A DNA stretch of 64,000 nt. Source: an uncultured Zetaproteobacteria bacterium (GTDB lineage: Bacteria; Pseudomonadota; Zetaproteobacteria; Mariprofundales; Mariprofundaceae). Positions 1-64,000 of this stretch are shown here, one piece after another; the stretch's first letter is position 1; each line of letters begins with the position of its first letter. The stretch covers positions 916 through 64,915 of the forward strand of contig CAZQTO010000001.1 in NCBI GenBank assembly GCA_964596375.1. The letters are read 5' to 3'. A program made the position numbers and the translations under genes. The notes below the pieces were generated by a model. That model saw nothing but the letters and a program-made list of their open reading frames with translations, made no database searches and was not told the DNA's origin.

Positions 1-1
1 G

Positions 2-619
2 GCCGACGGTTCGATTTCGCTGGTGAATTCGGTGAATCCGTATCGCATTCAGGGTCAGAAAACAGCCGCTTTCGAGGTGATTGACGAGCTTGGTTTTGTG
101 CCGGATTACCATGCTTTGCCGGTAGGCAATGCGGGAAATATCACTGCGTATTGGATGGGTTACAAGGAATACTTCGACAAGCGCATTAGTAAGAGCCTGC
201 CCAAGATGATCGGCTTTCAGGCGGCTGGTGCCGCTCCCATCGTGCTGGGTCATCCGGTGGAGAATCCTGAAACCATCGCCACGGCCATCCGCATCGGCAA
301 GCCCGCATCATGGAAGCAGGCCGAAGAAGCACGTGACGAATCCGGTGGCTTGATCGATGCCGTGACCGATGAGGAGATTCTTGAGGCCTACGGCATGCTG
401 GCCTCGATGGAGGGGGTGTTTTGCGAGCCTGCCTCCGCCGCTTCCGTAGCCGGCGTCATCAAGCTGAACAAGGCCGGTTATTTCCAACCGGGCTCAACCA
501 TCGTCTGCACCCTGACCGGCAACGGTCTGAAGGACCCGGATACGGCCATGCAGAATGTTGCCAAGCCTGTGACCATCGATGCCAACGAGGATGCTGTGCG
601 CAGGGCGCTTGATTCCTGA
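2..619 (+). CDS. thrC: threonine synthase, C-terminal part (5' end outside window)
   Basis: Frame is open from the window edge. Translation [25 protein letters not shown]...[10 protein letters not shown]...FQAAGAAP...TGNGLKDPD matches conserved ThrC blocks. Stop TGA at 617-619. Confidence 0.9.
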
Positions 620-1592
620 TTCAGCCCCTCTGGGCCAGTCCATCCAATTACTGCTGATTAGCGATGCCCTGCATGGGGCAGATGGCAGTCTTGTGTTGCA
701 TCCATCCCTTATGGATTACCAGTCCCGACTGCTTAAGAGGCGGCGGCGATGGTTCCATTGTGCTGAGAAAACCCCGTTTGGCTGGTATGCGGCCTTAGTC
801 GACAGCACTCCGGCGTCCCTGCTGGCAGCGCGCTGTACCGATCTGCCTGCATCCGCCCGGCAGGCCTGGGTGGCATCTCCCTACCATGCCCAGTTGGGCC
901 GGGATACGGTTCGCCTGATGCCGGAAGGGGAGCTGGCATGGTCTGCGGCTGATGCAGCCTGGTTATGCAGCCTGCTTAATCCATTGCTGGGGGAGGAGGG
1001 CATGAGTCTGCATGCCATTGGTGCAGCGTTGTTGCTGGCATGCAAGACTCCTCTGGACACTAACCCCGTTTCCTTTGCCGCCATTGCCGGTGGTCTGTTG
1101 CCCAACCGCCATCCTGAGGGCCCCGATGGCGGACGCCTGATGCGCCTGTTGGCCGAGATTCAGATGAGTCTGCACGCCGTTACCCATCGCACCGGTCAGC
1201 CGACGCGTGACGGGCAACCTGATATCAGCGGTTTGTGGCTGTGGGGTTCGTGCGCATTGCCGGCCGAGCTTCCCCTTGGCCTGCCGCCGGTGGCAACGCT
1301 CAATCCCTTTCTTCAAGCCCTGCAGTACGATTACGAGTATGAGCACGAGCACGAGTATGAGCACGGAGCACAAATCCTTATCAGCGAGGCGGATCGGCTG
1401 TCGGAGCTTTTATCCGCAGACAGGTTTCCTGGTGCTGGCCTTCCGCGCACCGTCCTGCTGGCAGGAGCCGGGCATGCAGTGCTTTTGCGCAGAGGTTTGC
1501 TGCCGGGATTTGGCAAGACATGGCAGGCGAAAGCCGCAAAATCCGAGGCTGATTTAATCTCTCGCTTGAAAAAGTTCATCGATGTTGCCTGA
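579..1592 (+). CDS. hypothetical protein with Tyr/Glu/His repeat insert
   Basis: 337-aa ORF co-oriented between thrC and recJ; its end overlaps the recJ start by 11 nt. No family recognised by eye. Start is uncertain: ATG 579 overlaps the thrC end, and an in-frame TTG at 609 is possible. Confidence 0.5.
1326..1364 (+). repeat. imperfect hexanucleotide (YAY-GAG) tandem repeat encoding [13 protein letters not shown]
   Basis: TACGAT TACGAG TATGAG CACGAG CACGAG TATGAG CAC read directly from the sequence. Confidence 0.85.
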
Positions 1593-3264
1593 AAACAAGA
1601 CCTTGCGCGGGCGCAAACTGGTCTGGCGGCATGATTCGCTGCAGGCCGATGATCCTTTGTCCGCATGGCAGGGCTTGTTAGCGGCAAGGGGCATGAACGA
1701 GGCCGATGCCTTCTTTACTCCGCGCCTTTCCGATCTGCCTGATCCCTTCACCATGTGCGATATGGACAAGGCGGCGGACAGGCTGGCGACAGCTATTGTT
1801 GAGCAAGAGCCGATTCATGTGTTTGGCGACTTCGATGCCGACGGAGTGAACGGCACGGCGATTCTCGTTGAAGCCCTGCGCGGGGCTGGGGCCGAGGTCA
1901 GCTTCTCGATTCCGCATCGCGCGGATGATGGCCACGGTATCGGCGTGGAACCGGTGCTGGAAGCGGCAGGGCGCGGCATCCGCGTCGGCATCAGCGTGGA
2001 TACCGGCACTACTTGTATGGATGCCTGTGTCGCCGCTAAAGAAGCCGGCATGGACCTGATGGTCACTGATCATCATCTGCCGGAAGAAACCCTTCCCCCG
2101 GCCTTTGCCCTGCTCAATCCGGCGCGTGCCGATTGCGGTTTTGCAGATCGGAAGCTGTGCGGCACCGGTGTGGCCTTCTTTCTGCTGATGGCCGTGTGGA
2201 AGGTGTTGGCCGACAAAGGTGCCAGACCGGACTTCGACCTGCGCTGCCTGCTGGACAGAGTCGCCGTAGCCACGGTGGCCGATGTCATGGATCTGGTCGG
2301 TGTGAACCGCATTCTGGTTTACCACGGCCTGCAAAAGCTGAACAGTGCCCCCTCGATCGGTATGGCGGCTCTGATGCGTGTCGCCCGCGTAAAAAAAGCT
2401 GTGTCATCGGAAACCATCGGCTTCTATCTGGCCCCGCGCATCAATGCCGCAGGTCGCATGCAACATGGCGAGGCCGCTATGCGTATGCTCTCCACGCAGG
2501 ATGCCGACGAGGCGGCAGCCCTTGCTCTGGAACTGGATGAAGCGAACAAACATCGCAGGCTGGTGGAGAGTGAAGTGTTCAAACAGGCGGAAGCCAAGCT
2601 GGTCGGCTCAAGCGTTCTGGCGACCTGGGATAAGCAATGGCATGCCGGGGTGGTTGGCTTGGCTGCCGGACGACTGGCGCGCAAACATGGCAAGCCTGCC
2701 GCTGTCGGTTTCGTGACACCGGAGGGAAGCGTTCGTGTTTCCCTGCGCGGTACGCCGGGTTTTCATATCGGCGATCTGTTGAATGCATGCAGCGACCATC
2801 TTGATGGTTTCGGCGGTCATGCCGGTGCCGGAGGGGGAGGCATCAAGCAGGGCGCATGGGATGATTTCGTTACTGCTTTCGGAGACGCCGTGGAAGCCCA
2901 ATCAGTCGATGCAGCCAATCACCTTGAGCTTCCCGTGGATGGTGTGCTTGGCCTAGGTGCGATGCATGCGGGACTGGCTGAGAGGCTGGCCCGGTTCGAG
3001 CCCATCGGTCGCGGTAATCCGCCATGCGCTTGGTTGCTGGAAAATGTACATATCGCTGATCGGCGCGACATGAAGGGCGGGGTGTCCCGATTGAAGGTCA
3101 GTGACGGAACGAACTGGCTGGACTGCATCATCTTCGGTGCCAACGGCTTCGCCCAACCCCTGCAGCCCGGTTGCGCTGTTTCCCTGGTCGGCCAGCTGCA
3201 GCTCGATGACTATCGCGGCGGCGGGGCCGTGCAGTTCGTCGTCGCGGATGCGATAGCTATCTAA
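1582..3264 (+). CDS. recJ: single-stranded-DNA-specific exonuclease RecJ
   Basis: DHH-family motifs VFGDFDADGVNG, SVDTG and MVTDHH, plus DHHA1-like GGHAGAGG. 560 aa. Confidence 0.93.
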   Translation: MLPENKTLRGRKLVWRHDSLQADDPLSAWQGLLAARGMNEADAFFTPRLSDLPDPFTMCDMDKAADRLATAIVEQEPIHVFGDFDADGVNGTAILVEALRGAGAEVSFSIPHRADDGHGIGVEPVLEAAGRGIRVGISVDTGTTCMDACVAAKEAGMDLMVTDHHLPEETLPPAFALLNPARADCGFADRKLCGTGVAFFLLMAVWKVLADKGARPDFDLRCLLDRVAVATVADVMDLVGVNRILVYHGLQKLNSAPSIGMAALMRVARVKKAVSSETIGFYLAPRINAAGRMQHGEAAMRMLSTQDADEAAALALELDEANKHRRLVESEVFKQAEAKLVGSSVLATWDKQWHAGVVGLAAGRLARKHGKPAAVGFVTPEGSVRVSLRGTPGFHIGDLLNACSDHLDGFGGHAGAGGGGIKQGAWDDFVTAFGDAVEAQSVDAANHLELPVDGVLGLGAMHAGLAERLARFEPIGRGNPPCAWLLENVHIADRRDMKGGVSRLKVSDGTNWLDCIIFGANGFAQPLQPGCAVSLVGQLQLDDYRGGGAVQFVVADAIAI

Positions 3265-3291
3265 GACCGGCAAAGGCCCCTGGGTGACTTG

Positions 3292-3675
3292 TTAGCGAAC
3301 CTGGTGGTAACGCTGTTGCCCTCTGTCCACCTCTGTTACCGGTGAGACCAGCGGCGCAAAGGCCAGGGAAATCAGAGCTATCAGCCCCAGCAACCCGGCC
3401 GCGATTCTATAATTGTTTTCCCTGGACCCTTTGCCCGTTAAGACACTTTTGATGAATTTTGCATGGGTGATCAAATGGGCAGTCATCAAAAGCAGAAAAG
3501 CAATTGATAAATATAAATGAATATCGCCCCATTCATGGCGCGTTAAATTCCATACCTCATCGCCGCCACTTCTTGGCGGCAGAGTGAACTCGAGCAGCGT
3601 TCCGGTAGAAACCATGAGCGTTAGTGCCGCGAATGAAAGTAAGTCGGTAATCTTGATGATCGTCGAAGCGTTCAT
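3292..3675 (-). CDS. small integral membrane protein (DUF4405-like His/Trp pattern)
   Basis: 127 aa with several hydrophobic helices. RHEWGDIHLYLS...MTAHLITH resembles DUF4405-type membrane proteins. Assignment is tentative. Confidence 0.45.
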   Translation of the reverse strand: MNASTIIKITDLLSFAALTLMVSTGTLLEFTLPPRSGGDEVWNLTRHEWGDIHLYLSIAFLLLMTAHLITHAKFIKSVLTGKGSRENNYRIAAGLLGLIALISLAFAPLVSPVTEVDRGQQRYHQVR

Positions 3676-3742
3676 GAATGCAGCATAGTTGCATTTCGCT
3701 ATCCATGTCCATTTTCGTGGGGCTTAATCTATCGTTGTTGTT

Positions 3743-3774
3743 AATAAAACAGGGCTACGTTTGACGGTAGCCCT
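3743..3774 (-). terminator. rho-independent terminator downstream of the sqr-like gene and its small ORF
   Basis: Minus strand reads AGGGCTAC-CGTCAAAC-GTAGCCCT followed by GTTTTATT. Confidence 0.65.
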
Positions 3775-3801
3775 GAGGGGTCTTTCGAGTGATGTTTTGC
3801 T

Positions 3802-3963
3802 TCAGTGCTGCGAGTTCATCATCAGCCTGAGCATCTTCACGTTGATGATGATAAAGCGGATGATCTGCCACGGTATCGAATTGCGCATGTAGCGGGTGAA
3901 ACCCGTCGGTGTGGGCGGGTAATACGTCTGCTCGTAGGGTTCACGGTTGGTTGCTTTTGGCAT
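3802..3963 (-). CDS. 53-aa small ORF downstream of the sqr-like gene (not in the ORF track, below the 60-aa cutoff)
   Basis: ATG at 3963 preceded by GAGGAG at about 6 nt; TGA at 3802-3804. Translation MPKATNREPYEQTYYPPTPTGFTRYMRNSIPWQIIRFIIINVKMLRLMMNSQH with a hydrophobic C-terminal half. Lies 27 nt after the sqr-like stop and just before the terminator. Confidence 0.4.
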   Translation of the reverse strand: MPKATNREPYEQTYYPPTPTGFTRYMRNSIPWQIIRFIIINVKMLRLMMNSQH

Positions 3964-3990
3964 ATCTCTCTCCTCGATTCGTATTCTTGT

Positions 3991-5448
3991 TTAGTCCGGC
4001 ATGTACGACCAGCCGGGCTTCATCTTCGACTGGTACATGAAGGTGTAGTGCAGGACGTACTTCATCCAGTGTCCGGCCAGACCGACTTCGCCGGTGGTCA
4101 GTGACAGGTCGCGTCCGTATGCCGGATACTTCACGAAGTCCGGCACCACCGGATAGACGGTCATCGAAACCGCACTGCCGCGGAATAGGTGTGAACCCGT
4201 GGAGGCCATGCAGGCAGCACCCATCTCAGCCATGGAGGCATGGTGGGTCGGCTTCTCGGCGCCATTGACCATGTCGCGGATGCTCTTGGCCACGTTGACG
4301 GCCATAGCGGCGGAAGGCATGCCGGTGCGCGGTGGGGTGGGGCTGATCGGTGTACCGTTGGTGCTCTTCATCGGCTTGCTGATCGGGTGTGGTGGGGCGA
4401 ACGCGATGCCGATGGCAAACAGATTCTTATAGATCGGGTTCTGGTAGGTCTTCGGCCAGTCTTCGGCACTCCACTCCTCGTAGGGGCGCGGCGTGTAGTC
4501 GCCGTCCACCTTCAGGAAGCCGTTCGGGGCGAACAGGGTTGCAGTGATGTCCTCGCCTTTCTTATCGAAGGCATTCAGGCCTACGCCGGCGAATGGCGGG
4601 ATGAGCATCGAGAAGTCGAAATCGAGTTCGCCCATGCTGCCGTCGAGCAGTTCGTAATGAATCTTGCCCGGTTCGATCTTGCTGACATGGGCACGGGTGA
4701 TCCACTCGATGTCGCGCTCCACCATCAGCGATTCGGAGAAGGTCTTGGCGTTGGTCACATAGCCGCCGCGCTTGATATGCACGCCGCCCATACCGAAATC
4801 ACCCAGTTCGTACTCGTTGCTGATCCAGATGATACGTGCTTTGTCGCGTACGCCGGCCTCGCGCAGCGTGTGATCGACGTTATAGGTGTACTCGAATGCT
4901 GCGCCCTGGCAGGTGCACATGCCATGGCCGGTACCGATGACGAAGGTGCGCTCCTCGCCTTTCTTCATGGCCTCGATCTGTTCCTGCAACTTTTCGTTGG
5001 CCTCCAGAGCATGTTTGGCGGTACACACGGAGACCGTGTAGCCATTATCCGGGCCGAGGCCTTCGGTGGCGTTGAAATTCAGCTTAGGCCCCGTGGCGTT
5101 TATCAGGTAGTCGTAAGTGATGGTGTCTTGCTGGCCCGTACGCGCTTCGTCGGTGAACTCGACGGTGACGTAAGGGGATGCGCTGTCCTTGCTTCCCTCC
5201 GGGTGGATAGAGATGCCCTTGGCCTGATGGAAGGTAATGCCAGCCTTGTCGTACACCTGCTTCAGGTCGAAGGTCACTTCCTCCTCGGTCATATCGCCCA
5301 CGCCGACCCAGATGTTCGACGGGATCCAGTTCCACTTGGCGTTGGGGGAAACCACAACGACCTCGTGTTTCTTGCCGATCCACTTGCTCAGGTAGCGGGC
5401 GGCGGTGTGTCCGGCAATACCGGCTCCCAAAATAAGTACGCGTGCCAT
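3991..5448 (-). CDS. sqr: sulfide:quinone oxidoreductase-family FAD flavoprotein
   Basis: N-terminal dinucleotide fold VLILGAGIAGHTAA. Cys contexts GMCTCQGAAFEY and MGAACMAS resemble SQR redox cysteines. 485 aa, long for the family, so the subtype is unresolved. Confidence 0.65.
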   Translation of the reverse strand: MARVLILGAGIAGHTAARYLSKWIGKKHEVVVVSPNAKWNWIPSNIWVGVGDMTEEEVTFDLKQVYDKAGITFHQAKGISIHPEGSKDSASPYVTVEFTDEARTGQQDTITYDYLINATGPKLNFNATEGLGPDNGYTVSVCTAKHALEANEKLQEQIEAMKKGEERTFVIGTGHGMCTCQGAAFEYTYNVDHTLREAGVRDKARIIWISNEYELGDFGMGGVHIKRGGYVTNAKTFSESLMVERDIEWITRAHVSKIEPGKIHYELLDGSMGELDFDFSMLIPPFAGVGLNAFDKKGEDITATLFAPNGFLKVDGDYTPRPYEEWSAEDWPKTYQNPIYKNLFAIGIAFAPPHPISKPMKSTNGTPISPTPPRTGMPSAAMAVNVAKSIRDMVNGAEKPTHHASMAEMGAACMASTGSHLFRGSAVSMTVYPVVPDFVKYPAYGRDLSLTTGEVGLAGHWMKYVLHYTFMYQSKMKPGWSYMPD

Positions 5449-5567
5449 ATTCGTTTCCTCCAGTCTTGTGAGACCGAAAACACGCCGGCCCCTGAGTTGT
5501 TAGCTGCGAACATTATGATATCCTAATATTATAATCAAGCTTTTTTGAAATGAAGCTTGTCTCAGGG

Positions 5568-7196
5568 TCAGGCAGAAAGGATCTTTGCGGCAGCCTTGAG
5601 GCCGTCGACGGCTGCGGAGACGATGCCGCCGGCATAGCCAGCACCTTCACCGACGGGGTACAGGCCTTTGAGCGATACGGACTGCATGCTGTCGTCGCGG
5701 CTGATGCGCACGGGGCTGCTGGTGCGGGTTTCGCTGGCCAGCAGATTGGCTTCATCGGTAAGGTAGCCGCGCATGCGGCGATCGAAGCCTTTAATGCCTT
5801 CGGCCAGTGGTGATGCAATCCAGTGCGGCAACAATTCCCACAGATCGGCAGGAACCACGCTGGGTTTGAAGCGGCAGTTGGCCAGCGTGCCGCTGGCCTT
5901 GCGGTTCACGAAGTCTGTTAAACGCATGGTGGGGGCGGCATATTGGTTTCCGGCCATCTTGTAGGTGGCACGTTCGATCTCGCGCTGGAAATGAACGCCG
6001 GAAAGCGGGTGTGCAGTGATACCGTGGCGTTCAATATCCTCGGGGGTGACCTGTACCACCAGGCCCGAATTGGCGAATTCGCCGGATCGTTTGGCGTTGC
6101 TCATGCCGTTCACGGCCATGCCTCCCTCTTCAGTGGGAGAGGGGACGATCAGCCCACCCGGACACATGCAGAAGGAATAAACGCCGCGTTTGCCCAGATG
6201 ATCGTCGGGCACCTGATGCGTCGCCGCGTATTCGGCGGCACCGAGCGCCGGATGACCGGCCTTGGCCCCGAACTGGATGGCATCAATCAGCGCCTGCGGA
6301 TGCTCGGCACGCACGCCGACGGCGAAGGCTTTGGCTTCCAGATGAATGCCCAGCTTGTGCAGATGTTCGTAGGTGTCGCGTGCCGAATGGCCTGTGGCGA
6401 GAACCACGCAATCGCCATCGATCTCGGTTTCGCTCTCTTCGCTGTCTGCCACCCGCACACCGCACACTTTGTCGTCCTTGGTGAGCAGGGCATTCACGCG
6501 CGCGCCGAAGCGGTAGTCCACACCAAGTGATTCGAGGTGGCCGCGCATATTGCGCACGATGCGCACCAACCTGTCGGTTCCCAGATGCGGGTGGGCATCG
6601 ATCAGGATGTCATGGGCCGCACCGAAGCGTACAAAGGTGTGTAACACATTGCGCACCAGCGGGCTCTTGATGCGCGTGTACAGCTTGCCATCGGTATAGG
6701 TACCTGCACCGCCCTCGCCGAAACAGATATTGCTTTCAGGATTGAGCTCGCCACGCGAACGCAGACGACCGATATCGCGCATTCTCTTTTCCACCGGCTG
6801 GCCGCGCTCCAGCAGCGTAACGCGCAAGCCGCGCTCGGCCAGTTCCAAGGCTGCAAACAGACCGGCAGGGCCTGCACCGACCACAATGGCATGTCTGTCG
6901 TCGGACTGTTTAACGGGTAGGGCAGGGGTATCAAGCGCGGATGCCTTGATAACTCGCAACTGCATAGCCGGATCATTGATCAATTGTTTTGGCAGGGGGC
7001 CAGGCAGGGTAAACTCATAGGAACAGACGAAGTGGATATTGCTCTTCTTGCGCGCATCCAGCGCCTTGCGCACGCGAACACATTTGGCGATGTCAGCCGA
7101 TTGAAGGCCCAGCCGTTTGGCAAGTCTGCTGCAAACGGAATCATCGTCCTCATCGAGTCCGACGTTCAGGTTGGCAATGCAATAGCGAATGGTCAT
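5568..7196 (-). CDS. FAD-dependent dehydrogenase (COG2509-type)
   Basis: VVGAGPAGLFAALELA FAD fold and overall similarity to uncharacterised NAD(FAD)-utilising dehydrogenases. Start taken at MTIRYCIANL; the ORF is open up to 7244. Confidence 0.8.
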   Translation of the reverse strand: MTIRYCIANLNVGLDEDDDSVCSRLAKRLGLQSADIAKCVRVRKALDARKKSNIHFVCSYEFTLPGPLPKQLINDPAMQLRVIKASALDTPALPVKQSDDRHAIVVGAGPAGLFAALELAERGLRVTLLERGQPVEKRMRDIGRLRSRGELNPESNICFGEGGAGTYTDGKLYTRIKSPLVRNVLHTFVRFGAAHDILIDAHPHLGTDRLVRIVRNMRGHLESLGVDYRFGARVNALLTKDDKVCGVRVADSEESETEIDGDCVVLATGHSARDTYEHLHKLGIHLEAKAFAVGVRAEHPQALIDAIQFGAKAGHPALGAAEYAATHQVPDDHLGKRGVYSFCMCPGGLIVPSPTEEGGMAVNGMSNAKRSGEFANSGLVVQVTPEDIERHGITAHPLSGVHFQREIERATYKMAGNQYAAPTMRLTDFVNRKASGTLANCRFKPSVVPADLWELLPHWIASPLAEGIKGFDRRMRGYLTDEANLLASETRTSSPVRISRDDSMQSVSLKGLYPVGEGAGYAGGIVSAAVDGLKAAAKILSA

Positions 7197-7307
7197 TGCG
7201 GCATACTCACCGAGGCACTTCGTGTTGTCATGGCTAAACCTCACGCACGATTGCAGATGGTGCTGTAATACTTCATTCTATGGTCAGTTAGTCGATTAGG
7301 GGGTGGG

Positions 7308-7934
7308 ATGAGAAAAGCTGATATTATCAAGAGGCACGATGAATTTTTTTATACAGTCGAGTGGTATGAGGGTTTTCTTCAGAAAATCATCTCGGCTAGG
7401 AGAGTTTTAGGGGATGCTGAGGTTAAAAGAGAATTGGCCGAATCAATTATCTTGAGACTTTGCGCTCATTGGGAGTACTACATTGACGAACTCTTGATCG
7501 CATGTGTGAATCGAGATCATTCAAAATTGTCAGAGTTTTTTGGTGTAACTATTCCAGAGCACCCCTCACAGGAATTATGCCAAGCACTTATTTTCGGGGA
7601 CGGATATCGCGATTTCCCCTCGTTCGGTGCATTAAAAGGTTTCTCGAAAAAGATTTTGAAAGAAGAAAGTAATCCTTTCCTTAGCATTCAAGGAGAAAAC
7701 TGGAAACTGATTGATGAGGTTTACGCAATTAGAAATTACCTTTCGCACTATAGTCGAAAGGCGCGGCGGTCTTTGTTCCATATGTACAAATCTAATCACC
7801 AAATGAGTCGCTTCTACGAACCGGGTCAATTCTTACTTGCCTATAATGCCAGTCGTTTTGATGATTATTTCAGAGCTTTTGCTGGCGCATCTAACGATAT
7901 GAAGATTTGGCTTGAAACGGGAGGGGGAAGTTAG
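7308..7934 (+). CDS. AT-rich orphan protein with HEPN-like Rx4H motif
   Basis: 208 aa, predicted all-helical by eye. AIRNYLSHY (R142-H147, nt 7731-7748) fits the HEPN Rx4-6H signature. Spot G+C counts of two 60-nt lines gave 35% and 40%. Lies on the opposite strand to both neighbours. Confidence 0.55.
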   Translation: MRKADIIKRHDEFFYTVEWYEGFLQKIISARRVLGDAEVKRELAESIILRLCAHWEYYIDELLIACVNRDHSKLSEFFGVTIPEHPSQELCQALIFGDGYRDFPSFGALKGFSKKILKEESNPFLSIQGENWKLIDEVYAIRNYLSHYSRKARRSLFHMYKSNHQMSRFYEPGQFLLAYNASRFDDYFRAFAGASNDMKIWLETGGGS

Positions 7935-7950
7935 TCTCAAGATTCACTGC

Positions 7951-7979
7951 AACAAGGGCGGCCATTGGCCGCCCTTGTT
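7951..7979. terminator. perfect 13-bp palindromic hairpin between convergent genes (hairpin family copy 1)
   Basis: AACAAGGGCGGCC-ATT-GGCCGCCCTTGTT, flanked by the stops at 7932-7934 (+) and 7981-7983 (-). Confidence 0.75.
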
Positions 7980-7980
7980 G

Positions 7981-8748
7981 TTATAGCTTGGCTGCTGCGA
8001 TGCGGCGCAGGGTCGGCACCTCAAGCCCTGCTTCATCGGCTATGCTCAGCGCGCGATCAAGGCGTGCCGGGGCCGAGCGACCCATGCAGCCGTGTTCGGG
8101 GTCGCCGTCGAAGGCGGCGAGCATGCCTTCGATCAGTGTCGGGCGGTCGAGCTCCTGCCCGGTCAGATGCTCCTGGATATCGAGCACATCGCCGGCCACT
8201 GCGCAGGCCAGGTCGTTGTGCTTAAGCCACAGGTCGCGCACATTGCCGCCGGATTCGAGGCCGGCGATGTTGGTGGTCAGGATGTAGAGATTCTTGAGAA
8301 CAAGCTCAAACAACAGTTCATTGTCATCTGCCAGTTCGCGCACAGGGATATCGAGCGAACCCAATGCATCCTTAAGCAGCGGCGCAAATTCGCCGTAGGC
8401 AGGGGAGGCAATCACCACCTTGGAATCCATGCCCTTTTTCTTCTCGAACCACACGGAGACCACTGTCGGCTTGCTTAAACCATGTTGTCTCCAATCGCGC
8501 GGCAGTAACTCGTTCTGCAGTAGGACCAGGCGGTCACACCATGCATCCGGCAGATCGGCCAGTGTGGCTTGCAGGTCCTTCTCGGCGACGGCCACGATGA
8601 CCATTTCGGGCTCAGGCACTTCATTAGCCACGATGCCCAGATCCATATCGCGTGTGACCGGTACAATCGGATAGCCAAGGCGCATGAATCCGCGCGCAAA
8701 CACCGATCCGATCTCACCGATTCCTATGACTACCACTGGTTTGTGCAT
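7981..8748 (-). CDS. NAD(P)-binding Rossmann-fold protein, ketopantoate-reductase-like (tentative)
   Basis: N-terminal VVVIGIGEIGSVFARGF glycine-rich fold. 255 aa. High G+C like the core genome (one 60-nt line counted at 70%). Confidence 0.45.
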   Translation of the reverse strand: MHKPVVVIGIGEIGSVFARGFMRLGYPIVPVTRDMDLGIVANEVPEPEMVIVAVAEKDLQATLADLPDAWCDRLVLLQNELLPRDWRQHGLSKPTVVSVWFEKKKGMDSKVVIASPAYGEFAPLLKDALGSLDIPVRELADDNELLFELVLKNLYILTTNIAGLESGGNVRDLWLKHNDLACAVAGDVLDIQEHLTGQELDRPTLIEGMLAAFDGDPEHGCMGRSAPARLDRALSIADEAGLEVPTLRRIAAAKL

Positions 8749-8779
8749 ATCTGTCTCCTATGATCGCGCGAATGCTAAC

Positions 8780-8808
8780 GAAAAGAGCGGCTAATGGCCG
8801 CCCTTTTC
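8780..8808. repeat. palindromic hairpin, family copy 2, located in a divergent 5' region
   Basis: GAAAAGAGCGGC-TAATG-GCCGCCCTTTTC (one mismatch). Same GGCGGC...GCCGCCC core as copies 1 and 3. Confidence 0.7.
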
Positions 8809-8913
8809 ATTACAGGGCGTTTAGGACTAGATTCCATTTTGTTCTAGGGGAGCACTGCATTTAGCAAGCTGTCACCGTAATTCGATTCCGGATTGGTGAT
8901 GATGGGAGTTTAT

Positions 8914-9981
8914 ATGGTTAAGTTTGGCATAGGTTGTTTTGTCTTCGGTTTCAAAACACCCGTTGAGACTTCCTTAGCAGAATATAAGGACAAGCTTAAG
9001 GAGGCCTTGGAAAGAATCTCAAACATTAGTGCTGTTGATATTACAATTTCCAGTGATTATCCGATTGTTTGGGATGAGCGGGTTGAGCCGATAAACGACT
9101 CTGGAATCGGGATGAACCTTTCTGATATCAATATTACTTTCAGCTTGCATATTCCATTTAGGGTTCAAAAGGAATTATTCGATAGGCCGCTTAATTGTGG
9201 TGTGGAAGACTTTGTTGTTGAAATTGAGTATGGATTCCATGGCCCATTTACAACAATTGTTCCCGTCGGATGTGGGGCAGATAGTAAACCATCCGATGCT
9301 GTTATTTGTGTCAGGGAGTTTCTGCGAAAGAATTTTTCTGATGACCTTCTTAGGTTTGAGAACCTAGGTCCATCCCCATTTCACGCAAACTTTGTGCTTT
9401 CCCCTGGAAATGATGATGCACAAGAAAATTTAGTGGCAGATGTAAGAAAAAAGAAAGGGTATGATGAAATACGATTTCTATATCCACCATCGGGAAACAG
9501 TGAAGATGCCTTTTCTGAAGTATTGTATGAACTTTCTAGTGAGTTGAGCCTATTCTACAACCAAGAGGCTCATAGATCTTATTCTTATCAACAATGGGAT
9601 GAGTTGCAGAAAAGAATCGACAGTTACTTATCTATTCCTCCCAAGGGGTTCGTAATGGAGTCAATTAGGAATCTAAAGGACCGTCACACCATTGATGCCT
9701 TAATAGTTGACCTCGCAAAGTTTAAATTTGAAACAATCCAATATTCATCTTACATCCAGATGACAATGGGCAATATATATGACGGTGGTGCGTATAAAGG
9801 GTATCTGAAATTATACAATGAAGGAATACGGCCAATCATGGAATATCATCCTGATGACGTAGTTGCGACTCTTAAGTTTATATCTGAACGAAGAAACAAA
9901 AGCTATGAAATTCTTATCGGACTGCTTTCAGGTCTGTGCGGAGGAATAATAGGGTCACTCCTGATGATTTTATCTAGCTAG
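8914..9981 (+). CDS. AT-rich orphan protein with a single C-terminal transmembrane helix
   Basis: Start chosen at ATG 8914 (GGGAG 6 nt upstream); the ORF is open from 8893. 355 aa, no recognisable domain. C-terminus ILIGLLSGLCGGIIGSLLMILSS. Spot G+C of 60-nt lines ranged 27-52%. Confidence 0.55.
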   Translation: MVKFGIGCFVFGFKTPVETSLAEYKDKLKEALERISNISAVDITISSDYPIVWDERVEPINDSGIGMNLSDINITFSLHIPFRVQKELFDRPLNCGVEDFVVEIEYGFHGPFTTIVPVGCGADSKPSDAVICVREFLRKNFSDDLLRFENLGPSPFHANFVLSPGNDDAQENLVADVRKKKGYDEIRFLYPPSGNSEDAFSEVLYELSSELSLFYNQEAHRSYSYQQWDELQKRIDSYLSIPPKGFVMESIRNLKDRHTIDALIVDLAKFKFETIQYSSYIQMTMGNIYDGGAYKGYLKLYNEGIRPIMEYHPDDVVATLKFISERRNKSYEILIGLLSGLCGGIIGSLLMILSS

Positions 9982-10047
9982 CTTTCTACCATTTCATAGC
10001 ATCTCGAATAGCCAGATTGCGGTGAAAGGGTACTAAATGATCAAACA

Positions 10048-10076
10048 ACAAAGGGCGGCCATCAGCCGCCCTTTTG
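10048..10076. terminator. palindromic hairpin, family copy 3, between convergent genes (ettA terminator)
   Basis: CAAAGGGCGGC-CATCA-GCCGCCCTTTTG, between the stop at 9979-9981 (+) and the ettA stop at 10092-10094 (-). Confidence 0.75.
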
Positions 10077-10091
10077 GTCGATGCTTGGCGC

Positions 10092-11762
10092 TTAGGCCAG
10101 CTTTTTGTATTTGATGCGGTGGGGCTGGGTGGCATCTTCACCAAGGCGCTTCTTCTTGTCTTCCTCGTAGTCGGCGAAGTTGCCCTCGAACCATTCAACA
10201 TGGCCCTCGCCCTCGAAGGCCAAAATATGCGTGGCAATGCGGTCGAGGAACCAGCGATCATGTGAGATGACCACGGTGCAGCCTGCGAAATCGAGCAGTG
10301 CTTCTTCCAGCGCGCGCAGGGTTTCGACATCCAGATCGTTGGTCGGCTCATCGAGTAGAAGCACGTTGCCGCCGCTCATCAGCATCTTGGCCAGATGCAC
10401 TCGGTTGCGCTCACCACCCGAGAGTGCCTTGACCTGTTTCTGCTGGTCGCCGCCCTTGAAGTTGAAGCGGCCGCAATAGGCCCGGCTGGAAACCTCGATC
10501 TTGCCCAGGTAAATCGAATCCGATCCGCCGGAAATTTCCTGCCAGACACTGTTGTCACCGTTGAGCGCATCGCGCGACTGATCGACATAGGAGAACTGCA
10601 CGGTTTCGCCGATAGTCAGGGTGCCGCTATCCGGTTTTTCCTGCCCGGTGAGCATGCGAAACAGCGTAGTCTTACCCGCGCCGTTTGCACCGATAATGCC
10701 GACAATGCCGCCACGTGGCAGATTGAAGGTGAGATTCTCCACCAGCATGCGATCGCCGAAGGATTTGCAGACGCCATCGGCCTTCACCACGATATCGCCC
10801 AGCCGTTCACCGGCGGGAATGAATATCTGCTTGGTGGCATTGCGCTCCTGCACATCCTTGTTGGCCAGATCGTCGAAGGCCTTCAGACGGGCCTTGGATT
10901 TGGCATGCCGCCCCTTGGTGCCGGCGCGCACCCATTCCAGTTCCTGCTGCATGGCCTTCTGGCGTGCGGTTTCCTGTTTCTCCTCGACAGCCAGACGCTT
11001 TTCCTTCTGCTCCAGCCACGAAGAGTAATTGCCCTCCCAAGGGATGCCCCGGCCGCGATCCAATTCAAGAATCCAGCCTGCCACATTATCCAGAAAGTAA
11101 CGGTCATGGGTGACGGCGACCACGGTGCCCTTGTAGTCGTGCAGGAAACGCTCCAGCCAGCCTACCGATTCGGCATCGAGATGGTTGGTCGGCTCATCAA
11201 GCAGCAGCATATCCGGGCTTGATAGCAGCAGGCGGCACAGGGCTACGCGGCGGCGTTCGCCACCGGATAGCTTGCTTACATCTGCATTCCAGTCGGGCAG
11301 ACGCAGGGCATCGGCGGCGATTTCCAGTTTACGCTCCAGATCCCAGGCATCGGCGGCGTCGATTGCGTCCTGCAGCTTGCCCTGTTCTTCAAGCAGCTTG
11401 TCAAAATCAGCATCAGGGTCGGAGAATTTCTCGCTGATGGCGTTGAACTTGTCGAGCAGGTCTTTGGTTGCGGCCACGCCTTCTTCGACATTGCCACGCA
11501 CATCTTTATTCGGATCAAGCTCCGGCTCCTGCGACAGAAAGCCGATGCGAATGCCGGGGGCAGGGCGTGCTTCGCCGACAATATCCTCATCCAGCCCCGC
11601 CATGATGCGCAGGAGCGTGGATTTACCCGCGCCGTTTAAGCCCAGCACGCCAATCTTGGCGCCGGGGAAAAAGGAGAGATAGATATCCTTGAGGATTTCA
11701 CGCTTGCCGGCGACGGTCTTGCCGACGCCCTGCATGGTGTAGATATACTGATAATCGGCCAT
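10092..11762 (-). CDS. ettA: energy-dependent translational throttle ABC-F ATPase EttA
   Basis: Two ABC cassettes with Walker [10 protein letters not shown] and GANGAGKTT, and signatures LSGGERRR and LSGGERNR. N-terminus [15 protein letters not shown] is typical of EttA. 556 aa. Confidence 0.95.
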
Positions 11763-11966
11763 GGTTCACTCCGGATGTGTAAATAGGGCTGCGCAGGATA
11801 ACAGAATGCCCGCAGGCGAACAGCGGGGCAGGCGTTGCTGCATAGCTATGAAGAAAGAGAATCTAAACGACACGGACACTGCAGGAACATCCGGTATCGG
11901 GCGAGCGCTTGGCAAACATGCTACAATGAACCTGTGCATCAAGGACGAAACGTGGGGGGGAATGGT

Positions 11967-12170
11967 GTGATTCCTGTAGAGAAGATACGAAGACGCGCGA
12001 AAGAAATCGGCCTCCCCGATTTTGAAAATATGGAGAAAGGAGACCTCATCAGGGCTATTCAACAAAGGGAGGGCCATGATGCCTGTTTTGATGCTCCCTG
12101 GTGCAATCTGTGTACACGCGAGGATTGTGCATGGAGGGAAGATTGCCGCTCCGTTGGCATCGGTTTTTAG
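11967..12170 (+). CDS. small protein with Rho_N/SAP-like N-terminus and Cys-rich tail
   Basis: GTG 11967 preceded by a G-rich RBS. Translation (M)IPVEKIRRRAKEIGLPDFENMEKGDLIRAIQQ then CFDAPWCNLCTREDCAWREDC. 67 aa. Confidence 0.4.
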   Translation: MIPVEKIRRRAKEIGLPDFENMEKGDLIRAIQQREGHDACFDAPWCNLCTREDCAWREDCRSVGIGF

Positions 12171-12378
12171 CCCGATGGAAGTCTTGTGATGTATTTGAGC
12201 TGCTCTTTCAGCCATGCCGTGGCCTGGTTCTTTTCACCCTTCAGTAAGCGAACAAATTCTTATGCAAGTATTTCACCCTGTCTGGTCAGCAGTCTCCAGG
12301 CAGCCAAAGTGTCCCCCCGGATGTGCCCATATGGTTGCTGATTGTCTGCAATGAAACATCGAACCGAGGAACCAGGCT

Positions 12379-13467
12379 TTAGCGTCTCTTAACGGGCGCA
12401 GGGATATCGTCTTTCCCGCATCCCTCGATGTACAGCACTTGGGTTGGGTAGGCGAAGTCGATGCCTTCATCCTCGAAGCGTTCGTGAATCAGGAAATTAA
12501 TCGCCTGCTGGATATCCATGTACAGGTTGTAATCCGGACCGTATATATAATAAACCGTCTCGAAGTTTAGCGAGTAACTGCCGTATTCCTTGAAATGGGA
12601 GCGATCGAAGCGGACCTTGTCCCCCTGTGCTTCGATGGCCTCGCGCAGAATCAGGGGAATCTTCTTCAACTTGTCACGCGGGGTTTGGTAGACCACGCCG
12701 ATCTGGAACAGCACTCGACGCTCATACATGCGGCCAAAATTGCGCAGGCGGCTTTTGAGAAGGTCCGAATTGGAAAACACCAGTTGCTCGCCGGACAGGC
12801 TGCGCAGGCGTGTGGTTTTTAAGCCTACATACTCGACGCTGCCAAGGTGTTCGTCGACAATAAGAAAGTCGCCGATGGCAAAGGGTTTGTCGAGCACGAT
12901 GGACAGCGCGGCCAGAAGGTCGCCGAGGATGTTCTGTACTGCAAGTGCTATGGCGATGCCGCCGATGCCGAGGCCGGCGACGAGTGCTGTGATGTCGATA
13001 CCGATATTGTCCAGGGTCAGCAGAAGGACCACCGACCACAGCACAAGCTTGCCGACAAAGCCGATGGCATTGATGGTGGTGACACTCGCCGGGTTTTCGC
13101 TTATCTGCTTGTCGCGGTAACGCGCTATCGCCCCGTTGGCTGCAACCGTGGCCCACAGGCCGCATTGAATGAACAGTGCAATGACCACGATGCTGACGAA
13201 GATGTGGTCAGGGCGGGCGGGAAGATCAACAAAGCGTGAACCGGCATAGAGACTGAGAATGAGAAGAAATGACGGCCTGGTATGGGCGAGTACTTCAATC
13301 AGGTCGCTGGCCATCTGGTTTTCCTGAGATGCAGCGGTTTTGGAGAGCCTTCCTCTGGCCTGTCTTTTAATCACGACCAGCACCAGTGCTGCAGCAAGCG
13401 AAACGCCCAGTGCTATCAGCCAGGTAAGCACGCTGTTGTGCAGGATGATGACATCAAGAAATTGCAT
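12379..13467 (-). CDS. mechanosensitive ion channel (MscS family)
   Basis: TM helices followed by the conserved block LAVQNILGDLLAALSIVLDKPFAIGDFLIVDEHLGSVEYVGLKTTRLRSLSGEQLVFSNSDL. Start at 13467 favoured (AGAGGAG upstream); the ORF is open to 13488. Confidence 0.85.
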   Translation of the reverse strand: MQFLDVIILHNSVLTWLIALGVSLAAALVLVVIKRQARGRLSKTAASQENQMASDLIEVLAHTRPSFLLILSLYAGSRFVDLPARPDHIFVSIVVIALFIQCGLWATVAANGAIARYRDKQISENPASVTTINAIGFVGKLVLWSVVLLLTLDNIGIDITALVAGLGIGGIAIALAVQNILGDLLAALSIVLDKPFAIGDFLIVDEHLGSVEYVGLKTTRLRSLSGEQLVFSNSDLLKSRLRNFGRMYERRVLFQIGVVYQTPRDKLKKIPLILREAIEAQGDKVRFDRSHFKEYGSYSLNFETVYYIYGPDYNLYMDIQQAINFLIHERFEDEGIDFAYPTQVLYIEGCGKDDIPAPVKRR

Positions 13468-13620
13468 CGAATTGACTCCTCTTTCCATTCAACGGCATTG
13501 CTGCAGGCAGACAGGAAAAACCACCTTATAAATAAATGCGCATGATTTCCAGTTGTATCTAACAGCTGTGGCTATGGATAAAGATTGATAATTACTTACC
13601 TTACAAATCTGTCACAGGCA

Positions 13621-13655
13621 AAGAAAAAGGGCTCGCAGTGATTTGCTGCGAGCCC
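13621..13655 (-). terminator. rho-independent terminator after tRNA-fMet
   Basis: Minus strand reads GGGCTCGCAG-CAAATCA-CTGCGAGCCC followed by TTTTTCTT. Confidence 0.8.
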
Positions 13656-13665
13656 TTTGTTTGTT

Positions 13666-13740
<75 letters not shown>

Positions 13741-13802
13741 TCAGGGAGGCCGAACATTAGTCACTGATGACTTACTGTCAAGCCCCGGAAGGAGGGCAGC
13801 GA

Positions 13803-14486
13803 CTAGAAGTCTTCGATTCTTTGAGCCAGTGCGGAAACGTCGACTTTAACGCGTCCGCGACCGACCAGCGGGATGATAACGCCGTCTTTGGTCAGCGCGC
13901 TGATGGAGCGCGAAATAGTTTCGCGGCTGGTGGAAAGCTGGTCGGCAACAAGTTGATGCGTTGGCAGTTTGATTTCAATGCGCCCGTCCGGCCGCAGGTT
14001 GCCGAACTGTTCACAGTAATCATTAAGGTAGGCATACAGGCGGTGGTTCACGTCCATGGTACTGATATGCCCCAACACCAGATTGGTGCGGCGCAGGCGG
14101 CGGGTAATCTCGGCCAATAATTTACTGGTCAGGCGGGGCATTTCCAGCATCAGGCGGGCGAAATCCCTGCGCCGGATGAAACCGAGTTCAGATTCTTCCA
14201 TGGTGGTGACGGTGGCAGAACGCGGTTCGGTGTCGAGCAGGGCCATTTCACCGAAGAATGAGCCTTTTTCCAGCAGGCAGAGGACGACTTCACGTCCGTC
14301 GGCGGCATATTGCGATATTTTGACCGAGCCACTGAGAATAACGGCCATGGTGTCGCCGGATTCGCCTTCTTGAACGACAATGGTGTTTTTACCGACATGT
14401 TTGCTGGTCACTAGTGTGCTGATAGCCGTGAGCTCTGCGTCGTCGAGTTCGGAAAATAATGGGACTGAGCTGATGATTTCCTTCAT
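13803..14486 (-). CDS. Crp/Fnr-family transcriptional regulator
   Basis: cNMP-binding domain (VPLFSELDDAEL...GSFFGEMALLD...RSATV) plus C-terminal HTH (THQLVADQLSTSRETISRSISAL). 227 aa. Confidence 0.85.
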   Translation of the reverse strand: MKEIISSVPLFSELDDAELTAISTLVTSKHVGKNTIVVQEGESGDTMAVILSGSVKISQYAADGREVVLCLLEKGSFFGEMALLDTEPRSATVTTMEESELGFIRRRDFARLMLEMPRLTSKLLAEITRRLRRTNLVLGHISTMDVNHRLYAYLNDYCEQFGNLRPDGRIEIKLPTHQLVADQLSTSRETISRSISALTKDGVIIPLVGRGRVKVDVSALAQRIEDF

Positions 14487-14809
14487 GCATTTACCCCCTG
14501 TTTACGCATCACAGAAACCGGCCATGTGGCCAGCAGGCGATTGCCGATAAGTGGCCTGATCATACCAACGGCCCGCTCGATCTTGGCCTGTGAATCAATG
14601 GCCTCGACAATCAGCGGCAAATCACTTGAAAGCGATAGAAATGAACTGGTGTGTATGCCGTGCAGGCCCAGGCCTTCGATACCGCGGGTGACGGTGACGC
14701 CCGTTAGACCTGCTTCATGGCATATCTCAAGTACAGCCTGCATGGCCGGCTCGCCATTGAGCCGATCCGATTCGCTCAGGTAAATGCGCAAAAACAGGGC
14801 GTCCTGCAT
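14483..14809 (-). CDS. DUF190 (PII-like) domain protein
   Basis: Start at ATG 14809 with GGAGG 5 nt upstream. MQDALFLRIYLSESDRLNGEPAMQAVLEICHEAGLTGVTVTRGIEGLG is typical DUF190. Its stop overlaps the crp-family start (ATGA). The longer 164-aa ORF would run through tRNA-Leu. Confidence 0.7.
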   Translation of the reverse strand: MQDALFLRIYLSESDRLNGEPAMQAVLEICHEAGLTGVTVTRGIEGLGLHGIHTSSFLSLSSDLPLIVEAIDSQAKIERAVGMIRPLIGNRLLATWPVSVMRKQGVNA

Positions 14810-14839
14810 GTTTCCCTCCATGCTTGCCTGATCAGATGT

Positions 14840-14928
14840 TGGTACCGGGAACGGGAGTCGAACCCGTACAGAGATTTCTCTCCGAGGGATTTTAAGTCCC
14901 TTGTGTCTACCAATTCCACCATCCCGGC
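14840..14928 (-). tRNA. tRNA-Leu (anticodon TAA), long variable arm
   Basis: Reverse complement GCCGGGATGGTGGAATTGGTAGACACAAGGGACTTAAAATCCCTCGGAGAGAAATCTCTGTACGGGTTCGACTCCCGTTCCCGGTACCA. Confidence 0.9.
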
Positions 14929-15074
14929 CTTGTCTGGCGTGTGAATGATGCCAATGCAGACCGACAGGGCAAGTCAATTCGTGATGATTGACGAAAAAAC
15001 AGCTTGAGACAAGGAAATGTTGGCATGCAGAGGAAAGCAGGAGGGGATAAAGGGGCGGTGCAATGGGTGATAAG

Positions 15075-15149
15075 TGGAGGCAGGGGCGAGAATCGAACTC
15101 GCGAATAAAGGATTTGCAGTCCTCCGCCGTACCACTGAGCCACCCTGCC
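15075..15149 (-). tRNA. tRNA-Cys (anticodon GCA)
   Basis: Reverse complement GGCAGGGTGGCTCAGTGGTACGGCGGAGGACTGCAAATCCTTTATTCGCGAGTTCGATTCTCGCCCCTGCCTCCA. Confidence 0.9.
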
Positions 15150-15198
15150 GTGCGTTACCACTTGAAAAAGTGGGGGGCACAATGCCCCCCAACTTGTC

Positions 15199-15274
15199 TG
15201 GAGCGGGAAACCGGGTTCGAACCGGCGACCTCAACCTTGGCAAGGTTGCGCTCTACCAGCTGAGCTATTCCCGC
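15199..15274 (-). tRNA. tRNA-Gly (anticodon GCC)
   Basis: Reverse complement GCGGGAATAGCTCAGCTGGTAGAGCGCAACCTTGCCAAGGTTGAGGTCGCCGGTTCGAACCCGGTTTCCCGCTCCA. Confidence 0.9.
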
Positions 15275-15285
15275 GAAGGAGGCGA

Positions 15286-15313
15286 ATAATGCCAATCATC
15301 ATCCACCTGTCAA
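15286..15313 (-). promoter_or_regulatory. candidate sigma70 promoter of the tRNA Gly-Cys-Leu operon
   Basis: Minus strand TTGACA-16 nt-CATTAT followed by the GC-rich discriminator TCGCCTCC. The -10 element ends 11 nt before the tRNA-Gly 5' end. Confidence 0.45.
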
Positions 15314-15429
15314 GCAATGCAAATGGCCTTTTGTCATGCGCCTTGTGGCTTGCTATCCTGTTTCATTATTAGCGTCGGCCAAGGCTTTTTGGCAGAGAAT
15401 CATTCAAATTTGGAACACAGGAGCAGGGT

Positions 15430-16797
15430 TTGGACGAAAACATCACCCAACGCAAGATTTATGTGCTTGATACCAATGTGCTGATCCATGATCCGCATGC
15501 CCTGAGTCGTTTCGATGAACATGATGTGGTGCTGCCCATCGTGGTGCTGGAAGAGATGGACAAGGTGAAGCGTGGTTTTGATGAGCTGGCACGCAATGTG
15601 CGAGAGGCATCGCGGCAACTGGAGGAGCTGAGTAAGGATTGCGCCGACCTGAAAGATGGTTGCCCCTTGCCGGGCGGCGGCACGCTGATGTTTGAATTGA
15701 ACCATCGCGCGCTTGAGCTTCTTCCCGAGTCTCTGGCTCAAAGCAGCGGGGATAACCGTATCATTGCCGTCACCATGTCATTGCAGCAGGAAAATAAAGG
15801 TCGCGAGGTGATTCTGGTATCCAAGGATATCAATATGCGCATCAAGGCGCGTGCGCTCGGTCTGGTGACAGAGGATTACCGTTCTGACCAGGTTCATGAG
15901 GATATGGAGTTGTTGCCCCTCGGCTACGTCGAACTCAATGAGCAGACATGGGGAAATATGGCTGCCGATATGGAGGTTACCGATGGCCCGGAGGGGACGC
16001 ATTATCGTCTGCGTTGGCCGGAAGGTGTGATGGCTCCCTGTATCAATGGCTTTGTTATTTTGCCGGGAGAGAAGGGGAAGGTGTTGCGCTGTACGGCGAT
16101 TGACGAGGATGGCCGGATGCAATTTCACGATGTGCATTCCTTCCGTTCAGAGCGTAATGCCATATGGGGCATTCAGGCAAAGAACCCGGAACAGAATATG
16201 GCTATGAATCTGCTGATGGACCCGGGAATCGATATGGTCACCCTTTTAGGTAAGGCCGGGTCGGGAAAAACTCTTCTGGCACTTGCCTGCGGCCTGCATC
16301 AGACGCTTGATCTGAACGTATATGATCGCATTATCGTAACCCGGGCAACGGTGCCGATGGGTCAGGATATCGGGTTTCTTCCCGGTACGGAAAGGGAAAA
16401 GCTTGAACCATGGATGGGAGCAGTCAGCGATAATCTGACGCTATTGCTCGGCGATGATTTTCAGGGGCTGGGCGAGAGCCTGACACAATACAAGATGGAG
16501 ATTTCATCCCTGTCTTTTGCCCGTGGCCGGACCTATATGCGAACCTGGCTGATGGTGGACGAAGCGCAGAACCTGTCGCCGCATCAGATGAAAACCCTGA
16601 TTACGCGCATTGGCGAGGGTTCGAAAATCATCATCCTCGGAAACAATGCGCAGATCGATACGCCTTATCTGACTGCCTATACCAACGGCTTGTCGATGGC
16701 GGCCACGCGCTTTGCCACATGGGCTTATTCAGGCCATGTGACCCTCAGAGCCAGCGAACGTTCGCGCCTAGCCGCTTATGCGGCCGAGGTTATGTAG
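15430..16797 (+). CDS. PhoH-family ATPase with N-terminal PIN domain (YlaK/PhoH2-type)
   Basis: PIN-like YVLDTNVLIHDP...VVLEEMD, then Walker A LLGKAGSGKT and the PhoH C-terminal block. TTG start 6 nt after GGAG. Confidence 0.85.
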   Translation: MDENITQRKIYVLDTNVLIHDPHALSRFDEHDVVLPIVVLEEMDKVKRGFDELARNVREASRQLEELSKDCADLKDGCPLPGGGTLMFELNHRALELLPESLAQSSGDNRIIAVTMSLQQENKGREVILVSKDINMRIKARALGLVTEDYRSDQVHEDMELLPLGYVELNEQTWGNMAADMEVTDGPEGTHYRLRWPEGVMAPCINGFVILPGEKGKVLRCTAIDEDGRMQFHDVHSFRSERNAIWGIQAKNPEQNMAMNLLMDPGIDMVTLLGKAGSGKTLLALACGLHQTLDLNVYDRIIVTRATVPMGQDIGFLPGTEREKLEPWMGAVSDNLTLLLGDDFQGLGESLTQYKMEISSLSFARGRTYMRTWLMVDEAQNLSPHQMKTLITRIGEGSKIIILGNNAQIDTPYLTAYTNGLSMAATRFATWAYSGHVTLRASERSRLAAYAAEVM

Positions 16798-16874
16798 AAG
16801 CTCATACAGCAAAAGCGCTGCTTTCTTATATATAGAAGGCTTCCTGGGACTTCGCCCGGCTTAGTCCCCCATAA

Positions 16875-17564
16875 TTAGTTCCCCATAAAGGGCGGCATTG
16901 GTTCCAATGTTTGTGCCTGACCTGCTTCGCCAGCCGGAGCAGGTTCGCTTGGCAAGTCGGAAGATGGGACGGTCTCCGGGAGGGTTGCTTCACCGGCTGC
17001 TGGCTCTGAAGTTGGCATGGCGGGTTCTTCCATTGCACCGCTTGTTGCTTCAGGTGCGACGACTGGAGGGGTTGGCGGAGCCGCTTCTTCTGCAGGAGCG
17101 GGTGCAAATGCTTCCTCCAGCTGTGACTGATTTTCCGGAGCCGTGGTGCTTTGCATGTCCACCTCAGCCTTGACTGCAGTCGCGGGCATGCTCAAAGGCT
17201 TGAGCAGATGGTAGGCCTGATCGATTTTGCTGCGCGTAGCATCATCGGCCACGGTCGCTAATTGCTCAAGATCAAGAAGAATTCGTTTCAATTGGATTTG
17301 CACGCCGTCCATTTTATCGCTGATTACCTGTGACTCCACATCACCGATACGCGCCTCGATCTGGCCAAGCTTGCTATTCATCGCCTCAAACGGGTCGGCA
17401 TTCGATGCAGGCTGCCCCATCTGATTGGCAATCAGAGCCAGAGCTGCAATCAGCACGGCAAGACCGGATAGAACCATGGGTAGGAGGTTGTTGTTCCGAC
17501 CATTCTTTTCGACCTCGGTCTTCGCTTCGGGGGAGTTGCTGTTTTCGGCCTTGTTTGTGCTCAT
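16875..17564 (-). CDS. membrane-anchored coiled-coil protein with Pro/Ala/Glu-rich C-terminus
   Basis: Start ATG 17564 with GGAGG 7 nt upstream. One TM helix (LLPMVLSGLAVLIAALALIA), a heptad-like middle and a PAPAEEAAPPTPPVVAPE... tail. No family recognised. Confidence 0.5.
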   Translation of the reverse strand: MSTNKAENSNSPEAKTEVEKNGRNNNLLPMVLSGLAVLIAALALIANQMGQPASNADPFEAMNSKLGQIEARIGDVESQVISDKMDGVQIQLKRILLDLEQLATVADDATRSKIDQAYHLLKPLSMPATAVKAEVDMQSTTAPENQSQLEEAFAPAPAEEAAPPTPPVVAPEATSGAMEEPAMPTSEPAAGEATLPETVPSSDLPSEPAPAGEAGQAQTLEPMPPFMGN

Positions 17565-17692
17565 GCCATTGCCTCCTGTTCTACACACATCTGAGTCTTG
17601 TCCGGCTGGTTTCGGCCTTACTGTAGCACATGCGCCTTTTATGTGCAGGAAAAGTGCATAGGATGGCGCGTTTGTAATCGACGGGAGACTTC

Positions 17693-20566
17693 ATGGCCAG
17701 GCAGGATTCAAAGGAACATTCAGCGCATATCGCAAGCAGGCCCGATGGTCAGTGGATCCGGGTGCGCGGCGCGCGGGTACACAACCTGAAAAACATCAGC
17801 CTCGATCTGCCGCGCGACAAACTGGTGGTTATTACCGGGGTGTCAGGCTCCGGAAAATCCTCACTGGCTTTCGATACCTTGTATGCAGAGGGACAGCGGC
17901 GCTATGTCGAATCCCTTTCCGCTTATGCCCGTCAGTTTCTCGGCATGATGGAGCGCCCGGATGTAGATGCGATTGAAGGGTTGTCGCCGGCTATTTCCAT
18001 CGAACAGAAGACGACCAGCCGCAATCCGCGCTCGACAGTCGGCACCATTACCGAGGTGTACGATTACCTGCGTCTGCTGTTCGCACGCATCGGCAGGCCG
18101 CACTGCCACAGTTGCGGCAAACCGATCGCCGCATCCAGCGCCAGCCAGATTGTTGATGAATTGGAGAAGCTGCCGGATGGCAGCCGCCTGCAATTGCTAG
18201 CGCCGATAGCGCGAGGCCGCAAGGGAGAGTTTCGCCGTGAGCTGGACAAGGCCGGTATGGACGGCTTTGTGCGCGTGCGGGTGGATGGCGAGATCATGCA
18301 GATCGAGGATGTGCCGCACCTGGAGCGTAACAAGAAACACGATATCGAGCTGGTGGTGGATCGTCTGGTGCTCAAGGACGGGCTGCGCACGCGTCTGGCC
18401 GACTCTGTGGAAACCTGTCTGCGCTACGGTGACAGTATGCTGATGGTGATGCTGGATGAGCAAATCCTGTCTTTCTCCGAGCGTTTTGCCTGCGCCGATT
18501 GCGGCATTTCCTATCCGGAGATTGAGCCGCGCCTGTTTTCCTTCAATTCCCCGGCAGGGGCCTGTCCGGCCTGTGACGGCCTGGGTTCGAAAACCGTGTT
18601 TGACCCCGATCTTATTGTCCCCGATGCCGGAAAGTCACTGAAACAGGGGGCGATTGCTCCATGGTCTGGTAAGGAAACACCGTTCTTCCAGCAGACCATG
18701 GATGCCGTTTGCCGGCATCTGAAAATCGATATGAATTGCCCTTTCGGCGACTTGACCGAGGATGCGCGCCACTTCCTGCTTTACGGTTCTGATGGCAAGC
18801 GCATTGCTTTTCATTTTCATGATCGTGGATCGGTGCGCGAGGTGCTGCGACCCTATGAGGGGGTGATTTCGGGCCTGGATCGGAAGTACCGTGAAAGCAC
18901 ATCGGATGAAGTGCGCGAGATGCTGTCGCACTACATCAACGATATCCCCTGTCCGGTTTGTAGCGGTTCGCGCCTGAATCTGGCGGCACGGCATGTATTG
19001 ATTGCAGGCCTAAGCCTGCCGGAACTGGTTGAGATGCCGCTGCGTCACGCTCAGTCATGGGTGAATGAGCTGCAACTGGGGGAGCAGGATGCCGCCATTG
19101 CCGGCCGCGTGCTTGAAGAAGTGGCAGCGCGCCTTGGCTTTATGATCGAGGTCGGGCTGGATTATCTGAGCCTGCATCGCACTGCCGGAACCTTGTCCGG
19201 TGGTGAGGGCCAGCGCATCCGCCTGGCAACCCAGATCGGTTCGGCGCTGGTTGGTGTGCTCTATATTCTAGATGAGCCATCTATCGGGCTGCATCAGCGG
19301 GACAATGAGCGTCTTTTATCAACCCTGGAGCGATTGCGTGACCTGGGTAATTCAGTGCTGGTTGTGGAGCACGATGAAGACACCATCCGACGGGCCGACT
19401 GGGTGGTGGATATGGGGCCGAGAGCCGGCGAGCATGGCGGCGAGGTGGTGGTTGCCGGGCCCGTTCAGGAAGTGTTGCAGCATCCGGACTCCCTGACTGC
19501 GAAATATCTCAACGGCTTAAAACATATCCCCCTGCCTGAGCGCCGGAGAGTTGCTGAAGGCCACCCATGTATCGGCTTGCTCGGGGCGCGGGCCAATAAT
19601 CTGCAGCATGTGGATGTGTCCTTTCCACTAGGCAGATTGAGTTGTGTTACCGGTGTTTCCGGTTCCGGAAAATCCACGCTGGTGCTGGATACCCTGTATC
19701 GAGCTTTTGCCCGACGCACGCGCATGGTCCGCGAGCGGGTGGGGGCCTATGACGATCTGATTGGCGCGGATCTGGTGGATAAGGTGATCGATATTGATCA
19801 GAGCCCTATCGGGCGAACTCCGCGTTCTAATCCGGCTACTTACACGGGTCTGTTCACGCCGATTCGCGATCTTTTCGCGCAGCTTCCAGAGGCGCGTGCG
19901 CGCGGTTACAAGCCGGGTCGATTTTCTTTCAATGTGAAGGGAGGGCGTTGCGAATCCTGCGAAGGGGATGGCATTATCCGTGTGGAGATGCATTTCCTGC
20001 CGGATGTGTATGTGCACTGCGAAACCTGTAACGGCGCGCGTTACAACCGGGAAACACTGGATATCCGATACAAGGGCAAGAGCATTGCCGATGTGCTCGC
20101 CATGACGGTGGACGAAGCGGCGGAATTCTTCGCGCATATCACCAGCATTCAGCACAAGCTTGAAACCCTGCAGCAGGTGGGTCTGGGTTATATTCGTCTG
20201 GGTCAGTCGGCCACCACCCTGTCGGGCGGAGAGGCGCAACGCATCAAGCTTGCCAAGGAGTTGGCTCGTCGAGCCACCGGCGACACCCTGTACATCCTGG
20301 ATGAGCCGACCACAGGCCTGCATTTCGACGACGTCGCCAAACTCCTTGATGTGCTGCATGCATTGGTGGATCGCGGTAATACGGTGATCATCATCGAACA
20401 CAATCTGGAAGTGATTAAAACCGCCGACTGGATGGTGGACATGGGGCCGGATGGCGGGGACCGCGGCGGTCAGGTGCTTGTTGCCGGCACACCCGAACAG
20501 GTTGCGGTCTGTACAGCCTCGCATACCGGGCACTACCTAAAGCCGTATCTGAAAAAGCCTGCATAA
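17693..20566 (+). CDS. uvrA: excinuclease ABC subunit A
   Basis: [59 protein letters not shown], two ABC modules and zinc-finger Cys clusters. 957 aa. Confidence 0.97.
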
Positions 20567-20650
20567 TATTATTGTTCAGCGGTTGAAAGCAGGGCGCGTT
20601 GCCCCTAGCTTCAGCGGCAACGAAAACATGCAATCTGGTGGAGGGAAGAC

Positions 20651-21115
20651 ATGCTGAATAAGGCAATTTTGATTGGAAATCTTGGTGCGGACCCGGAAAC
20701 GCGCTACATGCAGGATGGTACCTGCGTGTGCAATATCCGCATCGCCACCACCGAACGTTTCAAGGACAAAAGCGGTGAACGTCAGGAGCGCACCGAATGG
20801 CATCGTGTGGTGCTATGGGGCAAGCTGGGCGAGATTGCCAACCAGTACCTGCACAAGGGCTCGCAGGTGTATATCGAGGGCAAGATTGAGACCCGCAAGT
20901 GGACGAACAAGGAAGGGGTGGACGTCTATTCGACTGAAATCCGTGCCAATGAAATGAAGATGCTGGGTGGCAAGGGCGATAATGCATCGCGTCCGTCCGG
21001 TAATACGCAGGGCGGAAGCCGGCCGGCGCAGCCATCCAACCAGTCTAATAATGACCCGTTTGCCGATTCGCCGGCTTTCGGCGATGTGCCTGTGGATGAC
21101 GATATTCCGTTCTAG
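20651..21115 (+). CDS. ssb: single-stranded DNA-binding protein
   Basis: [20 protein letters not shown]...[14 protein letters not shown]-type OB fold, a Gly/Pro/Gln-rich linker and the acidic tip DDDIPF. Confidence 0.95.
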
Positions 21116-21152
21116 GGTTTACCTAAGACATATAAGTAAAGAATGAGTTGAT

Positions 21153-21186
21153 AGGGCCCTTTAATAGAGGGCCCTTTCTTCTTTTT
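21153..21186 (+). terminator. rho-independent terminator after ssb
   Basis: AGGGCCCT-TTAATAG-AGGGCCCT followed by TTCTTCTTTTT. Confidence 0.8.
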
Positions 21187-21232
21187 GCGGGGGTAGTGTG
21201 CTTGCGCTTGGCGGTGGCAGAAGTGGGTGTTT

Positions 21233-21273
21233 CAATAAAGAGAGGGGCGGACACGAATCGTGGCCGCCCCTCT
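21233..21273 (-). terminator. hairpin terminator after the SYLF-domain gene
   Basis: AGAGGGGCGG-N13-CCGCCCCTCT. On the minus strand it is followed by CTTTATTG. Confidence 0.55.
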
Positions 21274-21292
21274 ATGGCTTTAGGAATGATCC

Positions 21293-21853
21293 CTAGGGCT
21301 TGATGTGGGAGATTTTTGTTCCCTCGATGCTGATACCCGCCATCAACCCCTGCTGGCTGAAGATGAAGGCATAGGCATCGTTTTTCAGCGAGGAGGTCGA
21401 TAGATTCTTTGCGACCCCTTCGTCCACCACGACCACGGTTGGACCAACGCCGATTTCCCAACCCTTCGACTTTTCGAGATATTCAACGGCTTTATCGGTC
21501 ATCAGGAATACGGCGTATCCATAGGATTGGGCGCCGAATTGCAGTCCCCATGAGCCGCTGACGGAGTTGTAATATCCGGAGACCTTCGAATCCTTGATGA
21601 GCTCGCCTTCGCCGTAGCTGCCGCCGAATATGAGGCCAGCCTTCACTATATTCGGGAAGATGAGGATAGCCTTGGCATTGTTCGAAAGGCTCTTGGCGGC
21701 AGGCGATGTCTTGTAAAGCGTCTGTAATCCCTGCAGGGAATCCTTATCCAGATCCTTGGCGGTTGCCGCACTTGCCTGATTTACCATACCCATTGAGATG
21801 ATGGATGCCATTGCCAGCATGAGTGCGAGAAGATGTTTTCGTTTTCTGTACAT
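21293..21853 (-). CDS. SYLF (Ysc84/DUF500) lipid-binding domain protein with signal peptide
   Basis: Start ATG 21853 (AAGGAG 7 nt upstream). Contains ILIFPNIVKAGLIFGGSYGEGEL...GSWGLQFGAQSYGYAVFLM...GVGPTVVVVDEG...FIFSQQGLMAGISIEGTKI. Confidence 0.8.
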   Translation of the reverse strand: MYRKRKHLLALMLAMASIISMGMVNQASAATAKDLDKDSLQGLQTLYKTSPAAKSLSNNAKAILIFPNIVKAGLIFGGSYGEGELIKDSKVSGYYNSVSGSWGLQFGAQSYGYAVFLMTDKAVEYLEKSKGWEIGVGPTVVVVDEGVAKNLSTSSLKNDAYAFIFSQQGLMAGISIEGTKISHIKP

Positions 21854-22075
21854 ATTGATGCTCCTTCTTCGTGTTGTTCGGAGGGCGCTTGGTGAAATGG
21901 CCTTGCGGACAGTCTTTTGTCTCAGCCAGCCTTGTCCCATTCATGCCCCTATGGCGCGTCAGATTGCAAAAGCATCATCTGGCGCACACAGTCGGGGGAA
22001 ACAGGATAGAACCTCCGGATGAAAAAAGAAAATAGCCGCGTGAGCAGGAATCGTCTGTACGATGGCATACATTGC

Positions 22076-22363
22076 TCATTTAAGTTTGGAATGAGCCTCA
22101 GCTATGCCAGATTTAAGGTCGTCCCATAGGTTGTCGGAAGTTTCCTTAACCGTCTCCCATGCATCGCCACCGGCCTTACCCAATTCTTTCATTTTTTCAG
22201 ATGCCGCTTGCCGTTTGGTACGGAGCGCCTGAAGGTCTTCGGCATGCTTGATCCTTATGTCAGCCCCGGCATTCTCCAGCTTGGCTTCAAACAGTTTGAT
22301 CTGGGCATCCAATTCCTTCAATTGCGCCGCCATTTTCTGCTTATATGCCTCTTGAGTTTCCAT
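22076..22363 (-). CDS. small coiled-coil protein
   Basis: Start ATG 22363 (GGGAG 6-7 nt upstream). 95 aa, METQEAYKQKMAAQLKELDAQIKLFEAKLENAGADIR..., heptad-rich. No enzymatic motif. Confidence 0.55.
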   Translation of the reverse strand: METQEAYKQKMAAQLKELDAQIKLFEAKLENAGADIRIKHAEDLQALRTKRQAASEKMKELGKAGGDAWETVKETSDNLWDDLKSGIAEAHSKLK

Positions 22364-22506
22364 GTACCACTCCCAAAAATTTGGCTCTGTTTCCAGATTC
22401 ATTACTATCGCCAAAAAAATCGCAACTGATTGACAGGTCAATTGAAAAACATCGCACGGCCCGCCGAAGAAAACTCGGGGAGGGCCGTACGATGGGGGCA
22501 AGCAGC

Positions 22507-23049
22507 TTACTTGATCCGCATGTCATCCTTAACCGATTTCACGCCCTTTACACTGCGAGCAAGTTCAACTGCCTTGCTTTTATTCGCGCTTGAAGTGACA
22601 AATCCGCTTAGCTGGACGATGCCATTAAAGGTTTCAACGTTGATCTCGGTTGATTTCAGTGAGGACTCTCCAAGGATTGCCGCCTTCACTTTACTGGTGA
22701 TGACGGTGTCATCTATATACTGTCCGCTTCCTTCCCTGAGTCGCATATCATCCTTGACCGACTTTACGCCCTTGACGCTACGTGCAAGTTCAACCGCTTT
22801 GTTTTCATCAGCACTTGAACTGACAAATCCGCTCAGTTGGACGATGCCTTTGAAAGTCTCAACGTTGATCTCGGTCGATTTCAGTGAATCTTCGCCAAGG
22901 ATTGCAGCTTTCACCTTGGTGGTAATGACGGTATCGTCAACATACTCTCCGGTTCCTTCCTGGGTAGCGGTCGATGCGCATCCGAGAACAGATACCACCG
23001 CCATGGCGAGAATGAAAGTCGTGAACCGATTGTTAATGGGCAATTTCAT
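22507..23049 (-). CDS. lipoprotein with two BON domains (OsmY-like)
   Basis: Lipobox VLGC. Two copies of DDTVIT.KVKAAILGE.SLKSTEINVETF.GIVQLSGFV.S......AVELARSVKGVKSVKDDMR. AAGGAG RBS. Confidence 0.85.
   Translation of the reverse strand: MKLPINNRFTTFILAMAVVSVLGCASTATQEGTGEYVDDTVITTKVKAAILGEDSLKSTEINVETFKGIVQLSGFVSSSADENKAVELARSVKGVKSVKDDMRLREGSGQYIDDTVITSKVKAAILGESSLKSTEINVETFNGIVQLSGFVTSSANKSKAVELARSVKGVKSVKDDMRIK
22510..22950 (-). repeat. intragenic tandem duplication (period 225 nt) of the BON module
   Basis: Codons 34-106 and 109-180 are near-identical at the protein level and visibly similar at the DNA level. Confidence 0.8.
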
Positions 23050-23113
23050 GATTGTGCTCCTTTATAATTATAAGACGAGTCATCCTTAGCATTCATAGAT
23101 CGACATGCCACTA

Positions 23114-24271
23114 TTACCATTTTTCCGTCGCGGCAACTTCGACTTCCACGCGACGGTCAGGTGCCAAGCATGCCTTCAATCTCATTGCTGTGTCTTTGGT
23201 CGTTTGCTTGGTTAGTTCCCCCTTGCATTCACCGGGCTTGGTCACGGGATCCGACTCACCAACCCCTGTGGCTTCGATCTTGTTGGCGGGTACACCAGCT
23301 GTGTCCACCAGATAAGCTTTGACTGTGTCAGCGCGAGACCTCGAAAGCTCCATGTTGAAAGCATCCGAACCGATCCGGTCGGCGTGTCCGGTTACGATGA
23401 TCACGTTAAAGTTGGTGTGCTTCAGATCTTCAGCAAGCTCGTCCAGATCCTGTTTGCCCGCCGGGTTTATCGTCGCACTACCGTAAACAAAAAGAGCATC
23501 CGCGCTGAAAGCCACTTTTTTCAATGTCACTAGTTTAGGCGCTGGCGGCGCCACGGCCACACGTTGAGGCTCCGGTTCGCTTACTTCCTCGCGCAGGGTG
23601 GGTGTCGACGTCCCGAATCGATAGACCAGGCCACCCGAGATAAGATCGATATCGCCACGATTACCGGCGGCATCATTGATGCGGTAGCGTTCTGCCTCGA
23701 GGCGTACACTGAAAGCTTTGAAGATATCGTACTCAAGCCCCGCGCCGAACTTGTAGTTCCAGGCCCTCTTTGTTGGGTTGGGATCCGCCACAGCAAGGGC
23801 TCCAGTGGTGGTGAAATTATCTCTGGTTTGAGTATAAGTCCCTCCGAATCGGCCCAGTGCCGACAATTTTTCAGTCAGGGGCAAGGCGCCGACCAAATCA
23901 AGATTCAAGCCTCTTAGCTTGAGCTTGCCGGTCAATGTTCCCGCATTCGGTGTCGCTGTGGTTGCCGTATAACCGAATTTTCCCAGATCGAAATAGCCGC
24001 TTTCAAGAGAAAGATACTCGTTGTACTGATACCCGCCAAAAATCTTATAGCCGATATCGCGGTTGTCATCGACAATCGAGGTCGTGGTAACGCCTCCTCC
24101 CAACAGGTTGCTGGTGATCCGGGCTTCGTCGATTATCGCTCTCGACTGGCCGGCGCTGACCCCGACGTACCAGCCTGAATCGTCTTCTGCCACTGCTACT
24201 AACGGGCTGTTCATTACTACAGCACACCCCACCAGGCCCAGCGCCAGTACTGTTTTGGCTAAGCTCTTCAT
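23114..24271 (-). CDS. OmpA-family outer-membrane protein (beta-barrel plus OmpA_C peptidoglycan-binding domain)
   Basis: Start ATG 24271 (AGGAGG upstream) with signal peptide MKSLAKTVLALGLVGCAVV. Barrel-like alternating strands, a PAPK linker, and a C-terminal block NVIIVTGHADRIGSDAFNMELSRSRADTVKAYLV. Confidence 0.85.
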   Translation of the reverse strand: MKSLAKTVLALGLVGCAVVMNSPLVAVAEDDSGWYVGVSAGQSRAIIDEARITSNLLGGGVTTTSIVDDNRDIGYKIFGGYQYNEYLSLESGYFDLGKFGYTATTATPNAGTLTGKLKLRGLNLDLVGALPLTEKLSALGRFGGTYTQTRDNFTTTGALAVADPNPTKRAWNYKFGAGLEYDIFKAFSVRLEAERYRINDAAGNRGDIDLISGGLVYRFGTSTPTLREEVSEPEPQRVAVAPPAPKLVTLKKVAFSADALFVYGSATINPAGKQDLDELAEDLKHTNFNVIIVTGHADRIGSDAFNMELSRSRADTVKAYLVDTAGVPANKIEATGVGESDPVTKPGECKGELTKQTTKDTAMRLKACLAPDRRVEVEVAATEKW

Positions 24272-24832
24272 GGTTTTCCTCCTAAGCCAATGATAAAAAT
24301 TCGGCAGGTATGCCCTGCTCCTTGATAAAACCAAGGCATTTGTTTGAACTTGTCGTATTTAATCCCCTATTACCTACGTCTGTCTGTTCGCTGGCGCACA
24401 CTCGTTCTCTCCCGGGACTGTCGGAGTCGAATATCTTCACAGGCTGCCTGACCAGGTATTCAAAATCGGCAGGAATGGCGCTACCGACTTTGAATGCTTT
24501 CCGGCTTATGGAGCAGGCACGTCGATGTGTGTATTCAGGCCCATTGCTCTGTAGTTCAGCGTCACGATCGTGACATTGCCGGTGGTTGAGAGATATTGAC
24601 TGCTGACGAAGCGAGGATGGTTCCGACTATGGTGCCGTCGCCCGCAGCCTTAACCGTGGCAGTGCTGCCAAATTGCCAGACACATTCTTGGCCTGCGCGC
24701 CACCCCCGTGCTGTAGCGGAGCATAAGGGCGGGGACGGACGATTTGCCGAAGACTTTCTGAGGGAATATCTAAATCAACTTCTTTAGGTGAACTGAACCG
24801 TTCTGAGCGAGCGTAGAAAAGCCGGTAACGCG

Positions 24833-24857
24833 AAAAGCCGCCTGAAGGCGGGTTTTT
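24833..24857 (-). terminator. bidirectional-looking hairpin terminator after pta
   Basis: AAAAGCCGCC-TGAA-GGCGGGTTTTT, 14 nt beyond the pta stop at 24871-24873. Confidence 0.6.
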
Positions 24858-24870
24858 GTTTTGACGACGA

Positions 24871-26985
24871 CTACTCCGCCTGAATGGCTGTCAGGGCGAT
24901 GGTATAGACGATATCCTCGACGGTTGCGCCACGCGACAGATCGTTCACCGGCTTGCGCAGGCCCTGCAGCATCGGGCCGATGCTGACCACATGCGCGCTG
25001 CGCTGTACGGCCTTGTAGGTGGTGTTGCCGGTATTGAGATCGGGGAAAATGAATACATTGGCCTTGCCTGCTACCAGACTCTTAGGCGCCTTGCTGTGGC
25101 CGACCGAGACAATGGCAGCTGCATCGTATTGCAGCGGCCCGTCCACTATCAGATCCGGCCTGCGCTGACGTACGATCCCGGTGGCCTGTCGCACCTTTTC
25201 CACATCGCTGCCAGTTCCTGATTCGCCGGTGCTGTAGCTGATCATTGCCACCCTTGGCTCCAGCCCGAAGCGTGCCGCCGAGTCCGCGCTCTGAATGGCA
25301 ATATCGGCCAGTTCTTCGGCATTCGGTTCCGGATTGATGGCGCAGTCGCCATAGACCACCATCTGATCTGGAAGACACATGAAAAAGATGGATGAAACCA
25401 GTTCGGCGGATTCGCTGGTGCCGATCAACTGGAAAGCAGGGCGCACCGTATTGGCGGTGGTGTGAAGCGCACCGGAAACCAGCCCGTCCACTTCATCCAC
25501 TGCCAGCATCATGGTTCCCAGCACAACATTGTCCTGAAGTTGATTTTCTGCCATCTGGCTGGTCAGGCCCTTGTGCTGACGCAGGGCTACCATTGGCTCG
25601 ATATAGCGATGACGCACTGTTTCAGGGTCAATGATCGTGATGCCCTTATCCAGTGTGATCCCCTGAGACGATGCTGCCTGATGAATCTTCTCTGCTTCAC
25701 CAAGGAGAATGCACTGCGCAATATTGCGCTGCTGGCACTGATAGGCAGCCATGATCGTGCGCGGTTCTTCTCCCTCGGGCAGTACGATGCGGCGGCTGGC
25801 TTGGCTGGCCTGCTGGATCAGCTGATAGCGGAAAGCTGCCGGAGACAGGCGCGCCTTGCGCTCAATGGCACAGCGAGCCTTAAGCCAGTCGGCATCAAGA
25901 TGATTGGCGACATGATCCACGGCCTGATCCATCAGCTCATAATCATCGACGGCCACTTCGGCAGGCATATGAACCAGTTTGGCGGCAGTCTGGAAAGAAC
26001 TGCTCTCTACCAAGAGCAGAGGTATACCGGTTTGAATGGCGCGCTCGCAGAGGTTCATCACGCCGAAACTGGGCTTTAGTCCGCCTGTCAGGAGTATGCC
26101 TGCAATGCGTACACCGTTCAGCGCAGACATGCATGCCGCCACAAAAATATCTTCCCGGTCACCGGGGAAGATAAGCAGTGTGTGCTGCTGATATACGCTA
26201 AGTGTGTTGGCCAGTGTGCGCGCACATAATTCGAAGGATTGCACCCGACGCTGTTGCATCTCGCCGGCATGCATGACTTCGGCTTCAAGGTAATTGGCTA
26301 CATCACTCATGCGTGGCGCAACCAGCGAGGCCTGCCAGGGAATAGCGCCGATAAAGTGAAAGGGCTTACCGGCCATCTTGCGGCACATTTCATCAGCAAG
26401 AGATATTTCATCCTTGCTTATGCCTGTCTGCAGCAAATCACCTTGCAGGCAGGGTTTTTCGTCAGCAGAAATCCCTACCTTGTTGAGAATGGTGCCGATC
26501 AATGCCGTACCATTGGCGCCACTGAAAGCATTGGAGGCGATATCAACATACTCATCCAGATCGGGTTCCGGCTTACCGACCAGAATGACCTCCGCATCCA
26601 GCGCACGGGCAATGGCGGTATTAAGGCGTGTGGCATAACCGGCATGCGCATCAGCCACCAGGCCCTCGACAATCACCACATCGGCATGACGGGAGCTCTG
26701 TCGATACAGCGCGATGATTTCCTCCATCAGCAGACCTTCTCTGCCGGATCCCAGCAACGATGTCGCCCGTCTTAGGCTGATGGGTTGAGGTGCTTTGATA
26801 TTTGTCATGTGTTCAAACAGTTGGGTGGAACGCTCGGGCCCATGATCACGATCGTGCAACTGGGCAATCGGCTTGTAAAAACCGGCACGAATACCGATAC
26901 GATCCAGTGCCCGCACCATGCCCAGACTGACAGTGGTTAAGCCTGCGCCTGCGCCGGTGGAAACAAGTAAAAAGACGTGACTCAC
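24871..26985 (-). CDS. pta: phosphate acetyltransferase (long form with N-terminal CobQ/DRTGG-type domains)
   Basis: 704 aa. C-terminal PTA_PTB block RIVLPEGEEPR...GLVSGALHTTANTVRPAFQLI...ISYSTGESG...ANVFIFPDLNTGNTTYKAVQR. Confidence 0.95.
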   Translation of the reverse strand: MSHVFLLVSTGAGAGLTTVSLGMVRALDRIGIRAGFYKPIAQLHDRDHGPERSTQLFEHMTNIKAPQPISLRRATSLLGSGREGLLMEEIIALYRQSSRHADVVIVEGLVADAHAGYATRLNTAIARALDAEVILVGKPEPDLDEYVDIASNAFSGANGTALIGTILNKVGISADEKPCLQGDLLQTGISKDEISLADEMCRKMAGKPFHFIGAIPWQASLVAPRMSDVANYLEAEVMHAGEMQQRRVQSFELCARTLANTLSVYQQHTLLIFPGDREDIFVAACMSALNGVRIAGILLTGGLKPSFGVMNLCERAIQTGIPLLLVESSSFQTAAKLVHMPAEVAVDDYELMDQAVDHVANHLDADWLKARCAIERKARLSPAAFRYQLIQQASQASRRIVLPEGEEPRTIMAAYQCQQRNIAQCILLGEAEKIHQAASSQGITLDKGITIIDPETVRHRYIEPMVALRQHKGLTSQMAENQLQDNVVLGTMMLAVDEVDGLVSGALHTTANTVRPAFQLIGTSESAELVSSIFFMCLPDQMVVYGDCAINPEPNAEELADIAIQSADSAARFGLEPRVAMISYSTGESGTGSDVEKVRQATGIVRQRRPDLIVDGPLQYDAAAIVSVGHSKAPKSLVAGKANVFIFPDLNTGNTTYKAVQRSAHVVSIGPMLQGLRKPVNDLSRGATVEDIVYTIALTAIQAE

Positions 26986-28184
26986 GTAATTTCATCCTCT
27001 CGATTCATAACTTCACTTACATAACGGGCAATCATGATTTCCTCATTTGCCGCAATGACCAGCACCGGAATAGCAGCATCTGATTTACTGATGAAGCCAC
27101 TGGAAAGTCGGCCATCCTGAGTATTTCTTTCCGTATCAAGCGTCACACCCAGCACGGCAAGCTGGCTGACCGTCCTGCGGCGGATCTCACTGGCGTGTTC
27201 GCCGATGCCACCAGTGAACACGATAGCATCAACGTGACCAAGCGCCACGGCAAGGGCGGACAGTGATTTTGCCAGCCGGTAGCAGAAGATATCAACAGCC
27301 AGAGTAGCCCGCTCATCGCCTGCCTCGTCGGCAGCCTGAAGCAGGATGCGCATATCATTGCTGCGTCCTGACAGGCCCAGCAGGCCCGATTGCCGGTTCA
27401 GTATATCGGTAATCTCCTGCAGTGATTTTCCGCTCTGACCTGCCACGAAGGCATGCAGGCCGGGGTCCACATCACCGCTGCGGGTACCCATGACCAGCCC
27501 TTCCAGCGGAGTCATACCCATCGTTGTATCCACACTGATGCCGCCGGCAATGGCCGTTGCGCTGCAACCATTGCCGAGATGTGCTGTCAGCAGTCGACAA
27601 TCGCCAAATGCGCGTCCCAGAAGGGCTGCTGCTTCAAGGCCGACATAGTGGTGACTGGTGCCATGAAAGCCGTAGCGGCGAACACCATATTCACTGTACC
27701 AGCTGTAGGGGACGGCATACAGGCTTGCGTGCAGGGGCATGGCATGATGGAAGGCGGTATCGAAAACGGCGACATGCGGGATGGTGGGTAAAGAGCGCAT
27801 CGCTGCCCGGATGCCCAGCAGGTTGGCCGGATTATGCAGCGGGGCAAGATGCGATATTGATTCGATCTCTGCGATGACTGAAGCATCCAGCAGTGTCGGC
27901 TCAACGAAGCGCTCGCCACCATGCACGACACGATGCCCGACGGCCAAGATGCGGGTTTTGTCGATCATGCCAAACAGCAGCTCAAGCATCTGTTGCATGG
28001 CGCCAAGGTGATCGCTGGATGCAATTTCCAGACGCTGTACTTCGCCGCCGGATATATTCCAACTCAGGGCCGCTTCCCGCTCACCCAGTCGATCGGCCAT
28101 ACCTTCGGCTAGTAGTCGTTCAGAAGGCATATCGATCAGCGCCATCTTGATGGAAGAGCTGCCGGTATTGATGACCAGAACCAT
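26982..28184 (-). CDS. ackA: acetate kinase
   Basis: Start at MVLVINTGSSSIKMAL (28184). Contains HRVVHGGE, YGFHGTSH and EIRR motifs. Its stop overlaps the pta start by 4 nt. Confidence 0.95.
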   Translation of the reverse strand: MVLVINTGSSSIKMALIDMPSERLLAEGMADRLGEREAALSWNISGGEVQRLEIASSDHLGAMQQMLELLFGMIDKTRILAVGHRVVHGGERFVEPTLLDASVIAEIESISHLAPLHNPANLLGIRAAMRSLPTIPHVAVFDTAFHHAMPLHASLYAVPYSWYSEYGVRRYGFHGTSHHYVGLEAAALLGRAFGDCRLLTAHLGNGCSATAIAGGISVDTTMGMTPLEGLVMGTRSGDVDPGLHAFVAGQSGKSLQEITDILNRQSGLLGLSGRSNDMRILLQAADEAGDERATLAVDIFCYRLAKSLSALAVALGHVDAIVFTGGIGEHASEIRRRTVSQLAVLGVTLDTERNTQDGRLSSGFISKSDAAIPVLVIAANEEIMIARYVSEVMNREDEIT

Positions 28185-28479
28185 TGAATTAAACCTCGGG
28201 GTTATGCATGTATCCTGCCGGGCCAGTGACACGACGTGCGCAGGCAGGCTGTCAAATCTTTACAGTAAAGCAACTCGCCATGACCGGCCGGAGCGCTGCG
28301 ACACTCAAATTGCATACTGCGCAAGTCTACTGTTTGCATGTTGGAATTGTAACGGCTTGTCGCTTAAGAGGATCATTCCGCAAAAAAATTCTTTATTGCT
28401 GATGCGTTGCCGTAGAGCGATCATGGTTTCACCCTCTATATATCTCGTCTTGTGCATTCACATTGCTTAGATTGCCAAC

Positions 28480-29748
28480 ATGGTGCATGAAACCAAACGC
28501 GGACTATGGTCGTGGGCTTTATACGACTGGGCCAACTCTGCCTTTGCAACAACCGTTATGGCCGGCTTTTTTCCGGTTTTCTTCAAGCATTACTGGGCTT
28601 CCGGTATGGCGGCAAGCGAAAGTACTTTCTGGCTTGGCATGGGCAATGGTGTCTCCGGTCTGATTGTGGCCCTGATTGCGCCCCTGCTGGGTGCTGTGGC
28701 TGATCGAGGAGGATTGAAAAAGGGTCTGCTGGTTTTTTTCACCCTGCTGGGTGTGGTGATGACGGGCGGGCTGTATCTGGTCGGGGAGGGTATGTGGCAA
28801 TGGGCGGGCATGCTGTATCTGTTGGCTGGTATTGGCTTTTCCGCCGGTAATGTGTTTTATGATGCACTGTTGCCGGATGTGTCGGCCAAGCAGCATCTCG
28901 ACCGAAATTCAGCACTTGGTTATGCCTTGGGATACCTTGGCGGAGGTATATTGTTTACCGCCAATGTGGCGGCAACGCTACATCCTGACTGGTTCGGCTT
29001 GACCGGAGCTGAGCAGGCGATGCGTCTGTCCTTTGCCAGTGTTGCTGTTTGGTGGCTGTTGTTCACCGTTCCCCTGATGCTTTGGGTGAAAGAGGATAAA
29101 CCTGCCCAAGGTTCGACTATCGGGCCCGTGCTGCGCGACGGTATGCGCCAGTTTATGGACACCTTCAGGCATATCCGCAGTCTGCGCACGGTTTGGATGT
29201 TCCTGATTGCCTATTGGTTGTATATCGATGGTGTGGGCACGATCGCCCGCATGGCGCTGGATTACGGTATGGCGCTGGGTTTCGACACCAGCGTGTTGAT
29301 TTCGGCTCTGCTTATCACCCAGTTTGTCGCCTTTCCGGCCGCCGTGCTGTTCGGGCGTATCGGTGAGCGCTACGGAGCGCGTTCCGGCATTCTGATCGGC
29401 ATTGCGGTCTATGCCATCCTTTGCGTGTGGAGCATGTTTATGCGCGAGGCACATGATTTCTACTGGCTTGCCGCGGTTTCAGGTCTGGTTATGGGTGGTG
29501 TGCAATCGCTCAGCCGTTCCCTGTTTGCGAGCCTGATTCCGCATGGTCAGGCGGGTGAGTTTTTCGGTTTTTACAATATGATGGGCAAGTTCGCCGCCAT
29601 TCTCGGGCCGCTGCTGATGGGACTGGTCAGCCTGACGACTGGCAGTAACCGATTGAGCGTGCTGGCCGTGTTGCTGCTGTTTGTGGCTGGTGGTGCGATG
29701 TTACTGCGCGTGCGTATTTCGGAGCAGGAGGTAAGGGGAAATTCATGA
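28480..29748 (+). CDS. MFS transporter (UMF1/Atg22-like)
   Basis: 422 aa, about 12 TM helices. N-terminus [28 protein letters not shown] is typical of the UMF1 family. Confidence 0.8.
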
Positions 29749-30119
29749 ATGAACAATTGAACAGGGTGGCCCGCAATCTTGGCGTGAGTGATATGCAACG
29801 CCACATCCTTTTGTGCTGCGATCAAACTAAGCCAAAGTGCTCAAGTCGGGAGAAAAGCCTTGAATCCTGGGAATATCTGAAGGCGCGTTTGAATGAGTTG
29901 GGCCTGAACGGCAAGGGCGGCATCTACCGCACCAAAGCCAACTGTTTGCAGGTTTGCATCAGTGGTCCGATTGCCGTCGTTTATCCCGAAGGGGTGTGGT
30001 ATCACTCATGCACGCCCGAAGTGCTGGAGAAAATTATTCAGCAACATTTTCTTGGTGGTAAGGTGGTTGCTGAATTCGCATTCATGACGCATCCGCTTTC
30101 CAGCGAAGCTAAGGGTTAA
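29745..30119 (+). CDS. thioredoxin-like [2Fe-2S] ferredoxin
   Basis: [13 protein letters not shown]...[22 protein letters not shown] Cys pattern. Its start overlaps the MFS stop (ATGA). Confidence 0.7.
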
Positions 30120-30165
30120 TACGAAGCCTCAAACAATGACCTGGCGCTCAATCGCCTGGTAGTAC

Positions 30166-30516
30166 TTATTCCTTGGTTTTTTTGTCTGCCGTGGTGGTAT
30201 CCTCAAAACCGAAGCGCTGGATGGCTTTCACCCTCCCGGATTCATCGTAGAAGATTTCCACGCGGTGCTGGTATTTCTCGCCTGTATCGGGGTTGTCGTA
30301 GTCTTCCATGTAAATGGCGCGGTTGGGATGCAGGTCATCCTTAAGCACTGGGGTGCCGATCAGCGACTCGACCTGAAAACGGCTGTCGCCTACGTGAAGG
30401 TCAGCGATTTTTTCCGGTTTGAGCACATTGCCCTGCTGGGTGACGGATTTCATGCATGCTGTCAGCGGTAGCAGGAATGCAATGACGGTAATAATTCTCA
30501 GGAAAGAACGATTCAT
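30166..30516 (-). CDS. bamE: outer-membrane protein assembly factor BamE (SmpA/OmlA)
   Basis: Lipobox LTAC, then QQGNVLKPEKIADLHVGDSRFQVESLIGTPVLKD. 116 aa. Confidence 0.8.
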   Translation of the reverse strand: MNRSFLRIITVIAFLLPLTACMKSVTQQGNVLKPEKIADLHVGDSRFQVESLIGTPVLKDDLHPNRAIYMEDYDNPDTGEKYQHRVEIFYDESGRVKAIQRFGFEDTTTADKKTKE

Positions 30517-31460
30517 GCGATGGCCTCGACGGGTTCATGATGGTTTTTCTCCAGCAGGCTGATGTATTCGGCCATACCTTCCTCCAGCGACCATTGCGAC
30601 TCCCAGCCAAGCAGGTCACGGGTGGCTCCCATCTCCGCTTCGGTATGGTTCTGGTAGAAATCATAGGGGTTGTCGATGAAGTCGACTTCTAACTTCTGGT
30701 TCAACAGCGTTTCCAGATTCTGCACGATATCATTGAAGCAACGGGCCTTGCCGGAACCGACATTGCACACGCCTGAACGCGGAGCTTCGAGTGCGGCAAG
30801 GTTGGCAGCAATAACATCGCGAATATAGACGAAATCGCGCTGCTGCTCGCCATGCTTGAACAGGCGTGGTTGCTTGCCGGCTTTGATCTGATTGTACAAC
30901 TGCAGAATCATCGAGGCTGTCCTGCCCTTGTGTGCTTCGCCAGGACCGTAAACATTGAAATAGCGCAGGCCGATAACGACGGACGGGTGACGGTCGTACC
31001 AGCGCCGGGCAATGCGATCCATGGAGAGCTTGGAAAAGCCATAGATATTGGCTGCGTCTTCCTGTCCATCAACCGTGTTGGGTGCCGGAGCGTTGCCGTA
31101 GGTGGCTGCAGAAGATGCGTAAATCAAACGAGTGCCCGAGAAACAGCTTGCCTCCAGCATGGCGGCAAAAGCATTGGTATTGATCTCCAGCATGCGCCGC
31201 TGGTCGAGTACCGTAGTGTCGGAAATGGCACCCTGATGCAGGATGGCTGAAAAAGCCCCATCGGCTATCTCATCGAGCAGCGAGCCATCGCTGATGCATC
31301 CGGCACGCACCTCACAATCCACATGCAAAAGGTTTTTCCAGTCGCCAAAGCTGAAATCATCCAGCACGACGACATCAACCCCCGGTCGTTTGACCAGAGC
31401 AGCAGCCAGATTGGCGCCGATAAAGCCGGCACCGCCGGTAATCAGTATGCGTTCGCTCAT
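30513..31460 (-). CDS. hldD: NAD-dependent epimerase, probable ADP-glyceromanno-heptose 6-epimerase
   Basis: Start MSERILITGGAGFIGANL (31460). YASSAATYG and Y..SK catalytic pattern, about 315 aa. Its stop overlaps the bamE start. Confidence 0.7.
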   Translation of the reverse strand: MSERILITGGAGFIGANLAAALVKRPGVDVVVLDDFSFGDWKNLLHVDCEVRAGCISDGSLLDEIADGAFSAILHQGAISDTTVLDQRRMLEINTNAFAAMLEASCFSGTRLIYASSAATYGNAPAPNTVDGQEDAANIYGFSKLSMDRIARRWYDRHPSVVIGLRYFNVYGPGEAHKGRTASMILQLYNQIKAGKQPRLFKHGEQQRDFVYIRDVIAANLAALEAPRSGVCNVGSGKARCFNDIVQNLETLLNQKLEVDFIDNPYDFYQNHTEAEMGATRDLLGWESQWSLEEGMAEYISLLEKNHHEPVEAIA

Positions 31461-31876
31461 TGCTCTTCCTGTTCTTTGTCGTTGTGCCACCCTGCCTGTA
31501 GCCCCGCCAGAGCACGGCTGGTAGCGGCATTGCAAATGGTATAGCCCATATGGGCGTTGATGCGTTCGCTCAATTCATCGGCAGGAAGATTCAGCGCATC
31601 CTGCTCTCCAAGTCCCGCTTCAACCATCAGGCGAGCCATCCAGCTGCCAAGGCCCGGCAGGCGGGATATGCGCACGATGGCAATCAGTTCGCGGCACCTT
31701 TCCACTGAAAATTGATTCCCGCTGGCATGCGCCAATTCATCCGCATTGGCCTCAACAAGGCTATCGAGCGAGCGGCACAGCAGCTTTAGAATCATCCATT
31801 CACTCTCAGAGGCGAATGGCTTGTCTTCGTGCAGCGGGAAGGTGCCCGGGAGGGATTTTAGTTGAGCTGTCATCAA
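31457..31876 (-). CDS. hypothetical protein with helix-hairpin-helix-like (DUF4332-like) segment
   Basis: 139 aa. ISRLPGLGSWMARLMVEAGLGEQDAL resembles the DUF4332/HhH motif. ATGA overlap with the hldD start. Confidence 0.4.
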   Translation of the reverse strand: MMTAQLKSLPGTFPLHEDKPFASESEWMILKLLCRSLDSLVEANADELAHASGNQFSVERCRELIAIVRISRLPGLGSWMARLMVEAGLGEQDALNLPADELSERINAHMGYTICNAATSRALAGLQAGWHNDKEQEEQ

Positions 31877-31882
31877 TAGTCC

Positions 31883-32197
31883 TTAATCAACGTAGGCTGT
31901 CGGTCCGGTGATGTAAGCGCCTTTCAGGCCCCACTTCAGTATCTTGGCCAGCATGCGGTTGGAGCCGGCAAGATTGGCGTTGCGCAGCCTTGCGCCACGC
32001 ATATCGGCATCGTACAGATTGGCATTGGAGAGGTCTGCGCCGCGTAAGTCGGCTTTGCGCAAATCACTACCGGAAAGGTTGGCGCCCTTCAGCTGTGCCT
32101 TGCTCAGATCCTGGCCGGAAAGATCGATGCCGGACAGATTTTGCCCTGCCAGACTGCGTCCTTCCCTGACAGCTAAAATAACTTCCTTCGCATCCAT
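31883..32197 (-). CDS. pentapeptide-repeat protein
   Basis: Start ATG 32197 (AAGGAGG 5 nt upstream). Contains LSGIDLSGQDLSKAQLKGANLSGSDLRKADLRGADLSNANLYDADMRGARLRNANLAGSN. Confidence 0.8.
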   Translation of the reverse strand: MDAKEVILAVREGRSLAGQNLSGIDLSGQDLSKAQLKGANLSGSDLRKADLRGADLSNANLYDADMRGARLRNANLAGSNRMLAKILKWGLKGAYITGPTAYVD

Positions 32198-32449
32198 ACC
32201 ACCCTCCTTGTTGTGCACCAGCCACTGCATAAGTGCCGCCGTGCCCCGTATACGTTTCGATGTCACGGATGGTACGATGCCAAGGTAATATCGCAAGTGC
32301 TTTGCCTCTTATAGCGTTCATCAGGCGTGCTAACGCTTCTATGAGTTATAAAGGTTGCCCGATCACCAACCCCTTGGAGAATTTCCCGCTCGCCACCGAT
32401 ATGCGGAAGCCTTAGCCTGTCGATTATCAGTCAAAATCATGGAGTAAAC

Positions 32450-33088
32450 GTGAAGGTTGATATTCTCACACCGGTGCACCCTGAATGGGAGGCCACCACA
32501 GACATCATTGCTATGGTCTATCGCAAGGCTTATGGGGCACGTCTGAGCTCGTTTATGCCCTACTTGCTGAAGGTAGCCGGGCCACAGGGGGCCTTCAGAG
32601 CCATTGTCGGCATCCGCAACGCTGCCGAAGGCCCATTGTTTCTTGAAACCTATCTCGATGAACCTATAGAGCAGGCCATTGCAGCCAGGACAGGCGAGAC
32701 CGTGGACCGCAACTGCATTGTTGAAATCGGCAATCTGGCCGAATCCAGACCCGGTGATGCCAGATTGGGCATTATCGCCAGCACCATGTACCTGCACACG
32801 CTGGGTTATCGTTGGGTCGTATTCACTGCCGTGCCGCAGTTACTCAATGCCTTCAAACGTCTGGGTATGGAGCCGGCGCCCATGGTTGCCGCAAACCCGG
32901 AACGCCTGCCGGAAGACCAGCGCGCGCTCTGGGGAAGCTATTATGACGAGCGGCCGATGGTTTGCCTGGGTGATATCGCCGCCGGCTTCGACAGCCTGAG
33001 GGATTTCGACAACACCTGGTTGGGGGCCAAAGCCTTGGCGGACAGGGAGTTGGAGGCCAATTTGGGGTCGGTTCAAAGCAGCATCTGA
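32450..33088 (+). CDS. thermostable-hemolysin family (GNAT-like acyltransferase fold) protein
   Basis: 212 aa. Blocks YRKAYGARL..FMP.LL, GPLFLETYLDEPIEQ, IVEIGNLA, WVVFTAV.QLLNAFKRLG and WGSYYDERP match my recollection of the T_hemolysin family. Not verified by search. Confidence 0.55.
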   Translation: MKVDILTPVHPEWEATTDIIAMVYRKAYGARLSSFMPYLLKVAGPQGAFRAIVGIRNAAEGPLFLETYLDEPIEQAIAARTGETVDRNCIVEIGNLAESRPGDARLGIIASTMYLHTLGYRWVVFTAVPQLLNAFKRLGMEPAPMVAANPERLPEDQRALWGSYYDERPMVCLGDIAAGFDSLRDFDNTWLGAKALADRELEANLGSVQSSI

Positions 33089-33199
33089 CTCACGTTTTTC
33101 TGGGAACGATGAAGCAGTAAGAAATTGGATGTGTGTTCGACTACGTCATCATTAAGCTCTGCATTCACGGACTGAGCTGTTTTCGGGAGAGAAGAAGAC

Positions 33200-34165
33200 A
33201 TGCATGCAACATTGCCTTTACTGGAAGCAACCGATTTTCCACCGCTGCATCGCGGTGAGCTGGAGACGTTGCAGGTCAATCTCGGCTATCTGTGCAACCA
33301 GAGTTGTCTGCATTGCCATGTGAATGCCGGACCGCGCCGTAAAGAGATCATGGATGAGCAGACAGTTGCGATCATCCTCGATTATCTGGCGTCCGCAAAT
33401 GTTAAGACCCTTGACCTGACCGGTGGGGCACCGGAGATGAATCCGCATTTTCGCCATTTGGTGAGCGAGGCGAGACAGCTTGGCGTGCGTGTAATTGACC
33501 GCTGCAACCTGACCATCCTCGAGGAGGAGGGGTACAATGATATGGCAGCCTTCCTTGCCGCACAGCGTGTTGAGGTCGTGGCATCTTTACCCTGTTACCA
33601 GAGCGATAATGTCGATGCACAGCGCGGCAAAGGAACGTTCGACACCAGTATCCGGGCGCTCAAACGGTTGAATGATTTGGGCTATGGAGTTGAGAATTCG
33701 GGACTCAAGCTGACGCTGGTTTACAATCCGCAGGGGGCCAGGCTTCCACCGTCTCAGGCGGAGTTGGAAGCAGCCTATAAACGAGAACTTCATCTGCGTT
33801 TCGGTATCGTTTTCAATCATTTGTTTACCATTACCAATATGCCCATCCAGCGCTTTGGAAGTACGCTTATTTCTCATGGAGAATTCGGCAGTTACATGCA
33901 ATTGCTTAAAGAAGCTTATAGTGAGGAAAACCTGTCGGGTGTGATGTGTCGGAGCCTGATAAGCATTGACTGGCAGGGCTATGTGTATGACTGCGATTTT
34001 AATCAAATGTTGAATCTTCCGATGCGTGAACAGGGTGGCAATCGAACCCATCTGCGTGAGTTGATGCATCAGGATATTACGGGCCGACCAATTGTCGTCA
34101 TGGACCACTGCTACGGCTGCACTGCCGGTCAGGGTTCCAGTTGTGGTGGAGCTTTGGATGAATAG
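33200..34165 (+). CDS. arsS: radical SAM/Cys-rich protein of the ArsS (arsenosugar biosynthesis) family
   Basis: CNQSCLHC (Cx3Cx2C, nt 33293-33316), TLDLTGGAPEMNP, and the C-terminal Cys-rich tail CYGCTAGQGSSCGG. Sits immediately upstream of arsM. Confidence 0.75.
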   Translation: MHATLPLLEATDFPPLHRGELETLQVNLGYLCNQSCLHCHVNAGPRRKEIMDEQTVAIILDYLASANVKTLDLTGGAPEMNPHFRHLVSEARQLGVRVIDRCNLTILEEEGYNDMAAFLAAQRVEVVASLPCYQSDNVDAQRGKGTFDTSIRALKRLNDLGYGVENSGLKLTLVYNPQGARLPPSQAELEAAYKRELHLRFGIVFNHLFTITNMPIQRFGSTLISHGEFGSYMQLLKEAYSEENLSGVMCRSLISIDWQGYVYDCDFNQMLNLPMREQGGNRTHLRELMHQDITGRPIVVMDHCYGCTAGQGSSCGGALDE

Positions 34166-34207
34166 GTTTTTCGATAAGCATGATTTGAATGTTGAAGGGG
34201 AAACAAT

Positions 34208-35029
34208 ATGAGTGTTGAAGCCGATGCAGTACGAAGCCATGTGCGTAAAAGTTATGAGCAGGTAGCCGAGGCCAGCAATCAGGGGAGTTGTTGTGGTGAG
34301 GCATCAAGCTGCTGCGGGGTTTCCGACGATGCAGCTATCAATACCCTTATTTCAACGCGTCTCGGCTATAGCGAAGGCGATTTGGCCAAGGTTCCTGAAG
34401 GCGCCGATATGGGCCTGGGTTGCGGTAATCCGCGCGCCATTGCATCGCTATGCGAGGGTGAGGTGGTTGTCGATCTTGGCAGTGGCGGTGGTTTCGATGC
34501 TTTTCTCGCAGCACATGAGGTCGGTTTATCCGGCCATGTGATTGGCGTGGATATGACGCCGACCATGCTGTCCAAGGCGCGGGCCAATGCCGAAAAGGGG
34601 AAGTTTGCCAACGTCGAATTCCGTCTTGGCGAAATCGAGCATTTGCCGCTAGCGGATAACACGGCCGATATCATCATCTCCAATTGCGTGATCAATCTGT
34701 CGCCGCACAAGGAGCAGGTATTCCGTGATGCGTTTCGTGTGCTTAAGCCGGGTGGACGCCTGGCTATTTCCGATGTTGTGGCTACCGCAGAGATGCCTGA
34801 GGAGATGAAGAACGATCCGATGCTGCACGCAGGCTGTATGGCGGGAGCCTCATTGATCGGCGATATCGAAGCAATGATGCAGACAGCCGGTTTCGAGAAG
34901 ATTCGCATTGTACCCAAGGATGATTCACGCGAGTTCATCCGCGATTGGGCTCCGGGGCGTGGTGTGGAGGATTATGTGGTCTCCGCCTGCATCGAGGCCG
35001 TCAAACCGTCCAAATCCTGTTGTTGCTAG
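34208..35029 (+). CDS. arsM: arsenite S-adenosylmethionine methyltransferase
   Basis: SAM motif VVDLGSGGGFD. Conserved Cys contexts GLGCGNP, ISNCVINL and HAGCMAGA. Cys-rich N-terminus (SCCGEASSCCG) and C-terminus (KSCCC). Confidence 0.85.
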   Translation: MSVEADAVRSHVRKSYEQVAEASNQGSCCGEASSCCGVSDDAAINTLISTRLGYSEGDLAKVPEGADMGLGCGNPRAIASLCEGEVVVDLGSGGGFDAFLAAHEVGLSGHVIGVDMTPTMLSKARANAEKGKFANVEFRLGEIEHLPLADNTADIIISNCVINLSPHKEQVFRDAFRVLKPGGRLAISDVVATAEMPEEMKNDPMLHAGCMAGASLIGDIEAMMQTAGFEKIRIVPKDDSREFIRDWAPGRGVEDYVVSACIEAVKPSKSCCC

Positions 35030-35041
35030 GTTTCTTGTCTT

Positions 35042-35317
35042 CTAGGTATCGAAGGATGAGCCGGAGGTAATCTTTTGCAGTGAACGCCGAATTGCATCGC
35101 GGTCAGTATCGGAAAGCGAAGGCATATCTGACATCTCCCTATCCTGAAGGCGCCTGAGAACATCGCGCAGCAGCTCCATTTCATGCTTGCATAGACGACA
35201 GGGACTGCACATGGCCAGATGCAAGCGCAGGCGCAGACCCTCGAAGAAAGATAAAGGTCGTTCCAGCGCATCGGATGCCAGTCGTGTAGCCAGCTTGCAT
35301 GCATGATCGTTATTCAT
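35042..35317 (-). CDS. zf-HC2 anti-sigma factor
   Basis: Start MNNDHACK (35317) overlaps the sigma-factor stop. H-x3-C-x2-C motif HLAMCSPC. 91 aa. Confidence 0.7.
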   Translation of the reverse strand: MNNDHACKLATRLASDALERPLSFFEGLRLRLHLAMCSPCRLCKHEMELLRDVLRRLQDREMSDMPSLSDTDRDAIRRSLQKITSGSSFDT

Positions 35318-35897
35318 CTTTATTCCCATTACCAAACCAGTTTTTCTCCAGGCAGTTGCGCAGGGCAAGCCGTGCGCGGTGCATGATGACATGCAGATTG
35401 GTCGGGCTTATGTCGCAACTGTTACAAACGCTTTGCGTATCCTCGCCATTCATTTCGCGCAGGGTGAATACATGCTTTTGAATATCCGGAAGAGCGCCAA
35501 CACAGCCTTGCAAGACCTTGGAGAACTGCCGGTTGCTGGATAAAGCTTCCGGATCGTCGTGCCATCCCTGTGGCGGTTGATTCCAATGGCCGGTGTGATC
35601 GAAGAATGTGCTGGTCGGATCGGTTTCCAGGGACTCGGACAGTTGTCGCGTACGGATTTCCTTGCGCACATGATCGATAATTTTGTGCTTCATAATGCCG
35701 ACCAGCCAGGTGCGTAGCGAGGAATCGCCATGAAAGCTGGCTTTCCAGGCTGCAATCAAGGTCTCCTGCACCATATCGCGAGCGAGTTCCTCGCTGGACA
35801 GCCGGAACAGCGCGTAGCGATACAGGTAGTCGCCATGCTCTTTGAGCCAAAGATCGACATCCTGATCGGAGTTGCCCGTTTTTTGCCTGTCTGTCAT
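35310..35897 (-). CDS. ECF (sigma-70 family) RNA polymerase sigma factor
   Basis: Region 2 YLYRYALFRL..EELARDMVQETLIAAW and region 4 VFTLREMNGEDTQSVCNSCDISPTNLHVIMHRARLALR. Start taken at MTDRQK. Confidence 0.85.
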   Translation of the reverse strand: MTDRQKTGNSDQDVDLWLKEHGDYLYRYALFRLSSEELARDMVQETLIAAWKASFHGDSSLRTWLVGIMKHKIIDHVRKEIRTRQLSESLETDPTSTFFDHTGHWNQPPQGWHDDPEALSSNRQFSKVLQGCVGALPDIQKHVFTLREMNGEDTQSVCNSCDISPTNLHVIMHRARLALRNCLEKNWFGNGNKDE

Positions 35898-36014
35898 ACA
35901 GCCATGCTGCCACTGGATGTTCTGCTGACAACGTGTTTTAGCGCTTGGCTGTACTGAATCAGGCTTGCTAAAGCGCCTGTTTTGAACTACTTCTAAACAA
36001 AGGAGTACGAATTC

Positions 36015-37316
36015 ATGCAAAAAGAAGTTGTGGTGATTTCAGGCTGGCGCACCCCCCTGGGTAAGGCAGGCGGTGCATTGGCGGGAATGAGTGCTGTGGA
36101 TCTGGGGGTGTCGGCGTTGCGTGAAACGCTGGCACAGTCTCCGGTGGACGCCGAACAACTCGATACGGTAATCATCGGTAATGTGATTCAGCCGGTGGAG
36201 GCAACCAACATCGCTCGCGTCATTGCGCTTTTGGCCGGGGTGCCGCAACACGTACCCGCTCATACCGTACACCGCAACTGCGCATCAGGCATGCAGGCAA
36301 TCACCGATGCGGCCGAGAAAATACTTTCCGGGCGAGCCGAGGTGGTACTGGCCGGTGGCGTGGAGTCGATGACGCATGCACCGCTGCTCTTCCATGACGG
36401 TTTTCGTGAGGCATTGGCCGGCCTGCAAAAGGCGCGGGATTTGCCGGGGAAGGGAAGGGCGCTGTTTGATTTGATAAAAGCGCCCTGGAAGCCGCGTATC
36501 AGTTTGATGGAAGGACTTACCGATCCAACGGTGAAACTGAATATGGGGCAGACGGCGGAGATCTTGGCGCGTGAATTTGGTGTGTCGCGCGAGGAACAGG
36601 ATGCCTTTTCACTGCAAAGCCATCAGCGGGCCGATGCTGCATGGAATAACGGACTATTCGATAACGAGGTCATGCATCTGTTTCCCCCGCCGGGTTTTGC
36701 TGCCGTGCAGCGCGATGAGGGTATTCGTGCAAGTCAGAGCATGGCTGCACTGGCTGGTCTGAAGCCTGTTTTCGAACGACCTCTGGGAACGGTTACGGCT
36801 GGCAACAGCTCCCAGATCACCGATGGCGCGGCGATGCTGATTCTCACCCATCGTGAGAAGGCCGAGGCTGAAGGCTGGCCGATGATGGGCTATATCCATG
36901 ATTGGGCTTACTCCGGCTGCGATCCGAAACGCATGGGTTTGGGTCCGGTGTTCTGTTCGCACAAGCTGTTGCGGGCCAAAGGCCTTGAGATGCGCCACAT
37001 CGATCGGGTGGAAATCAATGAGGCCTTTGCGGTTCAGGTTTTGAGTTGTTTGAAGGCGATGGACTCAAAGGAATTTGCAGCCAGTTATTTTGGCGAGAAA
37101 AAGGTTGTGGGTGTGCCCGACATGGACAGGCTGAATATGCTGGGCGGGGCCATTGCTCTTGGACATCCGGTGGGCATGAGCGGTGCGCGCCTGATCCTTA
37201 CCCTGTTGAATCAGCTCAAACGCGATACCGGCGGCGGCCTTGGCCTTGCCACGCTATGTGTAGGCGGAGGGCAGGGCGGCGCTACCCTGCTCGGGAGCGG
37301 GTCATGGAAACAGTAA
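36015..37316 (+). CDS. fadI: acetyl-CoA C-acyltransferase (3-ketoacyl-CoA thiolase), FadI-like
   Basis: Active-site contexts HRNCASGMQA, NEAFA and GGAIALGHP..MSGARL. FadI-type insertions and a thiolase-first gene order. Confidence 0.85.
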   Translation: MQKEVVVISGWRTPLGKAGGALAGMSAVDLGVSALRETLAQSPVDAEQLDTVIIGNVIQPVEATNIARVIALLAGVPQHVPAHTVHRNCASGMQAITDAAEKILSGRAEVVLAGGVESMTHAPLLFHDGFREALAGLQKARDLPGKGRALFDLIKAPWKPRISLMEGLTDPTVKLNMGQTAEILAREFGVSREEQDAFSLQSHQRADAAWNNGLFDNEVMHLFPPPGFAAVQRDEGIRASQSMAALAGLKPVFERPLGTVTAGNSSQITDGAAMLILTHREKAEAEGWPMMGYIHDWAYSGCDPKRMGLGPVFCSHKLLRAKGLEMRHIDRVEINEAFAVQVLSCLKAMDSKEFAASYFGEKKVVGVPDMDRLNMLGGAIALGHPVGMSGARLILTLLNQLKRDTGGGLGLATLCVGGGQGGATLLGSGSWKQ

Positions 37317-39400
37317 AACTGTTCAGGGAAGAAGGGTTAATACGCCTTCGATTGGAACGTGGCGACCGTTCCGTCAATGTGCTGGATGAGACTTGTCTAA
37401 GCGAACTGGAAGCGCAGCTGGATGCCCTTGAGAAAAAGCCGCCGCAGTTGCTGGTGTTCGAAAGCGGTATGCCTGGTTGTTTTGTCGCGGGTGCTGATGT
37501 GGATGTGATTGCCGCAGTCAGCGACGTGGCTGAGGCAACTCGTCTGGCTGAGCGTGGTCAGTCTCTTATGCGGCGCATCGAGGATTTGCCGTGCCCATCC
37601 ATCGCCGTGGTGGCCGGTGCCTGCATGGGTGGCGGTCTGGAGATGGCGCTGGCCTGCGATTATATCCTGGCGATACAGACCGCGAAAACGAGTATGGCGC
37701 TGCCGGAAATTAAGATCGGTATTCATCCCGGTTTCGGCGGGTGTGTGCGGCTGCCACGCAAGATCGGCTGGCTCAAGGCCTGCGATATGATTCTGAGCGG
37801 GCGCTCCGTCGATGCGGAGCAGGCGAAGCGTATGCGGCTTGCTGATCTTATGTGTTATCGCGAACAGCTTGCGGACGGTATTGCCCATCTGGCAGGACGA
37901 GGCAAGCGAAGGTTTGGCTCCATGCAACCCTGGTGGATGCATTTATGGCCGGCCCGCGCCGTATTCTTTGCCTTGTTGCGCAACAAGGTGCTGGGTCGTC
38001 TGAAACACCTTGATGTTGAAGAGGCTTATCCGGCTGTTCCGGCAACAGTCCGGGTATTGCGCGAAATTGCCGGCCTGGCAGAAGGGCAGGCATATGCTGT
38101 AGAGGCGGCTTCTTTGGGTCGATTGGCTGTCACGCCGACCTGCGCCAATCTGATTCGGGTATTTCATCTTGGGCAGGCGCTACAAAAACAGGATGCGGTC
38201 AAAAAGGGGAAGGAGCGTGCTGCACAGATAGATCGCGGCGCTGTATTCGGTGCTGGTGTGATGGGTAGCGGGATTGCCTGGGTAGCGGCAAAGGGTGTGC
38301 AGGTTGATTTGCACGATGTTAGCGATAAGGCCCTGGCCCGAGGACTTAAATCGCTGGCCTCGCTTGCCGGAAGGGATGCAAGCCGTATGACTCATATCCG
38401 GCCAGTGCTGGACAAGAACGGACTGGAGCATTGCCAGATGGTGATTGAGGCCGTTCTGGAGGAAATGGAGGTTAAAAACAGCCTTTGGCAGGAGGTGGCA
38501 GGGCGAGTGTCACGTGACACCTTGCTACTCAGCAACACATCTTCTCTGTCGATCAGCGCCATGCAGCGGGCAGTTAAATATCCAGGCCGTATGGCGGGCA
38601 TGCATTTCTTCAACCCGGCACCGAAGATGCCGCTGATTGAGGTGATCGCCGGTGAGAAAACCACGCAGAAAACCCTGCAAACAGTGGCTGCGATGGCGGC
38701 ATTCTGGGGGAAATATCCAGTTCTTGTAGCTGATCGCCCCGGCTTTCTCGTTAATCGTTGCCTGATGCCCTATATGGCAGCGGCCTTCGCACTATTGCGT
38801 CCGCAACAGGGAGCCGGGCAATCTGTAGAGCATATTGACGGTGCACTCAAACAGTTCGGCATGCCGATGGGAGCGTTTGAGCTGGCCGATCGTGTAGGCC
38901 TGGATATATGTCGGCATGTTGGTGAACACCTGTCGTCCGAACTGGGTTCGCAGCAGGCTCTTCCAGGCTGGTTGGCCTCTATGGTGGCCGATGGACTGCT
39001 GGGAGAGAAGTCGGGGCAAGGCTTTTTCCTGTGGAGGGATGGTAAACGGGAAAGTCTGAACCCGGCCCTGTCGAGCTATATCCCGACAGCCATACGAACA
39101 GAGAAGGAAGGCGATGCTTCGCTGTCCGATGCGGCACCACCGATGCCGTCTATGGATGTGGTCGATGCCTGCCTGCTACCGATGTTGGTCGAGGCGCTGG
39201 CATGTTTGCAGGAGGGGATTGTACAAAGTGCCGAGCATTTGGATGCGGCTATGGTATTCGGCATCGGCTTTCCTCCGTTTCGCGGTGGTTTGCTGCATCA
39301 CTATGCAGGTCTGGATGAGGTCCGGCTGCGCGAGCGGCTGAAACAGTTCGGTCTGCCGTTGCCCGGTAATCTCGATGTGTTGAAAAAGGGTGTCGGATGA
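37304..39400 (+). CDS. fadJ: fatty-acid oxidation complex alpha subunit (enoyl-CoA hydratase / 3-hydroxyacyl-CoA dehydrogenase), FadJ-like
   Basis: Start METVKLF at 37304, overlapping the thiolase end. Crotonase block FVAGADV...ACMGGGLEMALAC, then the NAD fold VFGAGVMGSGIA and the 3HCDH C-terminal domain. Confidence 0.9.
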   Translation: METVKLFREEGLIRLRLERGDRSVNVLDETCLSELEAQLDALEKKPPQLLVFESGMPGCFVAGADVDVIAAVSDVAEATRLAERGQSLMRRIEDLPCPSIAVVAGACMGGGLEMALACDYILAIQTAKTSMALPEIKIGIHPGFGGCVRLPRKIGWLKACDMILSGRSVDAEQAKRMRLADLMCYREQLADGIAHLAGRGKRRFGSMQPWWMHLWPARAVFFALLRNKVLGRLKHLDVEEAYPAVPATVRVLREIAGLAEGQAYAVEAASLGRLAVTPTCANLIRVFHLGQALQKQDAVKKGKERAAQIDRGAVFGAGVMGSGIAWVAAKGVQVDLHDVSDKALARGLKSLASLAGRDASRMTHIRPVLDKNGLEHCQMVIEAVLEEMEVKNSLWQEVAGRVSRDTLLLSNTSSLSISAMQRAVKYPGRMAGMHFFNPAPKMPLIEVIAGEKTTQKTLQTVAAMAAFWGKYPVLVADRPGFLVNRCLMPYMAAAFALLRPQQGAGQSVEHIDGALKQFGMPMGAFELADRVGLDICRHVGEHLSSELGSQQALPGWLASMVADGLLGEKSGQGFFLWRDGKRESLNPALSSYIPTAIRTEKEGDASLSDAAPPMPSMDVVDACLLPMLVEALACLQEGIVQSAEHLDAAMVFGIGFPPFRGGLLHHYAGLDEVRLRERLKQFGLPLPGNLDVLKKGVG

Positions 39401-41169
39401 GCGATTGCACTGGGCGCACGCGGGCGCTGGAAGCGACCAGTCTTTCCGAGATGCTCTTCGAAGGGCCGTTGGAATGGAGTGTGTGCCCCATGCTCGGATG
39501 GCGGGGGCCACAGGGTTGGCAATGGCTGAATCGCAGCGAGGTGCGGCAAAGGGTATTGCGTCTGGCACGTTGGATGCAGTCACTTGGCATCCGGCATGGC
39601 GACCGGGTGGGGCTCTTGGGACACAACAGTCCCGAATGGTGCATCGCTGATTTTGCTATTCTGCAAATCGGTGCGGTAACCGTACCGGCATATTTCACCG
39701 ACCCTTCTGAAGCAGTGCAGTATGTGTTTGAGGATGCCGGATGCAAAATGGTGTTTGTCGAGCCCGGTGAGCAGCAGGCCAAGCTGGATGCATCAACAGC
39801 ACCGGTTTTTGCCCTGCGTGGCGATGCAGGCATTACGCTGGAAACAGTTTGTTCCGATGCCTCTTATGATGAGGCAATCGATTTTCCGCCTGTGGGTAGA
39901 GATGATCTTGCTTCGCTGATTTACACCTCCGGCACAACAGGTAATCCCAAGGGGGTGATGCTGACGCACGGCAATATCCTTGCTGATGTCGCGGCAGGTC
40001 TTGGTGGTGTTCCCGTGTTCGAGAGCGACACCTTTCTTTCTTTCCTGCCGGTATCGCATGCTTTTGAACGTACGGTTGGACACTTCCTGCCCATCGCCTG
40101 TGGTGCGCGTATCGCCTATGCCGAGGATATCACCACCCTTTTGCGCGATATTCCCGAGGTGCAACCGACAGTGATGATTTCTGTCCCGCGCCTGTACGAA
40201 AAGATATACGCCGGTGTGCAGGAGAAACTGGTGCATGCCCCGGCCATCAAACAGAAATTATTTGCTCGGGCGCAGGCGCTTGGCATCAAACGTTTTGAGT
40301 TGCGTCGTGAGGGTGGTGATCTGCACGGCCTTGAGAAGCTGTCTTTTAGCATCCTGGACCATTTGGTTCATGCCAAGTTGCGCGCAAAAATGGGTGGTCG
40401 ACTGCGCCTGTTTATTTCCGGAGGGGCAGCGTTGCACCCGGATATCGCCCGCTTCCTCCTGGCTGCAGGGCTACCTGTTTGTCCGGGCTATGGTCTTTCC
40501 GAGGCCTCACCGGTGCTGACTGTGAATCCAGAAACACGCATTAAACCTGAAACGGTTGGGCCTGCACTTCCCGGTGTGGAGTTGCGGCTGGCCGACGATG
40601 GTGAATTGCTGGCGCGCGGCGAGATGGTGATGCAGGGCTATTGGCATAGGCCGGACGAAACCGCTGAGGTGTTGGATATCGACGGCTGGTTGCATACCGG
40701 CGATATCGTCGAAATGGATGATGAAGGTTATGTGCGCATTGTCGATCGCAAGAAGGAGTTGCTGGTGTTGTCCAATGGGGAGAAAGTGCCGCCGGCGCGG
40801 GTGGAGAGGCGGCTGGCTATTGATCCGACCATCCTGCATGCCATGCTGATCGGTGATCAACGACCGTATCTGACGGCCCTTGTGATGGCCGATGAGGAGC
40901 GGCTTGGGACCCATTGGCAGAAGGGAGAGGGGCGCGCGCTACCTTCCGACTGGAGAAGCAGTGCTGAAGTGAAAGCTTGGCTGTTGTCACGTATGCAAGC
41001 CGCCAGTCAGGATTTACCCAGCTTTATGCAGGTACGTTCTTTTGTATTTGTTGATGAAGAATGGACGCAGGCTTCCGGTATGCTGACCCCGACCCTTAAA
41101 TTCAAACGACGCAACATCATGCAGCGCCATCAGGCTGAAATCGATGCGATGTATGTTGATAAAGTTTAA
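39397..41169 (+). CDS. long-chain acyl-CoA synthetase (AMP-forming)
   Basis: AMP-binding motif IYTSGTTGNPKGVMLTH, plus YGLSE, GWLHTGDIVEMDDEGYVRIVDRKKE and PTLKFKRR. Exact start uncertain. Confidence 0.85.
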   Translation: MSDCTGRTRALEATSLSEMLFEGPLEWSVCPMLGWRGPQGWQWLNRSEVRQRVLRLARWMQSLGIRHGDRVGLLGHNSPEWCIADFAILQIGAVTVPAYFTDPSEAVQYVFEDAGCKMVFVEPGEQQAKLDASTAPVFALRGDAGITLETVCSDASYDEAIDFPPVGRDDLASLIYTSGTTGNPKGVMLTHGNILADVAAGLGGVPVFESDTFLSFLPVSHAFERTVGHFLPIACGARIAYAEDITTLLRDIPEVQPTVMISVPRLYEKIYAGVQEKLVHAPAIKQKLFARAQALGIKRFELRREGGDLHGLEKLSFSILDHLVHAKLRAKMGGRLRLFISGGAALHPDIARFLLAAGLPVCPGYGLSEASPVLTVNPETRIKPETVGPALPGVELRLADDGELLARGEMVMQGYWHRPDETAEVLDIDGWLHTGDIVEMDDEGYVRIVDRKKELLVLSNGEKVPPARVERRLAIDPTILHAMLIGDQRPYLTALVMADEERLGTHWQKGEGRALPSDWRSSAEVKAWLLSRMQAASQDLPSFMQVRSFVFVDEEWTQASGMLTPTLKFKRRNIMQRHQAEIDAMYVDKV

Positions 41170-41185
41170 AGGTGGTTTGTCAGGC

Positions 41186-41674
41186 TTAGTGTGTATCCAC
41201 GATGCGCTGAATCAGTGATGATGAGGAATATCCGCCGATGAACGGCATCACGATCACCTCGCCACCATTCGCGCGGACTTCTTTGGCACCGACGATTTCG
41301 CCCGGCTGATAATCACCACCCTTGACCAGAATATCCGGCAAGATTGCAGAGATCAGCTTGATCGGTGTTTTCTCTGAAAAGGGGACGACCAGATCAACAC
41401 AAGCCAGCGCTGCAAGCATGCAGGCCCGATCGGCCATGGGATTGATGGGGCGCAGCGGTCCTTTCAGGAGACGGACCGATTCATCGTCATTGAGGCCGAT
41501 AATCAGGACATCGCCCAGAGCACGAGCCCGTTGCAGATAATCGATATGCCCGGGATGCAGCAGGTCAAAGCAGCCATTGGTAAATACAATCCGCAGGCCT
41601 GAATTGCGCCAGGCTGTTGTGATCTCAAGCGCTTCGGCAAGCGATACGAATGATGAGGGCAAAAGCTTGCTCAA
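41186..41674 (-). CDS. hldC: D-glycero-beta-D-manno-heptose 1-phosphate adenylyltransferase (stand-alone HldE domain II)
   Basis: IVFTNGCFDLLHPGHIDYLQRARALGDVLIIGLNDDESVRLLKGPLRPINP...ILVKGGDY...GGEV closely parallels the E. coli HldE C-terminal domain. Confidence 0.85.
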   Translation of the reverse strand: MSKLLPSSFVSLAEALEITTAWRNSGLRIVFTNGCFDLLHPGHIDYLQRARALGDVLIIGLNDDESVRLLKGPLRPINPMADRACMLAALACVDLVVPFSEKTPIKLISAILPDILVKGGDYQPGEIVGAKEVRANGGEVIVMPFIGGYSSSSLIQRIVDTH

Positions 41675-41720
41675 GCTTATCCTTCAGGTGATGACAGGAG
41701 CAGTCGGGTACAGGGCTGCT

Positions 41721-42290
41721 TCACTGCTCTCCCTTGATGCGGAGAAGATTGACGATGCTGCTCACACCCTCGACCTCACCGGTAAGTGTGGCGGCGCGCA
41801 GGCGCTGCGAGGTGGTTGCAACAACCCCCTGCAGATACACTTTCCCTTCAACGGTTTCGACATGCACCGTGAAGCCGGAGATATCATCATCGTTGAATAG
41901 TTTTCTCTTGACGTTGCTCGTAATCAGCGTGTCGGAGAAAAGCTCGCGTGTCGGGGGTTTGCCGATGCGGATATGCGAACGCACCGATAAAACACCGCGA
42001 ATATGCTTGCAGATATAAATGGCACGGTCGATTTGTTCCTGCTCTGGCAGATAACCGGTTAGAACGACATTGCCGCGAATAACTTCGGCACTGATCCAAC
42101 GGGAGGGAAGGTCTTCTTCGGCAATCAGGCGCACATCGATCATCGAGGATATGGTGGCATCATCCAGATGTTGCCCCAGTGAACGTTCGTCCATGACGGT
42201 GCTACCCGCTGCGGCTCCACCGCCAGCGACGGCTGCAGCAAAGCAGCCTGAACAGCTGAGCAGCACGAGCAGTATGCCGGATGTGCGCAT
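41721..42290 (-). CDS. two-BON-domain lipoprotein (DolP/YraP-like)
   Basis: Start taken at MRTSGILLVLLSCSGC (lipobox). Two BON modules. Start uncertain; the ORF is open to 42440. Confidence 0.65.
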   Translation of the reverse strand: MRTSGILLVLLSCSGCFAAAVAGGGAAAGSTVMDERSLGQHLDDATISSMIDVRLIAEEDLPSRWISAEVIRGNVVLTGYLPEQEQIDRAIYICKHIRGVLSVRSHIRIGKPPTRELFSDTLITSNVKRKLFNDDDISGFTVHVETVEGKVYLQGVVATTSQRLRAATLTGEVEGVSSIVNLLRIKGEQ

Positions 42291-42459
42291 GACAGAACGG
42301 AAATTCCATTGGGTGGGCGGGCACATCATGCTTGAGGTGGATGGCTTCATCACGAGCTGGCCAAGTAGGCCAGAATGGCGAGAAATAACGCTAATATGAT
42401 CCAGCGGAAAACAGGTTTTCTCACGATTCTCTGATTCCATTCAAACCTCTCGTCATTGG

Positions 42460-43410
42460 TCATGCTTGCTCTCCCATCGCATCAATAACGGCAGCGAAGA
42501 GAAGAGGCAGAAGAATTTCGTCCGGTCCTGGCAGCCATATGCCGCGGCCACCGCTCTGCGACAGACGATCCACCACATTGGCAATGGCTGAAGGGCTGGC
42601 TGCAGGATCAATGACCACAGCGGTCAGCTTCTCGATGGTATGGCCCAGATTAATGGCTGCATCCGCAGCCTGCATGAAAAGGCGGGGAAGCACGACGCTG
42701 GAGGCAACGTTGATGATCACGCCTTCGCTGGCTTCGGCCATCATGGCTGCAAGCAGCCGGAATTCCATAAACCCTGTGGCGCCAAGCGATTCGCCATGCG
42801 CTGTCGGGTGAAGGTTGAAGGCATCCGCACCGATGGCCGGATGTACTGTAACAGGGACATTAAAGCGGACTGCTGTTGCCAGCACGCTTTGATCGAGATG
42901 AACCGGTTCCGCATCGAGCAATTTCTCGCCGACGCTGCGACCAATACCCCAGTTCTCAATGCCGCCGAAATTAATCGCCTCATTGATCAGGCGTCCGGTT
43001 TCATCTGTGATCAGAGAGCTTTTACCCGCCGCACCACGGTCATGGGCGCGCAGGGTGTGACCTGACAGGGCGATTTCCACATCCTGCAGCATGGCGGCAC
43101 CGGTGAGAACCAGTCCCGAAATCAGACGCTGTTCAATCAGGCGGACAAGAAGGGGGCTGAGTCCCGAGTCCATGACGTGTCCGCCACAGCCGAGAATGAT
43201 TGCTTTCTTCTTTCGATGTGCGGTCAGGATGGCATCACGCAGTTCAATCAGGTCACGCGTGGCTCCCAAGCCCGGAAGGCTGCAGAGGAAATCCGCAAAA
43301 CTGCCTGCGGCACGGTAGGGGGCTCCGAAGTCTTCACCATCGGCATCTGTCTGACGTTCGGCCAGCGGGACGGTTTTTAGTTTACTGAAAGACAATGGTT
43401 TCAGGTTCAT
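42460..43410 (-). CDS. conserved hypothetical, deoxyhypusine-synthase-like fold (tentative)
   Basis: 316 aa. ILGCGGHVMDSGLSPLLVRLIEQRLISGLVLTGAAMLQDVEIAL parallels the DHS block S-G-x-R-x8-V-x3-V-T-T-A-G-x-x-E-D. Its start overlaps the upstream SIS gene stop (ATGA). Confidence 0.35.
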   Translation of the reverse strand: MNLKPLSFSKLKTVPLAERQTDADGEDFGAPYRAAGSFADFLCSLPGLGATRDLIELRDAILTAHRKKKAIILGCGGHVMDSGLSPLLVRLIEQRLISGLVLTGAAMLQDVEIALSGHTLRAHDRGAAGKSSLITDETGRLINEAINFGGIENWGIGRSVGEKLLDAEPVHLDQSVLATAVRFNVPVTVHPAIGADAFNLHPTAHGESLGATGFMEFRLLAAMMAEASEGVIINVASSVVLPRLFMQAADAAINLGHTIEKLTAVVIDPAASPSAIANVVDRLSQSGGRGIWLPGPDEILLPLLFAAVIDAMGEQA

Positions 43411-44000
43411 GACTCATCTCCGTATAAAACATGGTCGATCAGGCTACACAGGATATGCAGGCAGGTAATATGCATTTCCTGAACACGCGCCGTGTTGGCA
43501 TGCGGGATATTTAGTAGTGTGTCGGTACCGGGATGAATTGCAAGTTTTCCACCATCCTTGCCTGTCAGGGCAATGACCTGCATGCCCTTGCTCGCAGCCG
43601 CCTGCACAGCCCGGATAACGCTGGGCGAATTGCCGCTTGTTGATATCGCCAGCAAAACGTCGCCTTTCGCTCCCAGTGCTTCCACCTGACGGGAGAAAAC
43701 CTCTTCGTAGGCACTGTCATTGGCAATGCTTGTCAGTATCGATGCATCGGTAGTCAGGGCAATGGATGCCAGACCCGGACGATCTATTTCAAAGCGGTTG
43801 ACTAATTCTGCGGCAAAATGCTGCGCATCGGCAGCAGATCCGCCGTTGCCGCAGGCCAGAATCTTTCGGCCTTTACGCAGGCAGGCAATCATGCAATCTG
43901 CGGCTTCCTTCAAGGGCGAAGCCAGCTCCGCAGCACAACGCTGGCGTAATTCGATGCCGTCAATAAGGCCCTGATGAATAATAGTTTGCATTGCGCGCAT
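43407..44000 (-). CDS. SIS-domain protein, phosphoheptose isomerase GmhA / DiaA family
   Basis: ILACGNGGSAADAQHFAAELVNRFEIDRPGLASIALTTD...ISTSGNSPSVIRAVQAAASKGMQVIALTGKDGGKLA...RVQEMH. It shows features of both GmhA and DiaA. Confidence 0.85.
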   Translation of the reverse strand: MRAMQTIIHQGLIDGIELRQRCAAELASPLKEAADCMIACLRKGRKILACGNGGSAADAQHFAAELVNRFEIDRPGLASIALTTDASILTSIANDSAYEEVFSRQVEALGAKGDVLLAISTSGNSPSVIRAVQAAASKGMQVIALTGKDGGKLAIHPGTDTLLNIPHANTARVQEMHITCLHILCSLIDHVLYGDES

Positions 44001-44010
44001 TGTAACCGCC

Positions 44011-44358
44011 TTACCTGAATACGTCCTGTAAATGTTCGATCTTGGGGAGCAATCTTCCGGGAGTGAGAATGATTAAATCAAAGCGACATTGCAAATGCTG
44101 ATATTCCGCATGATGTGCCAGCCATGCGCTTGCCGCTGAATGCAGTCGTTCCTGTTTGTCGGTGTGGACGGCCATTAAGCCTGCATCCCGGTTGGGGCGC
44201 AATTTGACCTCGACAAAAGCCACGATTCCATCTTTCATGGCCACGATATCAAGTTCGCCACGACCCAATCGGGCGTTCCGATCCAGAATATGGTAACCCT
44301 TCAATCGCAGGTGTCTTGCCGCCTTGTCTTCCGCTTTGCGTCCCTTTGCGGTACTCAT
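44011..44358 (-). CDS. yraN: YraN-family (UPF0102) endonuclease-like protein
   Basis: GRKAEDKAARHLRLKGYHILDRNARLGRGELDIVAMKDGIVAFVEVK. 115 aa. Confidence 0.85.
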   Translation of the reverse strand: MSTAKGRKAEDKAARHLRLKGYHILDRNARLGRGELDIVAMKDGIVAFVEVKLRPNRDAGLMAVHTDKQERLHSAASAWLAHHAEYQHLQCRFDLIILTPGRLLPKIEHLQDVFR

Positions 44359-44370
44359 GGCAAAAGAGAT

Positions 44371-45246
44371 TTATTCCTGCTGTCGGCTTGCTTCCAGCAG
44401 GAGGTCATACACCCGGGCGCGGGGCACATCCAGTTGCCGGGCGATTGATTTGGCCAATGCTGATGGAGACAGGCCTTCATCGCGTGCCAGCACCAGTGCC
44501 TCGCTGATATCCGCATCGCTGACTTCGCGTTTTACAGTTTCCGGTCCGATAAGCAGTACGATTTCGCCACGAATGGTTCCCTGCTCCATGGTTGCCCGTA
44601 TCTCAGGCAGGCTTCCACAGACGAAGGTTTCATAGAGCTTGGTCATTTCCCTGGCCACGCATGCCTGACGCGCATCGCCACATGCCTGGCGCAGGTCATC
44701 CAGGGTGTGCAACAGGCGATGCGGTGATTCAAGCAGGATGCGCGTGCATGTGGAACTGGCGATGCTTTCTATCTGCCGGCGCCTGGTTTTGCCGGAGCGG
44801 GCGAGAAATCCGTCGTAAGCAAAGCTGTCGGTGGGCAGGCCGCTGGCGCATAGGGCGGCAATCGGGCTGCACGCCCCGGGGATAGGAGTGACGCGAATGC
44901 CGCATTCGCGCAACTTGCTGACCAGCCTGTAGCCCGGGTCGTTGATCAGCGGTGTTCCTGCATCGGAAATAAGGGCAATGTTTTTTCCCTCTCTGATGGC
45001 TTCAAGCAGTTGCACAGCCTTTCTTTCCTCATTGTGTTCGTGACAGGCCAGAAGAGGCGTGGTGATGCCGTAGTGTTCGCACAGACGCCGGCTAATCCTC
45101 GTATCTTCAGCTGCAATCAGGTCGACCGATTTAAGTGTTTCAACGGCACGATAGGTCATGTCGGCAAGATTGCCGATCGGCGTGGCTACAATGAACAGTT
45201 GGCCGTTGTCGTCCTTGTCATTAGGCTGCGTTTCCATGTGCTTCAA
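44371..45246 (-). CDS. rsmI: 16S rRNA (cytidine1402-2'-O)-methyltransferase
   Basis: LFIVATPIGNLADMTYRAVETLKSVDLIAAEDTR...ALISDAGTPLINDPG. 291 aa. An alternative start is at 45237. Confidence 0.9.
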   Translation of the reverse strand: MKHMETQPNDKDDNGQLFIVATPIGNLADMTYRAVETLKSVDLIAAEDTRISRRLCEHYGITTPLLACHEHNEERKAVQLLEAIREGKNIALISDAGTPLINDPGYRLVSKLRECGIRVTPIPGACSPIAALCASGLPTDSFAYDGFLARSGKTRRRQIESIASSTCTRILLESPHRLLHTLDDLRQACGDARQACVAREMTKLYETFVCGSLPEIRATMEQGTIRGEIVLLIGPETVKREVSDADISEALVLARDEGLSPSALAKSIARQLDVPRARVYDLLLEASRQQE

Positions 45247-47176
45247 ACGGTATCTTCACGGACAACGAATCGCAACGGCTGTACTTTGTGCAGTCATGCT
45301 TGTTATGGCGGCCTGTGGGCCGAAAACTTCCATGTTTCCCGGAGGGGGTGAAGGGGGGCGGAAGGCTGATTCGGCGCAACTCCCGAAAAGGGCGCCGACC
45401 TCTCCGGCTGTGATAGCGATGATGCGGCTTGCTTTTGAGGACGGAAAGATTGACGAGGCTATGGCCGGGCTGAATAGACTGATCGAAATCGGTCAGCCCC
45501 CCGATCTTGAGGAGGCACTGTTCCGTCGTATCCAGATCCTGCTGTTCATCGACGATGAACGCGCCATACCGCAAGCCAATGCGCTCTTGCAAGCCTATCC
45601 GGATCATCCGCTGACCCCTTATTTGCAGCTGTGGCTGGCTCAGTGGGCAGAAACGCATCAATTTGATGCCAGAGTTTTGCGCCATGCCTTAGCTGCAATG
45701 CAGCATCGTTATATTGATACAGATGTGCTTGTGCGTGCAGCTGCACTTGGTGCTGCCGCAGCGCGACGCAGTCCAGACTGGGAAGCGGTACAGTGGTTGC
45801 TGGCCGCGTCTGTCCTGGTGCCTGATCAGCGAGAAATTTGGCTGCGTGAGGCAGCATCAAGGGCTTCCATGTCCATGCTGGGACGATTGCGTGATGCCGG
45901 CGCCTTGAATGATGATGCCGGACGCACCCTCATACTGAATGCCGCACGCGGACACCTTATTACCGGTGACATGCCAGCTGTGCGTACACTGGCAGACTGG
46001 TTACAAGATTCCTTTCCGCGATCCGAAGAGGCGCGCATAAGCCGGGCTTGGGCTGCGGGTGAAACCCATCCAGCAAGAATCGGCGTGTTGCTGCCACTGT
46101 CGGGCGAATATGCACCGTTCGGGCGACAGGCTCTGCACGGCATACGTTTGGCGCTGAGTGCTCTGGAGAATAATCAGGGCATCACTTTGCATATTGCCGA
46201 TACCGCTTCGCAGGGAGAACAGGTCTGTGTACAGGCATACCAGTCGCTGATGCAGCAGCATGTTGATTTGATAGTCGGACCCATTCTGGGGGATTGCGCA
46301 GACGCTCTGGCAAACCGATTACATGGTGCAGTCCCCGTGATCAGCCTGAGCAGCCGTTCCTCTCTGGCTACTGAATCACCGCTACTGTTTGTGCATACCC
46401 TTTCTCCTGTTCTTCAGGCGCGGTTTATGGCCGATTATGCGGTACGGGCGGATGATAAACGCATGGTTGTGGTGAGTAGCGATGCTCCGTCTTCGCAAGC
46501 CGAAGCAGATGCTTTTTCTGATGAATTCACCTCACTGGGTGGAGAGGTGGCCGATCGTTTAATCCTGCTGCACGACAGCATTGATTTCCGTAACGAGCTG
46601 CGCGCCCTGCGCATGCGCACCGATGATGAAGCTTTATTGGCCGAACTTGATGAGGATATGGCCTTGTCTGCTCAGGCCGATGCCGATATGGAAATCGTCA
46701 TGCCGGTGAATTTCGACGCTGCCTTTCTGGCTTTGCCGGGGCGACAGGTAGCCCTGCTTGCCGGTCAGCTTGCCTATGTTGGGGTAAAGGATGTCCGCTT
46801 GTACGGAAGCAGCCGTTGGCAGGATGGTTTTCTGCTTTCCGATAAGGGACGCTATCTGCAACAAACCAGATTCTCCGATGTGTCTTTCCCCAATGGCGCA
46901 TCAGCCGAGTTAAGCCGCTTTAAACTGGCCTGGCGGGATGTGTGGGGAATAGAGGCCCCCGGCAAACTGGCCGGGCTGGCTTATGACTCGATGTTAATTG
47001 CCGTATTGTTGACACATCGTATGGGCCTTTCCGGCCACGGTCTTCTGGCCGGGCTCAGGGATAAGGGCGGGTATCCGGGCCTGACCGGGCATGTCCGCTT
47101 TGCTCCCAATGGGTTAGGCAGCAAGGATTTCGAGATCTATCGCATCAGACACAGCGAAATCGTTCCGGCGGGATGA
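45236..47176 (+). CDS. lpoA: penicillin-binding protein activator LpoA-like lipoprotein
   Basis: Lipoprotein signal MCFKRYLHGQRIATAVLCAVMLVMAAC, an N-terminal TPR-like region and a C-terminal periplasmic-binding-protein-like domain. Divergent from rsmI. Start uncertain; the ORF is open from 45158. Confidence 0.7.
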   Translation: MCFKRYLHGQRIATAVLCAVMLVMAACGPKTSMFPGGGEGGRKADSAQLPKRAPTSPAVIAMMRLAFEDGKIDEAMAGLNRLIEIGQPPDLEEALFRRIQILLFIDDERAIPQANALLQAYPDHPLTPYLQLWLAQWAETHQFDARVLRHALAAMQHRYIDTDVLVRAAALGAAAARRSPDWEAVQWLLAASVLVPDQREIWLREAASRASMSMLGRLRDAGALNDDAGRTLILNAARGHLITGDMPAVRTLADWLQDSFPRSEEARISRAWAAGETHPARIGVLLPLSGEYAPFGRQALHGIRLALSALENNQGITLHIADTASQGEQVCVQAYQSLMQQHVDLIVGPILGDCADALANRLHGAVPVISLSSRSSLATESPLLFVHTLSPVLQARFMADYAVRADDKRMVVVSSDAPSSQAEADAFSDEFTSLGGEVADRLILLHDSIDFRNELRALRMRTDDEALLAELDEDMALSAQADADMEIVMPVNFDAAFLALPGRQVALLAGQLAYVGVKDVRLYGSSRWQDGFLLSDKGRYLQQTRFSDVSFPNGASAELSRFKLAWRDVWGIEAPGKLAGLAYDSMLIAVLLTHRMGLSGHGLLAGLRDKGGYPGLTGHVRFAPNGLGSKDFEIYRIRHSEIVPAG

Positions 47177-47348
47177 CCTGAAGGCTCTAAAGCCTGAATC
47201 ACAATGGGTATGAACACACAAAATTATAAAGCAAGGTAAAGTCGACTTGCGTGCGGTGTACAGAGAGTGTCTGCCGATGTATCGAAGTCGCCTACATTGC
47301 ACCAATCCAGACGGCACCATGCCTTTCTTCGTGCCTTGTAGTGAATCT

Positions 47349-49751
47349 TTAAAGCCCCAAGTCGAAAAAGTCCTTCTTCTTTTGGGTCGGGCTGGTATCT
47401 GTCGATCTGGTGCGGCTTGTCTCGCGTGGCGCGGTGCCTATTCGGAAAGACTCAAGGAAAGGTCGCTTGGTCGTCGAGCCGGGCAGCAAACCGGTTTCCG
47501 GATCAATAGCCACCCATTCAATACCTTCGGGCGCTGAGAAGTTCAGCTTGGGCCGGTCCATGTGAAACGCCTGCATGGCAGCAAGCCATGTGGGCAGGGC
47601 AGCCCGAGCGCCAGTTTCGATTCTCCCCATGCTGATGGGGATGTCACGACCGGTCCAAACGCCGGTCAGAACCTGTGGTGTGTAGCCCATAAACCATGCA
47701 TCCACCTGATTGTTTGTGGTGCCGGTTTTGCCGGCAGCAGGGCGTCCCAAGGCCAGTGCCCGTCGTCCTGTGCCATGCTGGATGACGCCGTGCATCATAT
47801 TGGTGGCCAGAAAAGCGTTGATCGGGTCGAGTGTTTGTTCTGCAGGCTGCATAGCACTGTTGATGGCCAGAACCGGATCTGCATGGCAGGTCTGGCAGCG
47901 ATGTCCGGCGACTGAACGGTGCAGGGTGTTGCCGTTGCGATCCTGGATCTGCTGGATACTGACCGGGCTCCAGCGACGACCTCCGCTGGCAATCACTGCA
48001 TAGGATTCGGTCAATTCCTTAAGGGTTACTTCGGTGACACCCAAGGCCAGCGCCAACTGGGCGGGGAACTTGCGATTGAACAGGTAGTTGTCATTCAACT
48101 CCTGTTTGAAACGGTTGATGCCAATGTCCTGAAGCAGTTTTATCGAGGCCAGGTTGCGCGAATGTTCCAATGCATCACGCAGGGTAACTGCCCCGGAAAA
48201 TTTATTCTTGTAGTTCTCCGGGCGCCAGAACTCATCATTCTTCAGGTTTTCGAACACAACCGGTGAATCCATGATGATGCTGGCAGGGGTATAACCAGCC
48301 TGCATGGCTGTTTCGTAGAGAAATGGTTTGAAAGCGCTTCCTGGTTGTCGATTGGCACTGTCTACGCGGTCGAAATCGCCCAGATTGAAGTTGAAGCCGC
48401 CAACGCGCGCCAGGACGGTTCCTTTCTGCAGATCGATTGAATAAAGAGCCGATTCGATTGACGGTTGCTGGGTCAGGCGGACACCACCCTTACCATCGCC
48501 CTGTAACCACACCTCATCACCGCCAATCCACTTGCGCGGATGTTCAGGCGGCGTTTCCCCGATTGAATCGAGGGTGGGGGAGGGCTGGCTGGTCTCCTGT
48601 TTTTCCCACTGCCAGACTGGCTTACTTATTTTCCACTGAACCACACCGTCGTTCAGCAATAACTCACCGTCCGGCAGTACTTCCTCGACAAGGGCCGGAA
48701 TAATTTCGTCCTCACGCAGGGGGTCCCCCTCCATATCACGACGATTGTCCGCCCATGTGGCGAGTAGATTAAGCCACTCGTCGGCAGGATGGTTCACCGG
48801 CATGCGGTATAACTGGCGACGTTCAAGTTCCAGAAGGCCTGTTCGTACGGCAGAGACCGCAGCATCTTCTGCCTGCCAGTTGTAGGGGATGGTGATGCTC
48901 AGGCCTTGCCTTCTCAACGTCTGTTTACCAAAACGCTCGATAAGCTGTTGATAGATCATATTCGCGTAGGCATTGGACAATCGGTCTGCTGGTAGAGGAG
49001 CAAGGTTTAACGGTTCCTGTATGGCGGCTGCTACAGCTTCTTCATCAGCGAAACCAGCGTTTTTCATCATGCTCAGCACGAGATTTCGCCTTTGCACCGC
49101 AAGATCGGGACGCAGATGCGGGGCATAATAGCCGGGCGCTTTGGGAAGCCCCGCCAGCATGGCTGATTCTCCCAAGGTCAATTCATCAAGTCGCTTACCA
49201 AAATAGCGCCATGCAGCACTGGCAACGCCATAGGCGCCGCGGCCAAGATAAATCTGATTCAGATAGAGATAGAGAATATCATCCTTGCTGAAGTCATCTT
49301 CAATACGCTGGGCAAGGATAAGTTCACGGATCTTTCGGGTGTAGGAGCGTTCCGAACTGAGCAGGAAGTTTTTGGCAACCTGTTGGGTAATGGTGGAGCC
49401 GCCCTGTACGGTATGCCCTGCTCTTAAATTGGCAAAGGCGGCGGAGAGGATGCGTGCTGGATTTACGCCCGGATGTTGGTAGAAATGCTCATCCTCGGCA
49501 GCCATGAAGGCATTGCGCAGTTGTTGCGGAATGTCTTTAAGCGGGGTAAGAATGCGATGCTCATCGGCATATTCGGCCAGGAGTTCGCCATCCGTACTGT
49601 ATACACGGGTAACAAGAGGTGGCTGATAATCGGCCAAGGTGCTTAACTTTGGCAGATCGCTGGCGAAATATAGATAAACCCCTGTGATACCAATCACGGA
49701 AGCAACAGTGCCAATAAGGATGATTTTGACCATGAGTGTGATAATGCGCAT
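47349..49751 (-). CDS. mrcA: penicillin-binding protein 1A (bifunctional glycosyltransferase/transpeptidase)
   Basis: GT51 motifs EDEHFYQHPGV, GGSTITQQ and RKIRE. Transpeptidase motifs SAFKPF and KTGTTN. 800 aa. Confidence 0.93.
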   Translation of the reverse strand: MRIITLMVKIILIGTVASVIGITGVYLYFASDLPKLSTLADYQPPLVTRVYSTDGELLAEYADEHRILTPLKDIPQQLRNAFMAAEDEHFYQHPGVNPARILSAAFANLRAGHTVQGGSTITQQVAKNFLLSSERSYTRKIRELILAQRIEDDFSKDDILYLYLNQIYLGRGAYGVASAAWRYFGKRLDELTLGESAMLAGLPKAPGYYAPHLRPDLAVQRRNLVLSMMKNAGFADEEAVAAAIQEPLNLAPLPADRLSNAYANMIYQQLIERFGKQTLRRQGLSITIPYNWQAEDAAVSAVRTGLLELERRQLYRMPVNHPADEWLNLLATWADNRRDMEGDPLREDEIIPALVEEVLPDGELLLNDGVVQWKISKPVWQWEKQETSQPSPTLDSIGETPPEHPRKWIGGDEVWLQGDGKGGVRLTQQPSIESALYSIDLQKGTVLARVGGFNFNLGDFDRVDSANRQPGSAFKPFLYETAMQAGYTPASIIMDSPVVFENLKNDEFWRPENYKNKFSGAVTLRDALEHSRNLASIKLLQDIGINRFKQELNDNYLFNRKFPAQLALALGVTEVTLKELTESYAVIASGGRRWSPVSIQQIQDRNGNTLHRSVAGHRCQTCHADPVLAINSAMQPAEQTLDPINAFLATNMMHGVIQHGTGRRALALGRPAAGKTGTTNNQVDAWFMGYTPQVLTGVWTGRDIPISMGRIETGARAALPTWLAAMQAFHMDRPKLNFSAPEGIEWVAIDPETGLLPGSTTKRPFLESFRIGTAPRETSRTRSTDTSPTQKKKDFFDLGL

Positions 49752-50253
49752 CGGCCAAAGCCTAGGACGAAGCTATGCCCCCCGGCAAGGGGGGACTGCG
49801 GCTTGTGGTTCTGCATTCAAGGGAAGCAAGGAACGGGGCTTTACCTTGTTCGAAATGCTTCTCGTTATTACCATCATCGGCATTCTTTCCGCTGTAGCCT
49901 TACCGAATTTCAGCGCATGGCGCGAGCGTCAGGCGGTAAACAGTGCTACCAAATCGCTGCTTTCGCATATGAAGCAGGCAAGGGTGATTGCCATGGCCGA
50001 GAACAGGAGTGTGAAGATCACCTTCGCGGCTAGCAGCTACACCTATGATGCAGACACGGCTGGTACATGTGGCTTGTGCAAGCCCCAAACAGTGGCATTC
50101 AGTAATTTTACCAACAATTTAACGATCACACCGACCACCACGCGAACCTTCAGAAGTCGCGGCACGGTTAATTCCGGTACGATTACACTGGCGGCAGGTG
50201 GAGTTAGTCATGCTCTGGTTTTGAACATTATCGGCAGGGCCTACGAGCAATGA
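49744..50253 (+). CDS. FimT/FimU/GspH-type minor (pseudo)pilin
   Basis: Prepilin motif G|FTLFEMLLVITIIGILSAVALP and the GspH-like block AVNSATKSLLSHMKQARVIAMAENRSVKITF. The only in-frame start upstream of the motif that I see is ATG 49744, giving a leader of about 32 aa. Confidence 0.65.
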   Translation: MRIGQSLGRSYAPRQGGTAACGSAFKGSKERGFTLFEMLLVITIIGILSAVALPNFSAWRERQAVNSATKSLLSHMKQARVIAMAENRSVKITFAASSYTYDADTAGTCGLCKPQTVAFSNFTNNLTITPTTTRTFRSRGTVNSGTITLAAGGVSHALVLNIIGRAYEQ

Positions 50254-50759
50254 GAAAGTCGATGGATAATACCCAGCAGGGCTTCACCCTGATTGAAATC
50301 ATGGTTGTGCTGTTGGTGACGGCAATTGCGCTGCTGGCTCTGGCCACACTGTCGCTTTCCGTGATGGATTCCGGCACCGAGTCGCGCGAGCGACTGAACG
50401 CAGTGCATCTGGCTGAACAGGTGATTGAGGAATGGCAGCGGGATAGCAATGATGAATTGCCGACCATTAATACGAATTGCTCCATGGATGCGTCTTCGGC
50501 ATCCCAGCCGGTAACAAGCGGGACGTCGATTTCGCAGACGTGCAATTTTGCTTCGGGAGGATCATCGATTGATTTTACCGTTAAAGCGGAAGTGTTCTCT
50601 GCCAATGCGCCGCTGCCGGATGGTTTCGGTGGTATTGCTATTGGTGCCATGTCTGGGACAACCTCTTTCCCCAACACACCCATGGTTAAGCTGGTAACGG
50701 TTAGTTGGGACCATAAGGGTGAAGCCAAATCTATTTACCTGACGCACCTGACACGATGA
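50250..50759 (+). CDS. pilV: type IV minor pilin, PilV-like
   Basis: MRKSMDNTQQG|FTLIEIMVVLLVTAIALLALATL. 169 aa. Start overlaps the upstream stop. Confidence 0.65.
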   Translation: MRKSMDNTQQGFTLIEIMVVLLVTAIALLALATLSLSVMDSGTESRERLNAVHLAEQVIEEWQRDSNDELPTINTNCSMDASSASQPVTSGTSISQTCNFASGGSSIDFTVKAEVFSANAPLPDGFGGIAIGAMSGTTSFPNTPMVKLVTVSWDHKGEAKSIYLTHLTR

Positions 50760-51292
50760 ATACATTATCCGCCTTGAGCAAATCGATGCCGCCTGTTCAA
50801 TCCGATTCGCAGGGATTCACCCTTATCGAGCTGATGGTTTCCATGGGTATCGGTTTGATTATTTTGCTTGGCATGACGTTGATGTTTACCAGTAATACCA
50901 AGGTTTCAAACTCGCTGGCCTCGCGCACCGAAAGCCTGGGTGATTTGTATCTGGTCAGTCAGGTCATGCAGAGCGAATTGCGCAATGCTCAGGCTGGCAC
51001 CATTAGCTGGTCTTCCAATGTTCTCAGTTATACTAATCAGGATGCACAACCAGGCTATTTTAAGTACCAACATATCAGCCCTGACCGACTCTATTGGAAG
51101 AGGCCGCCAACAACGACCGATCCGACCCCGACCTATCAGGAGGTGGTTCGCGAGATGGATACGACAGCCGGGATGGCCGTTAGCAGTAGTGCATCTGGAG
51201 TATGGACGGTGACCCTCAAATCCACCTATCAGGATGAGAATCATGATGTTAAAACCCTTGATTTGTCGTTCAAGGCGTGGGCGAGGAACTGA
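50756..51292 (+). CDS. pilW: type IV minor pilin, PilW-like
   Basis: SQG|FTLIELMVSMGIGLIILLGMTLMF. 178 aa. Start overlaps the upstream stop. Confidence 0.65.
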   Translation: MNTLSALSKSMPPVQSDSQGFTLIELMVSMGIGLIILLGMTLMFTSNTKVSNSLASRTESLGDLYLVSQVMQSELRNAQAGTISWSSNVLSYTNQDAQPGYFKYQHISPDRLYWKRPPTTTDPTPTYQEVVREMDTTAGMAVSSSASGVWTVTLKSTYQDENHDVKTLDLSFKAWARN

Positions 51293-51294
51293 GT

Positions 51295-52173
51295 ATGCAT
51301 ATATCTCGCGATAAATCCGAACGCGGTTTTGTGCTGGCCACAGCGCTGATTATGCTTTCCCTGCTTTCCCTGATGGCGATTGCCATGTTCTTCACGGGTC
51401 GCGCCTCTATTCATGTAAGTAGCGGAGCGCAGCACAGCACGGAAGGGCATTATTTCGCCGAGACAGCCGTGAACTACATGATTTGGGCCATGCGCAATGA
51501 TGCCGAGTTTGACAGTTATGATTATGGGATCGGCGGCTTTCTAGATCCGACGCCAAGCCCGACGAATGCAGCGAACGTTGGCGACTGGAGTGAGCTGATG
51601 GATAATCTCTCCGACCCCGGGCCCACGGCAATCAGTGATTCAGCAACTCCACCAGCTCCAGGCCGCGCCGGACAGGTGAAGTATTTCGATAATACACCGT
51701 TGTATGACGTAAGTAATAACCCACTTCGAGCCATTATCTGGCCGCTGCCCACCGACGGCAGCGGGGATCCCGTTTATCCCACCCTATATAATATCAGTGC
51801 AAGCCTGCCGCGTTATATTCGCTTGGATATCGATTCAGCTGGTAATGTGACGCCTTCCATTCCTGCTGTGCCGCATATTAATTTGCCGAAAACAGATGGG
51901 ACCGATGATATTCCAGTCAATGGCGCGATAGCTTGGCTGACTACAGGTAATTCGGACAAGGATTTCGAGGCGGTGGATACAAGTTTATGCACTGTGACAC
52001 CAGTTCCAACTGGTGCGGTTGCCTGCGGTGTCGATAGCCTTAACACTACCCCCAGATGGCTTCTAATTAATGGGGTGCAAGCGAATAAAGACGATCAACA
52101 TGGTGTTGTGGTCTATGCCATCGGTTATGTGGGAGGGCGGCCGAGCAGTATCATCAGGGCGCAGATCAAGTGA
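51295..52173 (+). CDS. pilX: PilX/GspK-like minor pilin
   Basis: Start ATG 51295 (GAGGAA upstream). SERGFVLATALIMLSLLSLMAIAMFF lacks Glu5, as in PilX/GspK-type proteins. 292 aa. Confidence 0.55.
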   Translation: MHISRDKSERGFVLATALIMLSLLSLMAIAMFFTGRASIHVSSGAQHSTEGHYFAETAVNYMIWAMRNDAEFDSYDYGIGGFLDPTPSPTNAANVGDWSELMDNLSDPGPTAISDSATPPAPGRAGQVKYFDNTPLYDVSNNPLRAIIWPLPTDGSGDPVYPTLYNISASLPRYIRLDIDSAGNVTPSIPAVPHINLPKTDGTDDIPVNGAIAWLTTGNSDKDFEAVDTSLCTVTPVPTGAVACGVDSLNTTPRWLLINGVQANKDDQHGVVVYAIGYVGGRPSSIIRAQIK

Positions 52174-52287
52174 TGCATGTTTGTGAGCTTAATCACATAG
52201 GCGAGCAATGGTTGATGCCATCGTTCGTGTATCTTGGCGAAAAAATGATTGCACGATAGTAGATTAATATAACGTAAGGAGGAAAAA

Positions 52288-52974
52288 ATGAAGAACACAA
52301 TTAAACAAATTTCCCTGATGGCTTTCGGAAGCGTCGCATGGTTGGTGTGTGCGGTTGCCTTGCCGATGAATCAGGCAACGGGTACCGATGGCTTGATGGC
52401 CAAGGTGTCGAATCTTGTTATCACTCAGGCTTATGCTGAAGATGACAAATCCAAGTCCGATGATGAAGGAAAATCTGACGACAAGTCCAAGTCCGATGAT
52501 GAGGACAAGTCCAAGGATAAAAGCTCTTCAAGTTCATCGAGCAGTTCTACAACGCTGGTTTGCAAAAGCAAAACCACGGTTGAGTCATGGTTTAGCGACA
52601 GTGAGTCCGAGGTCACGTCTGACGAGGGCAAGTCTAAGGATAGCGAGTCGAAGTCGGACGACGAGTCCAAGTCCGATGATTCAGCCAAATCCGACGATGA
52701 GTCCAAGTCCGATGACGACAAGTCGAAGGACAGCGAGTCCAAGTCCGATGACGACAAGTCGAAGGACAGCGAGTCCAAGTCTTCCGACAGTTCTACAATC
52801 CTCACCTCGCTCGACACCTGCAAAGTCCTCTTGCCTGGCGGCGGCACGGAAGATGGATACTGGGTTCCTGAGAATGTAAGTAATGGCGATGACCTGACTA
52901 CTTACATTGATGGATCAGGCCCTACTACCCCTGACAGTTCGCTGGAGTCCTATCGCGAAATCCGCGGCGAATAA
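52288..52974 (+). CDS. secreted/exported protein P1, unknown family, with K/S/D/E low-complexity core
   Basis: AAGGAGG-N6-ATG. Hydrophobic N-terminus ISLMAFGSVAWLVCAVALP with no prepilin motif. Residues 51-168 are almost entirely K, S, D and E. C-terminal block shared with P2. Confidence 0.6.
   Translation: MKNTIKQISLMAFGSVAWLVCAVALPMNQATGTDGLMAKVSNLVITQAYAEDDKSKSDDEGKSDDKSKSDDEDKSKDKSSSSSSSSSTTLVCKSKTTVESWFSDSESEVTSDEGKSKDSESKSDDESKSDDSAKSDDESKSDDDKSKDSESKSDDDKSKDSESKSSDSSTILTSLDTCKVLLPGGGTEDGYWVPENVSNGDDLTTYIDGSGPTTPDSSLESYREIRGE
52711..52782 (+). repeat. 2 x 36-bp near-perfect tandem repeat inside P1
   Basis: GATGACGACAAGTCGAAGGACAGCGAGTCCAAGTCC occurs twice in tandem (35/36 identical), encoding DDDKSKDSESKS twice. 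Confidence 0.9.
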
Positions 52975-52995
52975 ATACATTCACCGCAATCAGAG

Positions 52996-53026
52996 AGCAC
53001 CCCGGGCAACCGGGGTGCTTTTTTTA
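52996..53026 (+). terminator. rho-independent terminator after P1
   Basis: AGCACCCCGG-GCAA-CCGGGGTGCT followed by TTTTTTT. Confidence 0.85.
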
Positions 53027-53195
53027 TTGCTCTATGCCAAGGCAGAAAAAGTGGAAATTTGGTGTTCGGACGGGTAGTGATGTATTTGTGAGTACGGACA
53101 CATCTTCAATCCGGAAATGGAAGCTAACGTACATCATCATTGCAGGGCTGGGGCGCGAAAGATGGTACCGGTAGTGGCTAAACAAGGAGACGGAA

Positions 53196-53807
53196 ATGAA
53201 CAAGACAAAAAAACACATTTTTTTCCTATTTTTCGGCAGCGCGGTATGGGCGCTTTGCTTTGCTGTACACCCTGGGAGTCAGCTGCAAGGCTTCGATAGC
53301 TTGCCGGGCATACAGATGAATATCGGTCAAGCTTATGCAGTAGACTTCAGCAATGATGAGCTGGTTTGCGTAGACAGGGAATCGGTGACAACCACGGTGG
53401 GATTTGACGTGAGCAATGACGATAAAATGTCTACAACCAGCACAGTGCTTTGCCATGTTTCGCATGGTAAAGGAGGCAAAGATCATCAAACGCTGACCTT
53501 GCCGGACGTCGCAGTGTCCAAGCACATGGATAAGCATTCGGACGATCATCTGGGCTCATGCGGCGGTACCGAGGCACCTGACCCGACCACATCAGTGGAC
53601 ACAGCGTGCATCGATTCCTTGCCGGGGTGTACGGCTCTGGGTGGAACGGCAACGAATGGTATCTGGGTTCCCGAGAGCGCGGTTAATGCCGACGGCACAG
53701 TGAATGTAACCATGCTTGATGATTACTTCACACAAACATGCTCAAGCGGCGCCAGCGGTATCCCGGACAGCATGCATAGATCCTACCGCGACATACATGG
53801 CAAATAA
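53196..53807 (+). CDS. secreted/exported protein P2, paralogue of P1 without the repeat tract
   Basis: AAGGAG-N6-ATG. N-terminus IFFLFFGSAVWALCFAV. Shares the IGQAYA, LVC and C-terminal CIDSLPG...NGIWVPESAVNADG...PDS..SYRDIHGK blocks with P1. Confidence 0.6.
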   Translation: MNKTKKHIFFLFFGSAVWALCFAVHPGSQLQGFDSLPGIQMNIGQAYAVDFSNDELVCVDRESVTTTVGFDVSNDDKMSTTSTVLCHVSHGKGGKDHQTLTLPDVAVSKHMDKHSDDHLGSCGGTEAPDPTTSVDTACIDSLPGCTALGGTATNGIWVPESAVNADGTVNVTMLDDYFTQTCSSGASGIPDSMHRSYRDIHGK

Positions 53808-53829
53808 TTTGCTTCCCCATCTGCTGAAG

Positions 53830-53860
53830 GGCACCCCGAAGAACCGGGGTGCCTTCTTCT
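53830..53860 (+). terminator. rho-independent terminator after P2 (same stem core as the P1 terminator)
   Basis: GGCACCCCG-AAGAAC-CGGGGTGCC followed by TTCTTCT. Confidence 0.7.
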
Positions 53861-54003
53861 CATTAATTTCGTAGGTTTGGATTTTGCGCATGTATTGTCG
53901 GAAAACGCACGCTGATAACACGATACGAAACTTGACCTTATTCCTTTATATAAGGTATGTTACCATGCTCCGTGATAGCTTTGCATAAAGAGAGAGGTGG
54001 AAG

Positions 54004-55074
54004 TTGAATCTGTTTAAACGCAAGTCGGATGTGTTGATTGCCGTGGATATCAGTTCCGCGGCGGTTAAGCTTGTCGAACTTGGTAAGGTGCGAGGTGGTT
54101 TTGAGTTGAAATCGATGGCAATCGTGCCATTGCCGCGCGATGTGATTGTCGAAAATGAGATTATTGACTCCATGACCGTCACGCAGGCGCTTGAGGATGC
54201 TGTGCGCATTGCCTCTCCGTCTTCCCTCGATGTCATTTTCGCCGTATCAGGTAACGCATTGATCATCAAAACAGTAACCATGCCGCTGATGACCGAACTT
54301 GAGCTTGAAGCATCCATCGAATTTGAGGCAGACCAGCATATTCCATACGATATGGAGGATGTGTACCTCGACTTCCAGATTTTGGGTGTGACTGACGATG
54401 GTGCGGAAATGGAAGTGGTGCTTGTTGCCTGCAAGCGCGATGTGATTGAGGCCTATCAGCAGGTGATTCAGGAAGCCGGGATGACAGTCAAATGTGTTGA
54501 TTGTGCAGTTTTTGCTTTGGAGAATGCTACTGAACTTCTGATGGGCAGTGTTCCTGACCTGGACGGAGATGAGGAGGCGGATGTAAGCGTCCATGCGCTG
54601 GCCAATATCGGCGCCAATTTCACCAATATCAATATTTTGCATGGTGGCCAGATGGCCTTTGTGCGTGATCAGTTCTTCGGTGGAAATCAGTTGACCCAGG
54701 AGATTCAGGAAGCGCATGGGATTAGTTTTCAGGCTGCAGAGCAAATGAAATTGGATAATTTCTCTGGTATTGATGATGTCGCCACTGAGAATTATTTCAC
54801 AGCTTTGGCCGATGAACTTGTGCGTACGCTTGATTTTTATGCTGTTCGACATGCGGATTTCCCGGTAGAGAGTCTTTTTCTCAGTGGCGGCGGGGCTCTC
54901 GTTCCCGGCACTGCTGAACAGGTTGAACAGCGCCTGGGTATTGATACGAAGGTATTGAATCCTTTCTCAGTGATTAAATCCTCGCCCAAAAAGTTTGATG
55001 CAGACTATCTGAATAGAATCGGTCCGATGATGATGGTTCCTGTCGGGCTGGCATTGCGGAGCTTTGATAAATGA
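54004..55074 (+). CDS. pilM: type IV pilus assembly protein PilM
   Basis: TTG start after GAGGTGG. (M)NLFKRKSDVLIAVDISSAAVKLVELGK and an actin-like ATPase fold. 356 aa. Confidence 0.9.
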   Translation: MNLFKRKSDVLIAVDISSAAVKLVELGKVRGGFELKSMAIVPLPRDVIVENEIIDSMTVTQALEDAVRIASPSSLDVIFAVSGNALIIKTVTMPLMTELELEASIEFEADQHIPYDMEDVYLDFQILGVTDDGAEMEVVLVACKRDVIEAYQQVIQEAGMTVKCVDCAVFALENATELLMGSVPDLDGDEEADVSVHALANIGANFTNINILHGGQMAFVRDQFFGGNQLTQEIQEAHGISFQAAEQMKLDNFSGIDDVATENYFTALADELVRTLDFYAVRHADFPVESLFLSGGGALVPGTAEQVEQRLGIDTKVLNPFSVIKSSPKKFDADYLNRIGPMMMVPVGLALRSFDK

Positions 55075-55658
55075 TTCGTATTAACCTTTTGCCCTATCGC
55101 GATGCACGCCGTCAAGGCCAGATTGTGCAATATATTCTGGTAGCCTTGGCTGCGCTTGCTCTAACGATCGTGCTTGTCCTTTCGTCCTATTCATGGTCAA
55201 CCCTGCAGTTGAGCGATGCTGATGACCGCTTAAAGAACGTCCATGGAGAGAATCAGGCTCTAAAGATAAAGATTGGCGAACTGAGTAAGTTTAAAGAGGT
55301 TCAGGCCGAGGTTCAGAAGAAACTTGATCTTGTAGACACCCTGCAGCGCGGCCGGTTTCGTAGCCTTGAGTCCATACAGGGTCTCTCCGTGGCTATTCCG
55401 GAAAACGTATGGCTGACCGATGTGAAGGATGCTGGAGGTACCATCAGTATCAGTGGCTTGGGAGAGAGCAATCGTGCTGTGGCTGCATTTATGCGCGCCT
55501 TGGAGAATCAGCCGGTATTTTCCGGAGTGAATCTTAAATTAATCAAACGAGAGAGTAGGGGGAGCGTTGTCCTGCGCAGTTTTTCCCTGACCATGAATCG
55601 GATTGATCCACCGCTTGATACGAAGTCAGGCAAGCCTTCCGGAGGTGGTGCGCTATGA
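55071..55658 (+). CDS. pilN: type IV pilus assembly protein PilN
   Basis: MIRINLLPYRDARRQ followed by one TM helix. Start overlaps the pilM stop. Confidence 0.85.
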   Translation: MIRINLLPYRDARRQGQIVQYILVALAALALTIVLVLSSYSWSTLQLSDADDRLKNVHGENQALKIKIGELSKFKEVQAEVQKKLDLVDTLQRGRFRSLESIQGLSVAIPENVWLTDVKDAGGTISISGLGESNRAVAAFMRALENQPVFSGVNLKLIKRESRGSVVLRSFSLTMNRIDPPLDTKSGKPSGGGAL

Positions 55659-56281
55659 AAGTAAACCTCCCGCAGCTTGATGTCTTGCGCCCGATTTTGG
55701 GTGTTCCGGTTTGGCAATGTGTTACAGGTCTTGTGTTGGTCGTGATGCTCTTGGTGGGCGGATATGTCTTTGCTGTCTGGATGCCCCTTGAGGATAAGAT
55801 TGAGGGTGTCGAAAAATCCATCCTGAGTGAACAAAGAATCCTGCAGCGTAACCAACAGACCGCACGGGATTTGCCGCGTAAAAAGCTTCAGTTCGAAGAA
55901 ATGAAGAAGCAACTCGAACTGGCCCGTAGCATGCTGCCCGAGAAATCGCAGATTCCCGATCTTCTTGATGGCGTCAGCCGCGCAGGCAAACATGCAGGTC
56001 TGGAGTTCAGCGCGTTCCTGCCATTGGCTGAAGTAAAGAAAGAACTTCATGCGGAGGTTCCTGTGTCGCTGAGTATGACCGGAACCTTTCGTCAAATGGC
56101 TTTGTTTCTCAGTACCGTGGGTGAAATGCAGCGTATCGTGGAAATAAAGGGCCTGAGCTTTTCTGAAGGTGAGGGCGAGGAATTAAAGATGAATGGGCAG
56201 GCAATTACTTATCGCCTGCTGGACGACCAGGAAATAAAACAGGCTCAACAGAAACCAGCTGGTGGCGGCAGGAAGCGCTAG
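55655..56281 (+). CDS. pilO: type IV pilus assembly protein PilO
   Basis: Position and size (208 aa), N-terminal TM helix, coiled-coil, and the IPDLLDGVSRAGKHAGLEFSAFLP block. Confidence 0.8.
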   Translation: MKVNLPQLDVLRPILGVPVWQCVTGLVLVVMLLVGGYVFAVWMPLEDKIEGVEKSILSEQRILQRNQQTARDLPRKKLQFEEMKKQLELARSMLPEKSQIPDLLDGVSRAGKHAGLEFSAFLPLAEVKKELHAEVPVSLSMTGTFRQMALFLSTVGEMQRIVEIKGLSFSEGEGEELKMNGQAITYRLLDDQEIKQAQQKPAGGGRKR

Positions 56282-56296
56282 GATGCTGGGAGGTGA

Positions 56297-58780
56297 ATGA
56301 TGGATATCAAGATCAATTATAATCGATTAGGCGCCATCCGGCTTACGGCATTGCTTTTTGCCATGATGTTATTGTGGCCGGCAAATTCGCAGGCCGCTCA
56401 GATCACGGCGATGACGCTTGAGAAGTCTCCTGCCGGAGATGTCATAAGTATCCAATCAGATGGCGAACTGGATTATCAGTCCTTTGATTTGTCCGCGCCA
56501 CCTCGTCTTGTACTTACCTTTCCCAACAGCGTTTTCAGCAAAAAAGTGAAATCCATCAGCCATAACGAAGCAGGCGTAAAAAGCATTTCCCCTTCAGCTT
56601 CCAAGGTTGGCGCACGGCTTGATATCAGCCTGAGCAAGGCGCTGAGCTATAAGGTGGAGCAGCAGGGGGATAAACTTCTCCTGCGTTTTTCCCCTGTTTC
56701 CGGGGCGAAAATGAAAGTGGTGCAGGATGTCGCTGTATTGAAGGATATCGAGATCAGTGATCAGGGTGCGTTGACCGAGGTGGTGGTCCGCGGGGAACAT
56801 ATGAATGCCAGTCATGATGCCTTTGTGACCAATCAGGGGCACACACTGATTATGGATTTTTGGGGCGCCACATCGCTACTTCCCAAAGAGCATTATGCAG
56901 TAGCTACTCAAAATGTGCAGAGCGTGACGGTCGGTGAAGCCAAGGGGCGGGTCCGGCTTGTGGTCAATCTGGTTCCCGGTGTAAGCGACAAACATCAAAT
57001 TGATGCGACTGACGGACAGATGCTGGTACGTTTTGGCAGCGTAACACCAAAACGAAAAGCCGCTGAGGTTCAGGTCGAGAATGTGCTTTTCAAACCAAAC
57101 GACCGGATTTCACAACTGGTGATTCGTACCAACGTCAACAATCCGATTATCAATTTGCATGAGGAAAAGGGCGCAGCCATTCTCGATATAAACAAGGCGG
57201 ATCTGGCCAAGGGACAGGAGCGTTCACAGGATATCAGAGAATTTCCGGGCCCGCTCAGCCAGATTGATGCATACAAGGCTGGCGATAAGGTCCGCATTGT
57301 CGCCAGGCTGCGCGACAAGGTGGAAATCTCCAGCTTCCAGCAGGGCAATGTACTAACCGTAACCTTTGTGCCCAAGGACCTTGCATCCGCCAAGCGTGGC
57401 GCGACGCAGGGGGCTGCGCTCGAATATACCGGACAAAAAGTGAGCTTCGATTATCAGGGTATCGATATTCGCAATGCGCTGCGTCTGATTGCCGAGATGA
57501 GCGATATGAACATCATCATGGGCGAAGATGTGCAAGGTAAGCTGACCATGCGTCTGGAAAACGTACCTTGGGATCAGGCGCTGGATATCATCCTTGATTC
57601 TCAGAGTTTGGGTAAAGTAGTGCAGGGAAACGTGATGCGTATTGCACCCATATCTGTATTGGCTAAGGCCCAGCAGGAAAAGCTAGAGGCCAATCAGAAT
57701 GCCTCAGAGCTGGCTCCACTGCTGACAGAATTTATTTCACTGAATTTTGCCAAGGCCAGTGATGTGAAAGCCATGCTGGAGACAGTGCAAGAGGCGGATA
57801 CTGCGTCAAGCACCACAGGCACGGCAGCTCCGACGGCATCCCTGAGTTCAGCGGCAAGCAGTGGGATGCTTTCCGCACGCGGCAGCTTCGTAGTTGATGA
57901 GAGAACCAACACGCTAATTGTTAAAGACACGCAGGACTCGATTAACAGCATCAAGCGCCTGATTGCACGGGTCGACAGGCCTGTTAAACAGGTGATGATC
58001 GAGGCACGCATTGTTGAAGCCACCGATAATTTCACACGCGACCTGGGTGTTCGCTGGGGTGGACAGGTGGCAGGCAAGGGAGGCCGGGTGTCTACCCAGC
58101 TATCAAATTCTGCGGCAGGCGGCGTTGTTGGTGGTATTGGTGGTAATGCTCCACCCGGTGGATTCCTCGTCGATTTGCCTGCTGCTGTCGGTGCCGGAGC
58201 AGGTGGTCAAATCGGATTTGCAGTGGGCGCTCTTAATAATGCATTCAACCTGAATCTGGAGCTTTCTGCCGCAGAAGCAGACGACAAGATCAAGATTATC
58301 TCCAATCCGCGCGTGGTGACTACCAATATGAAAAAAGCCACCATCAATCAGGGTACTCAAATCCCATTCACATCCACGAGCATTAACGGCAGCACTACTG
58401 AGTTCAAGACAGCCAATTTAGGTCTTGAGGTAACACCACAGATTACTGCCGACAACCGCCTTATTTTGGTGGTTAAAGCCACCAAGGACTCCCCTGGCGC
58501 GGCAGCAGTAGCGGGTGGTCAACCTACGATCGACACCAAACAGGTTGAGACGGAAATCTTTATGAACAATGGTGAGACCATTGTTATCGGTGGCATTTAC
58601 ACCCGTAACAACACCAATAACACGGCGGGTGTTCCATTCTTTTCAAAGATTCCGATATTGGGCTGGTTATTCAAAACGAATACCAAGACTGATAATAAGA
58701 CAGAATTACTGATATTTATCACACCCACGATTCTTGATACTGCCCCCCATGGGAGCGGAGAGGTGGCTCAGGTTCGTTAA
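56297..58780 (+). CDS. pilQ: type IV pilus secretin PilQ with extended N-terminus (three AMIN-like modules)
   Basis: Signal peptide, three repeats of AMIN-like architecture (each ending ...LVLTF / ...LIMDF / ...AILDI contexts), N0/N1 domains and the secretin core NPRVVTTNMKKATINQGTQIPF...VPFFSKIPILGWLFK. Confidence 0.9.
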   Translation: MMDIKINYNRLGAIRLTALLFAMMLLWPANSQAAQITAMTLEKSPAGDVISIQSDGELDYQSFDLSAPPRLVLTFPNSVFSKKVKSISHNEAGVKSISPSASKVGARLDISLSKALSYKVEQQGDKLLLRFSPVSGAKMKVVQDVAVLKDIEISDQGALTEVVVRGEHMNASHDAFVTNQGHTLIMDFWGATSLLPKEHYAVATQNVQSVTVGEAKGRVRLVVNLVPGVSDKHQIDATDGQMLVRFGSVTPKRKAAEVQVENVLFKPNDRISQLVIRTNVNNPIINLHEEKGAAILDINKADLAKGQERSQDIREFPGPLSQIDAYKAGDKVRIVARLRDKVEISSFQQGNVLTVTFVPKDLASAKRGATQGAALEYTGQKVSFDYQGIDIRNALRLIAEMSDMNIIMGEDVQGKLTMRLENVPWDQALDIILDSQSLGKVVQGNVMRIAPISVLAKAQQEKLEANQNASELAPLLTEFISLNFAKASDVKAMLETVQEADTASSTTGTAAPTASLSSAASSGMLSARGSFVVDERTNTLIVKDTQDSINSIKRLIARVDRPVKQVMIEARIVEATDNFTRDLGVRWGGQVAGKGGRVSTQLSNSAAGGVVGGIGGNAPPGGFLVDLPAAVGAGAGGQIGFAVGALNNAFNLNLELSAAEADDKIKIISNPRVVTTNMKKATINQGTQIPFTSTSINGSTTEFKTANLGLEVTPQITADNRLILVVKATKDSPGAAAVAGGQPTIDTKQVETEIFMNNGETIVIGGIYTRNNTNNTAGVPFFSKIPILGWLFKTNTKTDNKTELLIFITPTILDTAPHGSGEVAQVR

Positions 58781-58796
58781 TTCGTATCATTGGAAA

Positions 58797-58840
58797 CAGC
58801 CAGCTTCAGCATAAAAAGGCTGCGGCTGGCTTGTTTCTGT
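58797..58840 (+). terminator. imperfect hairpin terminator after pilQ
   Basis: CAGCCAGCTTCAGC-ATAAAAAG-GCTGCGGCTGGCTT followed by GTTTCTGTT. Confidence 0.45.
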
Positions 58841-58892
58841 TGTCACCTGATTCTGTCACAATGCGCCGATGAACATGCCCAAAGATACTTCC

Positions 58893-59990
58893 ATGAACAA
58901 TCCTGAGCGCGTTTACCACGTTGATCTGGGGGATCGCTCTTACGATATCCATATTGAGCCGGGCTGCCTTGATGGGCTTGGCAATGCCATGCGGAGTCTG
59001 TTTCCCGTTGCCGGGCGCTGCCTGATTGTCAGTAATGAGGTGGTAGCACCTCTTTATCTTGAACGGGTACAGCAATCGCTACAGGCATCAGGCTGGGATA
59101 CTACGACGTGCATACTCGACGATGGCGAACGCAACAAAACCATTGCTTCATGGAATGGCATCCTCGATGCCTTGATGCTGGCGAAACTGTCGCGCGGCGA
59201 GCCTGTGGTGGCGCTCGGTGGCGGCGTGGTCGGCGATATGACCGGTTTTGCTGCAGCCAGCTACCGGCGTGGCATTCCCTATGTGCAGGTGCCGACGACT
59301 CTGCTGGCACAGGTGGATTCCAGCGTGGGCGGCAAGACCGCCATCAATCACCCGCATGGCAAGAATATGATTGGCGCTTTCTATCAGCCCGCACTGGTAT
59401 GGATCGACCCACAGGTATTAAGCACGCTTGCACCGCGTGAGTTGCGTGCCGGTATTGCCGAGTTGATCAAATACGGACTGATCCGCGATGCGGATTTTTT
59501 CACTTACCTGAATCAGCACATGCAATCATTGCTTGCACTCGAGCCCGATGCGGTTGCCAAAGTGATTTACACATCATGCCGTCACAAGGCGGAAGTGGTG
59601 ATGGCCGACGAAACAGAACAGGGCGTTAGGGCATTGCTCAATCTGGGCCACACCTTTGGTCATGCCATTGAATCGATGACACATTATACGCAATACCTGC
59701 ATGGCGAGGCGGTGGCTCTTGGAACGCTGATGGCGTCCAGACTCTCCGCTCAGCTTGGCCATATGCCGGCAAATGTGGAGCAGCGCATTCGGGAGCTTTA
59801 TGAGCGCTGTGGCCTACCAGTGGATATTCCAGTGTTTTCCGCAGATGCCTGGCTGGATGCGATGGGACACGACAAGAAGAATGTCGGCAGGCGCATTCGT
59901 TTTGTCTTGCTCAAACAGATCGGTGAGGCCTTTGTTGCCGAGGATGTGGATGAACAATCTGTCCGCGAACTGATTGCCTCCTTTTCCTGA
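58893..59990 (+). CDS. aroB: 3-dehydroquinate synthase
   Basis: Start chosen at MNNPERVYHVDLGDRSYDIHI (ORF opens at 58869). Contains GGGVVGDMTGFAAA, DSSVGGKTAINH and LNLGHTFGHA. Confidence 0.9.
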   Translation: MNNPERVYHVDLGDRSYDIHIEPGCLDGLGNAMRSLFPVAGRCLIVSNEVVAPLYLERVQQSLQASGWDTTTCILDDGERNKTIASWNGILDALMLAKLSRGEPVVALGGGVVGDMTGFAAASYRRGIPYVQVPTTLLAQVDSSVGGKTAINHPHGKNMIGAFYQPALVWIDPQVLSTLAPRELRAGIAELIKYGLIRDADFFTYLNQHMQSLLALEPDAVAKVIYTSCRHKAEVVMADETEQGVRALLNLGHTFGHAIESMTHYTQYLHGEAVALGTLMASRLSAQLGHMPANVEQRIRELYERCGLPVDIPVFSADAWLDAMGHDKKNVGRRIRFVLLKQIGEAFVAEDVDEQSVRELIASFS

Positions 59991-59996
59991 GAAAGG

Positions 59997-60026
59997 ATAA
60001 AAAAACGGCCCGGACATAGCCGGGCC
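59997..60026 (-). terminator. rho-independent terminator after the BI-1 family gene
   Basis: Minus strand GGCCCGG-CTATGT-CCGGGCC followed by GTTTTTTT. Confidence 0.75.
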
Positions 60027-60050
60027 ATTCATAAGACATCGTTTTGAAAT

Positions 60051-60710
60051 TCAGTCGTCGTTTAACATGCCGAACATGGCAAGCACATGCTGGAAGAGCA
60101 GGAACACATCCAGATACAGGGTGAGGGCTGCCGCGATGTATTCCTCATTTGGATAGTCGCGCAGAATGTTGGAAGTGTCATACAGGATGAAGGCCGAGAA
60201 CAGCAGGATACCCATACCGGAAATGCCTAGCGCCATCAGCGGCGATTCAAAGAAGAAATAATTGGACAAGCCCAACACGATGATTGAGATCAGGCCAACC
60301 CAGACAAATCCTTTCAGGAAGGAAAAGTCACGTCTGGAAATGAATGTGTATGCAGTCAACGACACAAAGGCCACCGCCGTGGTCATGAAGGCCTGGGTAA
60401 CCAGCATTGGGGACCTTGCGGCGACAATGCCGACCAGCGGAGCGATGGCCATGCCGGTGATGCCACCAAAAGCGAGCAGAGCAGCAAGGTTCAGGCCTGC
60501 AATATGACGCACGGCTTGCACTGCAAAGATTCCGCCTATCATGACAAATAACATCATAAACGGATGCTCATAGGGGAAGGCGAGGCCCATCGACATAAAG
60601 GCACCGATACTGCCTGCGGCAATACACAGGGCCAGCATGCCGTAGGTTTTGCCGAGAAATGAAATGCGTGAATCGACCAGTTGGGTGGATGTCATACCTA
60701 TTTGGTTCAT
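60051..60710 (-). CDS. Bax inhibitor-1/YccA family membrane protein
   Basis: 219 aa, 7 TM helices. FLGKTYGMLALCIAAG...LFSAFILYDTSNIL...AALTLYLDVFLLFQHVL. Confidence 0.85.
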   Translation of the reverse strand: MNQIGMTSTQLVDSRISFLGKTYGMLALCIAAGSIGAFMSMGLAFPYEHPFMMLFVMIGGIFAVQAVRHIAGLNLAALLAFGGITGMAIAPLVGIVAARSPMLVTQAFMTTAVAFVSLTAYTFISRRDFSFLKGFVWVGLISIIVLGLSNYFFFESPLMALGISGMGILLFSAFILYDTSNILRDYPNEEYIAAALTLYLDVFLLFQHVLAMFGMLNDD

Positions 60711-60784
60711 GGATACCTCCGAGAATGTATTGCAGCGTAATGTAGGGATGCATGCGGACGGGTCAAGCGGGGACTGCCCTTGAT

Positions 60785-61204
60785 TCAGCGTATATGTTTG
60801 TCTTCCGTGATGATTTCAGCATCGATGATGTCTGATTGCCGCTGACCGCCGATTTGCTGAACCGGCAACAGCTTCCTAATGATAAAACCTCGAAGGGGCG
60901 GTATCAGCAACAGAAATCCAGCAGTATCGGTAACAAAACCGGGGGTGAACAGAAGAAGGCCAGCCAAAGCAATCATCAGTCCGTGAAAACCGTGTTCAGC
61001 CGGGATTTCACCATGGGCCATGCGCTTCTGCGCATCGATCAAGGTACTCATGCCCTGCCAGCGAATGATTAAACCACCGAGAGCGGCAGTGAGCAGGCAA
61101 AGTGCAATGGTGGACATACCACCGATACCGCTGCCGACCTCAATCAGAACATAGAGCTCAAGCAAGGGAATAAGTATAAACAAGACAAATAGGATTCTCA
61201 GCAT
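60785..61204 (-). CDS. fxsA: FxsA family membrane protein
   Basis: MLRILFVLFILIPLLELYVLIEVGSGIG...LLFTPGFVTDTAGFLLLIPPLR. Confidence 0.85.
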   Translation of the reverse strand: MLRILFVLFILIPLLELYVLIEVGSGIGGMSTIALCLLTAALGGLIIRWQGMSTLIDAQKRMAHGEIPAEHGFHGLMIALAGLLLFTPGFVTDTAGFLLLIPPLRGFIIRKLLPVQQIGGQRQSDIIDAEIITEDKHIR

Positions 61205-61406
61205 GGGCTATGTATAAGGGCAGGAGCCATCCGGTTCAAGTCTTTATCACCCATTTATGGGATATACAGCCTCAGCCATGCCCTCCTATGATTCAGCATC
61301 ATAATTTTATATGTATCTGTTTACACCAGTTGGGCGGGGGAGATCGATGGCAGGGGAGGGATATGAAGTATCCTTCCCCCGCCATTTTTGTTTGTAAAAC
61401 TGAAAG

Positions 61407-62582
61407 TCAGCCTTGGTTCAGGGCGAGGGCCGCAAACGCGGCAATGCCGGAGCGCATAGAGGATTCATCGATATCGAAGCAGGGGTGGTGCAAGGGGCAA
61501 CGTGTTTCCGGGCTACCGCCGGTGCCAAGGCGGAACAAACAGCCAGGAATATCGCGCAGAAACTCGGCAAAGTCCTCGCCGCCCATCGATGGCTCATCAA
61601 TCTCAACCAGCTGGATTTCAGGAAGCGTTTTCGTAAATATATGACGAGCCTGATCCAATAGCTTTGAGTTATTGCTTAAAACAGACGTGGCCTGCCTCAG
61701 GGTAAATTTGGCTGTCGCACCCCAGGACTCGGCTGTTTGACGGATGATGTGATCCATGCGCACACGAATCTCCTCGTGTGCCTCAGGATGCAGGCTGCGG
61801 ACGGTGCCGGAAAAAGAGATGTGATCGGGAATGACGTTGGCGGCATGGCCGCCATGTATCTGCCCGATGGTCAGTACAGCCGGATGTAGCGGATTAACGC
61901 GCCGGCCAATGATGTGATGAAGGGCTTGAATAACCTGTGTGGCTACCAGAACCACATCAATACATTCGTGAGGCCGGGCAGCATGGCCACCGTGACCATG
62001 AATTTCGACATCGAACATGTCGGCGGCAGCACACATGGTACCTTCCCGCAGGCCGATGGAACCAGCAGGGAGGTAGGGGTAGACATGCAAGGCATAAATC
62101 TGTTCAGGTTTGACTGCATTGAATACGTGGTCCTTCAACATTGAGGAGGCGCCCTCGCATGTTTCCTCAGCTGGCTGAAACACGAAAGCAATATTGAATT
62201 GAAGTTTGTCTCGCACCCGGCAAAGCAAATGCGCTGTCCCCAGGAGTATGGCGGTGTGAACGTCGTGACCACAGGCGTGCGATACAGCCTCTGCACACGA
62301 GGCATAGTCGCGCTGCTTTCCGTCCTGAATCGGCAGGGCATCCATATCGGCACGCATGGCAATCCACGGCAAAGCTGAATCCACAGTGAGTGTGCCCAGA
62401 ACGCCGAAGCCGCCTATGCCTTCGCGAGTCTCCAGACCAAGCTTCCTGCAAGTCTCTGCCACCAGACGTGCCGTTTGCTCCTCACAGCCGGAAAGCTCCG
62501 GGTGCTGGTGCAGGAAACGGCGTACACGTATTGCCTCCGGCAGTACCTCATTAACGATAGCCATCAGTTGTTCTGTCTTCAT
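61407..62582 (-). CDS. M20D-family amidohydrolase (N-acyl-amino-acid/hippurate hydrolase-like)
   Basis: Start at MKTEQL (62582, ATGA overlap with the upstream stop). Contains RRFLHQHPELSG, ACGHDVHTA, FQPAEE and HGHGGHAARPH. Confidence 0.85.
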   Translation of the reverse strand: MKTEQLMAIVNEVLPEAIRVRRFLHQHPELSGCEEQTARLVAETCRKLGLETREGIGGFGVLGTLTVDSALPWIAMRADMDALPIQDGKQRDYASCAEAVSHACGHDVHTAILLGTAHLLCRVRDKLQFNIAFVFQPAEETCEGASSMLKDHVFNAVKPEQIYALHVYPYLPAGSIGLREGTMCAAADMFDVEIHGHGGHAARPHECIDVVLVATQVIQALHHIIGRRVNPLHPAVLTIGQIHGGHAANVIPDHISFSGTVRSLHPEAHEEIRVRMDHIIRQTAESWGATAKFTLRQATSVLSNNSKLLDQARHIFTKTLPEIQLVEIDEPSMGGEDFAEFLRDIPGCLFRLGTGGSPETRCPLHHPCFDIDESSMRSGIAAFAALALNQG

Positions 62583-63703
62583 GCTTGTTTGCTCCATCCA
62601 TCTTCTTGGCGCATGAGCCTGATCATATCCGCCCAGTTCGGGGCGGCTTGCTGCAGCTGCCTCTGGCGGGTGGCGCCATCTTTATGGCGGCGCCATTCGC
62701 TGAGCCTTCGGCATACAATGGCGATATCCTCCGCCTCTGCACCGCTCTTGGACAGCATCTCAAGCCTTGATTCCAGCAAATCGAGCACAGGGATAACCTT
62801 TTCTCCATCAGGATCAATCATTTCCGCATCCATGCCGTAGCGACAAGCGCGCCAGCGATTTTCACGAATCAAAGAGGGGTGTACGCGACGATAGCCATGT
62901 GTATCGGCATGTGCAGCTGCCATCACCTCGGCGCGAACATAAGCGATGTAGGTCAGTGTATCCGCGTGGTTGGCGGGCATATCACCGATACGCACCTCAA
63001 GTGTGCCGAAATCCGGGTGTGGTCGCATCTCCCACCAGATATCACGCACCGAATCGATGCTGCCGGTACTCATCAGGCGTTCAGCACAACAGGAAAAGTC
63101 CTCCCAATCCTCGAAATAGAAGGGCATGCCGCCCTGACTCAAGCCCTCAAAAATCTTTATTCGCGCCGAACTCAGGCCGGTGTCGTGCTCGCTCCAGAAG
63201 GGCGAATTGGCAGAAATGGCGAGAAAGACCGGCATGATCGGCATCAGATGATTCATCGCGGCAATACAGGTGTCGCCATCGGACATGCCGATGTGCACAT
63301 GGATACCGAAGATATTGAAACGCCGCGCAGTCCAGCACAAACGCTGCACAAGACGATGATAGCGGGGATCGTCACTGATCTGCTGCTCTTGCCAGCGTGA
63401 GAAAGGGTGGGTACCGGAGGACAACAGGGTTGCATCCTGTTTCTCAAGGAGGCCGCTAACCCTGGTATGCAATTGAGTCAGTTCGTCCATGCAGGGAAAG
63501 CTTGATTGATGGATATCGGTATTTAATTCGATGGTTGAGGTGAATAGCTCCGGCTTGATGCGCGGTGTTGTCTCAATGCCTGCCAGCAGTGCCGGGGCAG
63601 CCGGCACCTGCGCTCCGTACTGCCTGCTGACGGTCATCCATTCCATTTCCACGCCCAGGGTGCCTGTTTGCGAGGTCTTGAATGGCAGGGAGCGCTTGCG
63701 CAT
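62579..63703 (-). CDS. ybdK: carboxylate-amine ligase, YbdK family (glutamate-cysteine ligase 2-like)
   Basis: LGVEMEWM...ELFTSTIELNTDIH...FGIHVHIGM...ANSPFW...WWEMRPHPDFGTLEVRIGD. Confidence 0.85.
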   Translation of the reverse strand: MRKRSLPFKTSQTGTLGVEMEWMTVSRQYGAQVPAAPALLAGIETTPRIKPELFTSTIELNTDIHQSSFPCMDELTQLHTRVSGLLEKQDATLLSSGTHPFSRWQEQQISDDPRYHRLVQRLCWTARRFNIFGIHVHIGMSDGDTCIAAMNHLMPIMPVFLAISANSPFWSEHDTGLSSARIKIFEGLSQGGMPFYFEDWEDFSCCAERLMSTGSIDSVRDIWWEMRPHPDFGTLEVRIGDMPANHADTLTYIAYVRAEVMAAAHADTHGYRRVHPSLIRENRWRACRYGMDAEMIDPDGEKVIPVLDLLESRLEMLSKSGAEAEDIAIVCRRLSEWRRHKDGATRQRQLQQAAPNWADMIRLMRQEDGWSKQA

Positions 63704-63715
63704 GGTTTCCTGCGC

Positions 63716-64000
63716 CTATCGCCCGGCTTTCCGCGCTTGTAGAATTTTACTCCGAAGTTCGAGATTGGGTGCAATGGCGATGCTCTTCTGCCACAAGGCC
63801 AGTGCCCGCTTCTCTTTACCGGCCTGTGCGAAAATATCCCCGGCGATATTCAGGCAAGGCGCGCAGGCAGGTAATAGTCGGACAGCCCTGTCGGCATACA
63901 GCAATGCCTCTCCCCGTTGCTTTTTTGCAGCCAGAAAACGGGCAAAACGCAAATGTGCGAAACCGTTTTTGGCATCTGCCTTAATGGCCCTTTGGTAATA
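63716..64000 (-). CDS. TPR-repeat protein, C-terminal part (5' end outside window)
   Basis: Frame is open to the window edge. ...YYQRAIKADAKNGFAHLRFARFLAAKKQRGEALLYADRAVRLLP...GDIFAQAGKEKRALALWQKSIAIAP has TPR-like periodicity. Confidence 0.5.
   Translation of the reverse strand, partial: YYQRAIKADAKNGFAHLRFARFLAAKKQRGEALLYADRAVRLLPACAPCLNIAGDIFAQAGKEKRALALWQKSIAIAPNLELRSKILQARKAGR

Follow-up and report, generated by a model that had tools for sequence, protein, structure and literature searches.

The window, by which we mean the whole 64,000-nt stretch of DNA analysed here, carries at positions 7308-7934 of the plus strand an intact ORF of 208 aa that starts with ATG and encodes a HEPN-type protein. 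The ORF lies antisense to both of its neighbours (5568-7196, or to 7244 with the longer start, and 7981-8748), which are both on the minus strand. The features to which the argument refers are given below in window coordinates, followed by one feature from a related genome.

5568-7196, minus strand: left flanking core gene, coding for an FAD-dependent protein (PF21688); listed from a GTG at 7244
7219-7307, plus strand: upstream non-coding part of the insert, carrying an AGGGGG run
7223-7235, plus strand: imperfect direct repeat of 13 nt (TGTTGTYATRGCT), left copy, lying 4 nt within the insert from its left border
7308-7934, plus strand: stand-alone HEPN-superfamily protein of the RiboL-PSP-like branch, 208 aa, a predicted metal-independent RNase (Pfam, alignments, AlphaFold model and hhalign)
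7440-7442, plus strand: codon of E45, an acidic residue of the second long helix (37-69) that is nearly invariant, with conserved W55 and E56 downstream
7671-7679, plus strand: NPF motif (N122-P123-F124), conserved and specific to this family, within the insert that separates core helices 2 and 3
7731-7748, plus strand: R142-N143-Y-L-S-H147, the predicted Rx4H catalytic motif (RNx3H), at the C-terminal end of helix 129-147
7950-7980, no strand assigned: GC-rich hairpin, a perfect palindrome of 15+15 nt, lying between the stop codons of the convergent HEPN and 255-aa genes
7976-7988, plus strand: right copy of the 13-nt repeat (TGTTGTYATRGCT), overlapping both the end of the hairpin and the 255-aa gene's stop codon
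7981-8748, minus strand: right flanking core gene, whose 255-aa product resembles Rossmann-type oxidoreductases and is 85-87% identical in congeners
4516-5737 of locus L010 (congener G003), in the same slot as the HEPN gene: TrmO-like gene (PF01980, E 1.5e-42) and ParE toxin gene (PF05016, E 9.3e-18) with an overlapping 88-aa ORF upstream

At 0.408, the G+C content of the HEPN ORF lies below the mean of the window, 0.541 (z = -3.46). Values as low as this occur in only 1.2% of 627-nt windows, all of them inside the HEPN ORF or a second AT-rich ORF at 8893-9981, and these two ORFs are the sole stretches of the 64 kb with a G+C content below 0.45. The GC3 value of the HEPN ORF is 0.41, compared with 0.69 for both the 255-aa gene and the FAD gene and 0.71 for the ABC-F gene. 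A Shine-Dalgarno-like AGGGGG run (around 7297-7302) is positioned 6 nt upstream of the ORF, and the ATG start is supported by homologues, in which the M-R-K N-terminus is near-invariant. A promoter scan of 7219-7307 gave no convincing sigma-70 promoter. The identical protein was found on three contigs in a search of a 90%-clustered database. The original prediction had described an AT-rich 208-aa ORF at 7308-7934, opposite in strand to both neighbours and with R142-N-Y-L-S-H147 encoded at nt 7731-7748; each of these statements is borne out by the present figures (G+C 40.8%, GC3 0.41 against 0.69-0.71).

Comparison with two congeners (G001 and G003) places the borders of the insert at about 7219-7980, giving a length of around 762 bp and a content of one gene. 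The homology to these congeners ends at about 7218, some 22 nt beyond the ATG (7196) of the FAD gene. Outside the HEPN ORF the insert comprises just 89 nt upstream and 46 nt downstream, and no integrase or transposase is encoded in it. The junction between the FAD gene and the 255-aa gene is found only in the source's genus, where three genomes have it in common. In G001 the two flanking genes are 23 nt apart, which represents the empty site, and in G003 they are separated by a 1.3-kb gap holding the TrmO-like gene and the ParE toxin gene on the opposite strand. The 88-aa ORF overlapping the ParE gene has no Pfam match and is probably the antitoxin. The HEPN protein was not found in 40 relatives, four of the same genus included, and a family profile run over 401 genomes of the phylum recovered the source genome alone, plus one weak distant match. 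We conclude that the HEPN cassette is of foreign origin and was acquired horizontally.

The insertion also has a bearing on the flanking FAD gene. Its true start is probably the ATG at 7196 rather than the GTG at 7244, as orthologues begin at the equivalent ATG. The insert has separated this gene from the 255-aa gene upstream of it, so that the FAD gene now needs its own promoter in or next to the insert.

Both borders of the insert are marked by the 13-nt repeat. Exact matches to its degenerate pattern in the 64 kb are confined to the two border copies, and by a rough estimate the chance of finding the repeat at both borders is below about 1%, its meaning being unproven. The hairpin at 7950-7980 is probably a bidirectional terminator. 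Hairpins of this type (AGGGCGGCC-N4-GCCGCCCTT) are present as three copies in the 2.2-Mb genome, at 7954-7976, 8783-8805 and 10051-10073, around the two AT-rich ORFs, and as 0-4 copies in relatives. The middle copy, which precedes the 255-aa gene, also occurs in G003 and G011 and hence is ancestral. Given so few copies and an ancestral middle one, the hairpin does not belong to a REP family and its interpretation as a genome-wide REP element was rejected. The two outer copies are near-identical to each other.

A second AT-rich insert (8749-10091; G+C 0.37-0.42, GC3 0.37), in a slot 0.8 kb away from that of the HEPN gene, lies between the 255-aa and ABC-F genes, bracketed by two of the hairpin copies, and is absent from G001 and G003. 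Its ORF, at 8893-9981 on the plus strand, encodes 362 aa with a hydrophobic C-terminus. Searches of Pfam, PADLOC and PHROG with this ORF gave no match, and just 27 distant homologues were found.

The slot as a whole resembles the minimal mobile elements in lying between conserved genes, in having contents that differ among congeners and in lacking an integrase or transposase. It differs from them in that their model includes neither the hairpin nor the 13-nt repeat at the borders, and the junction is known from three genomes only.

The best Pfam match of the protein is PF18735 (HEPN_RiboL-PSP), with an E value of 1.1e-5 and a score of 25.9 bits, below the gathering cut-off of 28.4 bits; a precomputed table assigns PF18735.7 to the protein and to a few relatives. 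A weak match to PF18739 (HEPN_Apea, E 0.0029) covers the motif region. No family was found for it in NCBIfam or PHROGs, and PDB chains, searched by sequence with both the protein and its family profile, yielded nothing useful. It nevertheless belongs to a real family, with 314 matches, mostly of 202-205 aa and 54-78% identical, in the 90%-clustered database and 269 representatives at E ≤ 0.001 in a 50%-clustered library. In an alignment of 67 diverse members, with identities down to 23%, F124, R142 and H147 are invariant, and at least 90% of the sequences share each of E45, W55, N122, P123, N143, S149, P172 and L176. PF18735 is matched by 21 of these 67 members, Apea-HEPN by six and Swt1-HEPN by two. 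The motif reads R142-N143-x3-H147, that is, an Rx4-6H with a polar residue directly after the arginine, and aligns to the R-N/G-x3-H block of PF18735 proteins. The ORF of the window is full-length, collinear with all homologues and retains every invariant residue.

According to the published description (PMC3710099), HEPN domains are built on an up-down core of four helices, interrupted by an insert between the second and the third. Helix 2 contributes an acidic residue, the Rx4-6H motif closes helix 3, and a kink is frequent in helix 4. An AlphaFold2 model calculated on the family alignment is confident (pLDDT 96, pTM 0.91) and all-helical, with helices at residues 6-29, 37-69, 129-147, 150-164 and 172-203 and small ones within 70-128. 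At the level of secondary structure only, the helix order agrees with HEPN: E45 falls in the second helix, residues 70-128 form an insert of about 60 residues, RNYLSH closes helix 129-147 and the last helix is kinked or broken. Foldseek gave no significant match in the PDB (best E 0.42); HepT toxins (5yep, 6m6w, 7bxo and 8yuf) were returned with probabilities of 0.18-0.38 and TM scores, by target, of 0.36-0.50. The second match in BFVD, also non-significant, was a phage MAE_28990-like HEPN protein (E 0.13, probability 0.85).

Ribo L-PSP-HEPN proteins have been described as fused to endoRNase L-PSP or encoded in an operon with ParB (PMC3710099). For comparison we used 30 loci with bona fide PF18735 genes, drawn from 31 of the 401 genomes of the phylum. 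In 18 of the 30 a gene of 355-373 aa stands immediately upstream, which is a GmrSD_N/DUF262 gene matching PADLOC NsnA and PD-T4-2_A, and a partner-less branch makes up a further 11. Across these loci (L041-L070) PF18735 itself splits cleanly in two, into a DUF262/GmrSD_N-linked (PD-T4-2/NsnA-like) and a partner-less branch. The upstream DUF262 genes fit both the published operon with ParB and PD-T4-2.

Profile alignment with hhalign matched the present family to the partner-less branch with 91.9% probability (E 6.9e-7) over 183 columns, with the E..WE and R-N/G-x3-H blocks in register. The corresponding probabilities were 32% for the DUF262-linked branch and 88% for a mixed set, and the two bona fide branches matched each other at 84% over only 26 columns. 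GmrSD_N/DUF262 (PF03235) was not found in the source genome, which is 95.8% complete. Given the profile similarity to the partner-less branch, and with no GmrSD_N gene found in the genome, the HEPN protein is a diverged relative of the Ribo L-PSP-HEPN family that stands without a partner. With that family it shares the best Pfam match, the collinear helix-2 E..WE and R-N/G-x3-H blocks and a length of around 200 aa. In contrast, its score is below the cut-off, the protein has no L-PSP fusion and no ParB/DUF262 neighbour is present at its 21 homologue loci, and the NPF and PGQFLL motifs are peculiar to it. By the Pfam cut-off and by the typical operon it falls outside PF18735 proper.

Homologues with 54-61% identity come from at least six named lineages, going by the labels of their MAGs (Eisenbacteria, Bryobacterales, Spirochaetales, Pirellulales, Deltaproteobacteria and Enterobacteriaceae), and identities reach 78% in metagenome contigs. 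In every locus with usable flanks, the G+C content of the homologue gene is below that of its flanks. The neighbourhoods were compared across 21 loci. No neighbouring ORF of at least 35 aa within 3 kb was common to them, no flanking DNA was conserved at the homologue loci, no Rfam family was found at threshold and the antisense ORFs within the HEPN gene are conserved only as a mirror of the coding frame. With no conserved partner ORF, DNA or RNA, a conserved two-gene system was therefore rejected. An MNT gene is absent both from the window locus and from the called neighbours of all homologue loci.

The neighbours that do occur are informative all the same, the homologues often lying in islands of defence, toxin-antitoxin or mobile genes. 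One locus holds a Type ISP restriction enzyme, PLD-SNF2, Mrr_N and Fic, and another SIR2 with HATPase and IS elements. One homologue lies in an integrase island with a Cap2-like E1 and a JAB protein, and a further one has an Abi_C protein gene 19 nt upstream. Separate loci have DUF4917 and DUF4258, MqsRA, or HipA, and one homologue is found among metabolic genes. At locus L029 a low-GC islet (6000-8560) carries a Ymh-family (PF09509) HEPN gene alongside the homologue. This islet follows an Epimerase_2 gene that ends at profile position 227 of 347, within a polysaccharide gene cluster, and it may have truncated that gene. Searches by tblastn did not find the family in 50,697 phage records and gave one weak Streptomyces match among plasmids, and a scan of metagenome contigs returned one short fragment. 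Three loci of one Eiseniibacteriota MAG (L023, L024 and L025) each match residues 19-73 only, with 51% identity, and may reflect either a gene fragment present in several copies or the reuse of one domain in a different protein.

The broader claims of the original prediction are supported, and neither of the outcomes that it had named as counting against it was observed. A HEPN-like identity, deduced there from an Rx4-6H motif in a helical protein, gains support from the PF18735 match (E 1.1e-5), the hhalign result (91.9%) and the position of the Rx4H at the end of core helix 3. The search of the Pfam HEPN clan that was suggested with it returned PF18735 below its cut-off, along with PF18739 (E 0.0029). 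The gene indeed stands alone, with no MNT-type or other known partner adjacent and no conserved neighbour in the 21 loci. As for its distribution, it is not conserved at this position, as it was not found in the 40 relatives or, save for the weak distant match, in the 400 other genomes of the phylum, and one congener has an empty site. The suggested search for known defence systems with PADLOC 2.0 yielded a weak Cas13-ApeA match (E 8e-4 and 0.017, around 40 residues about the motif) and beyond this no system model was matched.

Several known HEPN defence systems invite comparison. HepS, the HEPN Solo defence element of the Salmonella prophage Gifsy-1, senses and acts alone and is non-toxic until triggered (PMC13043305). 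HepS and the present protein are both single small HEPN proteins (<250 aa) with an Rx4H motif and no co-occurring partner or inhibitor. In contrast, no sequence relationship between them was detected with the family profile against PDB chains, no HepS-like entry is present among the top 50 Foldseek matches listed, the hepS candidates translated from the LT2 Gifsy-1 record proved not to be HEPN proteins, and HepS is prophage-borne whereas the present family is missing from the phage records searched. PD-T4-2 (Vassallo et al. 2022) consists of a DUF262 protein and a HEPN protein listed under PF18735 (PMC10952713) and has been validated in E. coli as a system acting against phages (PMC9519451). 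Its HEPN component is thus listed under the same Pfam family that best matches our protein; however, it is a two-gene system dependent on a DUF262 partner that is missing here, and the PADLOC PD-T4-2 model does not match the present protein.

ApeA and the lactococcal Abi HEPN proteins (AbiD/AbiF, AbiJ, AbiU2 and AbiV) are single-gene HEPN abortive-infection proteins, and the weak HEPN_Apea and Cas13-ApeA matches both fall over the motif region of the present protein. ApeA has a beta-rich N-terminal domain of around 300 aa (PMC3710099), and AbiJ and others carry N-terminal sensor domains, whereas the present protein consists of a HEPN domain with an internal insert only. HepT/MntA (HEPN-MNT) differs in having an adjacent minimal nucleotidyltransferase antitoxin, missing at the present locus. 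The protein is best assigned to an already known class, the solo HEPN proteins of abortive-infection type, within the Ribo L-PSP-like clade.

Our data show that the gene is foreign, intact and strongly conserved and that it encodes a HEPN-type protein with an invariant RNx3H motif and no conserved partner. By analogy with HepS, the explanation that we favour, with somewhat better than even confidence, is that it would be a self-contained, auto-inhibited solo HEPN RNase acting in abortive infection. In such a model two subunits would pair, as a dimer or within a tetramer, so that their two Rx4H motifs form one composite metal-independent RNase site, which is a general principle of HEPN proteins (PMC3710099; PMC13043305). 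As no antitoxin is conserved, the protein would be auto-inhibited at rest, its conformation or oligomeric state keeping it inactive in the way shown for HepS. A phage-derived cue may then switch it on, as for HepS and ApeA, and the active enzyme would cut tRNA, mRNA or rRNA, stopping translation and aborting the infection. Candidate surfaces for sensing or regulation are the insert of around 60 residues between core helices 2 and 3, which contains the NPF motif, and the conserved segment PGQFLL. The precedent of HepS and the recurrent defence neighbours speak for this explanation; the Pfam score below the cut-off, the non-significant Foldseek matches, the single weak PADLOC match, the failure to find the family in phage records and its one weak plasmid match, the homologue among ordinary metabolic genes and the want of a recognised promoter speak against it.

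The protein could instead be an HEPN RNase or RNA-binding protein with a role outside defence, in stress dormancy or RNA turnover or as a selfish addiction gene. Dormancy roles have been proposed for cassette-borne HEPN proteins of integrons (Anantharaman et al., PMC3710099), the homologue among metabolic genes has no visible defence neighbours, and the family was not found in the phage collection and only once, weakly, in plasmids. We regard such a role as rather unlikely, since the distribution is extremely patchy (the source genome only among 401 of the phylum) yet 54-61% identity is kept across lineages labelled as different phyla, and defence, toxin-antitoxin and mobile neighbours recur, a pattern typical of conflict genes and not of housekeeping RNA metabolism. 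That the protein is the toxin of a cryptic toxin-antitoxin pair, with a small peptide, a cis-antisense RNA or another RNA in or next to the gene as antitoxin, we judge to be decidedly unlikely. The insert leaves only 89 nt upstream and 46 nt downstream for an antitoxin, the 21 loci have in common neither a flanking ORF of at least 35 aa nor flanking DNA, Rfam has no family at threshold and the internal antisense ORFs are simply mirror images of the coding frame. Nevertheless HEPN toxins commonly need antitoxins, as in HepT/MntA and RnlA/RnlB, a classical ParE pair occupies the same slot in G003, and read-through of the hairpin from the 255-aa gene would be antisense to the HEPN mRNA.

Very improbable, in our estimation, is a silent or decaying passenger, that is, a remnant without expression or a helical protein devoid of catalytic activity. 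The absence of a recognised promoter and the antisense insertion into a gene row that is tight in the congener speak for such a passenger; the full-length ORF collinear with its homologues, the retention of all invariant residues, the good ribosome-binding site and the occurrence of the same protein on three contigs all speak against it. A more ambitious form of the solo HEPN RNase explanation may be put forward as speculation, to which we give a low probability. Here the family would constitute a distinct, cross-phylum group of self-contained (sensor plus effector) immunity proteins of the solo HEPN type, with no sequence relationship to HepS. The group would spread as a bare single-gene cassette that enters intergenic slots by hairpin- or short-repeat-guided insertion without a recombinase of its own, and the 13-nt repeat and the hairpin would be the footprints of this process.

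With three cleanly distinguished states (empty, ParE pair and HEPN), the locus exemplifies a small slot in the chromosome where conflict genes accumulate. It was only recently (2026) that HepS showed solo HEPN proteins both to sense infection and to kill the cell. The present protein is compact (family members being around 205 aa), very well conserved, confidently modelled and partner-less, and hence offers a convenient second test case for how such a protein remains harmless without an antitoxin. Furthermore, the family is missing from current defence-finder models and only grazes the Pfam cut-off, so genes of this kind are undercounted.

Follow-up and report, generated by a model that had tools for sequence, protein, structure and literature searches.

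A putative refillable gene slot bordered by terminator-type hairpins and REP-like repeats between ettA and p255 in Zetaproteobacteria

How does a single AT-rich gene come to lie between two copies of one palindromic hairpin, inserted between two core genes whose order is conserved across a bacterial class? This question is raised by a 64-kb stretch of DNA (the window) from a groundwater member of the Zetaproteobacteria, in which the gene in question, ORF355, separates ettA from the core gene p255. The relatives to which the locus was compared are likewise Zetaproteobacteria, recovered from metagenomes. An initial annotation regarded ORF355 as an orphan that had inserted into or next to the ettA terminator, duplicating the hairpin, and as one half of a possibly defence-related pair together with a nearby HEPN-like gene. 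In our view, the best explanation, to which we assign a probability of roughly 60%, is an older, bordered slot in which ORF355 is the current cargo, whose contents would be exchanged by recombination and whose present occupant would have an abortive-infection-type role. The features on which this argument draws are the following (coordinates in the window):

7308..7934, plus strand: HEPN208, AT-rich cargo of slot 2, a HEPN-domain protein
7950..7980, no strand: H1, hairpin copy 1, with a perfect 14-bp stem; directly adjoins the stop codon of p255, with slot 2 beginning here
7981..8748, minus strand: p255, core gene of normal G+C content for a Rossmann-like protein with a weak F420_oxidored match
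8778..8806, no strand: H2, imperfect hairpin copy 2, p255-side border of slot 1
8807..8857, no strand: framework spacer of 51 nt between H2 and the left repeat
8858..8882, plus strand: IR-L, REP-like 25-mer CATTTAGCAAGCTGTCACCGTAATT, two mismatches to the family consensus
8914..9981, plus strand: ORF355, cargo of slot 1, with a predicted N-terminal alpha/beta domain, helical stalk and C-terminal transmembrane (TM) anchor
10015..10039, minus strand: IR-R, REP-like 25-mer CATTTAGTACCCTTTCACCGCAATC, inverted, five mismatches to the consensus
10048..10076, no strand: H3, hairpin copy 3, ettA-side border of slot 1, with a perfect 10-bp stem at 10050–10074
10092..11762, minus strand: ettA, core gene for the ABC-F energy-dependent translational throttle (TIGR03719, E = 1.7e-299)

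The order ettA-then-p255 is kept in about 24 zetaproteobacterial loci, and p255 follows ettA throughout the Zetaproteobacteria. Two small slots adjoin p255, slot 1 between ettA and p255 and slot 2 between p255 and a FAD-dependent gene. Coming from ettA, its stop codon is followed by 15 nt, H3, another 8 nt and a 25-nt repeat; on the p255 side, the inverted 25-nt repeat is followed by 51 nt, H2, 29 nt and the p255 start codon. ORF355, on the plus strand, is transcribed against the ettA–p255 operon on the minus strand. One metatranscriptome at the locus contained a p255 fragment only.

ORF355 has an ATG start codon, is preceded by GGGAG at positions 8904–8908 and encodes 355 aa. It is indeed as AT-rich as first remarked, with a G+C content of 0.393 compared to a window mean of 0.541 (sd 0.034; z = −4.4) and a GC3 of 0.36 versus 0.69–0.71 in ettA, p255 and the FAD gene. 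HEPN208 has a G+C content of 0.408 (z = −3.9), and when the window is divided into 1-kb bins, the two with the lowest G+C content are those of ORF355 and the HEPN ORF; a G+C scan revealed no further low-G+C island in the rest of the window. The foreign origin proposed early on is supported both by this deviant composition and by the lack of ORF355 from 80 of 80 genome loci with p255.

The two hairpins that bracket ORF355 were confirmed within 2 nt of their originally reported positions, at 8778–8806 and 10048–10076. H2 and H3 share the sequence AAG(A/G)GCGGC...GCCGCCCTT and are 90% complementary over 29 nt. The motif AAGRGCGGC occurs nine times in the window where 1.8 occurrences are expected, with six of the nine located inside H1–H3, and although 15 perfect hairpins in the 64 kb have a stem of at least 8, only H1 and H3 show the shared one. 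Regarding the earlier concern that the hairpin might be so abundant in the genome that flanking copies mean little, the answer applies at the scale of the window: H1–H3 are the only copies within 64 kb, a fourth copy being absent from the remainder, so bracketing by chance is excluded.

The fold energies of H1–H3 range from −19 to −29.8 kcal/mol (z = −3.2 to −6.2), the lower end being that of H1 (−29.8 kcal/mol, z = −6.2). As an RNA, H2 folds better on the minus strand (−24.6 versus −19 kcal/mol). Seven base pairs are changed on both sides, with the observed values reached by 0–6 of 500 shuffles. A-runs and T-runs flank all hairpin copies, and a terminator consensus scan picked out H2 when reading the plus strand and H3 when reading the minus strand. 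Since the stem of H1 and H3 is flanked by an A-run and a T-run, either strand presents a stem followed by a U-tract, and judging from their sequence features all three hairpins are predicted intrinsic terminators, i.e. G+C-rich stem-loops followed by a U-tract. They may act as two-way terminators that insulate a foreign gene facing against the ettA–p255 operon. H2 does, as was pointed out at the outset, lie between two divergent start codons, where it is hard to see what a terminator would do; it is most readily interpreted as a copy retained at the p255 border.

Between the hairpins and ORF355 lie two inverted 25-nt repeats that the initial annotation missed, at 8858–8882 (plus strand) and 10015–10039 (minus strand). 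In 2.57 Mb of sequence examined, the 25-mer was found only at these borders. Reference genomes of Alpha-, Beta-, Gamma- and Zetaproteobacteria yielded more than 120 matches, nearly identical across classes. Motif-selected loci from these genomes, 806 kb in total, contained 248 copies, up to eight per 8 kb; in the window, two were seen in 64 kb. In 24 of 37 minus-then-plus pairs the inner gap measures 30–59 nt (40–49 nt in 16), and doublets of the family form near-perfect hairpins of ~93 nt. Repeat loci contain a Y1_Tnp gene (Pfam E = 5.6e-12), homologues of which are present in about 40 of 120 motif loci compared to none in 2.5 Mb of control sequence; minus-then-plus repeats flank this gene in 13 of 16 full-length cases. 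The repeat family has the REP/REPIN–RAYT pattern, i.e. inverted doublets plus flanked IS200-like Y1 transposase genes. By reading, the 25-mer CATTTAGTAAACTGTCACCGTAATT is not self-complementary and has no GTAG/CGTC tag, which is why we call it REP-like rather than a classic REP.

In the window, no Y1 transposase gene was seen and the two repeats lie 1.1 kb apart in plus-then-minus order. With no Y1 gene and only two repeat copies, the window gives no sign of current RAYT activity in this genome. Slot 2 of the window has no detectable repeat or remnant. A third match at 18423 lies inside a 957-aa ORF and was therefore taken as chance. Scanning reference genomes for hairpin plus repeat (GCCGCCCT, 4–14 nt, ATTTAGTAA) returned hits in unrelated phyla that were dismissed as noise of a loose pattern. 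Likewise, a literature search with the sequence string of the repeat returned unrelated primers only, and Rfam gave only spurious microRNA-hairpin matches for the locus and the palindromic doublets.

What the borders mean becomes apparent from the relatives. Slot 1 is empty, with a 30–33 nt spacer and no hairpin, in seven lineages (L001, L009, L011, L013, L223, L225 and L226). It is empty with one family hairpin in L003, L005 and L230, which provide the arrangement of ettA, single hairpin and p255 whose existence the initial annotation had suggested checking. Within the same borders, the slot is filled by genes for proteins of 239 aa (L221), 227 aa (L246) and 150 aa (L224), and in L227 by a gene for an AbiJ_NTD4 + DUF7014 protein of 311 aa; ORF111 was also seen in slot 1 among the lineages compared. 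Slot 2 houses genes for a T5orf172/MUG113 protein in L221 and a membrane protein in L224, as well as three other ORFs in L002, and is empty in L001, L225, L226 and L227, p255 and the FAD gene being direct neighbours there. PADLOC matched the L227 cargo to PDC-S32 and the slot 2 cargo of L221 to PDC-S57. Across lineages, cargo lies in both orientations.

Compared to the window, homology breaks off on the p255 side at 8807 (L221, L222 and L224) or at 8880/8881 (L227 and L246), on the ettA side at 10031–10050 and in slot 2 at 7951. The 51-nt spacer is homologous in L227 and L246; in L221, L222 and L224, the spacer is of another type. A scan placed copies of IR-R in L224, L227 and L246 at a distance of 5–8 nt from the ettA-side hairpin, L224 having one repeat only, and a more diverged copy was read by eye from the L221 sequence. 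From one lineage to the next, sequence similarity extends no further than the repeat ends that face the cargo. As the same borders hold different genes in relatives, the slot is older than ORF355, which is its occupant now. Slot 1 is a hotspot of the minimal-mobile-element type, with alternative whole-gene cargo and no mobility gene inside. On a neighbour-joining tree of p255, lineages with a filled slot are scattered among those with an empty one, yet this tree is unsupported and its sequences are ~78–81% identical, leaving the order of gains and losses uncertain. Reads that skip the insert were considered as a sign of polymorphism within the population and traced to a ~90% identical relative (depth 2252 versus ~4–6).

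The history of the hairpins can be followed in the same lineages. Orthologous copies of H3 are present in L221, L224, L227 and L246, and copies at the position of H1 in L221, L222 and L224, whose homology to the window extends only to the outer edge of the hairpin (7951). H3 has kept its native flank on the ettA side, and the 3′ flank of H2 (in ettA sense) can be aligned with L003 and L005, both of them single-hairpin lineages, as far as the ribosome-binding site of p255. Since marine and several close relatives have only 30–33 nt and no hairpin after ettA, it is questionable whether H3 is, as claimed, the natural ettA terminator; the hairpins probably did not serve ettA in this way ancestrally and may instead have arrived with the slot. 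As for the idea of hairpins travelling with genes, it was dropped, as neither the closest relatives of HEPN208 (70–78% identity) nor six loci with ORF355 homologues have a flanking pair. L088 has one hairpin with the GGGCGGCC stem, upstream only.

Could the locus nevertheless be the product of a single event, in which ORF355 inserted once in the ettA terminator, left the hairpin as a target-site duplication and formed a defence pair with HEPN208? Consistent with this are the single-hairpin lineages L003 and L005, the two native flanks kept by H3 and H2 and the AT-richness of both genes. However, L221 has a different gene between an ettA-side hairpin and a copy of the imperfect H2 variant that is identical over 27 nt, and L227 and L246 also hold other cargo between two hairpins, meaning that the arrival of ORF355 did not create the duplication. 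In addition, outgroups have no hairpin after ettA, and relatives of HEPN208 are missing from the surroundings of ORF355 homologues in the five contexts covered, the two slots being filled independently in sister lineages. An extension of the duplication into the ettA stop region (CCTAAGCGCC versus CCTAAACGCC) was rejected because its score was reached by 158 of 500 shuffles. This scenario is thus already largely refuted by L221, L227 and L246, and we regard it as improbable. (The same stretch in L227 and L246 also resembles, by eye, their own ettA stop region, which we leave as a hint.) Still harder to believe is that the three hairpins have nothing to do with each other and are ordinary terminators alike by chance. 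Single copies of AAGGGCGGC-N5-GCCGCCCTT do occur in more than 120 unrelated genomes, marking the pattern as a generic terminator type, but the window has its three copies crowded into 2.3 kb and lacks any in the remaining 61.7 kb, a clustering that no shuffle reaches, and orthologous copies occupy the same three positions across lineages, each with position-specific flanks.

Two further rivals explain the borders through dedicated mobility. In one, repeat, cargo and inverted repeat constitute a non-autonomous transposon with the 25-mers as terminal inverted repeats, mobilised by a transposase encoded elsewhere and gained independently beside the hairpins. Inverted 25-mers do bracket cargo in the window, L221, L227 and L246, cargo orientation varies and the repeat keeps a fixed distance of 5–8 nt from the ettA-side hairpin. 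Yet the cargo faces those ends of the repeats that are the outer ends of the family's doublets and Y1-transposase units, which would place it outside the mobile unit. Moreover, no target-site duplication is visible by reading outside the repeats, the 51-nt spacer beyond IR-L is common by descent to the window, L227 and L246 even though their cargo differs, and L224 has only one repeat, making a transposon quite unlikely. The other rival, in which a circular cassette—cargo plus a palindrome with the hairpin in its loop—recombines site-specifically at a chromosomal hairpin in an integron-like manner, accounts for the exact topology (hairpin, 51 nt, repeat, cargo, inverted repeat, 8 nt, hairpin) and for the one hairpin that the filling of slot 1 adds to the single-hairpin state. 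Against it stand cargo in both orientations, the absence of a visible integrase or recombinase near the slot, the lack of hairpin-like elements of this type in the loops of the family's long-gap doublets and the gain of a hairpin by slot 2 from a hairpin-less empty state. Also, attC R''/R' core sites (RYYYAAC, GTTRRRY) were not found by reading in or beside H1–H3 or the 25-mers, nor does the hairpin have the extrahelical bases and the length of 57–141 nt of such sites. We therefore hold a cassette mechanism to be very improbable.

With the older, bordered slot as the preferred reading, the next question concerns its occupant. ORF355 is a predicted tail-anchored membrane protein without N-terminal signal or TM segment: as originally proposed, it has a single hydrophobic segment, at residues ~331–353, after which the protein ends within two residues, and the 19-residue Kyte–Doolittle mean exceeds 1.6 only in windows 331–337. 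The TM helix with G343/G347 (GGxxG) is conserved in the family alignment, as are the invariant residues C8, R83 and Q85 and the motif GPSPFH at 152–157. AlphaFold models reached pLDDT values of 85.7 (pTM 0.80) and 88.9 (pTM 0.87), and Foldseek searches found no structural relative in the PDB (full length and N-domain) or in BFVD; the best match, 6d7y_B (E = 1.5e-3), had TM scores of 0.29–0.35 at an rmsd of 11 Å and was discarded as no fold match. ORF355 has no Pfam, PADLOC, PHROG or NCBIfam match and no PADLOC-DB 2.0 family at E values up to 1. Neither Pfam searches with each of 23 family members nor a comparison of the alignment profile to PDB sequences returned anything usable.

An orphan it is not, though: a word-indexed search recovered 40 relatives and a profile search 999 cluster representatives at 50% identity, all of ~360–400 aa, with no fused domains in the best 150 of the 999 clusters. 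Homologues adjoin MmeI-type restriction-modification genes and genes for a YhcG-like nuclease, SIR2_2, AbiEii and DUF3800; others sit among HicB, DUF433/DUF5615 and AbiEi genes and transposases, and one lies near a UPF0175/DUF3368 pair. In the contexts examined, the homologue is always a single gene without a conserved partner, and in four of four G+C-rich hosts its G+C content is below that of its flanks. We infer from this that ORF355 is a stand-alone, horizontally moving, tail-anchored protein. Because relatives carry other, partly anti-phage-type, genes in the slot, it is also a candidate defence gene. In the absence of any model match or structural relative, it is the neighbourhood that makes a defence role plausible, and an abortive-infection-type role is our best guess on the same basis. 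The cytoplasmic alpha/beta domain might sense infection, upon which the protein would oligomerise in the membrane and cause membrane damage.

Possible, though less probable, is that ORF355 does not serve defence and is a membrane-anchored accessory enzyme or stress protein, or derives from a phage or mobile element (e.g. for exclusion or addiction), and merely hitch-hikes in variable regions. The missing defence model match, plain housekeeping surroundings in two of eight homologue contexts, one homologue beside a prophage-like block and another beside an IS, and an invariant Cys/His/Arg set that could be catalytic all speak in favour of this view. It is countered by the recurrence of the family in restriction-modification and toxin-antitoxin islands of several unrelated genomes, by its partnerless single-gene state, by the AbiJ-like gene in the same slot of a sister lineage and by the absence of ORF355 from 50,697 phage and 72,556 plasmid records.

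HEPN208, in turn, is independent cargo and not a partner of ORF355. Its Pfam matches to HEPN_RiboL-PSP (1.1e-5) and HEPN_Apea (0.0029) are both weak and below the gathering cut-off, and its translation contains RNYLSH, an Rx4H motif. It belongs to a family of at least 314 clusters (55–78% identity) that is separate from, and reported to be much larger than, that of ORF355. The postulated pair split by a core gene finds no counterpart elsewhere: in five contexts, no relative of HEPN208 occurs within ~8 kb of an ORF355 homologue, and sister lineages fill the two slots independently.

How would an older, bordered slot be emptied and refilled? Recombination between the two hairpin copies could delete the cargo and generate the single-hairpin state of L003 and L005. 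Replacement could proceed through recombination in the repeats, the hairpins or the flanking core genes, with DNA from other bacteria. A bolder and unlikely version holds that the REP-like 25-mer and the duplicated terminator hairpin form a portable recombination handle for REP-based, integron-like exchange of single genes, many of them for defence, with ORF355 founding a new family of membrane-anchored abortive-infection proteins. Here, a gene located between two repeats would be swapped into an insulated slot by homologous recombination or by the Y1 transposase of the family. If cargo exchange does occur at the repeats, REP/REPIN elements gain a role in gene flow, of which we know no description; if it runs only via the core-gene flanks, the locus is an ordinary though tidy hotspot. 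In any case, it offers an unusually clear view of how a tiny hotspot is built and refilled. The ORF355 family, being sizeable, unannotated and endowed with a confidently predicted fold that matches nothing solved, makes ORF355 a concrete candidate: it might be a new anti-phage protein that works as a single gene and acts through a membrane effector.

Several known systems share some of these features. H1 and H3 resemble bidirectional intrinsic terminators in lying between convergent stop codons, whereas H2 lies between divergent starts. Sites of the dif/pdif type measure 28 nt, with two 11-nt arms separated by a 6-nt spacer. As candidates for such Xer sites, the hairpins, with G+C-rich arms of 10–14 nt and a loop of 3–5 nt, and the 25-mer, which has no dyad symmetry, were rejected. 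Integron cassettes have in common with the slot single, promoter-poor genes with a palindromic element and variable content at one site. However, neither IntI nor attC core sites were seen, each slot contains a single cassette instead of an array, and the stems are perfect, G+C-rich and terminator-type, ~30 nt long and present with cargo in both orientations. Like the single-gene abortive-infection proteins of the AbiJ and HEPN types, ORF355 stands alone, moves horizontally and is found in defence neighbourhoods, and an AbiJ-like gene fills the same slot in L227 and a HEPN gene the neighbouring one; it differs in having no sequence or fold similarity to these proteins and in its alpha/beta domain, helical stalk and one C-terminal TM helix.

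The repeats point to the REP world. Classic REPs are known as species-specific, whereas the 25-mer is nearly identical across proteobacterial classes and is not itself a tagged small hairpin. REPs have been described as small imperfect palindromes with a GTAG or CGTC tag (PMC3733652), REPINs as inverted doublets and RAYTs as flanked single IS200-like Y1 genes (PMC3116915, PMC3337134, PMC5581495). The 25-mer is alike in its inverted extragenic doublets with a short spacer and in flanking a Y1 gene, yet the window has two single copies, 1.1 kb apart, whose outer ends face the gene, and no RAYT was seen. To our knowledge, REPs as borders of a swappable gene slot are not part of the published picture.

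The closest parallel may be drawn to minimal mobile elements, short regions between conserved genes that contain alternative whole-gene cargo and no mobility gene of their own, and whose exchange is thought to take place via recombination in the conserved flanks after DNA uptake. Elements of this name are known from Neisseria (Saunders and Snyder 2002, as cited in PMC1538595). Slot 1 matches these elements, and defence hotspots at core genes, in its alternative whole-gene cargo without a mobility gene. The lineages compared here are species-level and ~80% identical in DNA rather than strains of a single species. Slot 1 also differs by having conserved internal borders of its own, a hairpin and a 25-mer on each side, so that homology ends there as well as within the core genes.

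The AT-rich 355-aa gene ORF355 is best seen as one cargo within a pair of small, old slots, insulated by predicted terminators, that flank the core gene p255. Slot 1 lies between ettA and p255 and is bordered by REP-like repeats, slot 2 lies between p255 and an FAD-dependent gene, and both have been refilled with different single genes, partly of the defence type. The locus is arranged as follows:

5568-7244, minus strand: FAD-dependent gene as listed; likely true start at 7196 from comparison with L001, a relative's locus
7308-7934, plus strand: HEPN208, a HEPN-domain gene
7950-7980: hairpin H1
7981-8748, minus strand: p255
8778-8806: hairpin H2
8858-8882, plus strand: IR-L, left 25-mer, CATTTAGCAAGCTGTCACCGTAATT
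8914-9981, plus strand: ORF355
10015-10039, minus strand: IR-R, right 25-mer, CATTTAGTACCCTTTCACCGCAATC
10048-10076: hairpin H3
10092-11762, minus strand: ettA (TIGR03719, E = 1.7e-299)

The GTG at 7244, called mechanically as the start of the FAD-dependent gene, probably lies upstream of the real one; the ATG at 7196 is equivalent to the MTIRYCIANL start used by L001 and the other relatives and leaves 111 nt up to HEPN208. A small ORF upstream of ettA (11835-12170) gives a weak match of the Rho_N type (E = 0.054) and has a tail rich in Cys; as it also adjoins ettA in L223 (82% identity over residues 41-111), it is probably a real core gene.

The initial annotation had described an AT-rich gene with a lone C-terminal transmembrane segment and a hairpin on each side, and this description holds. 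At 0.393, the G+C content of ORF355 is far below the average of 1-kb windows (0.541, sd 0.034; z = -4.4), and GC3 is 0.36, compared with 0.69-0.71 in the three core genes; no other 1-kb bins of the 64 kb are as low in G+C as those of ORF355 and HEPN208. The only hydrophobic segment spans about residues 331-353, and over 29 nt H2 and H3 show 90% complementarity.

H1, H2 and H3 share the sequence AAG(A/G)GCGGC...GCCGCCCTT. The motif AAGRGCGGC occurs nine times in the window (1.8 expected), six of them inside H1-H3, so the flanking copies do not reflect a hairpin that is common throughout the 64 kb; among 15 perfect hairpins with a stem of at least 8, only H1 and H3 carry the family stem. Single copies of the 23-nt pattern are found in >120 unrelated genomes, which marks it as a generic type of predicted terminator, and the presence of three copies within 2.3 kb is not due to chance. 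Every family copy has a G+C-rich stem with an A-run on one side and a T-run on the other and thus reads as a terminator on both strands. Across 16 copies, seven base pairs are changed on both sides; the covariation score exceeds those of all 500 shuffles, while the count of doubly changed pairs was reached by 6 of 500, lending modest support to selection on the stem. H1 and H3 are located between convergent stop codons, where a predicted two-way terminator makes sense; H2 lies between divergent starts and is best taken as a border copy that was retained. In contigs of two aquifer runs, part of the population carries small insertions (AG, C) at 7963-7965, indicating micro-heterogeneity of the H1 loop. 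A second look-alike pair, at 52996-53019 (AGCACCCCGG...CCGGGGTGCT) and 53830-53853 (GGCACCCCG...CGGGGTGCC), has one hairpin behind each of two tandem paralogues (52288-52974 and 53196-53807), whose products carry signal peptides and have the C-termini SYREIRGE and SYRDIHGK; the likely origin is an ordinary tandem duplication of a gene together with its terminator.

The closest genome loci by p255 belong to Mariprofundaceae-like Zetaproteobacteria MAGs (at most 87% amino-acid identity), and the metagenome runs with the highest share of the window come from aquifers and groundwater. The order ettA then p255 is kept in about 24 zetaproteobacterial loci with a variable gap: 30-33 nt and no hairpin in L001, L009, L011 and L013; 78-82 nt and a single H-family hairpin in L003 and L005, the arrangement that the initial annotation had proposed to look for; and 1-5.6 kb with ordinary co-directional genes in marine Mariprofundus. 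ORF355 is present in 0/80 p255-holding genome loci, and in L001 the FAD gene directly follows p255, the empty state for HEPN208. Six marine Mariprofundus loci (L006, L015, L016, L022, L023, L055) contain a different small palindromic insert in the ettA-p255 spacer (77-187 nt; ends resembling ACCGCAAAGGNCGCAAAGG...CCTTTGCGNCCTTTGCGGT), so small palindromic elements have landed in this spacer repeatedly across the class. In runs X1-X3, a ~90% identical relative joins ettA to p255 at 8736/10105, with 55 letters between the aligned parts and a hairpin-less intergenic spacer of about 30 nt. With an assembler depth of 2252 in run X3, against about 4-6 for the population of the window in these samples, it is several hundred times commoner; no read in the source samples shows an empty or inverted slot within the window's population.

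Closer relatives were found by scanning metagenome contigs with p255 (84-90% identical). Their filled slots read, in ettA sense:

L221: ettA, hairpin, 239-aa AT-rich gene, hairpin, p255, hairpin, 245-aa AT-rich gene, FAD gene
L227: ettA, hairpin, 311-aa gene, degenerate hairpin, p255, FAD gene directly
L246: hairpin, 227-aa gene, hairpin, p255
L224: hairpin, 150-aa gene, p255, hairpin, 162-aa gene, TrmO-like gene, FAD gene

Over the 3′ part of ettA, L221 and L227 reach 98% protein and about 88% DNA identity. On the p255 side of slot 1, DNA homology to the window breaks off in L221, L222 and L224 at 8807, where H2 has its outer edge, and in L227 and L246 at 8880/8881; on the ettA side it breaks off at 10031-10050. 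For slot 2 the break in L222 and L224 is at 7951, which is the outer edge of H1. The p255-side hairpin of L221 equals H2 over 27 nt, mismatch included. Together, these breakpoints and the identical H2 variant indicate that the slot borders are conserved and their content is not. The slot-1 cargo of L227 matches AbiJ_NTD4 and DUF7014 (also PADLOC PDC-S32), the slot-2 cargo of L221 matches MUG113/T5orf172 and HNH_repeat (also PDC-S57), the slot-1 cargo of L221 gives a weak DUF5677 match, and the remaining cargoes are unknowns. In L002 (7583-7918 and 8776-9997, the same as L229), slot 1 is occupied by a membrane ORF of 111 aa and normal G+C that gave only weak Pfam matches; it runs in the same direction as ettA, with a single hairpin behind it. 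Slot 2 there contains three minus-strand ORFs of 99, 117 and 191 aa, the last resembling the TrmO-like gene of L224.

By these comparisons, the earlier proposal that ORF355 was inserted at the ettA terminator with duplication of the hairpin is half right. In the alignment, the native ettA-side flank is kept by H3 and H2 keeps the flank up to the p255 ribosome-binding site, which, with ORF355 absent from all 80 genome loci, agrees with an insertion. Duplication upon arrival of ORF355 does not stand, as L221, L227 and L246 point to a two-hairpin slot older than ORF355. Moreover, a tight, hairpin-less spacer is found in marine outgroups and several close relatives, and filled and empty lineages are interleaved on a poorly resolved p255 neighbour-joining tree; we therefore consider it likelier that the hairpins arrived together with the slot than that ettA had one as its original terminator. 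Recombination between two hairpin copies might then remove the cargo and leave the single-hairpin scar of L003 and L005.

Side-by-side comparison of the borders revealed a conserved 25-mer just inside the hairpins, which in 2.57 Mb of scanned sequence occurs solely at slot borders. IR-L ends 31 nt before the ORF355 ATG and IR-R starts 33 nt after its stop codon. The distance to the hairpin is 5-8 nt on the ettA side in every filled lineage, as also for the hairpin that follows p255 in L221, and 48-55 nt on the p255 side; slot 2 of the window has no copy left. When reference genomes were scanned with a pattern built on the 25-mer, >120 stretches from Alpha-, Beta-, Gamma- and Zetaproteobacteria (L301-L420) matched, with 248 copies between them; the sequence (CATTTAGTAAACTGTCACCGTAATT) is nearly identical across these classes, which is unusual for REP-type repeats. 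Example stretches are L309 3099-3191, L360 4943-6257 and L339 3786-4681. Many copies are paired minus-then-plus, about 40-50 nt apart at their inner ends, and such doublets fold into near-perfect hairpins of roughly 93 nt. Between genes the 25-mer also gives perfect palindromes of roughly 93 nt, as well as tandem arrays of one arm (L339). A 198-aa ORF beside one copy encodes an IS200-like Y1 transposase, homologues of which occur in about 40/120 25-mer loci vs none in 2.5 Mb of control sequence, and the Y1 gene is flanked by inverted 25-mers at fixed distances in 13/16 full-length cases. Neither Rfam nor a literature text search for the sequence returned a relevant description.

How cargo is exchanged can be framed in several ways. 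Were the 25-mers the ends of a plain terminal-repeat transposon, a target duplication would be expected, yet none is visible; the cargo-facing ends correspond to the outer ends of family doublets and transposase units, and the spacer outside IR-L is common by descent while the cargo differs. Several points speak against an integron-like model: core sites are lacking, the examined cargo genes and neighbouring ORFs include no recombinase, cassettes are inserted in either orientation, and none of the family's long-gap doublets has a loop resembling H. Three other routes fit the data. Recombination in the core-gene flanks may exchange cargo, by analogy with the minimal mobile elements of Neisseria, for which such exchange has been proposed. 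Recombination within the 25-mers or hairpins fits as well and would explain the homology break at the cargo-facing repeat ends, as does action of the Y1 transposase of the 25-mer family.

ORF355 is no orphan, contrary to what had been assumed: a word-indexed search found 40 unnamed relatives (25-39% identity), and a profile, run against 1.84 billion representatives, matched 999 of them at E <= 1e-3 and 599 at E <= 1e-30, the best 150 being nearly all about 360-400 aa, matched almost full length and without an extra domain. Conserved positions include FGxGC(8)FxF, IP(81)FR(83)VQ(85), PS(127)DAV..VR(134)EFL, LGPSPFH(157)AN, Y183, Y215 and a C-terminal GGxIGS. Confident AlphaFold models (full length: pLDDT 85.7, pTM 0.80; N-domain alone: 88.9, 0.87) predict an alpha/beta domain over residues 1-190, then helices at 196-239 and 249-289, and finally a helix (313-354) ending in the transmembrane segment. 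Searches of Pfam, PADLOC, PHROGs, NCBIfam, PDB sequences and structures and BFVD returned no usable match, and 72,556 plasmid and 50,697 phage records none at all.

Among eight inspected neighbourhoods of ORF355 homologues, two mutually related ones have an MmeI-type restriction-modification gene on one side and a YhcG-like nuclease on the other, with helicases, SIR2_2, AbiEii and DUF3800 nearby; one contains HicB, DUF433/DUF5615 and AbiEi genes and transposases, one has a UPF0175/DUF3368 pair close by, one adjoins a prophage-like block, one an IS, and two contain housekeeping genes. No partner gene is conserved across the eight, and in G+C-rich hosts the homologue's G+C is always below that of its flanks. 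From context and architecture, our best guess (probability roughly 0.4) is a single-gene abortive-infection-type protein, in which the cytoplasmic domain would detect or process a phage signal, while the stalk and small-residue transmembrane helix would drive oligomerisation and membrane damage. ORF355 is an attractive candidate from a large uncharacterised family.

HEPN208 contains an Rx4H motif and matches HEPN models weakly. Its family is a separate one, large and strongly conserved (at least 314 clusters, 55-78% identity across phyla); genes next to its members include HipA, a fragment of a type I restriction subunit and a group II intron reverse transcriptase. A 72%-identical relative lies beside such a reverse transcriptase (RVT_1 + GIIM) on opposite strands in L218 (1367-3895), and another copy lies upstream of an HSDR_N_2 gene in L219. 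As no HEPN208 relative is found near the ORF355 homologues tested and the slots are filled independently in sister lineages, the suggestion of a pair split by a core gene is unsupported; HEPN208 is simply the cargo of slot 2.

The doublets and the 25-mers flanking a Y1 gene follow the REP/REPIN-RAYT pattern (PMC3116915, PMC5581495); unlike there, the 25-mer is not itself a tagged mini-hairpin and is nearly identical across classes. That these REP-like repeats serve as exchange points is a testable hypothesis. The locus as a whole is of a known kind, the hotspot or minimal mobile element, of which it represents a variant.

What the first reader, a model, noticed from the sequence alone, without database searches (positions are those of the whole stretch)
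52288..53860. Two paralogous secreted proteins of unknown family sit where PilY1/PilE would be in a type IV minor-pilin operon
Four prepilin-type genes (FimT/U-, PilV-, PilW- and PilX-like) lie upstream. Well-studied loci such as Pseudomonas fimU-pilVWXY1Y2E continue with pilY1 (>1000 aa) and pilE. Neither gene is present between 52.2 and 54.0 kb. Two ORFs of 228 and 203 aa follow instead. Each has its own strong RBS (AAGGAGG or AAGGAG, 6 nt before ATG). Each also has its own rho-independent terminator built on the same stem (GCACCCCG...CGGGGTGC), so gene plus terminator was duplicated as a unit. Both N-termini are hydrophobic and Sec-like (FGSVAWLVCAVA / FGSAVWALCFAV) and lack the G|F-x-x-x-E prepilin motif. 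Shared blocks are I(T/G)QAYA, LVC, and a C-terminal module (T/A)C..LPG....G(Y/I)WVPE..VN.D....PDS..SYR(E/D)I(R/H)G(E/K)-stop. I recognise no described family. Their position between the minor pilins and pilMNOQ suggests a pilus-tip, pilus-associated or pilus-secreted function.
Basis: partly seen in the sequence, partly recalled or inferred. Interest (0 to 1): 0.74.

Follow-up and report, generated by a model that had tools for sequence, protein, structure and literature searches.

The report
Paired CRP-controlled secreted proteins beside pilus genes
Two small exported proteins of an undescribed family, seen so far only in iron-oxidising Zetaproteobacteria, always come as a pair and each carries its own cAMP-receptor-type switch; they often sit next to pilus genes but are not stand-ins for the pilus tip protein.

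Summary
P1 (52288-52974) and P2 (53196-53807) are paralogues (BLASTP E=4e-16). Each has its own Shine-Dalgarno site and its own terminator on a shared stem. They follow a FimT/PilV/PilW/PilX-like operon and precede pilMNOQ. No Pfam, NCBIfam, PDB or Foldseek match exists.

New findings:
- The window is zetaproteobacterial. The tandem pair is conserved in every lineage sampled.
- In one large branch the pair lies in a TatD...MgtE/PPK2 housekeeping neighbourhood with no pilus genes nearby. Pilus linkage is therefore frequent, not obligatory.
- Nearly every family gene, wherever it sits, has a TGTGA-N6-TCACA box about 100-120 bp upstream. The box is centred 32 bp from a -10-like hexamer, which is class II CRP geometry.
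- P2 contains a roughly 40-residue His-rich, Cys-bracketed module. The same module recurs in more than 1000 protein clusters; the five large ones scanned also carry adhesin-type domains (SprB, Ig-like, cadherin-like). Window P1 has lost it.
- The proteins lack prepilin motifs and any PilY1 domain.

Best reading: these are cAMP/CRP-type-induced, Sec-exported, paired extracellular proteins deployed with type IV pili during surface colonisation. They are not PilY1/PilE substitutes. Function is still inferred. This is a new family and the interest is moderate.

The parts
13803..14486 (-). CRP/FNR-family regulator, a candidate reader of the TGTGA-N6-TCACA boxes
   Evidence: It carries cNMP_binding plus HTH_Crp_2. 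The best NCBIfam hit is CRP at 2e-27, below the cut-off. The recognition helix SRETISR has the R-E-x-x-x-R pattern of E. coli CRP (the comparison is from my own knowledge). Assigning it to these boxes is an inference.
49683..49698 (.). Weak CRP-like palindrome TGTGATACCAATCACG upstream of the minor-pilin operon, inside the first codons of divergent ponA
   Evidence: Searches found it. Its PWM score is 7.8 bits, third best in 64 kb but far below the P1 and P2 boxes. The core GTGA-N6-TCAC is kept in L015 although the encoded PBP1a residues changed. A GATGAT -10-like hexamer lies 31 bp from the box centre.
49744..50253 (+). FimT/GspH-like minor pilin (start uncertain; cleavage motif G|FTLFE)
   Evidence: Hits GspH at 3e-06, N_methyl, and ComGD/GspH NCBIfam models. 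Orthologues are called at 163-169 aa in three loci and at 132 aa, from an internal start, in L008.
50250..50759 (+). PilV-like minor pilin
   Evidence: N_methyl 3.2e-08; TIGR02523 PilV 3.2e-09.
50756..51292 (+). PilW/GspJ-like minor pilin
   Evidence: N_methyl 3.7e-08; ComGF and GspJ-type hits.
51277..52173 (+). PilX/GspK-like minor pilin
   Evidence: Weak GspK hit at 0.0049. The 39%-identical relative in L019 hits PilX_N at 6.5e-10.
52182..52197 (.). CRP-type box of P1, TGTGAGCTTAATCACA (perfect half-sites)
   Evidence: PWM score 24.2 bits, the best in the window. Conserved in all P1 orthologues.
52219..52224 (+). -10-like hexamer CATCGT of the P1 promoter (A at position 2, T at position 6)
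   Evidence: In the anchored alignment of 27 boxes, A is at +39 and T at +43/44 in 20 of 27. The hexamer centre lies 32 bp from the box centre, which puts the box at -41.5. This is an inferred promoter.
52276..52282 (+). Shine-Dalgarno AAGGAGG of P1, 5 nt before the ATG
52288..52974 (+). P1: signal peptide, acidic Ser/Asp/Lys low-complexity region, LVC module A, module C ending SYREIRGE; module B absent
   Evidence: The mature protein is 27% Ser and 19% Asp, with pI 4.2. The P1-type proteins of L002, L004 and L008 and clusters P0009, P0010 and P0013 carry module B, which this copy lacks.
52699..52781 (+). Perfect 36-nt tandem repeat (2.3 copies) inside P1, variable in copy number
   Evidence: TRF score 166 at 100% identity. 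The otherwise identical contig L001 lacks one unit.
52992..53023 (+). Intrinsic terminator of P1
   Evidence: 14-bp stem followed by a T run. The stem motif is unique to the two terminators. It is conserved, with compensatory changes, in orthologous loci.
53087..53102 (.). CRP-type box of P2, TGTGAGTACGGACACA (1 mismatch)
   Evidence: PWM score 22.4 bits. Conserved in P2 orthologues.
53125..53130 (+). -10-like hexamer TAACGT of the P2 promoter
   Evidence: This is an inferred promoter.
53184..53189 (+). Shine-Dalgarno AAGGAG of P2, 6 nt before the ATG
53196..53807 (+). P2: signal peptide, LVC module A, module B, module C ending SYRDIHGK
   Evidence: The mature protein has 6 Cys and 8 His, with pI 4.6. 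The AF2 model of the mature part has pLDDT 67.8 and shows small alpha/beta modules.
53442..53561 (+). Module B of P2 (residues about 83-122, TVLCHVSHGKGGKDHQTLTLPDVAVSKHMDKHSDDHLGSC)
   Evidence: Profile positions about 118-180 match 1125 cluster representatives, many of them multi-copy large proteins. Sequences of P0029, P0042 and P0045 show the same C-H...T-I/L-x-V...A-V-x-x-H...D-x-x-G-x-C pattern.
53828..53855 (+). Intrinsic terminator of P2
53932..53961 (+). Sigma-70-like promoter candidate for pilM (TTGACC-18-TATGTT)
   Evidence: It is a consensus match only. No CRP box lies here.
54004..58780 (+). pilM (54004-55074), pilN (55071-55658), pilO (55655-56281), pilQ (56297-58780); no pilP
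   Evidence: PilM_2 hit at 3.4e-80. PilN, PilO and AMIN+Secretin are called in syntenic loci. TIGR02515 PilQ hit at 9e-146.

Best explanation
P1 and P2 are the two members of a conserved tandem pair of small Sec-exported modular proteins. The pair has so far been seen only on zetaproteobacterial-type contigs.

The architecture is:
- a long signal peptide ending in A-x-A;
- a hypervariable low-complexity linker;
- an 'LVC' module A;
- a His-rich, Cys-bracketed module B, shared with large proteins that also carry adhesin-type domains and lost from window P1;
- a module C whose last residues, SYR(E/D)IxG(Q/E/K)-COOH, are nearly invariant.

Each gene is a self-contained, activator-dependent transcription unit: a TGTGA-N6-TCACA box centred about 41.5 bp upstream of the predicted start, a -10-like hexamer with no conserved -35-like element, a strong Shine-Dalgarno site and a strong intrinsic terminator.

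Proposed mechanism: a cyclic-nucleotide-bound CRP-family regulator switches both genes on, probably together with the minor-pilin operon. The proteins cross the inner membrane by Sec, are cut by signal peptidase I, and form disulfides. They then act outside the cytoplasm as a two-component (probably heteromeric) surface, matrix or adhesion factor that accompanies type IV pili during surface colonisation. They are not pilins and are not PilY1/PilE substitutes.

Shown: the gene structure, the paralogy, the conserved pairing, the box and its geometry, the module B relationship, and the variable genomic location.
Inferred: export, CRP dependence, heteromer formation, extracellular adhesion-type role.
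For: - Paralogy and family conservation, with invariant Cys and C-terminal tail, hold across 26 or more members.
- The tandem pair is present in every lineage with enough sequence: the window clade, L011, L017, L022, L024/25, L029 and L019/20. In L049 the pair is split only by a PhoU/PHO4 insertion.
- A box with at most 1 mismatch lies 98-185 bp upstream of 27 of the 28 non-redundant family genes whose upstream DNA is held. Roughly 250 kb of distinct sequence was scanned, and almost no other hits occur in it. In the window the two boxes score 24.2 and 22.4 bits, against 7.8 for the next site.
- The anchored alignment shows a -10-like A/T pattern 32 bp from the box centre, which is class II geometry.
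- A CRP-like regulator is encoded in the window. A class III nucleotide cyclase gene lies directly upstream of the pair in L017.
- In the five large module-B proteins scanned, module B co-occurs with SprB, Big_7/Big_9 or cadherin-like domains; the T9SS-tail match was below Pfam's stretch threshold.
- Linkers are hypervariable and one repeat varies in copy number.
- Precedents exist. cAMP-Vfr directly activates fimU-pilVWXY1Y2E (PMC8787478). SyCRP1 boxes precede both a 178-aa Sec-secreted surface protein and the minor-pilin operon in Synechocystis (bioRxiv 10.1101/130278).
Against: - There is no experimental datum.
- Localisation beyond the Sec signal is unknown. There is no sorting signal, and the proteins could remain periplasmic.
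- The box upstream of the minor-pilin operon is weak and lies in ponA coding sequence, so co-regulation with pili is only suggestive.
- A whole branch keeps the pair away from pilus genes.
- Structure models are only moderately confident and match nothing.
- Module B, the only link to adhesins, is dispensable in P1-type proteins.
- Other CRP/FNR-family regulators could read the box.
Confidence: 0.4

Rival explanations
1. The proteins are pilus-dependent cargo or pilus-tip partners, a type IVa analogue of TcpF/CofJ. After Sec export they would dock on the PilV/W/X-type minor-pilin complex, perhaps through the invariant disordered C-terminal tail. They would then either be displayed at the tip or be pushed out through PilQ.
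For: - The pair lies directly after pilX and/or directly before pilM in several arrangements: the window clade, L011, L014, L015 and L019/20.
- The C-terminal tail is conserved yet predicted disordered (pLDDT <50), as expected for a short docking motif.
- A CRP-like core is also found before the minor-pilin operon.
- No pilY1 is seen in the window.
Against: - The pair is unlinked from pilus genes in a large branch (L017, L022, L024/25, L049).
- There is no homology to TcpF, CofJ, PilY1 or any pilin.
- Each gene is insulated by its own terminator, so it is not part of a pilus operon.
- A PilY1 gene elsewhere in the genome cannot be excluded.
Confidence: 0.2
2. The proteins handle metal or mineral independently of pili. 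They would be acidic or His-rich secreted proteins that bind Fe or other cations, or that modulate Fe(III) oxyhydroxide nucleation around iron-oxidising Zetaproteobacteria. On this view the adjacency to pil genes is inherited synteny.
For: - The only two taxonomically named loci are Zetaproteobacteria MAGs.
- Mature P1 is 27% Ser, 19% Asp, 13% Lys, with pI 4.2. Acidic repeats are expanded independently in several lineages.
- Module B is rich in conserved His and Asp between two Cys.
- In the non-pilus branch the neighbours include ferritin, MgtE and PHO4/PhoU.
Against: - Acidic repeats are absent from many members, which have short Ser/Thr/Gly linkers instead.
- Module B is lost in many P1-type proteins.
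- There is no recognised metal-binding family hit.
- The published stalk gene-cluster study does not mention pili (PMC8250860).
Confidence: 0.15
3. The proteins are periplasmic accessories that replace the missing PilP, linking PilN/PilO to the PilQ secretin.
For: - No pilP lies between pilO and pilQ in the window or in any syntenic locus.
- The family has PilP-like size, a signal peptide and a disordered linker followed by a folded C-terminal part.
- Some members have a Cys a few residues after the A-x-A site, resembling a lipobox.
Against: - There is no PilP (PF04351) or other Pfam hit in 26 members.
- The N-terminal Cys is absent from P1 and P2, several members have poor lipoboxes, and the Cys lies beyond residue 40.
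- The pair is unlinked from pilMNOQ in a large branch.
- Linkers are hypervariable and module B is of the kind found in adhesin-domain proteins, both atypical for a machine component.
- The genes are separate CRP-dependent units rather than part of pilMNOQ.
Confidence: 0.05

Closest known systems
Synechocystis slr1667 (CccS/'AdhA') together with the SyCRP1-controlled minor-pilin operon pilA9-12
   Same: Both are small (about 180 aa) Sec-signal proteins. A canonical TGTGA-N6-TCACA box precedes the gene, and the same regulator also controls a minor-pilin operon. The Synechocystis protein affects pilus-dependent behaviour (bioRxiv 10.1101/130278).
   Different: No sequence relationship was detected (no shared Pfam family). 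slr1667 is paired with a chaperone-usher-type chaperone, not with a paralogue. It comes from a different phylum. Here nothing has been shown experimentally.
TcpF (Vibrio cholerae) and CofJ (ETEC), proteins secreted by type IVb pili
   Same: They are Sec-exported soluble proteins encoded with pilus genes. Their export depends on a flexible terminal peptide that docks on the tip minor pilin (my own knowledge). This is a possible functional analogy for the conserved disordered C-terminal tail.
   Different: There is no homology. Those systems are type IVb and use an N-terminal docking peptide. They are single genes inside the pilus operon. Here there are two paralogues, each an insulated CRP-type unit, not always near pilus genes.
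PilY1/PilC tip adhesins and PilE of the fimU-pilVWXY1Y2E operon
   Same: The position after pilX in the window clade matches. The Pseudomonas operon is also activated by a CRP homologue, Vfr (PMC8787478).
   Different: P1 and P2 are 5-fold smaller. They have no PilY1/PilC beta-propeller, no vWA domain and no prepilin motif. They are separate transcription units.
The unnamed 'CH-x-PPGN ... AHLAHGD-x-x-G-x-C' repeat (module B), found in large proteins that also carry adhesin-type domains
   Same: P2, and most P1-type proteins elsewhere, carry one copy with the same conserved Cys/His/Asp pattern.
   Different: The large proteins scanned carry up to 15 copies next to SprB, Ig-like or cadherin-like domains. 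The module itself is in neither Pfam, NCBIfam nor the PDB, so it gives context but no function.

Membership tests
Type IV (pre)pilins / minor pilins (PilE-like) | N-terminal class III signal: short leader ending in Gly, then F/M-x-x-x-E and a hydrophobic helix (Pfam N_methyl, TIGR02532) | tested here: not met
   P1 and P2 give no N_methyl or TIGR02532 hit, whereas the three upstream pilins hit it. The family alignment shows no G|F-x-x-x-E. It shows a Sec-type n/h region followed by A-x-A instead.
PilY1/PilC tip adhesins | Large protein (about 1000 aa or more) with a C-terminal PilY1/PilC beta-propeller domain, often an N-terminal vWA domain | tested here: not met
   P1 and P2 are 228 and 203 aa. 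No Pfam or NCBIfam hit appears at E<=1, and none in 26 relatives. Foldseek finds nothing.
PilY1/PilC tip adhesins | A pilY1 gene is absent from the genome, so that a replacement is needed | not testable with these tools
   Only 64 kb are available, and within it there is no ORF of 1000 aa or more. The rest of the genome could not be searched.
PilP (secretin-alignment lipoprotein) | Lipobox Cys plus a C-terminal PilP/HR domain (PF04351) | tested here: not met
   There is no Pfam hit. P1 and P2 have no Cys after the A-x-A site. Relatives show an inconsistent lipobox.
TcpF/CofJ-type pilus-secreted proteins | Sequence or fold similarity to TcpF or CofJ | tested here: not met
   No Pfam hit, no PDB sequence hit, and no Foldseek hit with E<1 (the models are of moderate or low confidence).
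TcpF/CofJ-type pilus-secreted proteins | Export dependent on the pilus machine and on a minor pilin | not testable with these tools
   This needs secretome analysis of pilus mutants.
CRP/Vfr-type regulon member (class II promoter) | TGTGA-N6-TCACA operator, conserved across orthologues, centred near -41.5 relative to the start | tested here: met
   Boxes lie at 52182 (0 mismatches) and 53087 (1 mismatch). A box precedes 27 of 28 family genes in all loci. The -10-like hexamer lies 32 bp from the box centre. The transcription start itself was not measured.
CRP/Vfr-type regulon member (class II promoter) | Binding and activation by a cyclic-nucleotide-bound CRP-family protein | not testable with these tools
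   A candidate regulator exists at 13803-14486. EMSA or genetics is needed.
Module B repeat family (unnamed) | About 40-45 residues: C-H-x-P/S-x-G ... T-[IL]-x-[VL] ... A-V-x-x-H ... (H)-G-D-x-x-G-x-C | tested here: met
   P2 residues about 83-122 fit the pattern. The profile search gives 1125 hits at E<=1e-3, most of the top 150 listed matching mainly this stretch. The pattern is visible in P0029, P0042 and P0045. Pairwise BLASTP of P2 against P0029 gives only E=0.009. Window P1 does not meet this feature because the module is deleted.

The most novel reading that the evidence does not exclude
The pair could be a type IVa-pilus-dependent exported effector or tip partner. In this reading, two Sec-exported paralogues form a heterodimer and dock through their invariant C-terminal SYR(E/D)IxGQ tail on the PilV/W/X minor-pilin complex. 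They are then presented or released through PilQ under cAMP/CRP control. In iron-oxidising Zetaproteobacteria their acidic or His-rich parts would bind Fe(III) mineral or surfaces. That would be a TcpF/CofJ-like principle in a type IVa system, tied to mineral attachment.
Probability: 0.15. Interest if true: 0.75.

Novelty: new variant of a known kind. Interest (0 to 1): 0.5.

Why it matters
Zetaproteobacteria are hard to manipulate genetically, and most of their lineage-specific secreted proteins have no known role.

This analysis turns two hypothetical ORFs into a defined, testable unit. It is a conserved pair with a diagnostic operator, a predicted class II CRP promoter, and a modular architecture that includes a widespread, unnamed module found in large proteins with adhesin-type domains. 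It also corrects an attractive but unsupported idea, that the pair replaces PilY1/PilE.

If the CRP-type box works as predicted, it gives a handle on a cyclic-nucleotide regulon in obligate iron oxidisers. That regulon may connect pili with surface or mineral attachment. Module B on its own, with more than 1000 clusters and no Pfam entry, merits a family definition.

Tried and rejected
- Family searches. Pfam and NCBIfam scans of P1, P2 and 26 relatives found nothing. A PDB sequence search with the family profile found nothing.
- Structure. Two AlphaFold models gave pLDDT 55 and 68. Foldseek against the PDB found no match with E<1, so there is no fold assignment.
- RNA. Rfam on 49.4-54.3 kb gave only sub-threshold hits on the P1 terminator.
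- Promoters. I looked by eye for a sigma-54 promoter upstream of P1 and P2. The GG/GC spacing is wrong, so I rejected it. The sigma-70 consensus scan found nothing upstream of P1 or P2.
- Lipoprotein reading. Some relatives have A-G-S/A-C, but the Cys is missing in P1 and P2, several lipoboxes are poor, and the Cys lies beyond residue 40. I judged this unlikely.
- Collection scans. The third word-indexed protein search was swamped by low-complexity words and recovered few distant members.
- Literature. Searches for the sequence motifs and for Zetaproteobacteria pili found no description of the family.
- Taxonomy. No taxon could be assigned to most metagenomic loci. Only two loci are named Zetaproteobacteria MAGs.
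Full report
**1. What is in the sequence**

The two ORFs exist as described. P1 is 52288-52974 (228 aa) and P2 is 53196-53807 (203 aa), both on the + strand. They are paralogues: BLASTP gives E=4e-16 and 29% identity. They share an N-terminal hydrophobic stretch, QAYA, an LVC block and a C-terminal block ending SYR(E/D)I(R/H)G(E/K).

Each gene has a strong Shine-Dalgarno site. For P1 it is AAGGAGG at 52276-52282, 5 nt from the ATG. For P2 it is AAGGAG at 53184-53189, 6 nt from the ATG. Each gene also has an intrinsic terminator (52992-53023 and 53828-53855). The stem GCACCCCG...CGGGGTGC occurs nowhere else in the 64 kb, against 0.01 expected.

Upstream lie four prepilin-type genes: FimT/GspH-, PilV-, PilW/GspJ- and PilX/GspK-like. 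The last was assigned through its relative in L019, which hits PilX_N. These genes are divergent from ponA. Downstream lie pilM, pilN, pilO, pilQ and aroB. The window holds no ORF of 1000 aa or more, and the large ORFs scanned between 13.8 and 41.2 kb have ordinary housekeeping assignments. No pilY1 is visible in the window. The rest of the genome cannot be examined.

**2. Where it comes from and how wide the family is**

Word-indexed searches of 5.8 billion proteins found only 8 relatives with P2 as query and 25 with a P1+P2 profile. All are metagenomic and unnamed. The genome scan placed the locus in two MAGs labelled Zetaproteobacteria. PonA, PilM and PilQ of the window are 83-92% identical to one of them, and the window has 54% G+C.

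An exhaustive HMMER search of 1.84 billion cluster representatives gave 1125 hits. Most of the top 150 listed match mainly profile positions about 118-180. This stretch, here called module B, runs K-V-T-I-C-H-x-P-P-G-N...H-T-I-x-V...S-A-V-x-A-H-L-A-H-G-D-x-L-G-x-C. It is about 40-45 residues long, rich in His and bracketed by two Cys. It occurs in up to 15 copies in proteins of up to 3300 aa. The five large module-B proteins scanned also contain SprB repeats, Big_7/Big_9 or cadherin-like domains. It is in neither Pfam, NCBIfam nor the PDB.

True full-length relatives number a few dozen. They have a signal peptide, an 'LVC' module A, module B and module C with the invariant tail. None of 26 members hits any Pfam family at E<=0.01.

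Window P1 has lost module B. It is present in the P1-type proteins of L002, L004 and L008 and in clusters P0009, P0010, P0013 and P0020.

**3. Protein features**

The family alignment shows a positively charged n-region, a hydrophobic region, and then a conserved A-x-A (QAYA|ED in P1, QAYA|VD in P2). This is the likely signal peptidase I site (an inference, since no predictor was available). There is no G|F-x-x-x-E prepilin motif and no consistent lipobox.

Mature P1 is 27% Ser, 19% Asp and 13% Lys, with pI 4.2. It contains a perfect 36-nt tandem repeat. An otherwise identical contig (L001) lacks one repeat unit. Mature P2 has 6 Cys and 8 His. Linkers differ strongly between relatives, being acidic KSDDE-type, SESNS-type or short Ser/Thr/Gly.

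AlphaFold gave pLDDT 55 for full-length P2 with 14 sequences. It gave 67.8 for the mature part with 19 sequences. The better model shows small alpha/beta modules and a disordered yet conserved C-terminal tail. Foldseek against the PDB found nothing with E<1.

**4. Genomic context across relatives**

The two-gene arrangement is conserved everywhere enough sequence is available. This covers the window clade (L002/L016, L004, L008, L012, L015), L011, L017, L022, L024/25, L029 and L019/20. In L049 the two genes are separated only by an inserted PhoU/PHO4 unit.

A neighbour-joining tree of the C-terminal 70 residues separates P1-type and P2-type orthologues within the window clade, so the duplication is old. 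In L017 and L022 the two 3' flanks are identical over about 30 nt, which points to gene conversion. The shared terminator stem in the window is therefore not evidence of a recent duplication of gene plus terminator.

The location varies:
- (a) minor pilins, then the pair, then pilMNOQ (window clade);
- (b) DUF2064, then the pair, then pilM, with no minor pilins (L011);
- (c) minor pilins, then a single family gene, then a spermidine-synthase-like/TPR membrane protein, then pilM (L014);
- (d) a PilX_N protein, then the pair, then the same spermidine-synthase-like gene (L019/20);
- (e) ClpA/S, HAD, TatD (plus a class III cyclase gene in L017), then the pair, then PPK2, MgtE or EarP. No pilMNOQ lies within the 7-10 kb held on the sides available (L017, L022, L024/25, L049, L047).

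Pilus linkage is thus recurrent but not obligatory.

**5. The regulatory signature (new)**

Alignment of the upstream regions showed a conserved TGTGA-N6-TCACA palindrome before both genes. In the window it is perfect at 52182 and has one mismatch at 53087.

Across all loci, a box with at most 1 mismatch lies 98-185 bp (mostly 105-118 bp) upstream of 27 of the 28 non-redundant family genes examined. This includes every gene in the non-pilus neighbourhoods and both halves of the split pair in L049. These loci contain almost no other hits. A matrix built from the boxes scores the two window sites at 24.2 and 22.4 bits, and the next best site in 64 kb at 7.8 bits.

Anchoring 27 promoters on the box reveals a -10-like hexamer, with A at +39 and T at +43/44 in 20 of 27. 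Its centre is 32 bp from the box centre, which places the box at about -41.5. This is the geometry of class II CRP-dependent promoters (established knowledge), and there is no conserved -35-like element. A further conserved motif, C(T)TGGCGGA, lies at about the predicted start and is unexplained.

The 7.8-bit site (49683-49698) lies upstream of the minor-pilin operon, inside the first codons of ponA. Its GTGA-N6-TCAC core is retained in L015 even though the encoded residues changed. A GATGAT hexamer lies at the same spacing. This suggests, but does not prove, co-regulation with the minor pilins.

The window encodes a CRP/FNR-family protein whose recognition helix SRETISR carries the R-E-x-x-x-R pattern of CRP.

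There are two precedents. cAMP-Vfr directly activates fimU-pilVWXY1Y2E in Pseudomonas (PMC8787478). In Synechocystis, SyCRP1 boxes precede both a 178-aa Sec-secreted surface protein and the minor-pilin operon (bioRxiv 10.1101/130278).

**6. Interpretation**

The best-supported account has three parts:
- P1 and P2 are a conserved pair of Sec-exported, disulfide-containing modular proteins.
- Each gene is a self-contained, activator-dependent unit of a CRP-type regulon.
- The proteins act outside the cytoplasm, probably as a heteromer. Their role is a surface, matrix or adhesion factor deployed with type IV pili when the cell colonises a surface.

Overall confidence is 0.4. Gene reality and export are highly likely. 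CRP-type control is likely. The adhesion role is inferred from the company module B keeps, the hypervariable linkers, and the partial linkage to pili.

Three rivals remain:
- a TcpF/CofJ-like pilus-dependent cargo or tip partner (0.2);
- a pilus-independent metal or mineral-binding role suited to iron oxidisers (0.15);
- a PilP substitute (0.05), raised because no pilP lies between pilO and pilQ in any locus.

Membership in the pilin, PilY1, PilP and TcpF/CofJ families was tested and not met.

**7. Novelty and score**

The family and module B are undescribed in Pfam, NCBIfam, the PDB and the searchable literature.

The kind of thing is known from one cyanobacterium: a CRP-controlled small secreted protein that accompanies pilus genes. 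This is therefore a new variant of a known kind rather than a new category.

Interest is moderate (0.5). The conserved pair-plus-operator unit, and its possible tie between cyclic-nucleotide signalling, pili and attachment in iron oxidisers, make a concrete and testable lead.

Noticed in passing
window 56281-56297 (between pilO and pilQ); same in L002, L004, L007, L011, L012: No pilP gene lies between pilO and pilQ in this window or in any syntenic locus. PilQ (827 aa, with AMIN domain) follows PilO after 15-36 nt.
   Followed up: partly
window 53442-53561 (P2 residues ~83-122); P0026-P0167: Module B (C-H-x-PPGN ... AHLAHGD-x-x-G-x-C) is a widespread unnamed repeat. It gave 1125 cluster representatives at E<=1e-3, with up to 15 copies per protein. 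The five large module-B proteins scanned also carry SprB, Big_7/Big_9 or cadherin-like domains. It is absent from Pfam, NCBIfam and the PDB.
   Followed up: partly
window 52699-52781; L001 1-432: A perfect 36-nt tandem repeat in P1 differs by one unit between the window and an otherwise 100% identical metagenome contig. This is either strain-level length variation or assembly collapse.
   Followed up: yes
about 50-60 nt downstream of the start of each CRP-type box (e.g. window 52231-52242 TATCTTGGCGAA; L017, L022, L025, L029, L023, L049): A second conserved motif, C(T)TGGCGGA(T), sits at about the predicted transcription start of most family genes. Its role is unknown. It could be an initiation region, a second regulator site or an RNA-level GGA site.
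   Followed up: no
L017 10598-10640 vs 11348-11390; L022 8601-8630 vs 9351-9380: Within a genome, the 3' flanks and terminators of the two paralogues are nearly identical over about 30 nt, although the proteins are only about 50-57% identical. This suggests gene conversion at the 3' ends.
   Followed up: partly
L014 7650-10559 (-); L019 2737-3957 (+); L020 1612-3600 (+): A large membrane protein with a spermidine-synthase-like domain (plus TPR in L014) neighbours the family genes in two arrangements and in opposite orientations. The two copies are 58% identical. It has no match in the window.
   Followed up: partly
window 49683-49751; L002, L008, L012, L014, L015: The ponA and fimT coding regions start back to back and may overlap by a few bases. 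The fimT promoter must therefore lie inside ponA codons. The GTGA-N6-TCAC palindrome there survives amino-acid replacement in L015.
   Followed up: partly
P0011, P0012, P0016, P0017, P0018 (P1-type relatives): Some P1-type proteins repeat internally the segment that follows the hydrophobic part of the signal peptide (DSLMAKV-SLVI-PAYA-EDD). The repeat includes the A-x-A motif, so this segment may be a mature-protein module or a second processing site.
   Followed up: no
L017 9062-9775; L024 3106-4335; L049 12892-13353: Cyclic-nucleotide signalling genes lie close to the pair in the non-pilus neighbourhoods. They are a class III nucleotide cyclase directly upstream (L017), a GGDEF protein (L024) and a PilZ-domain protein (L049).
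   Followed up: no
window 32450-35029: There is a cluster of a thermostable-hemolysin-family protein, a radical SAM/DUF3641 protein and a SAM methyltransferase. It is unrelated to the finding.
   Followed up: no
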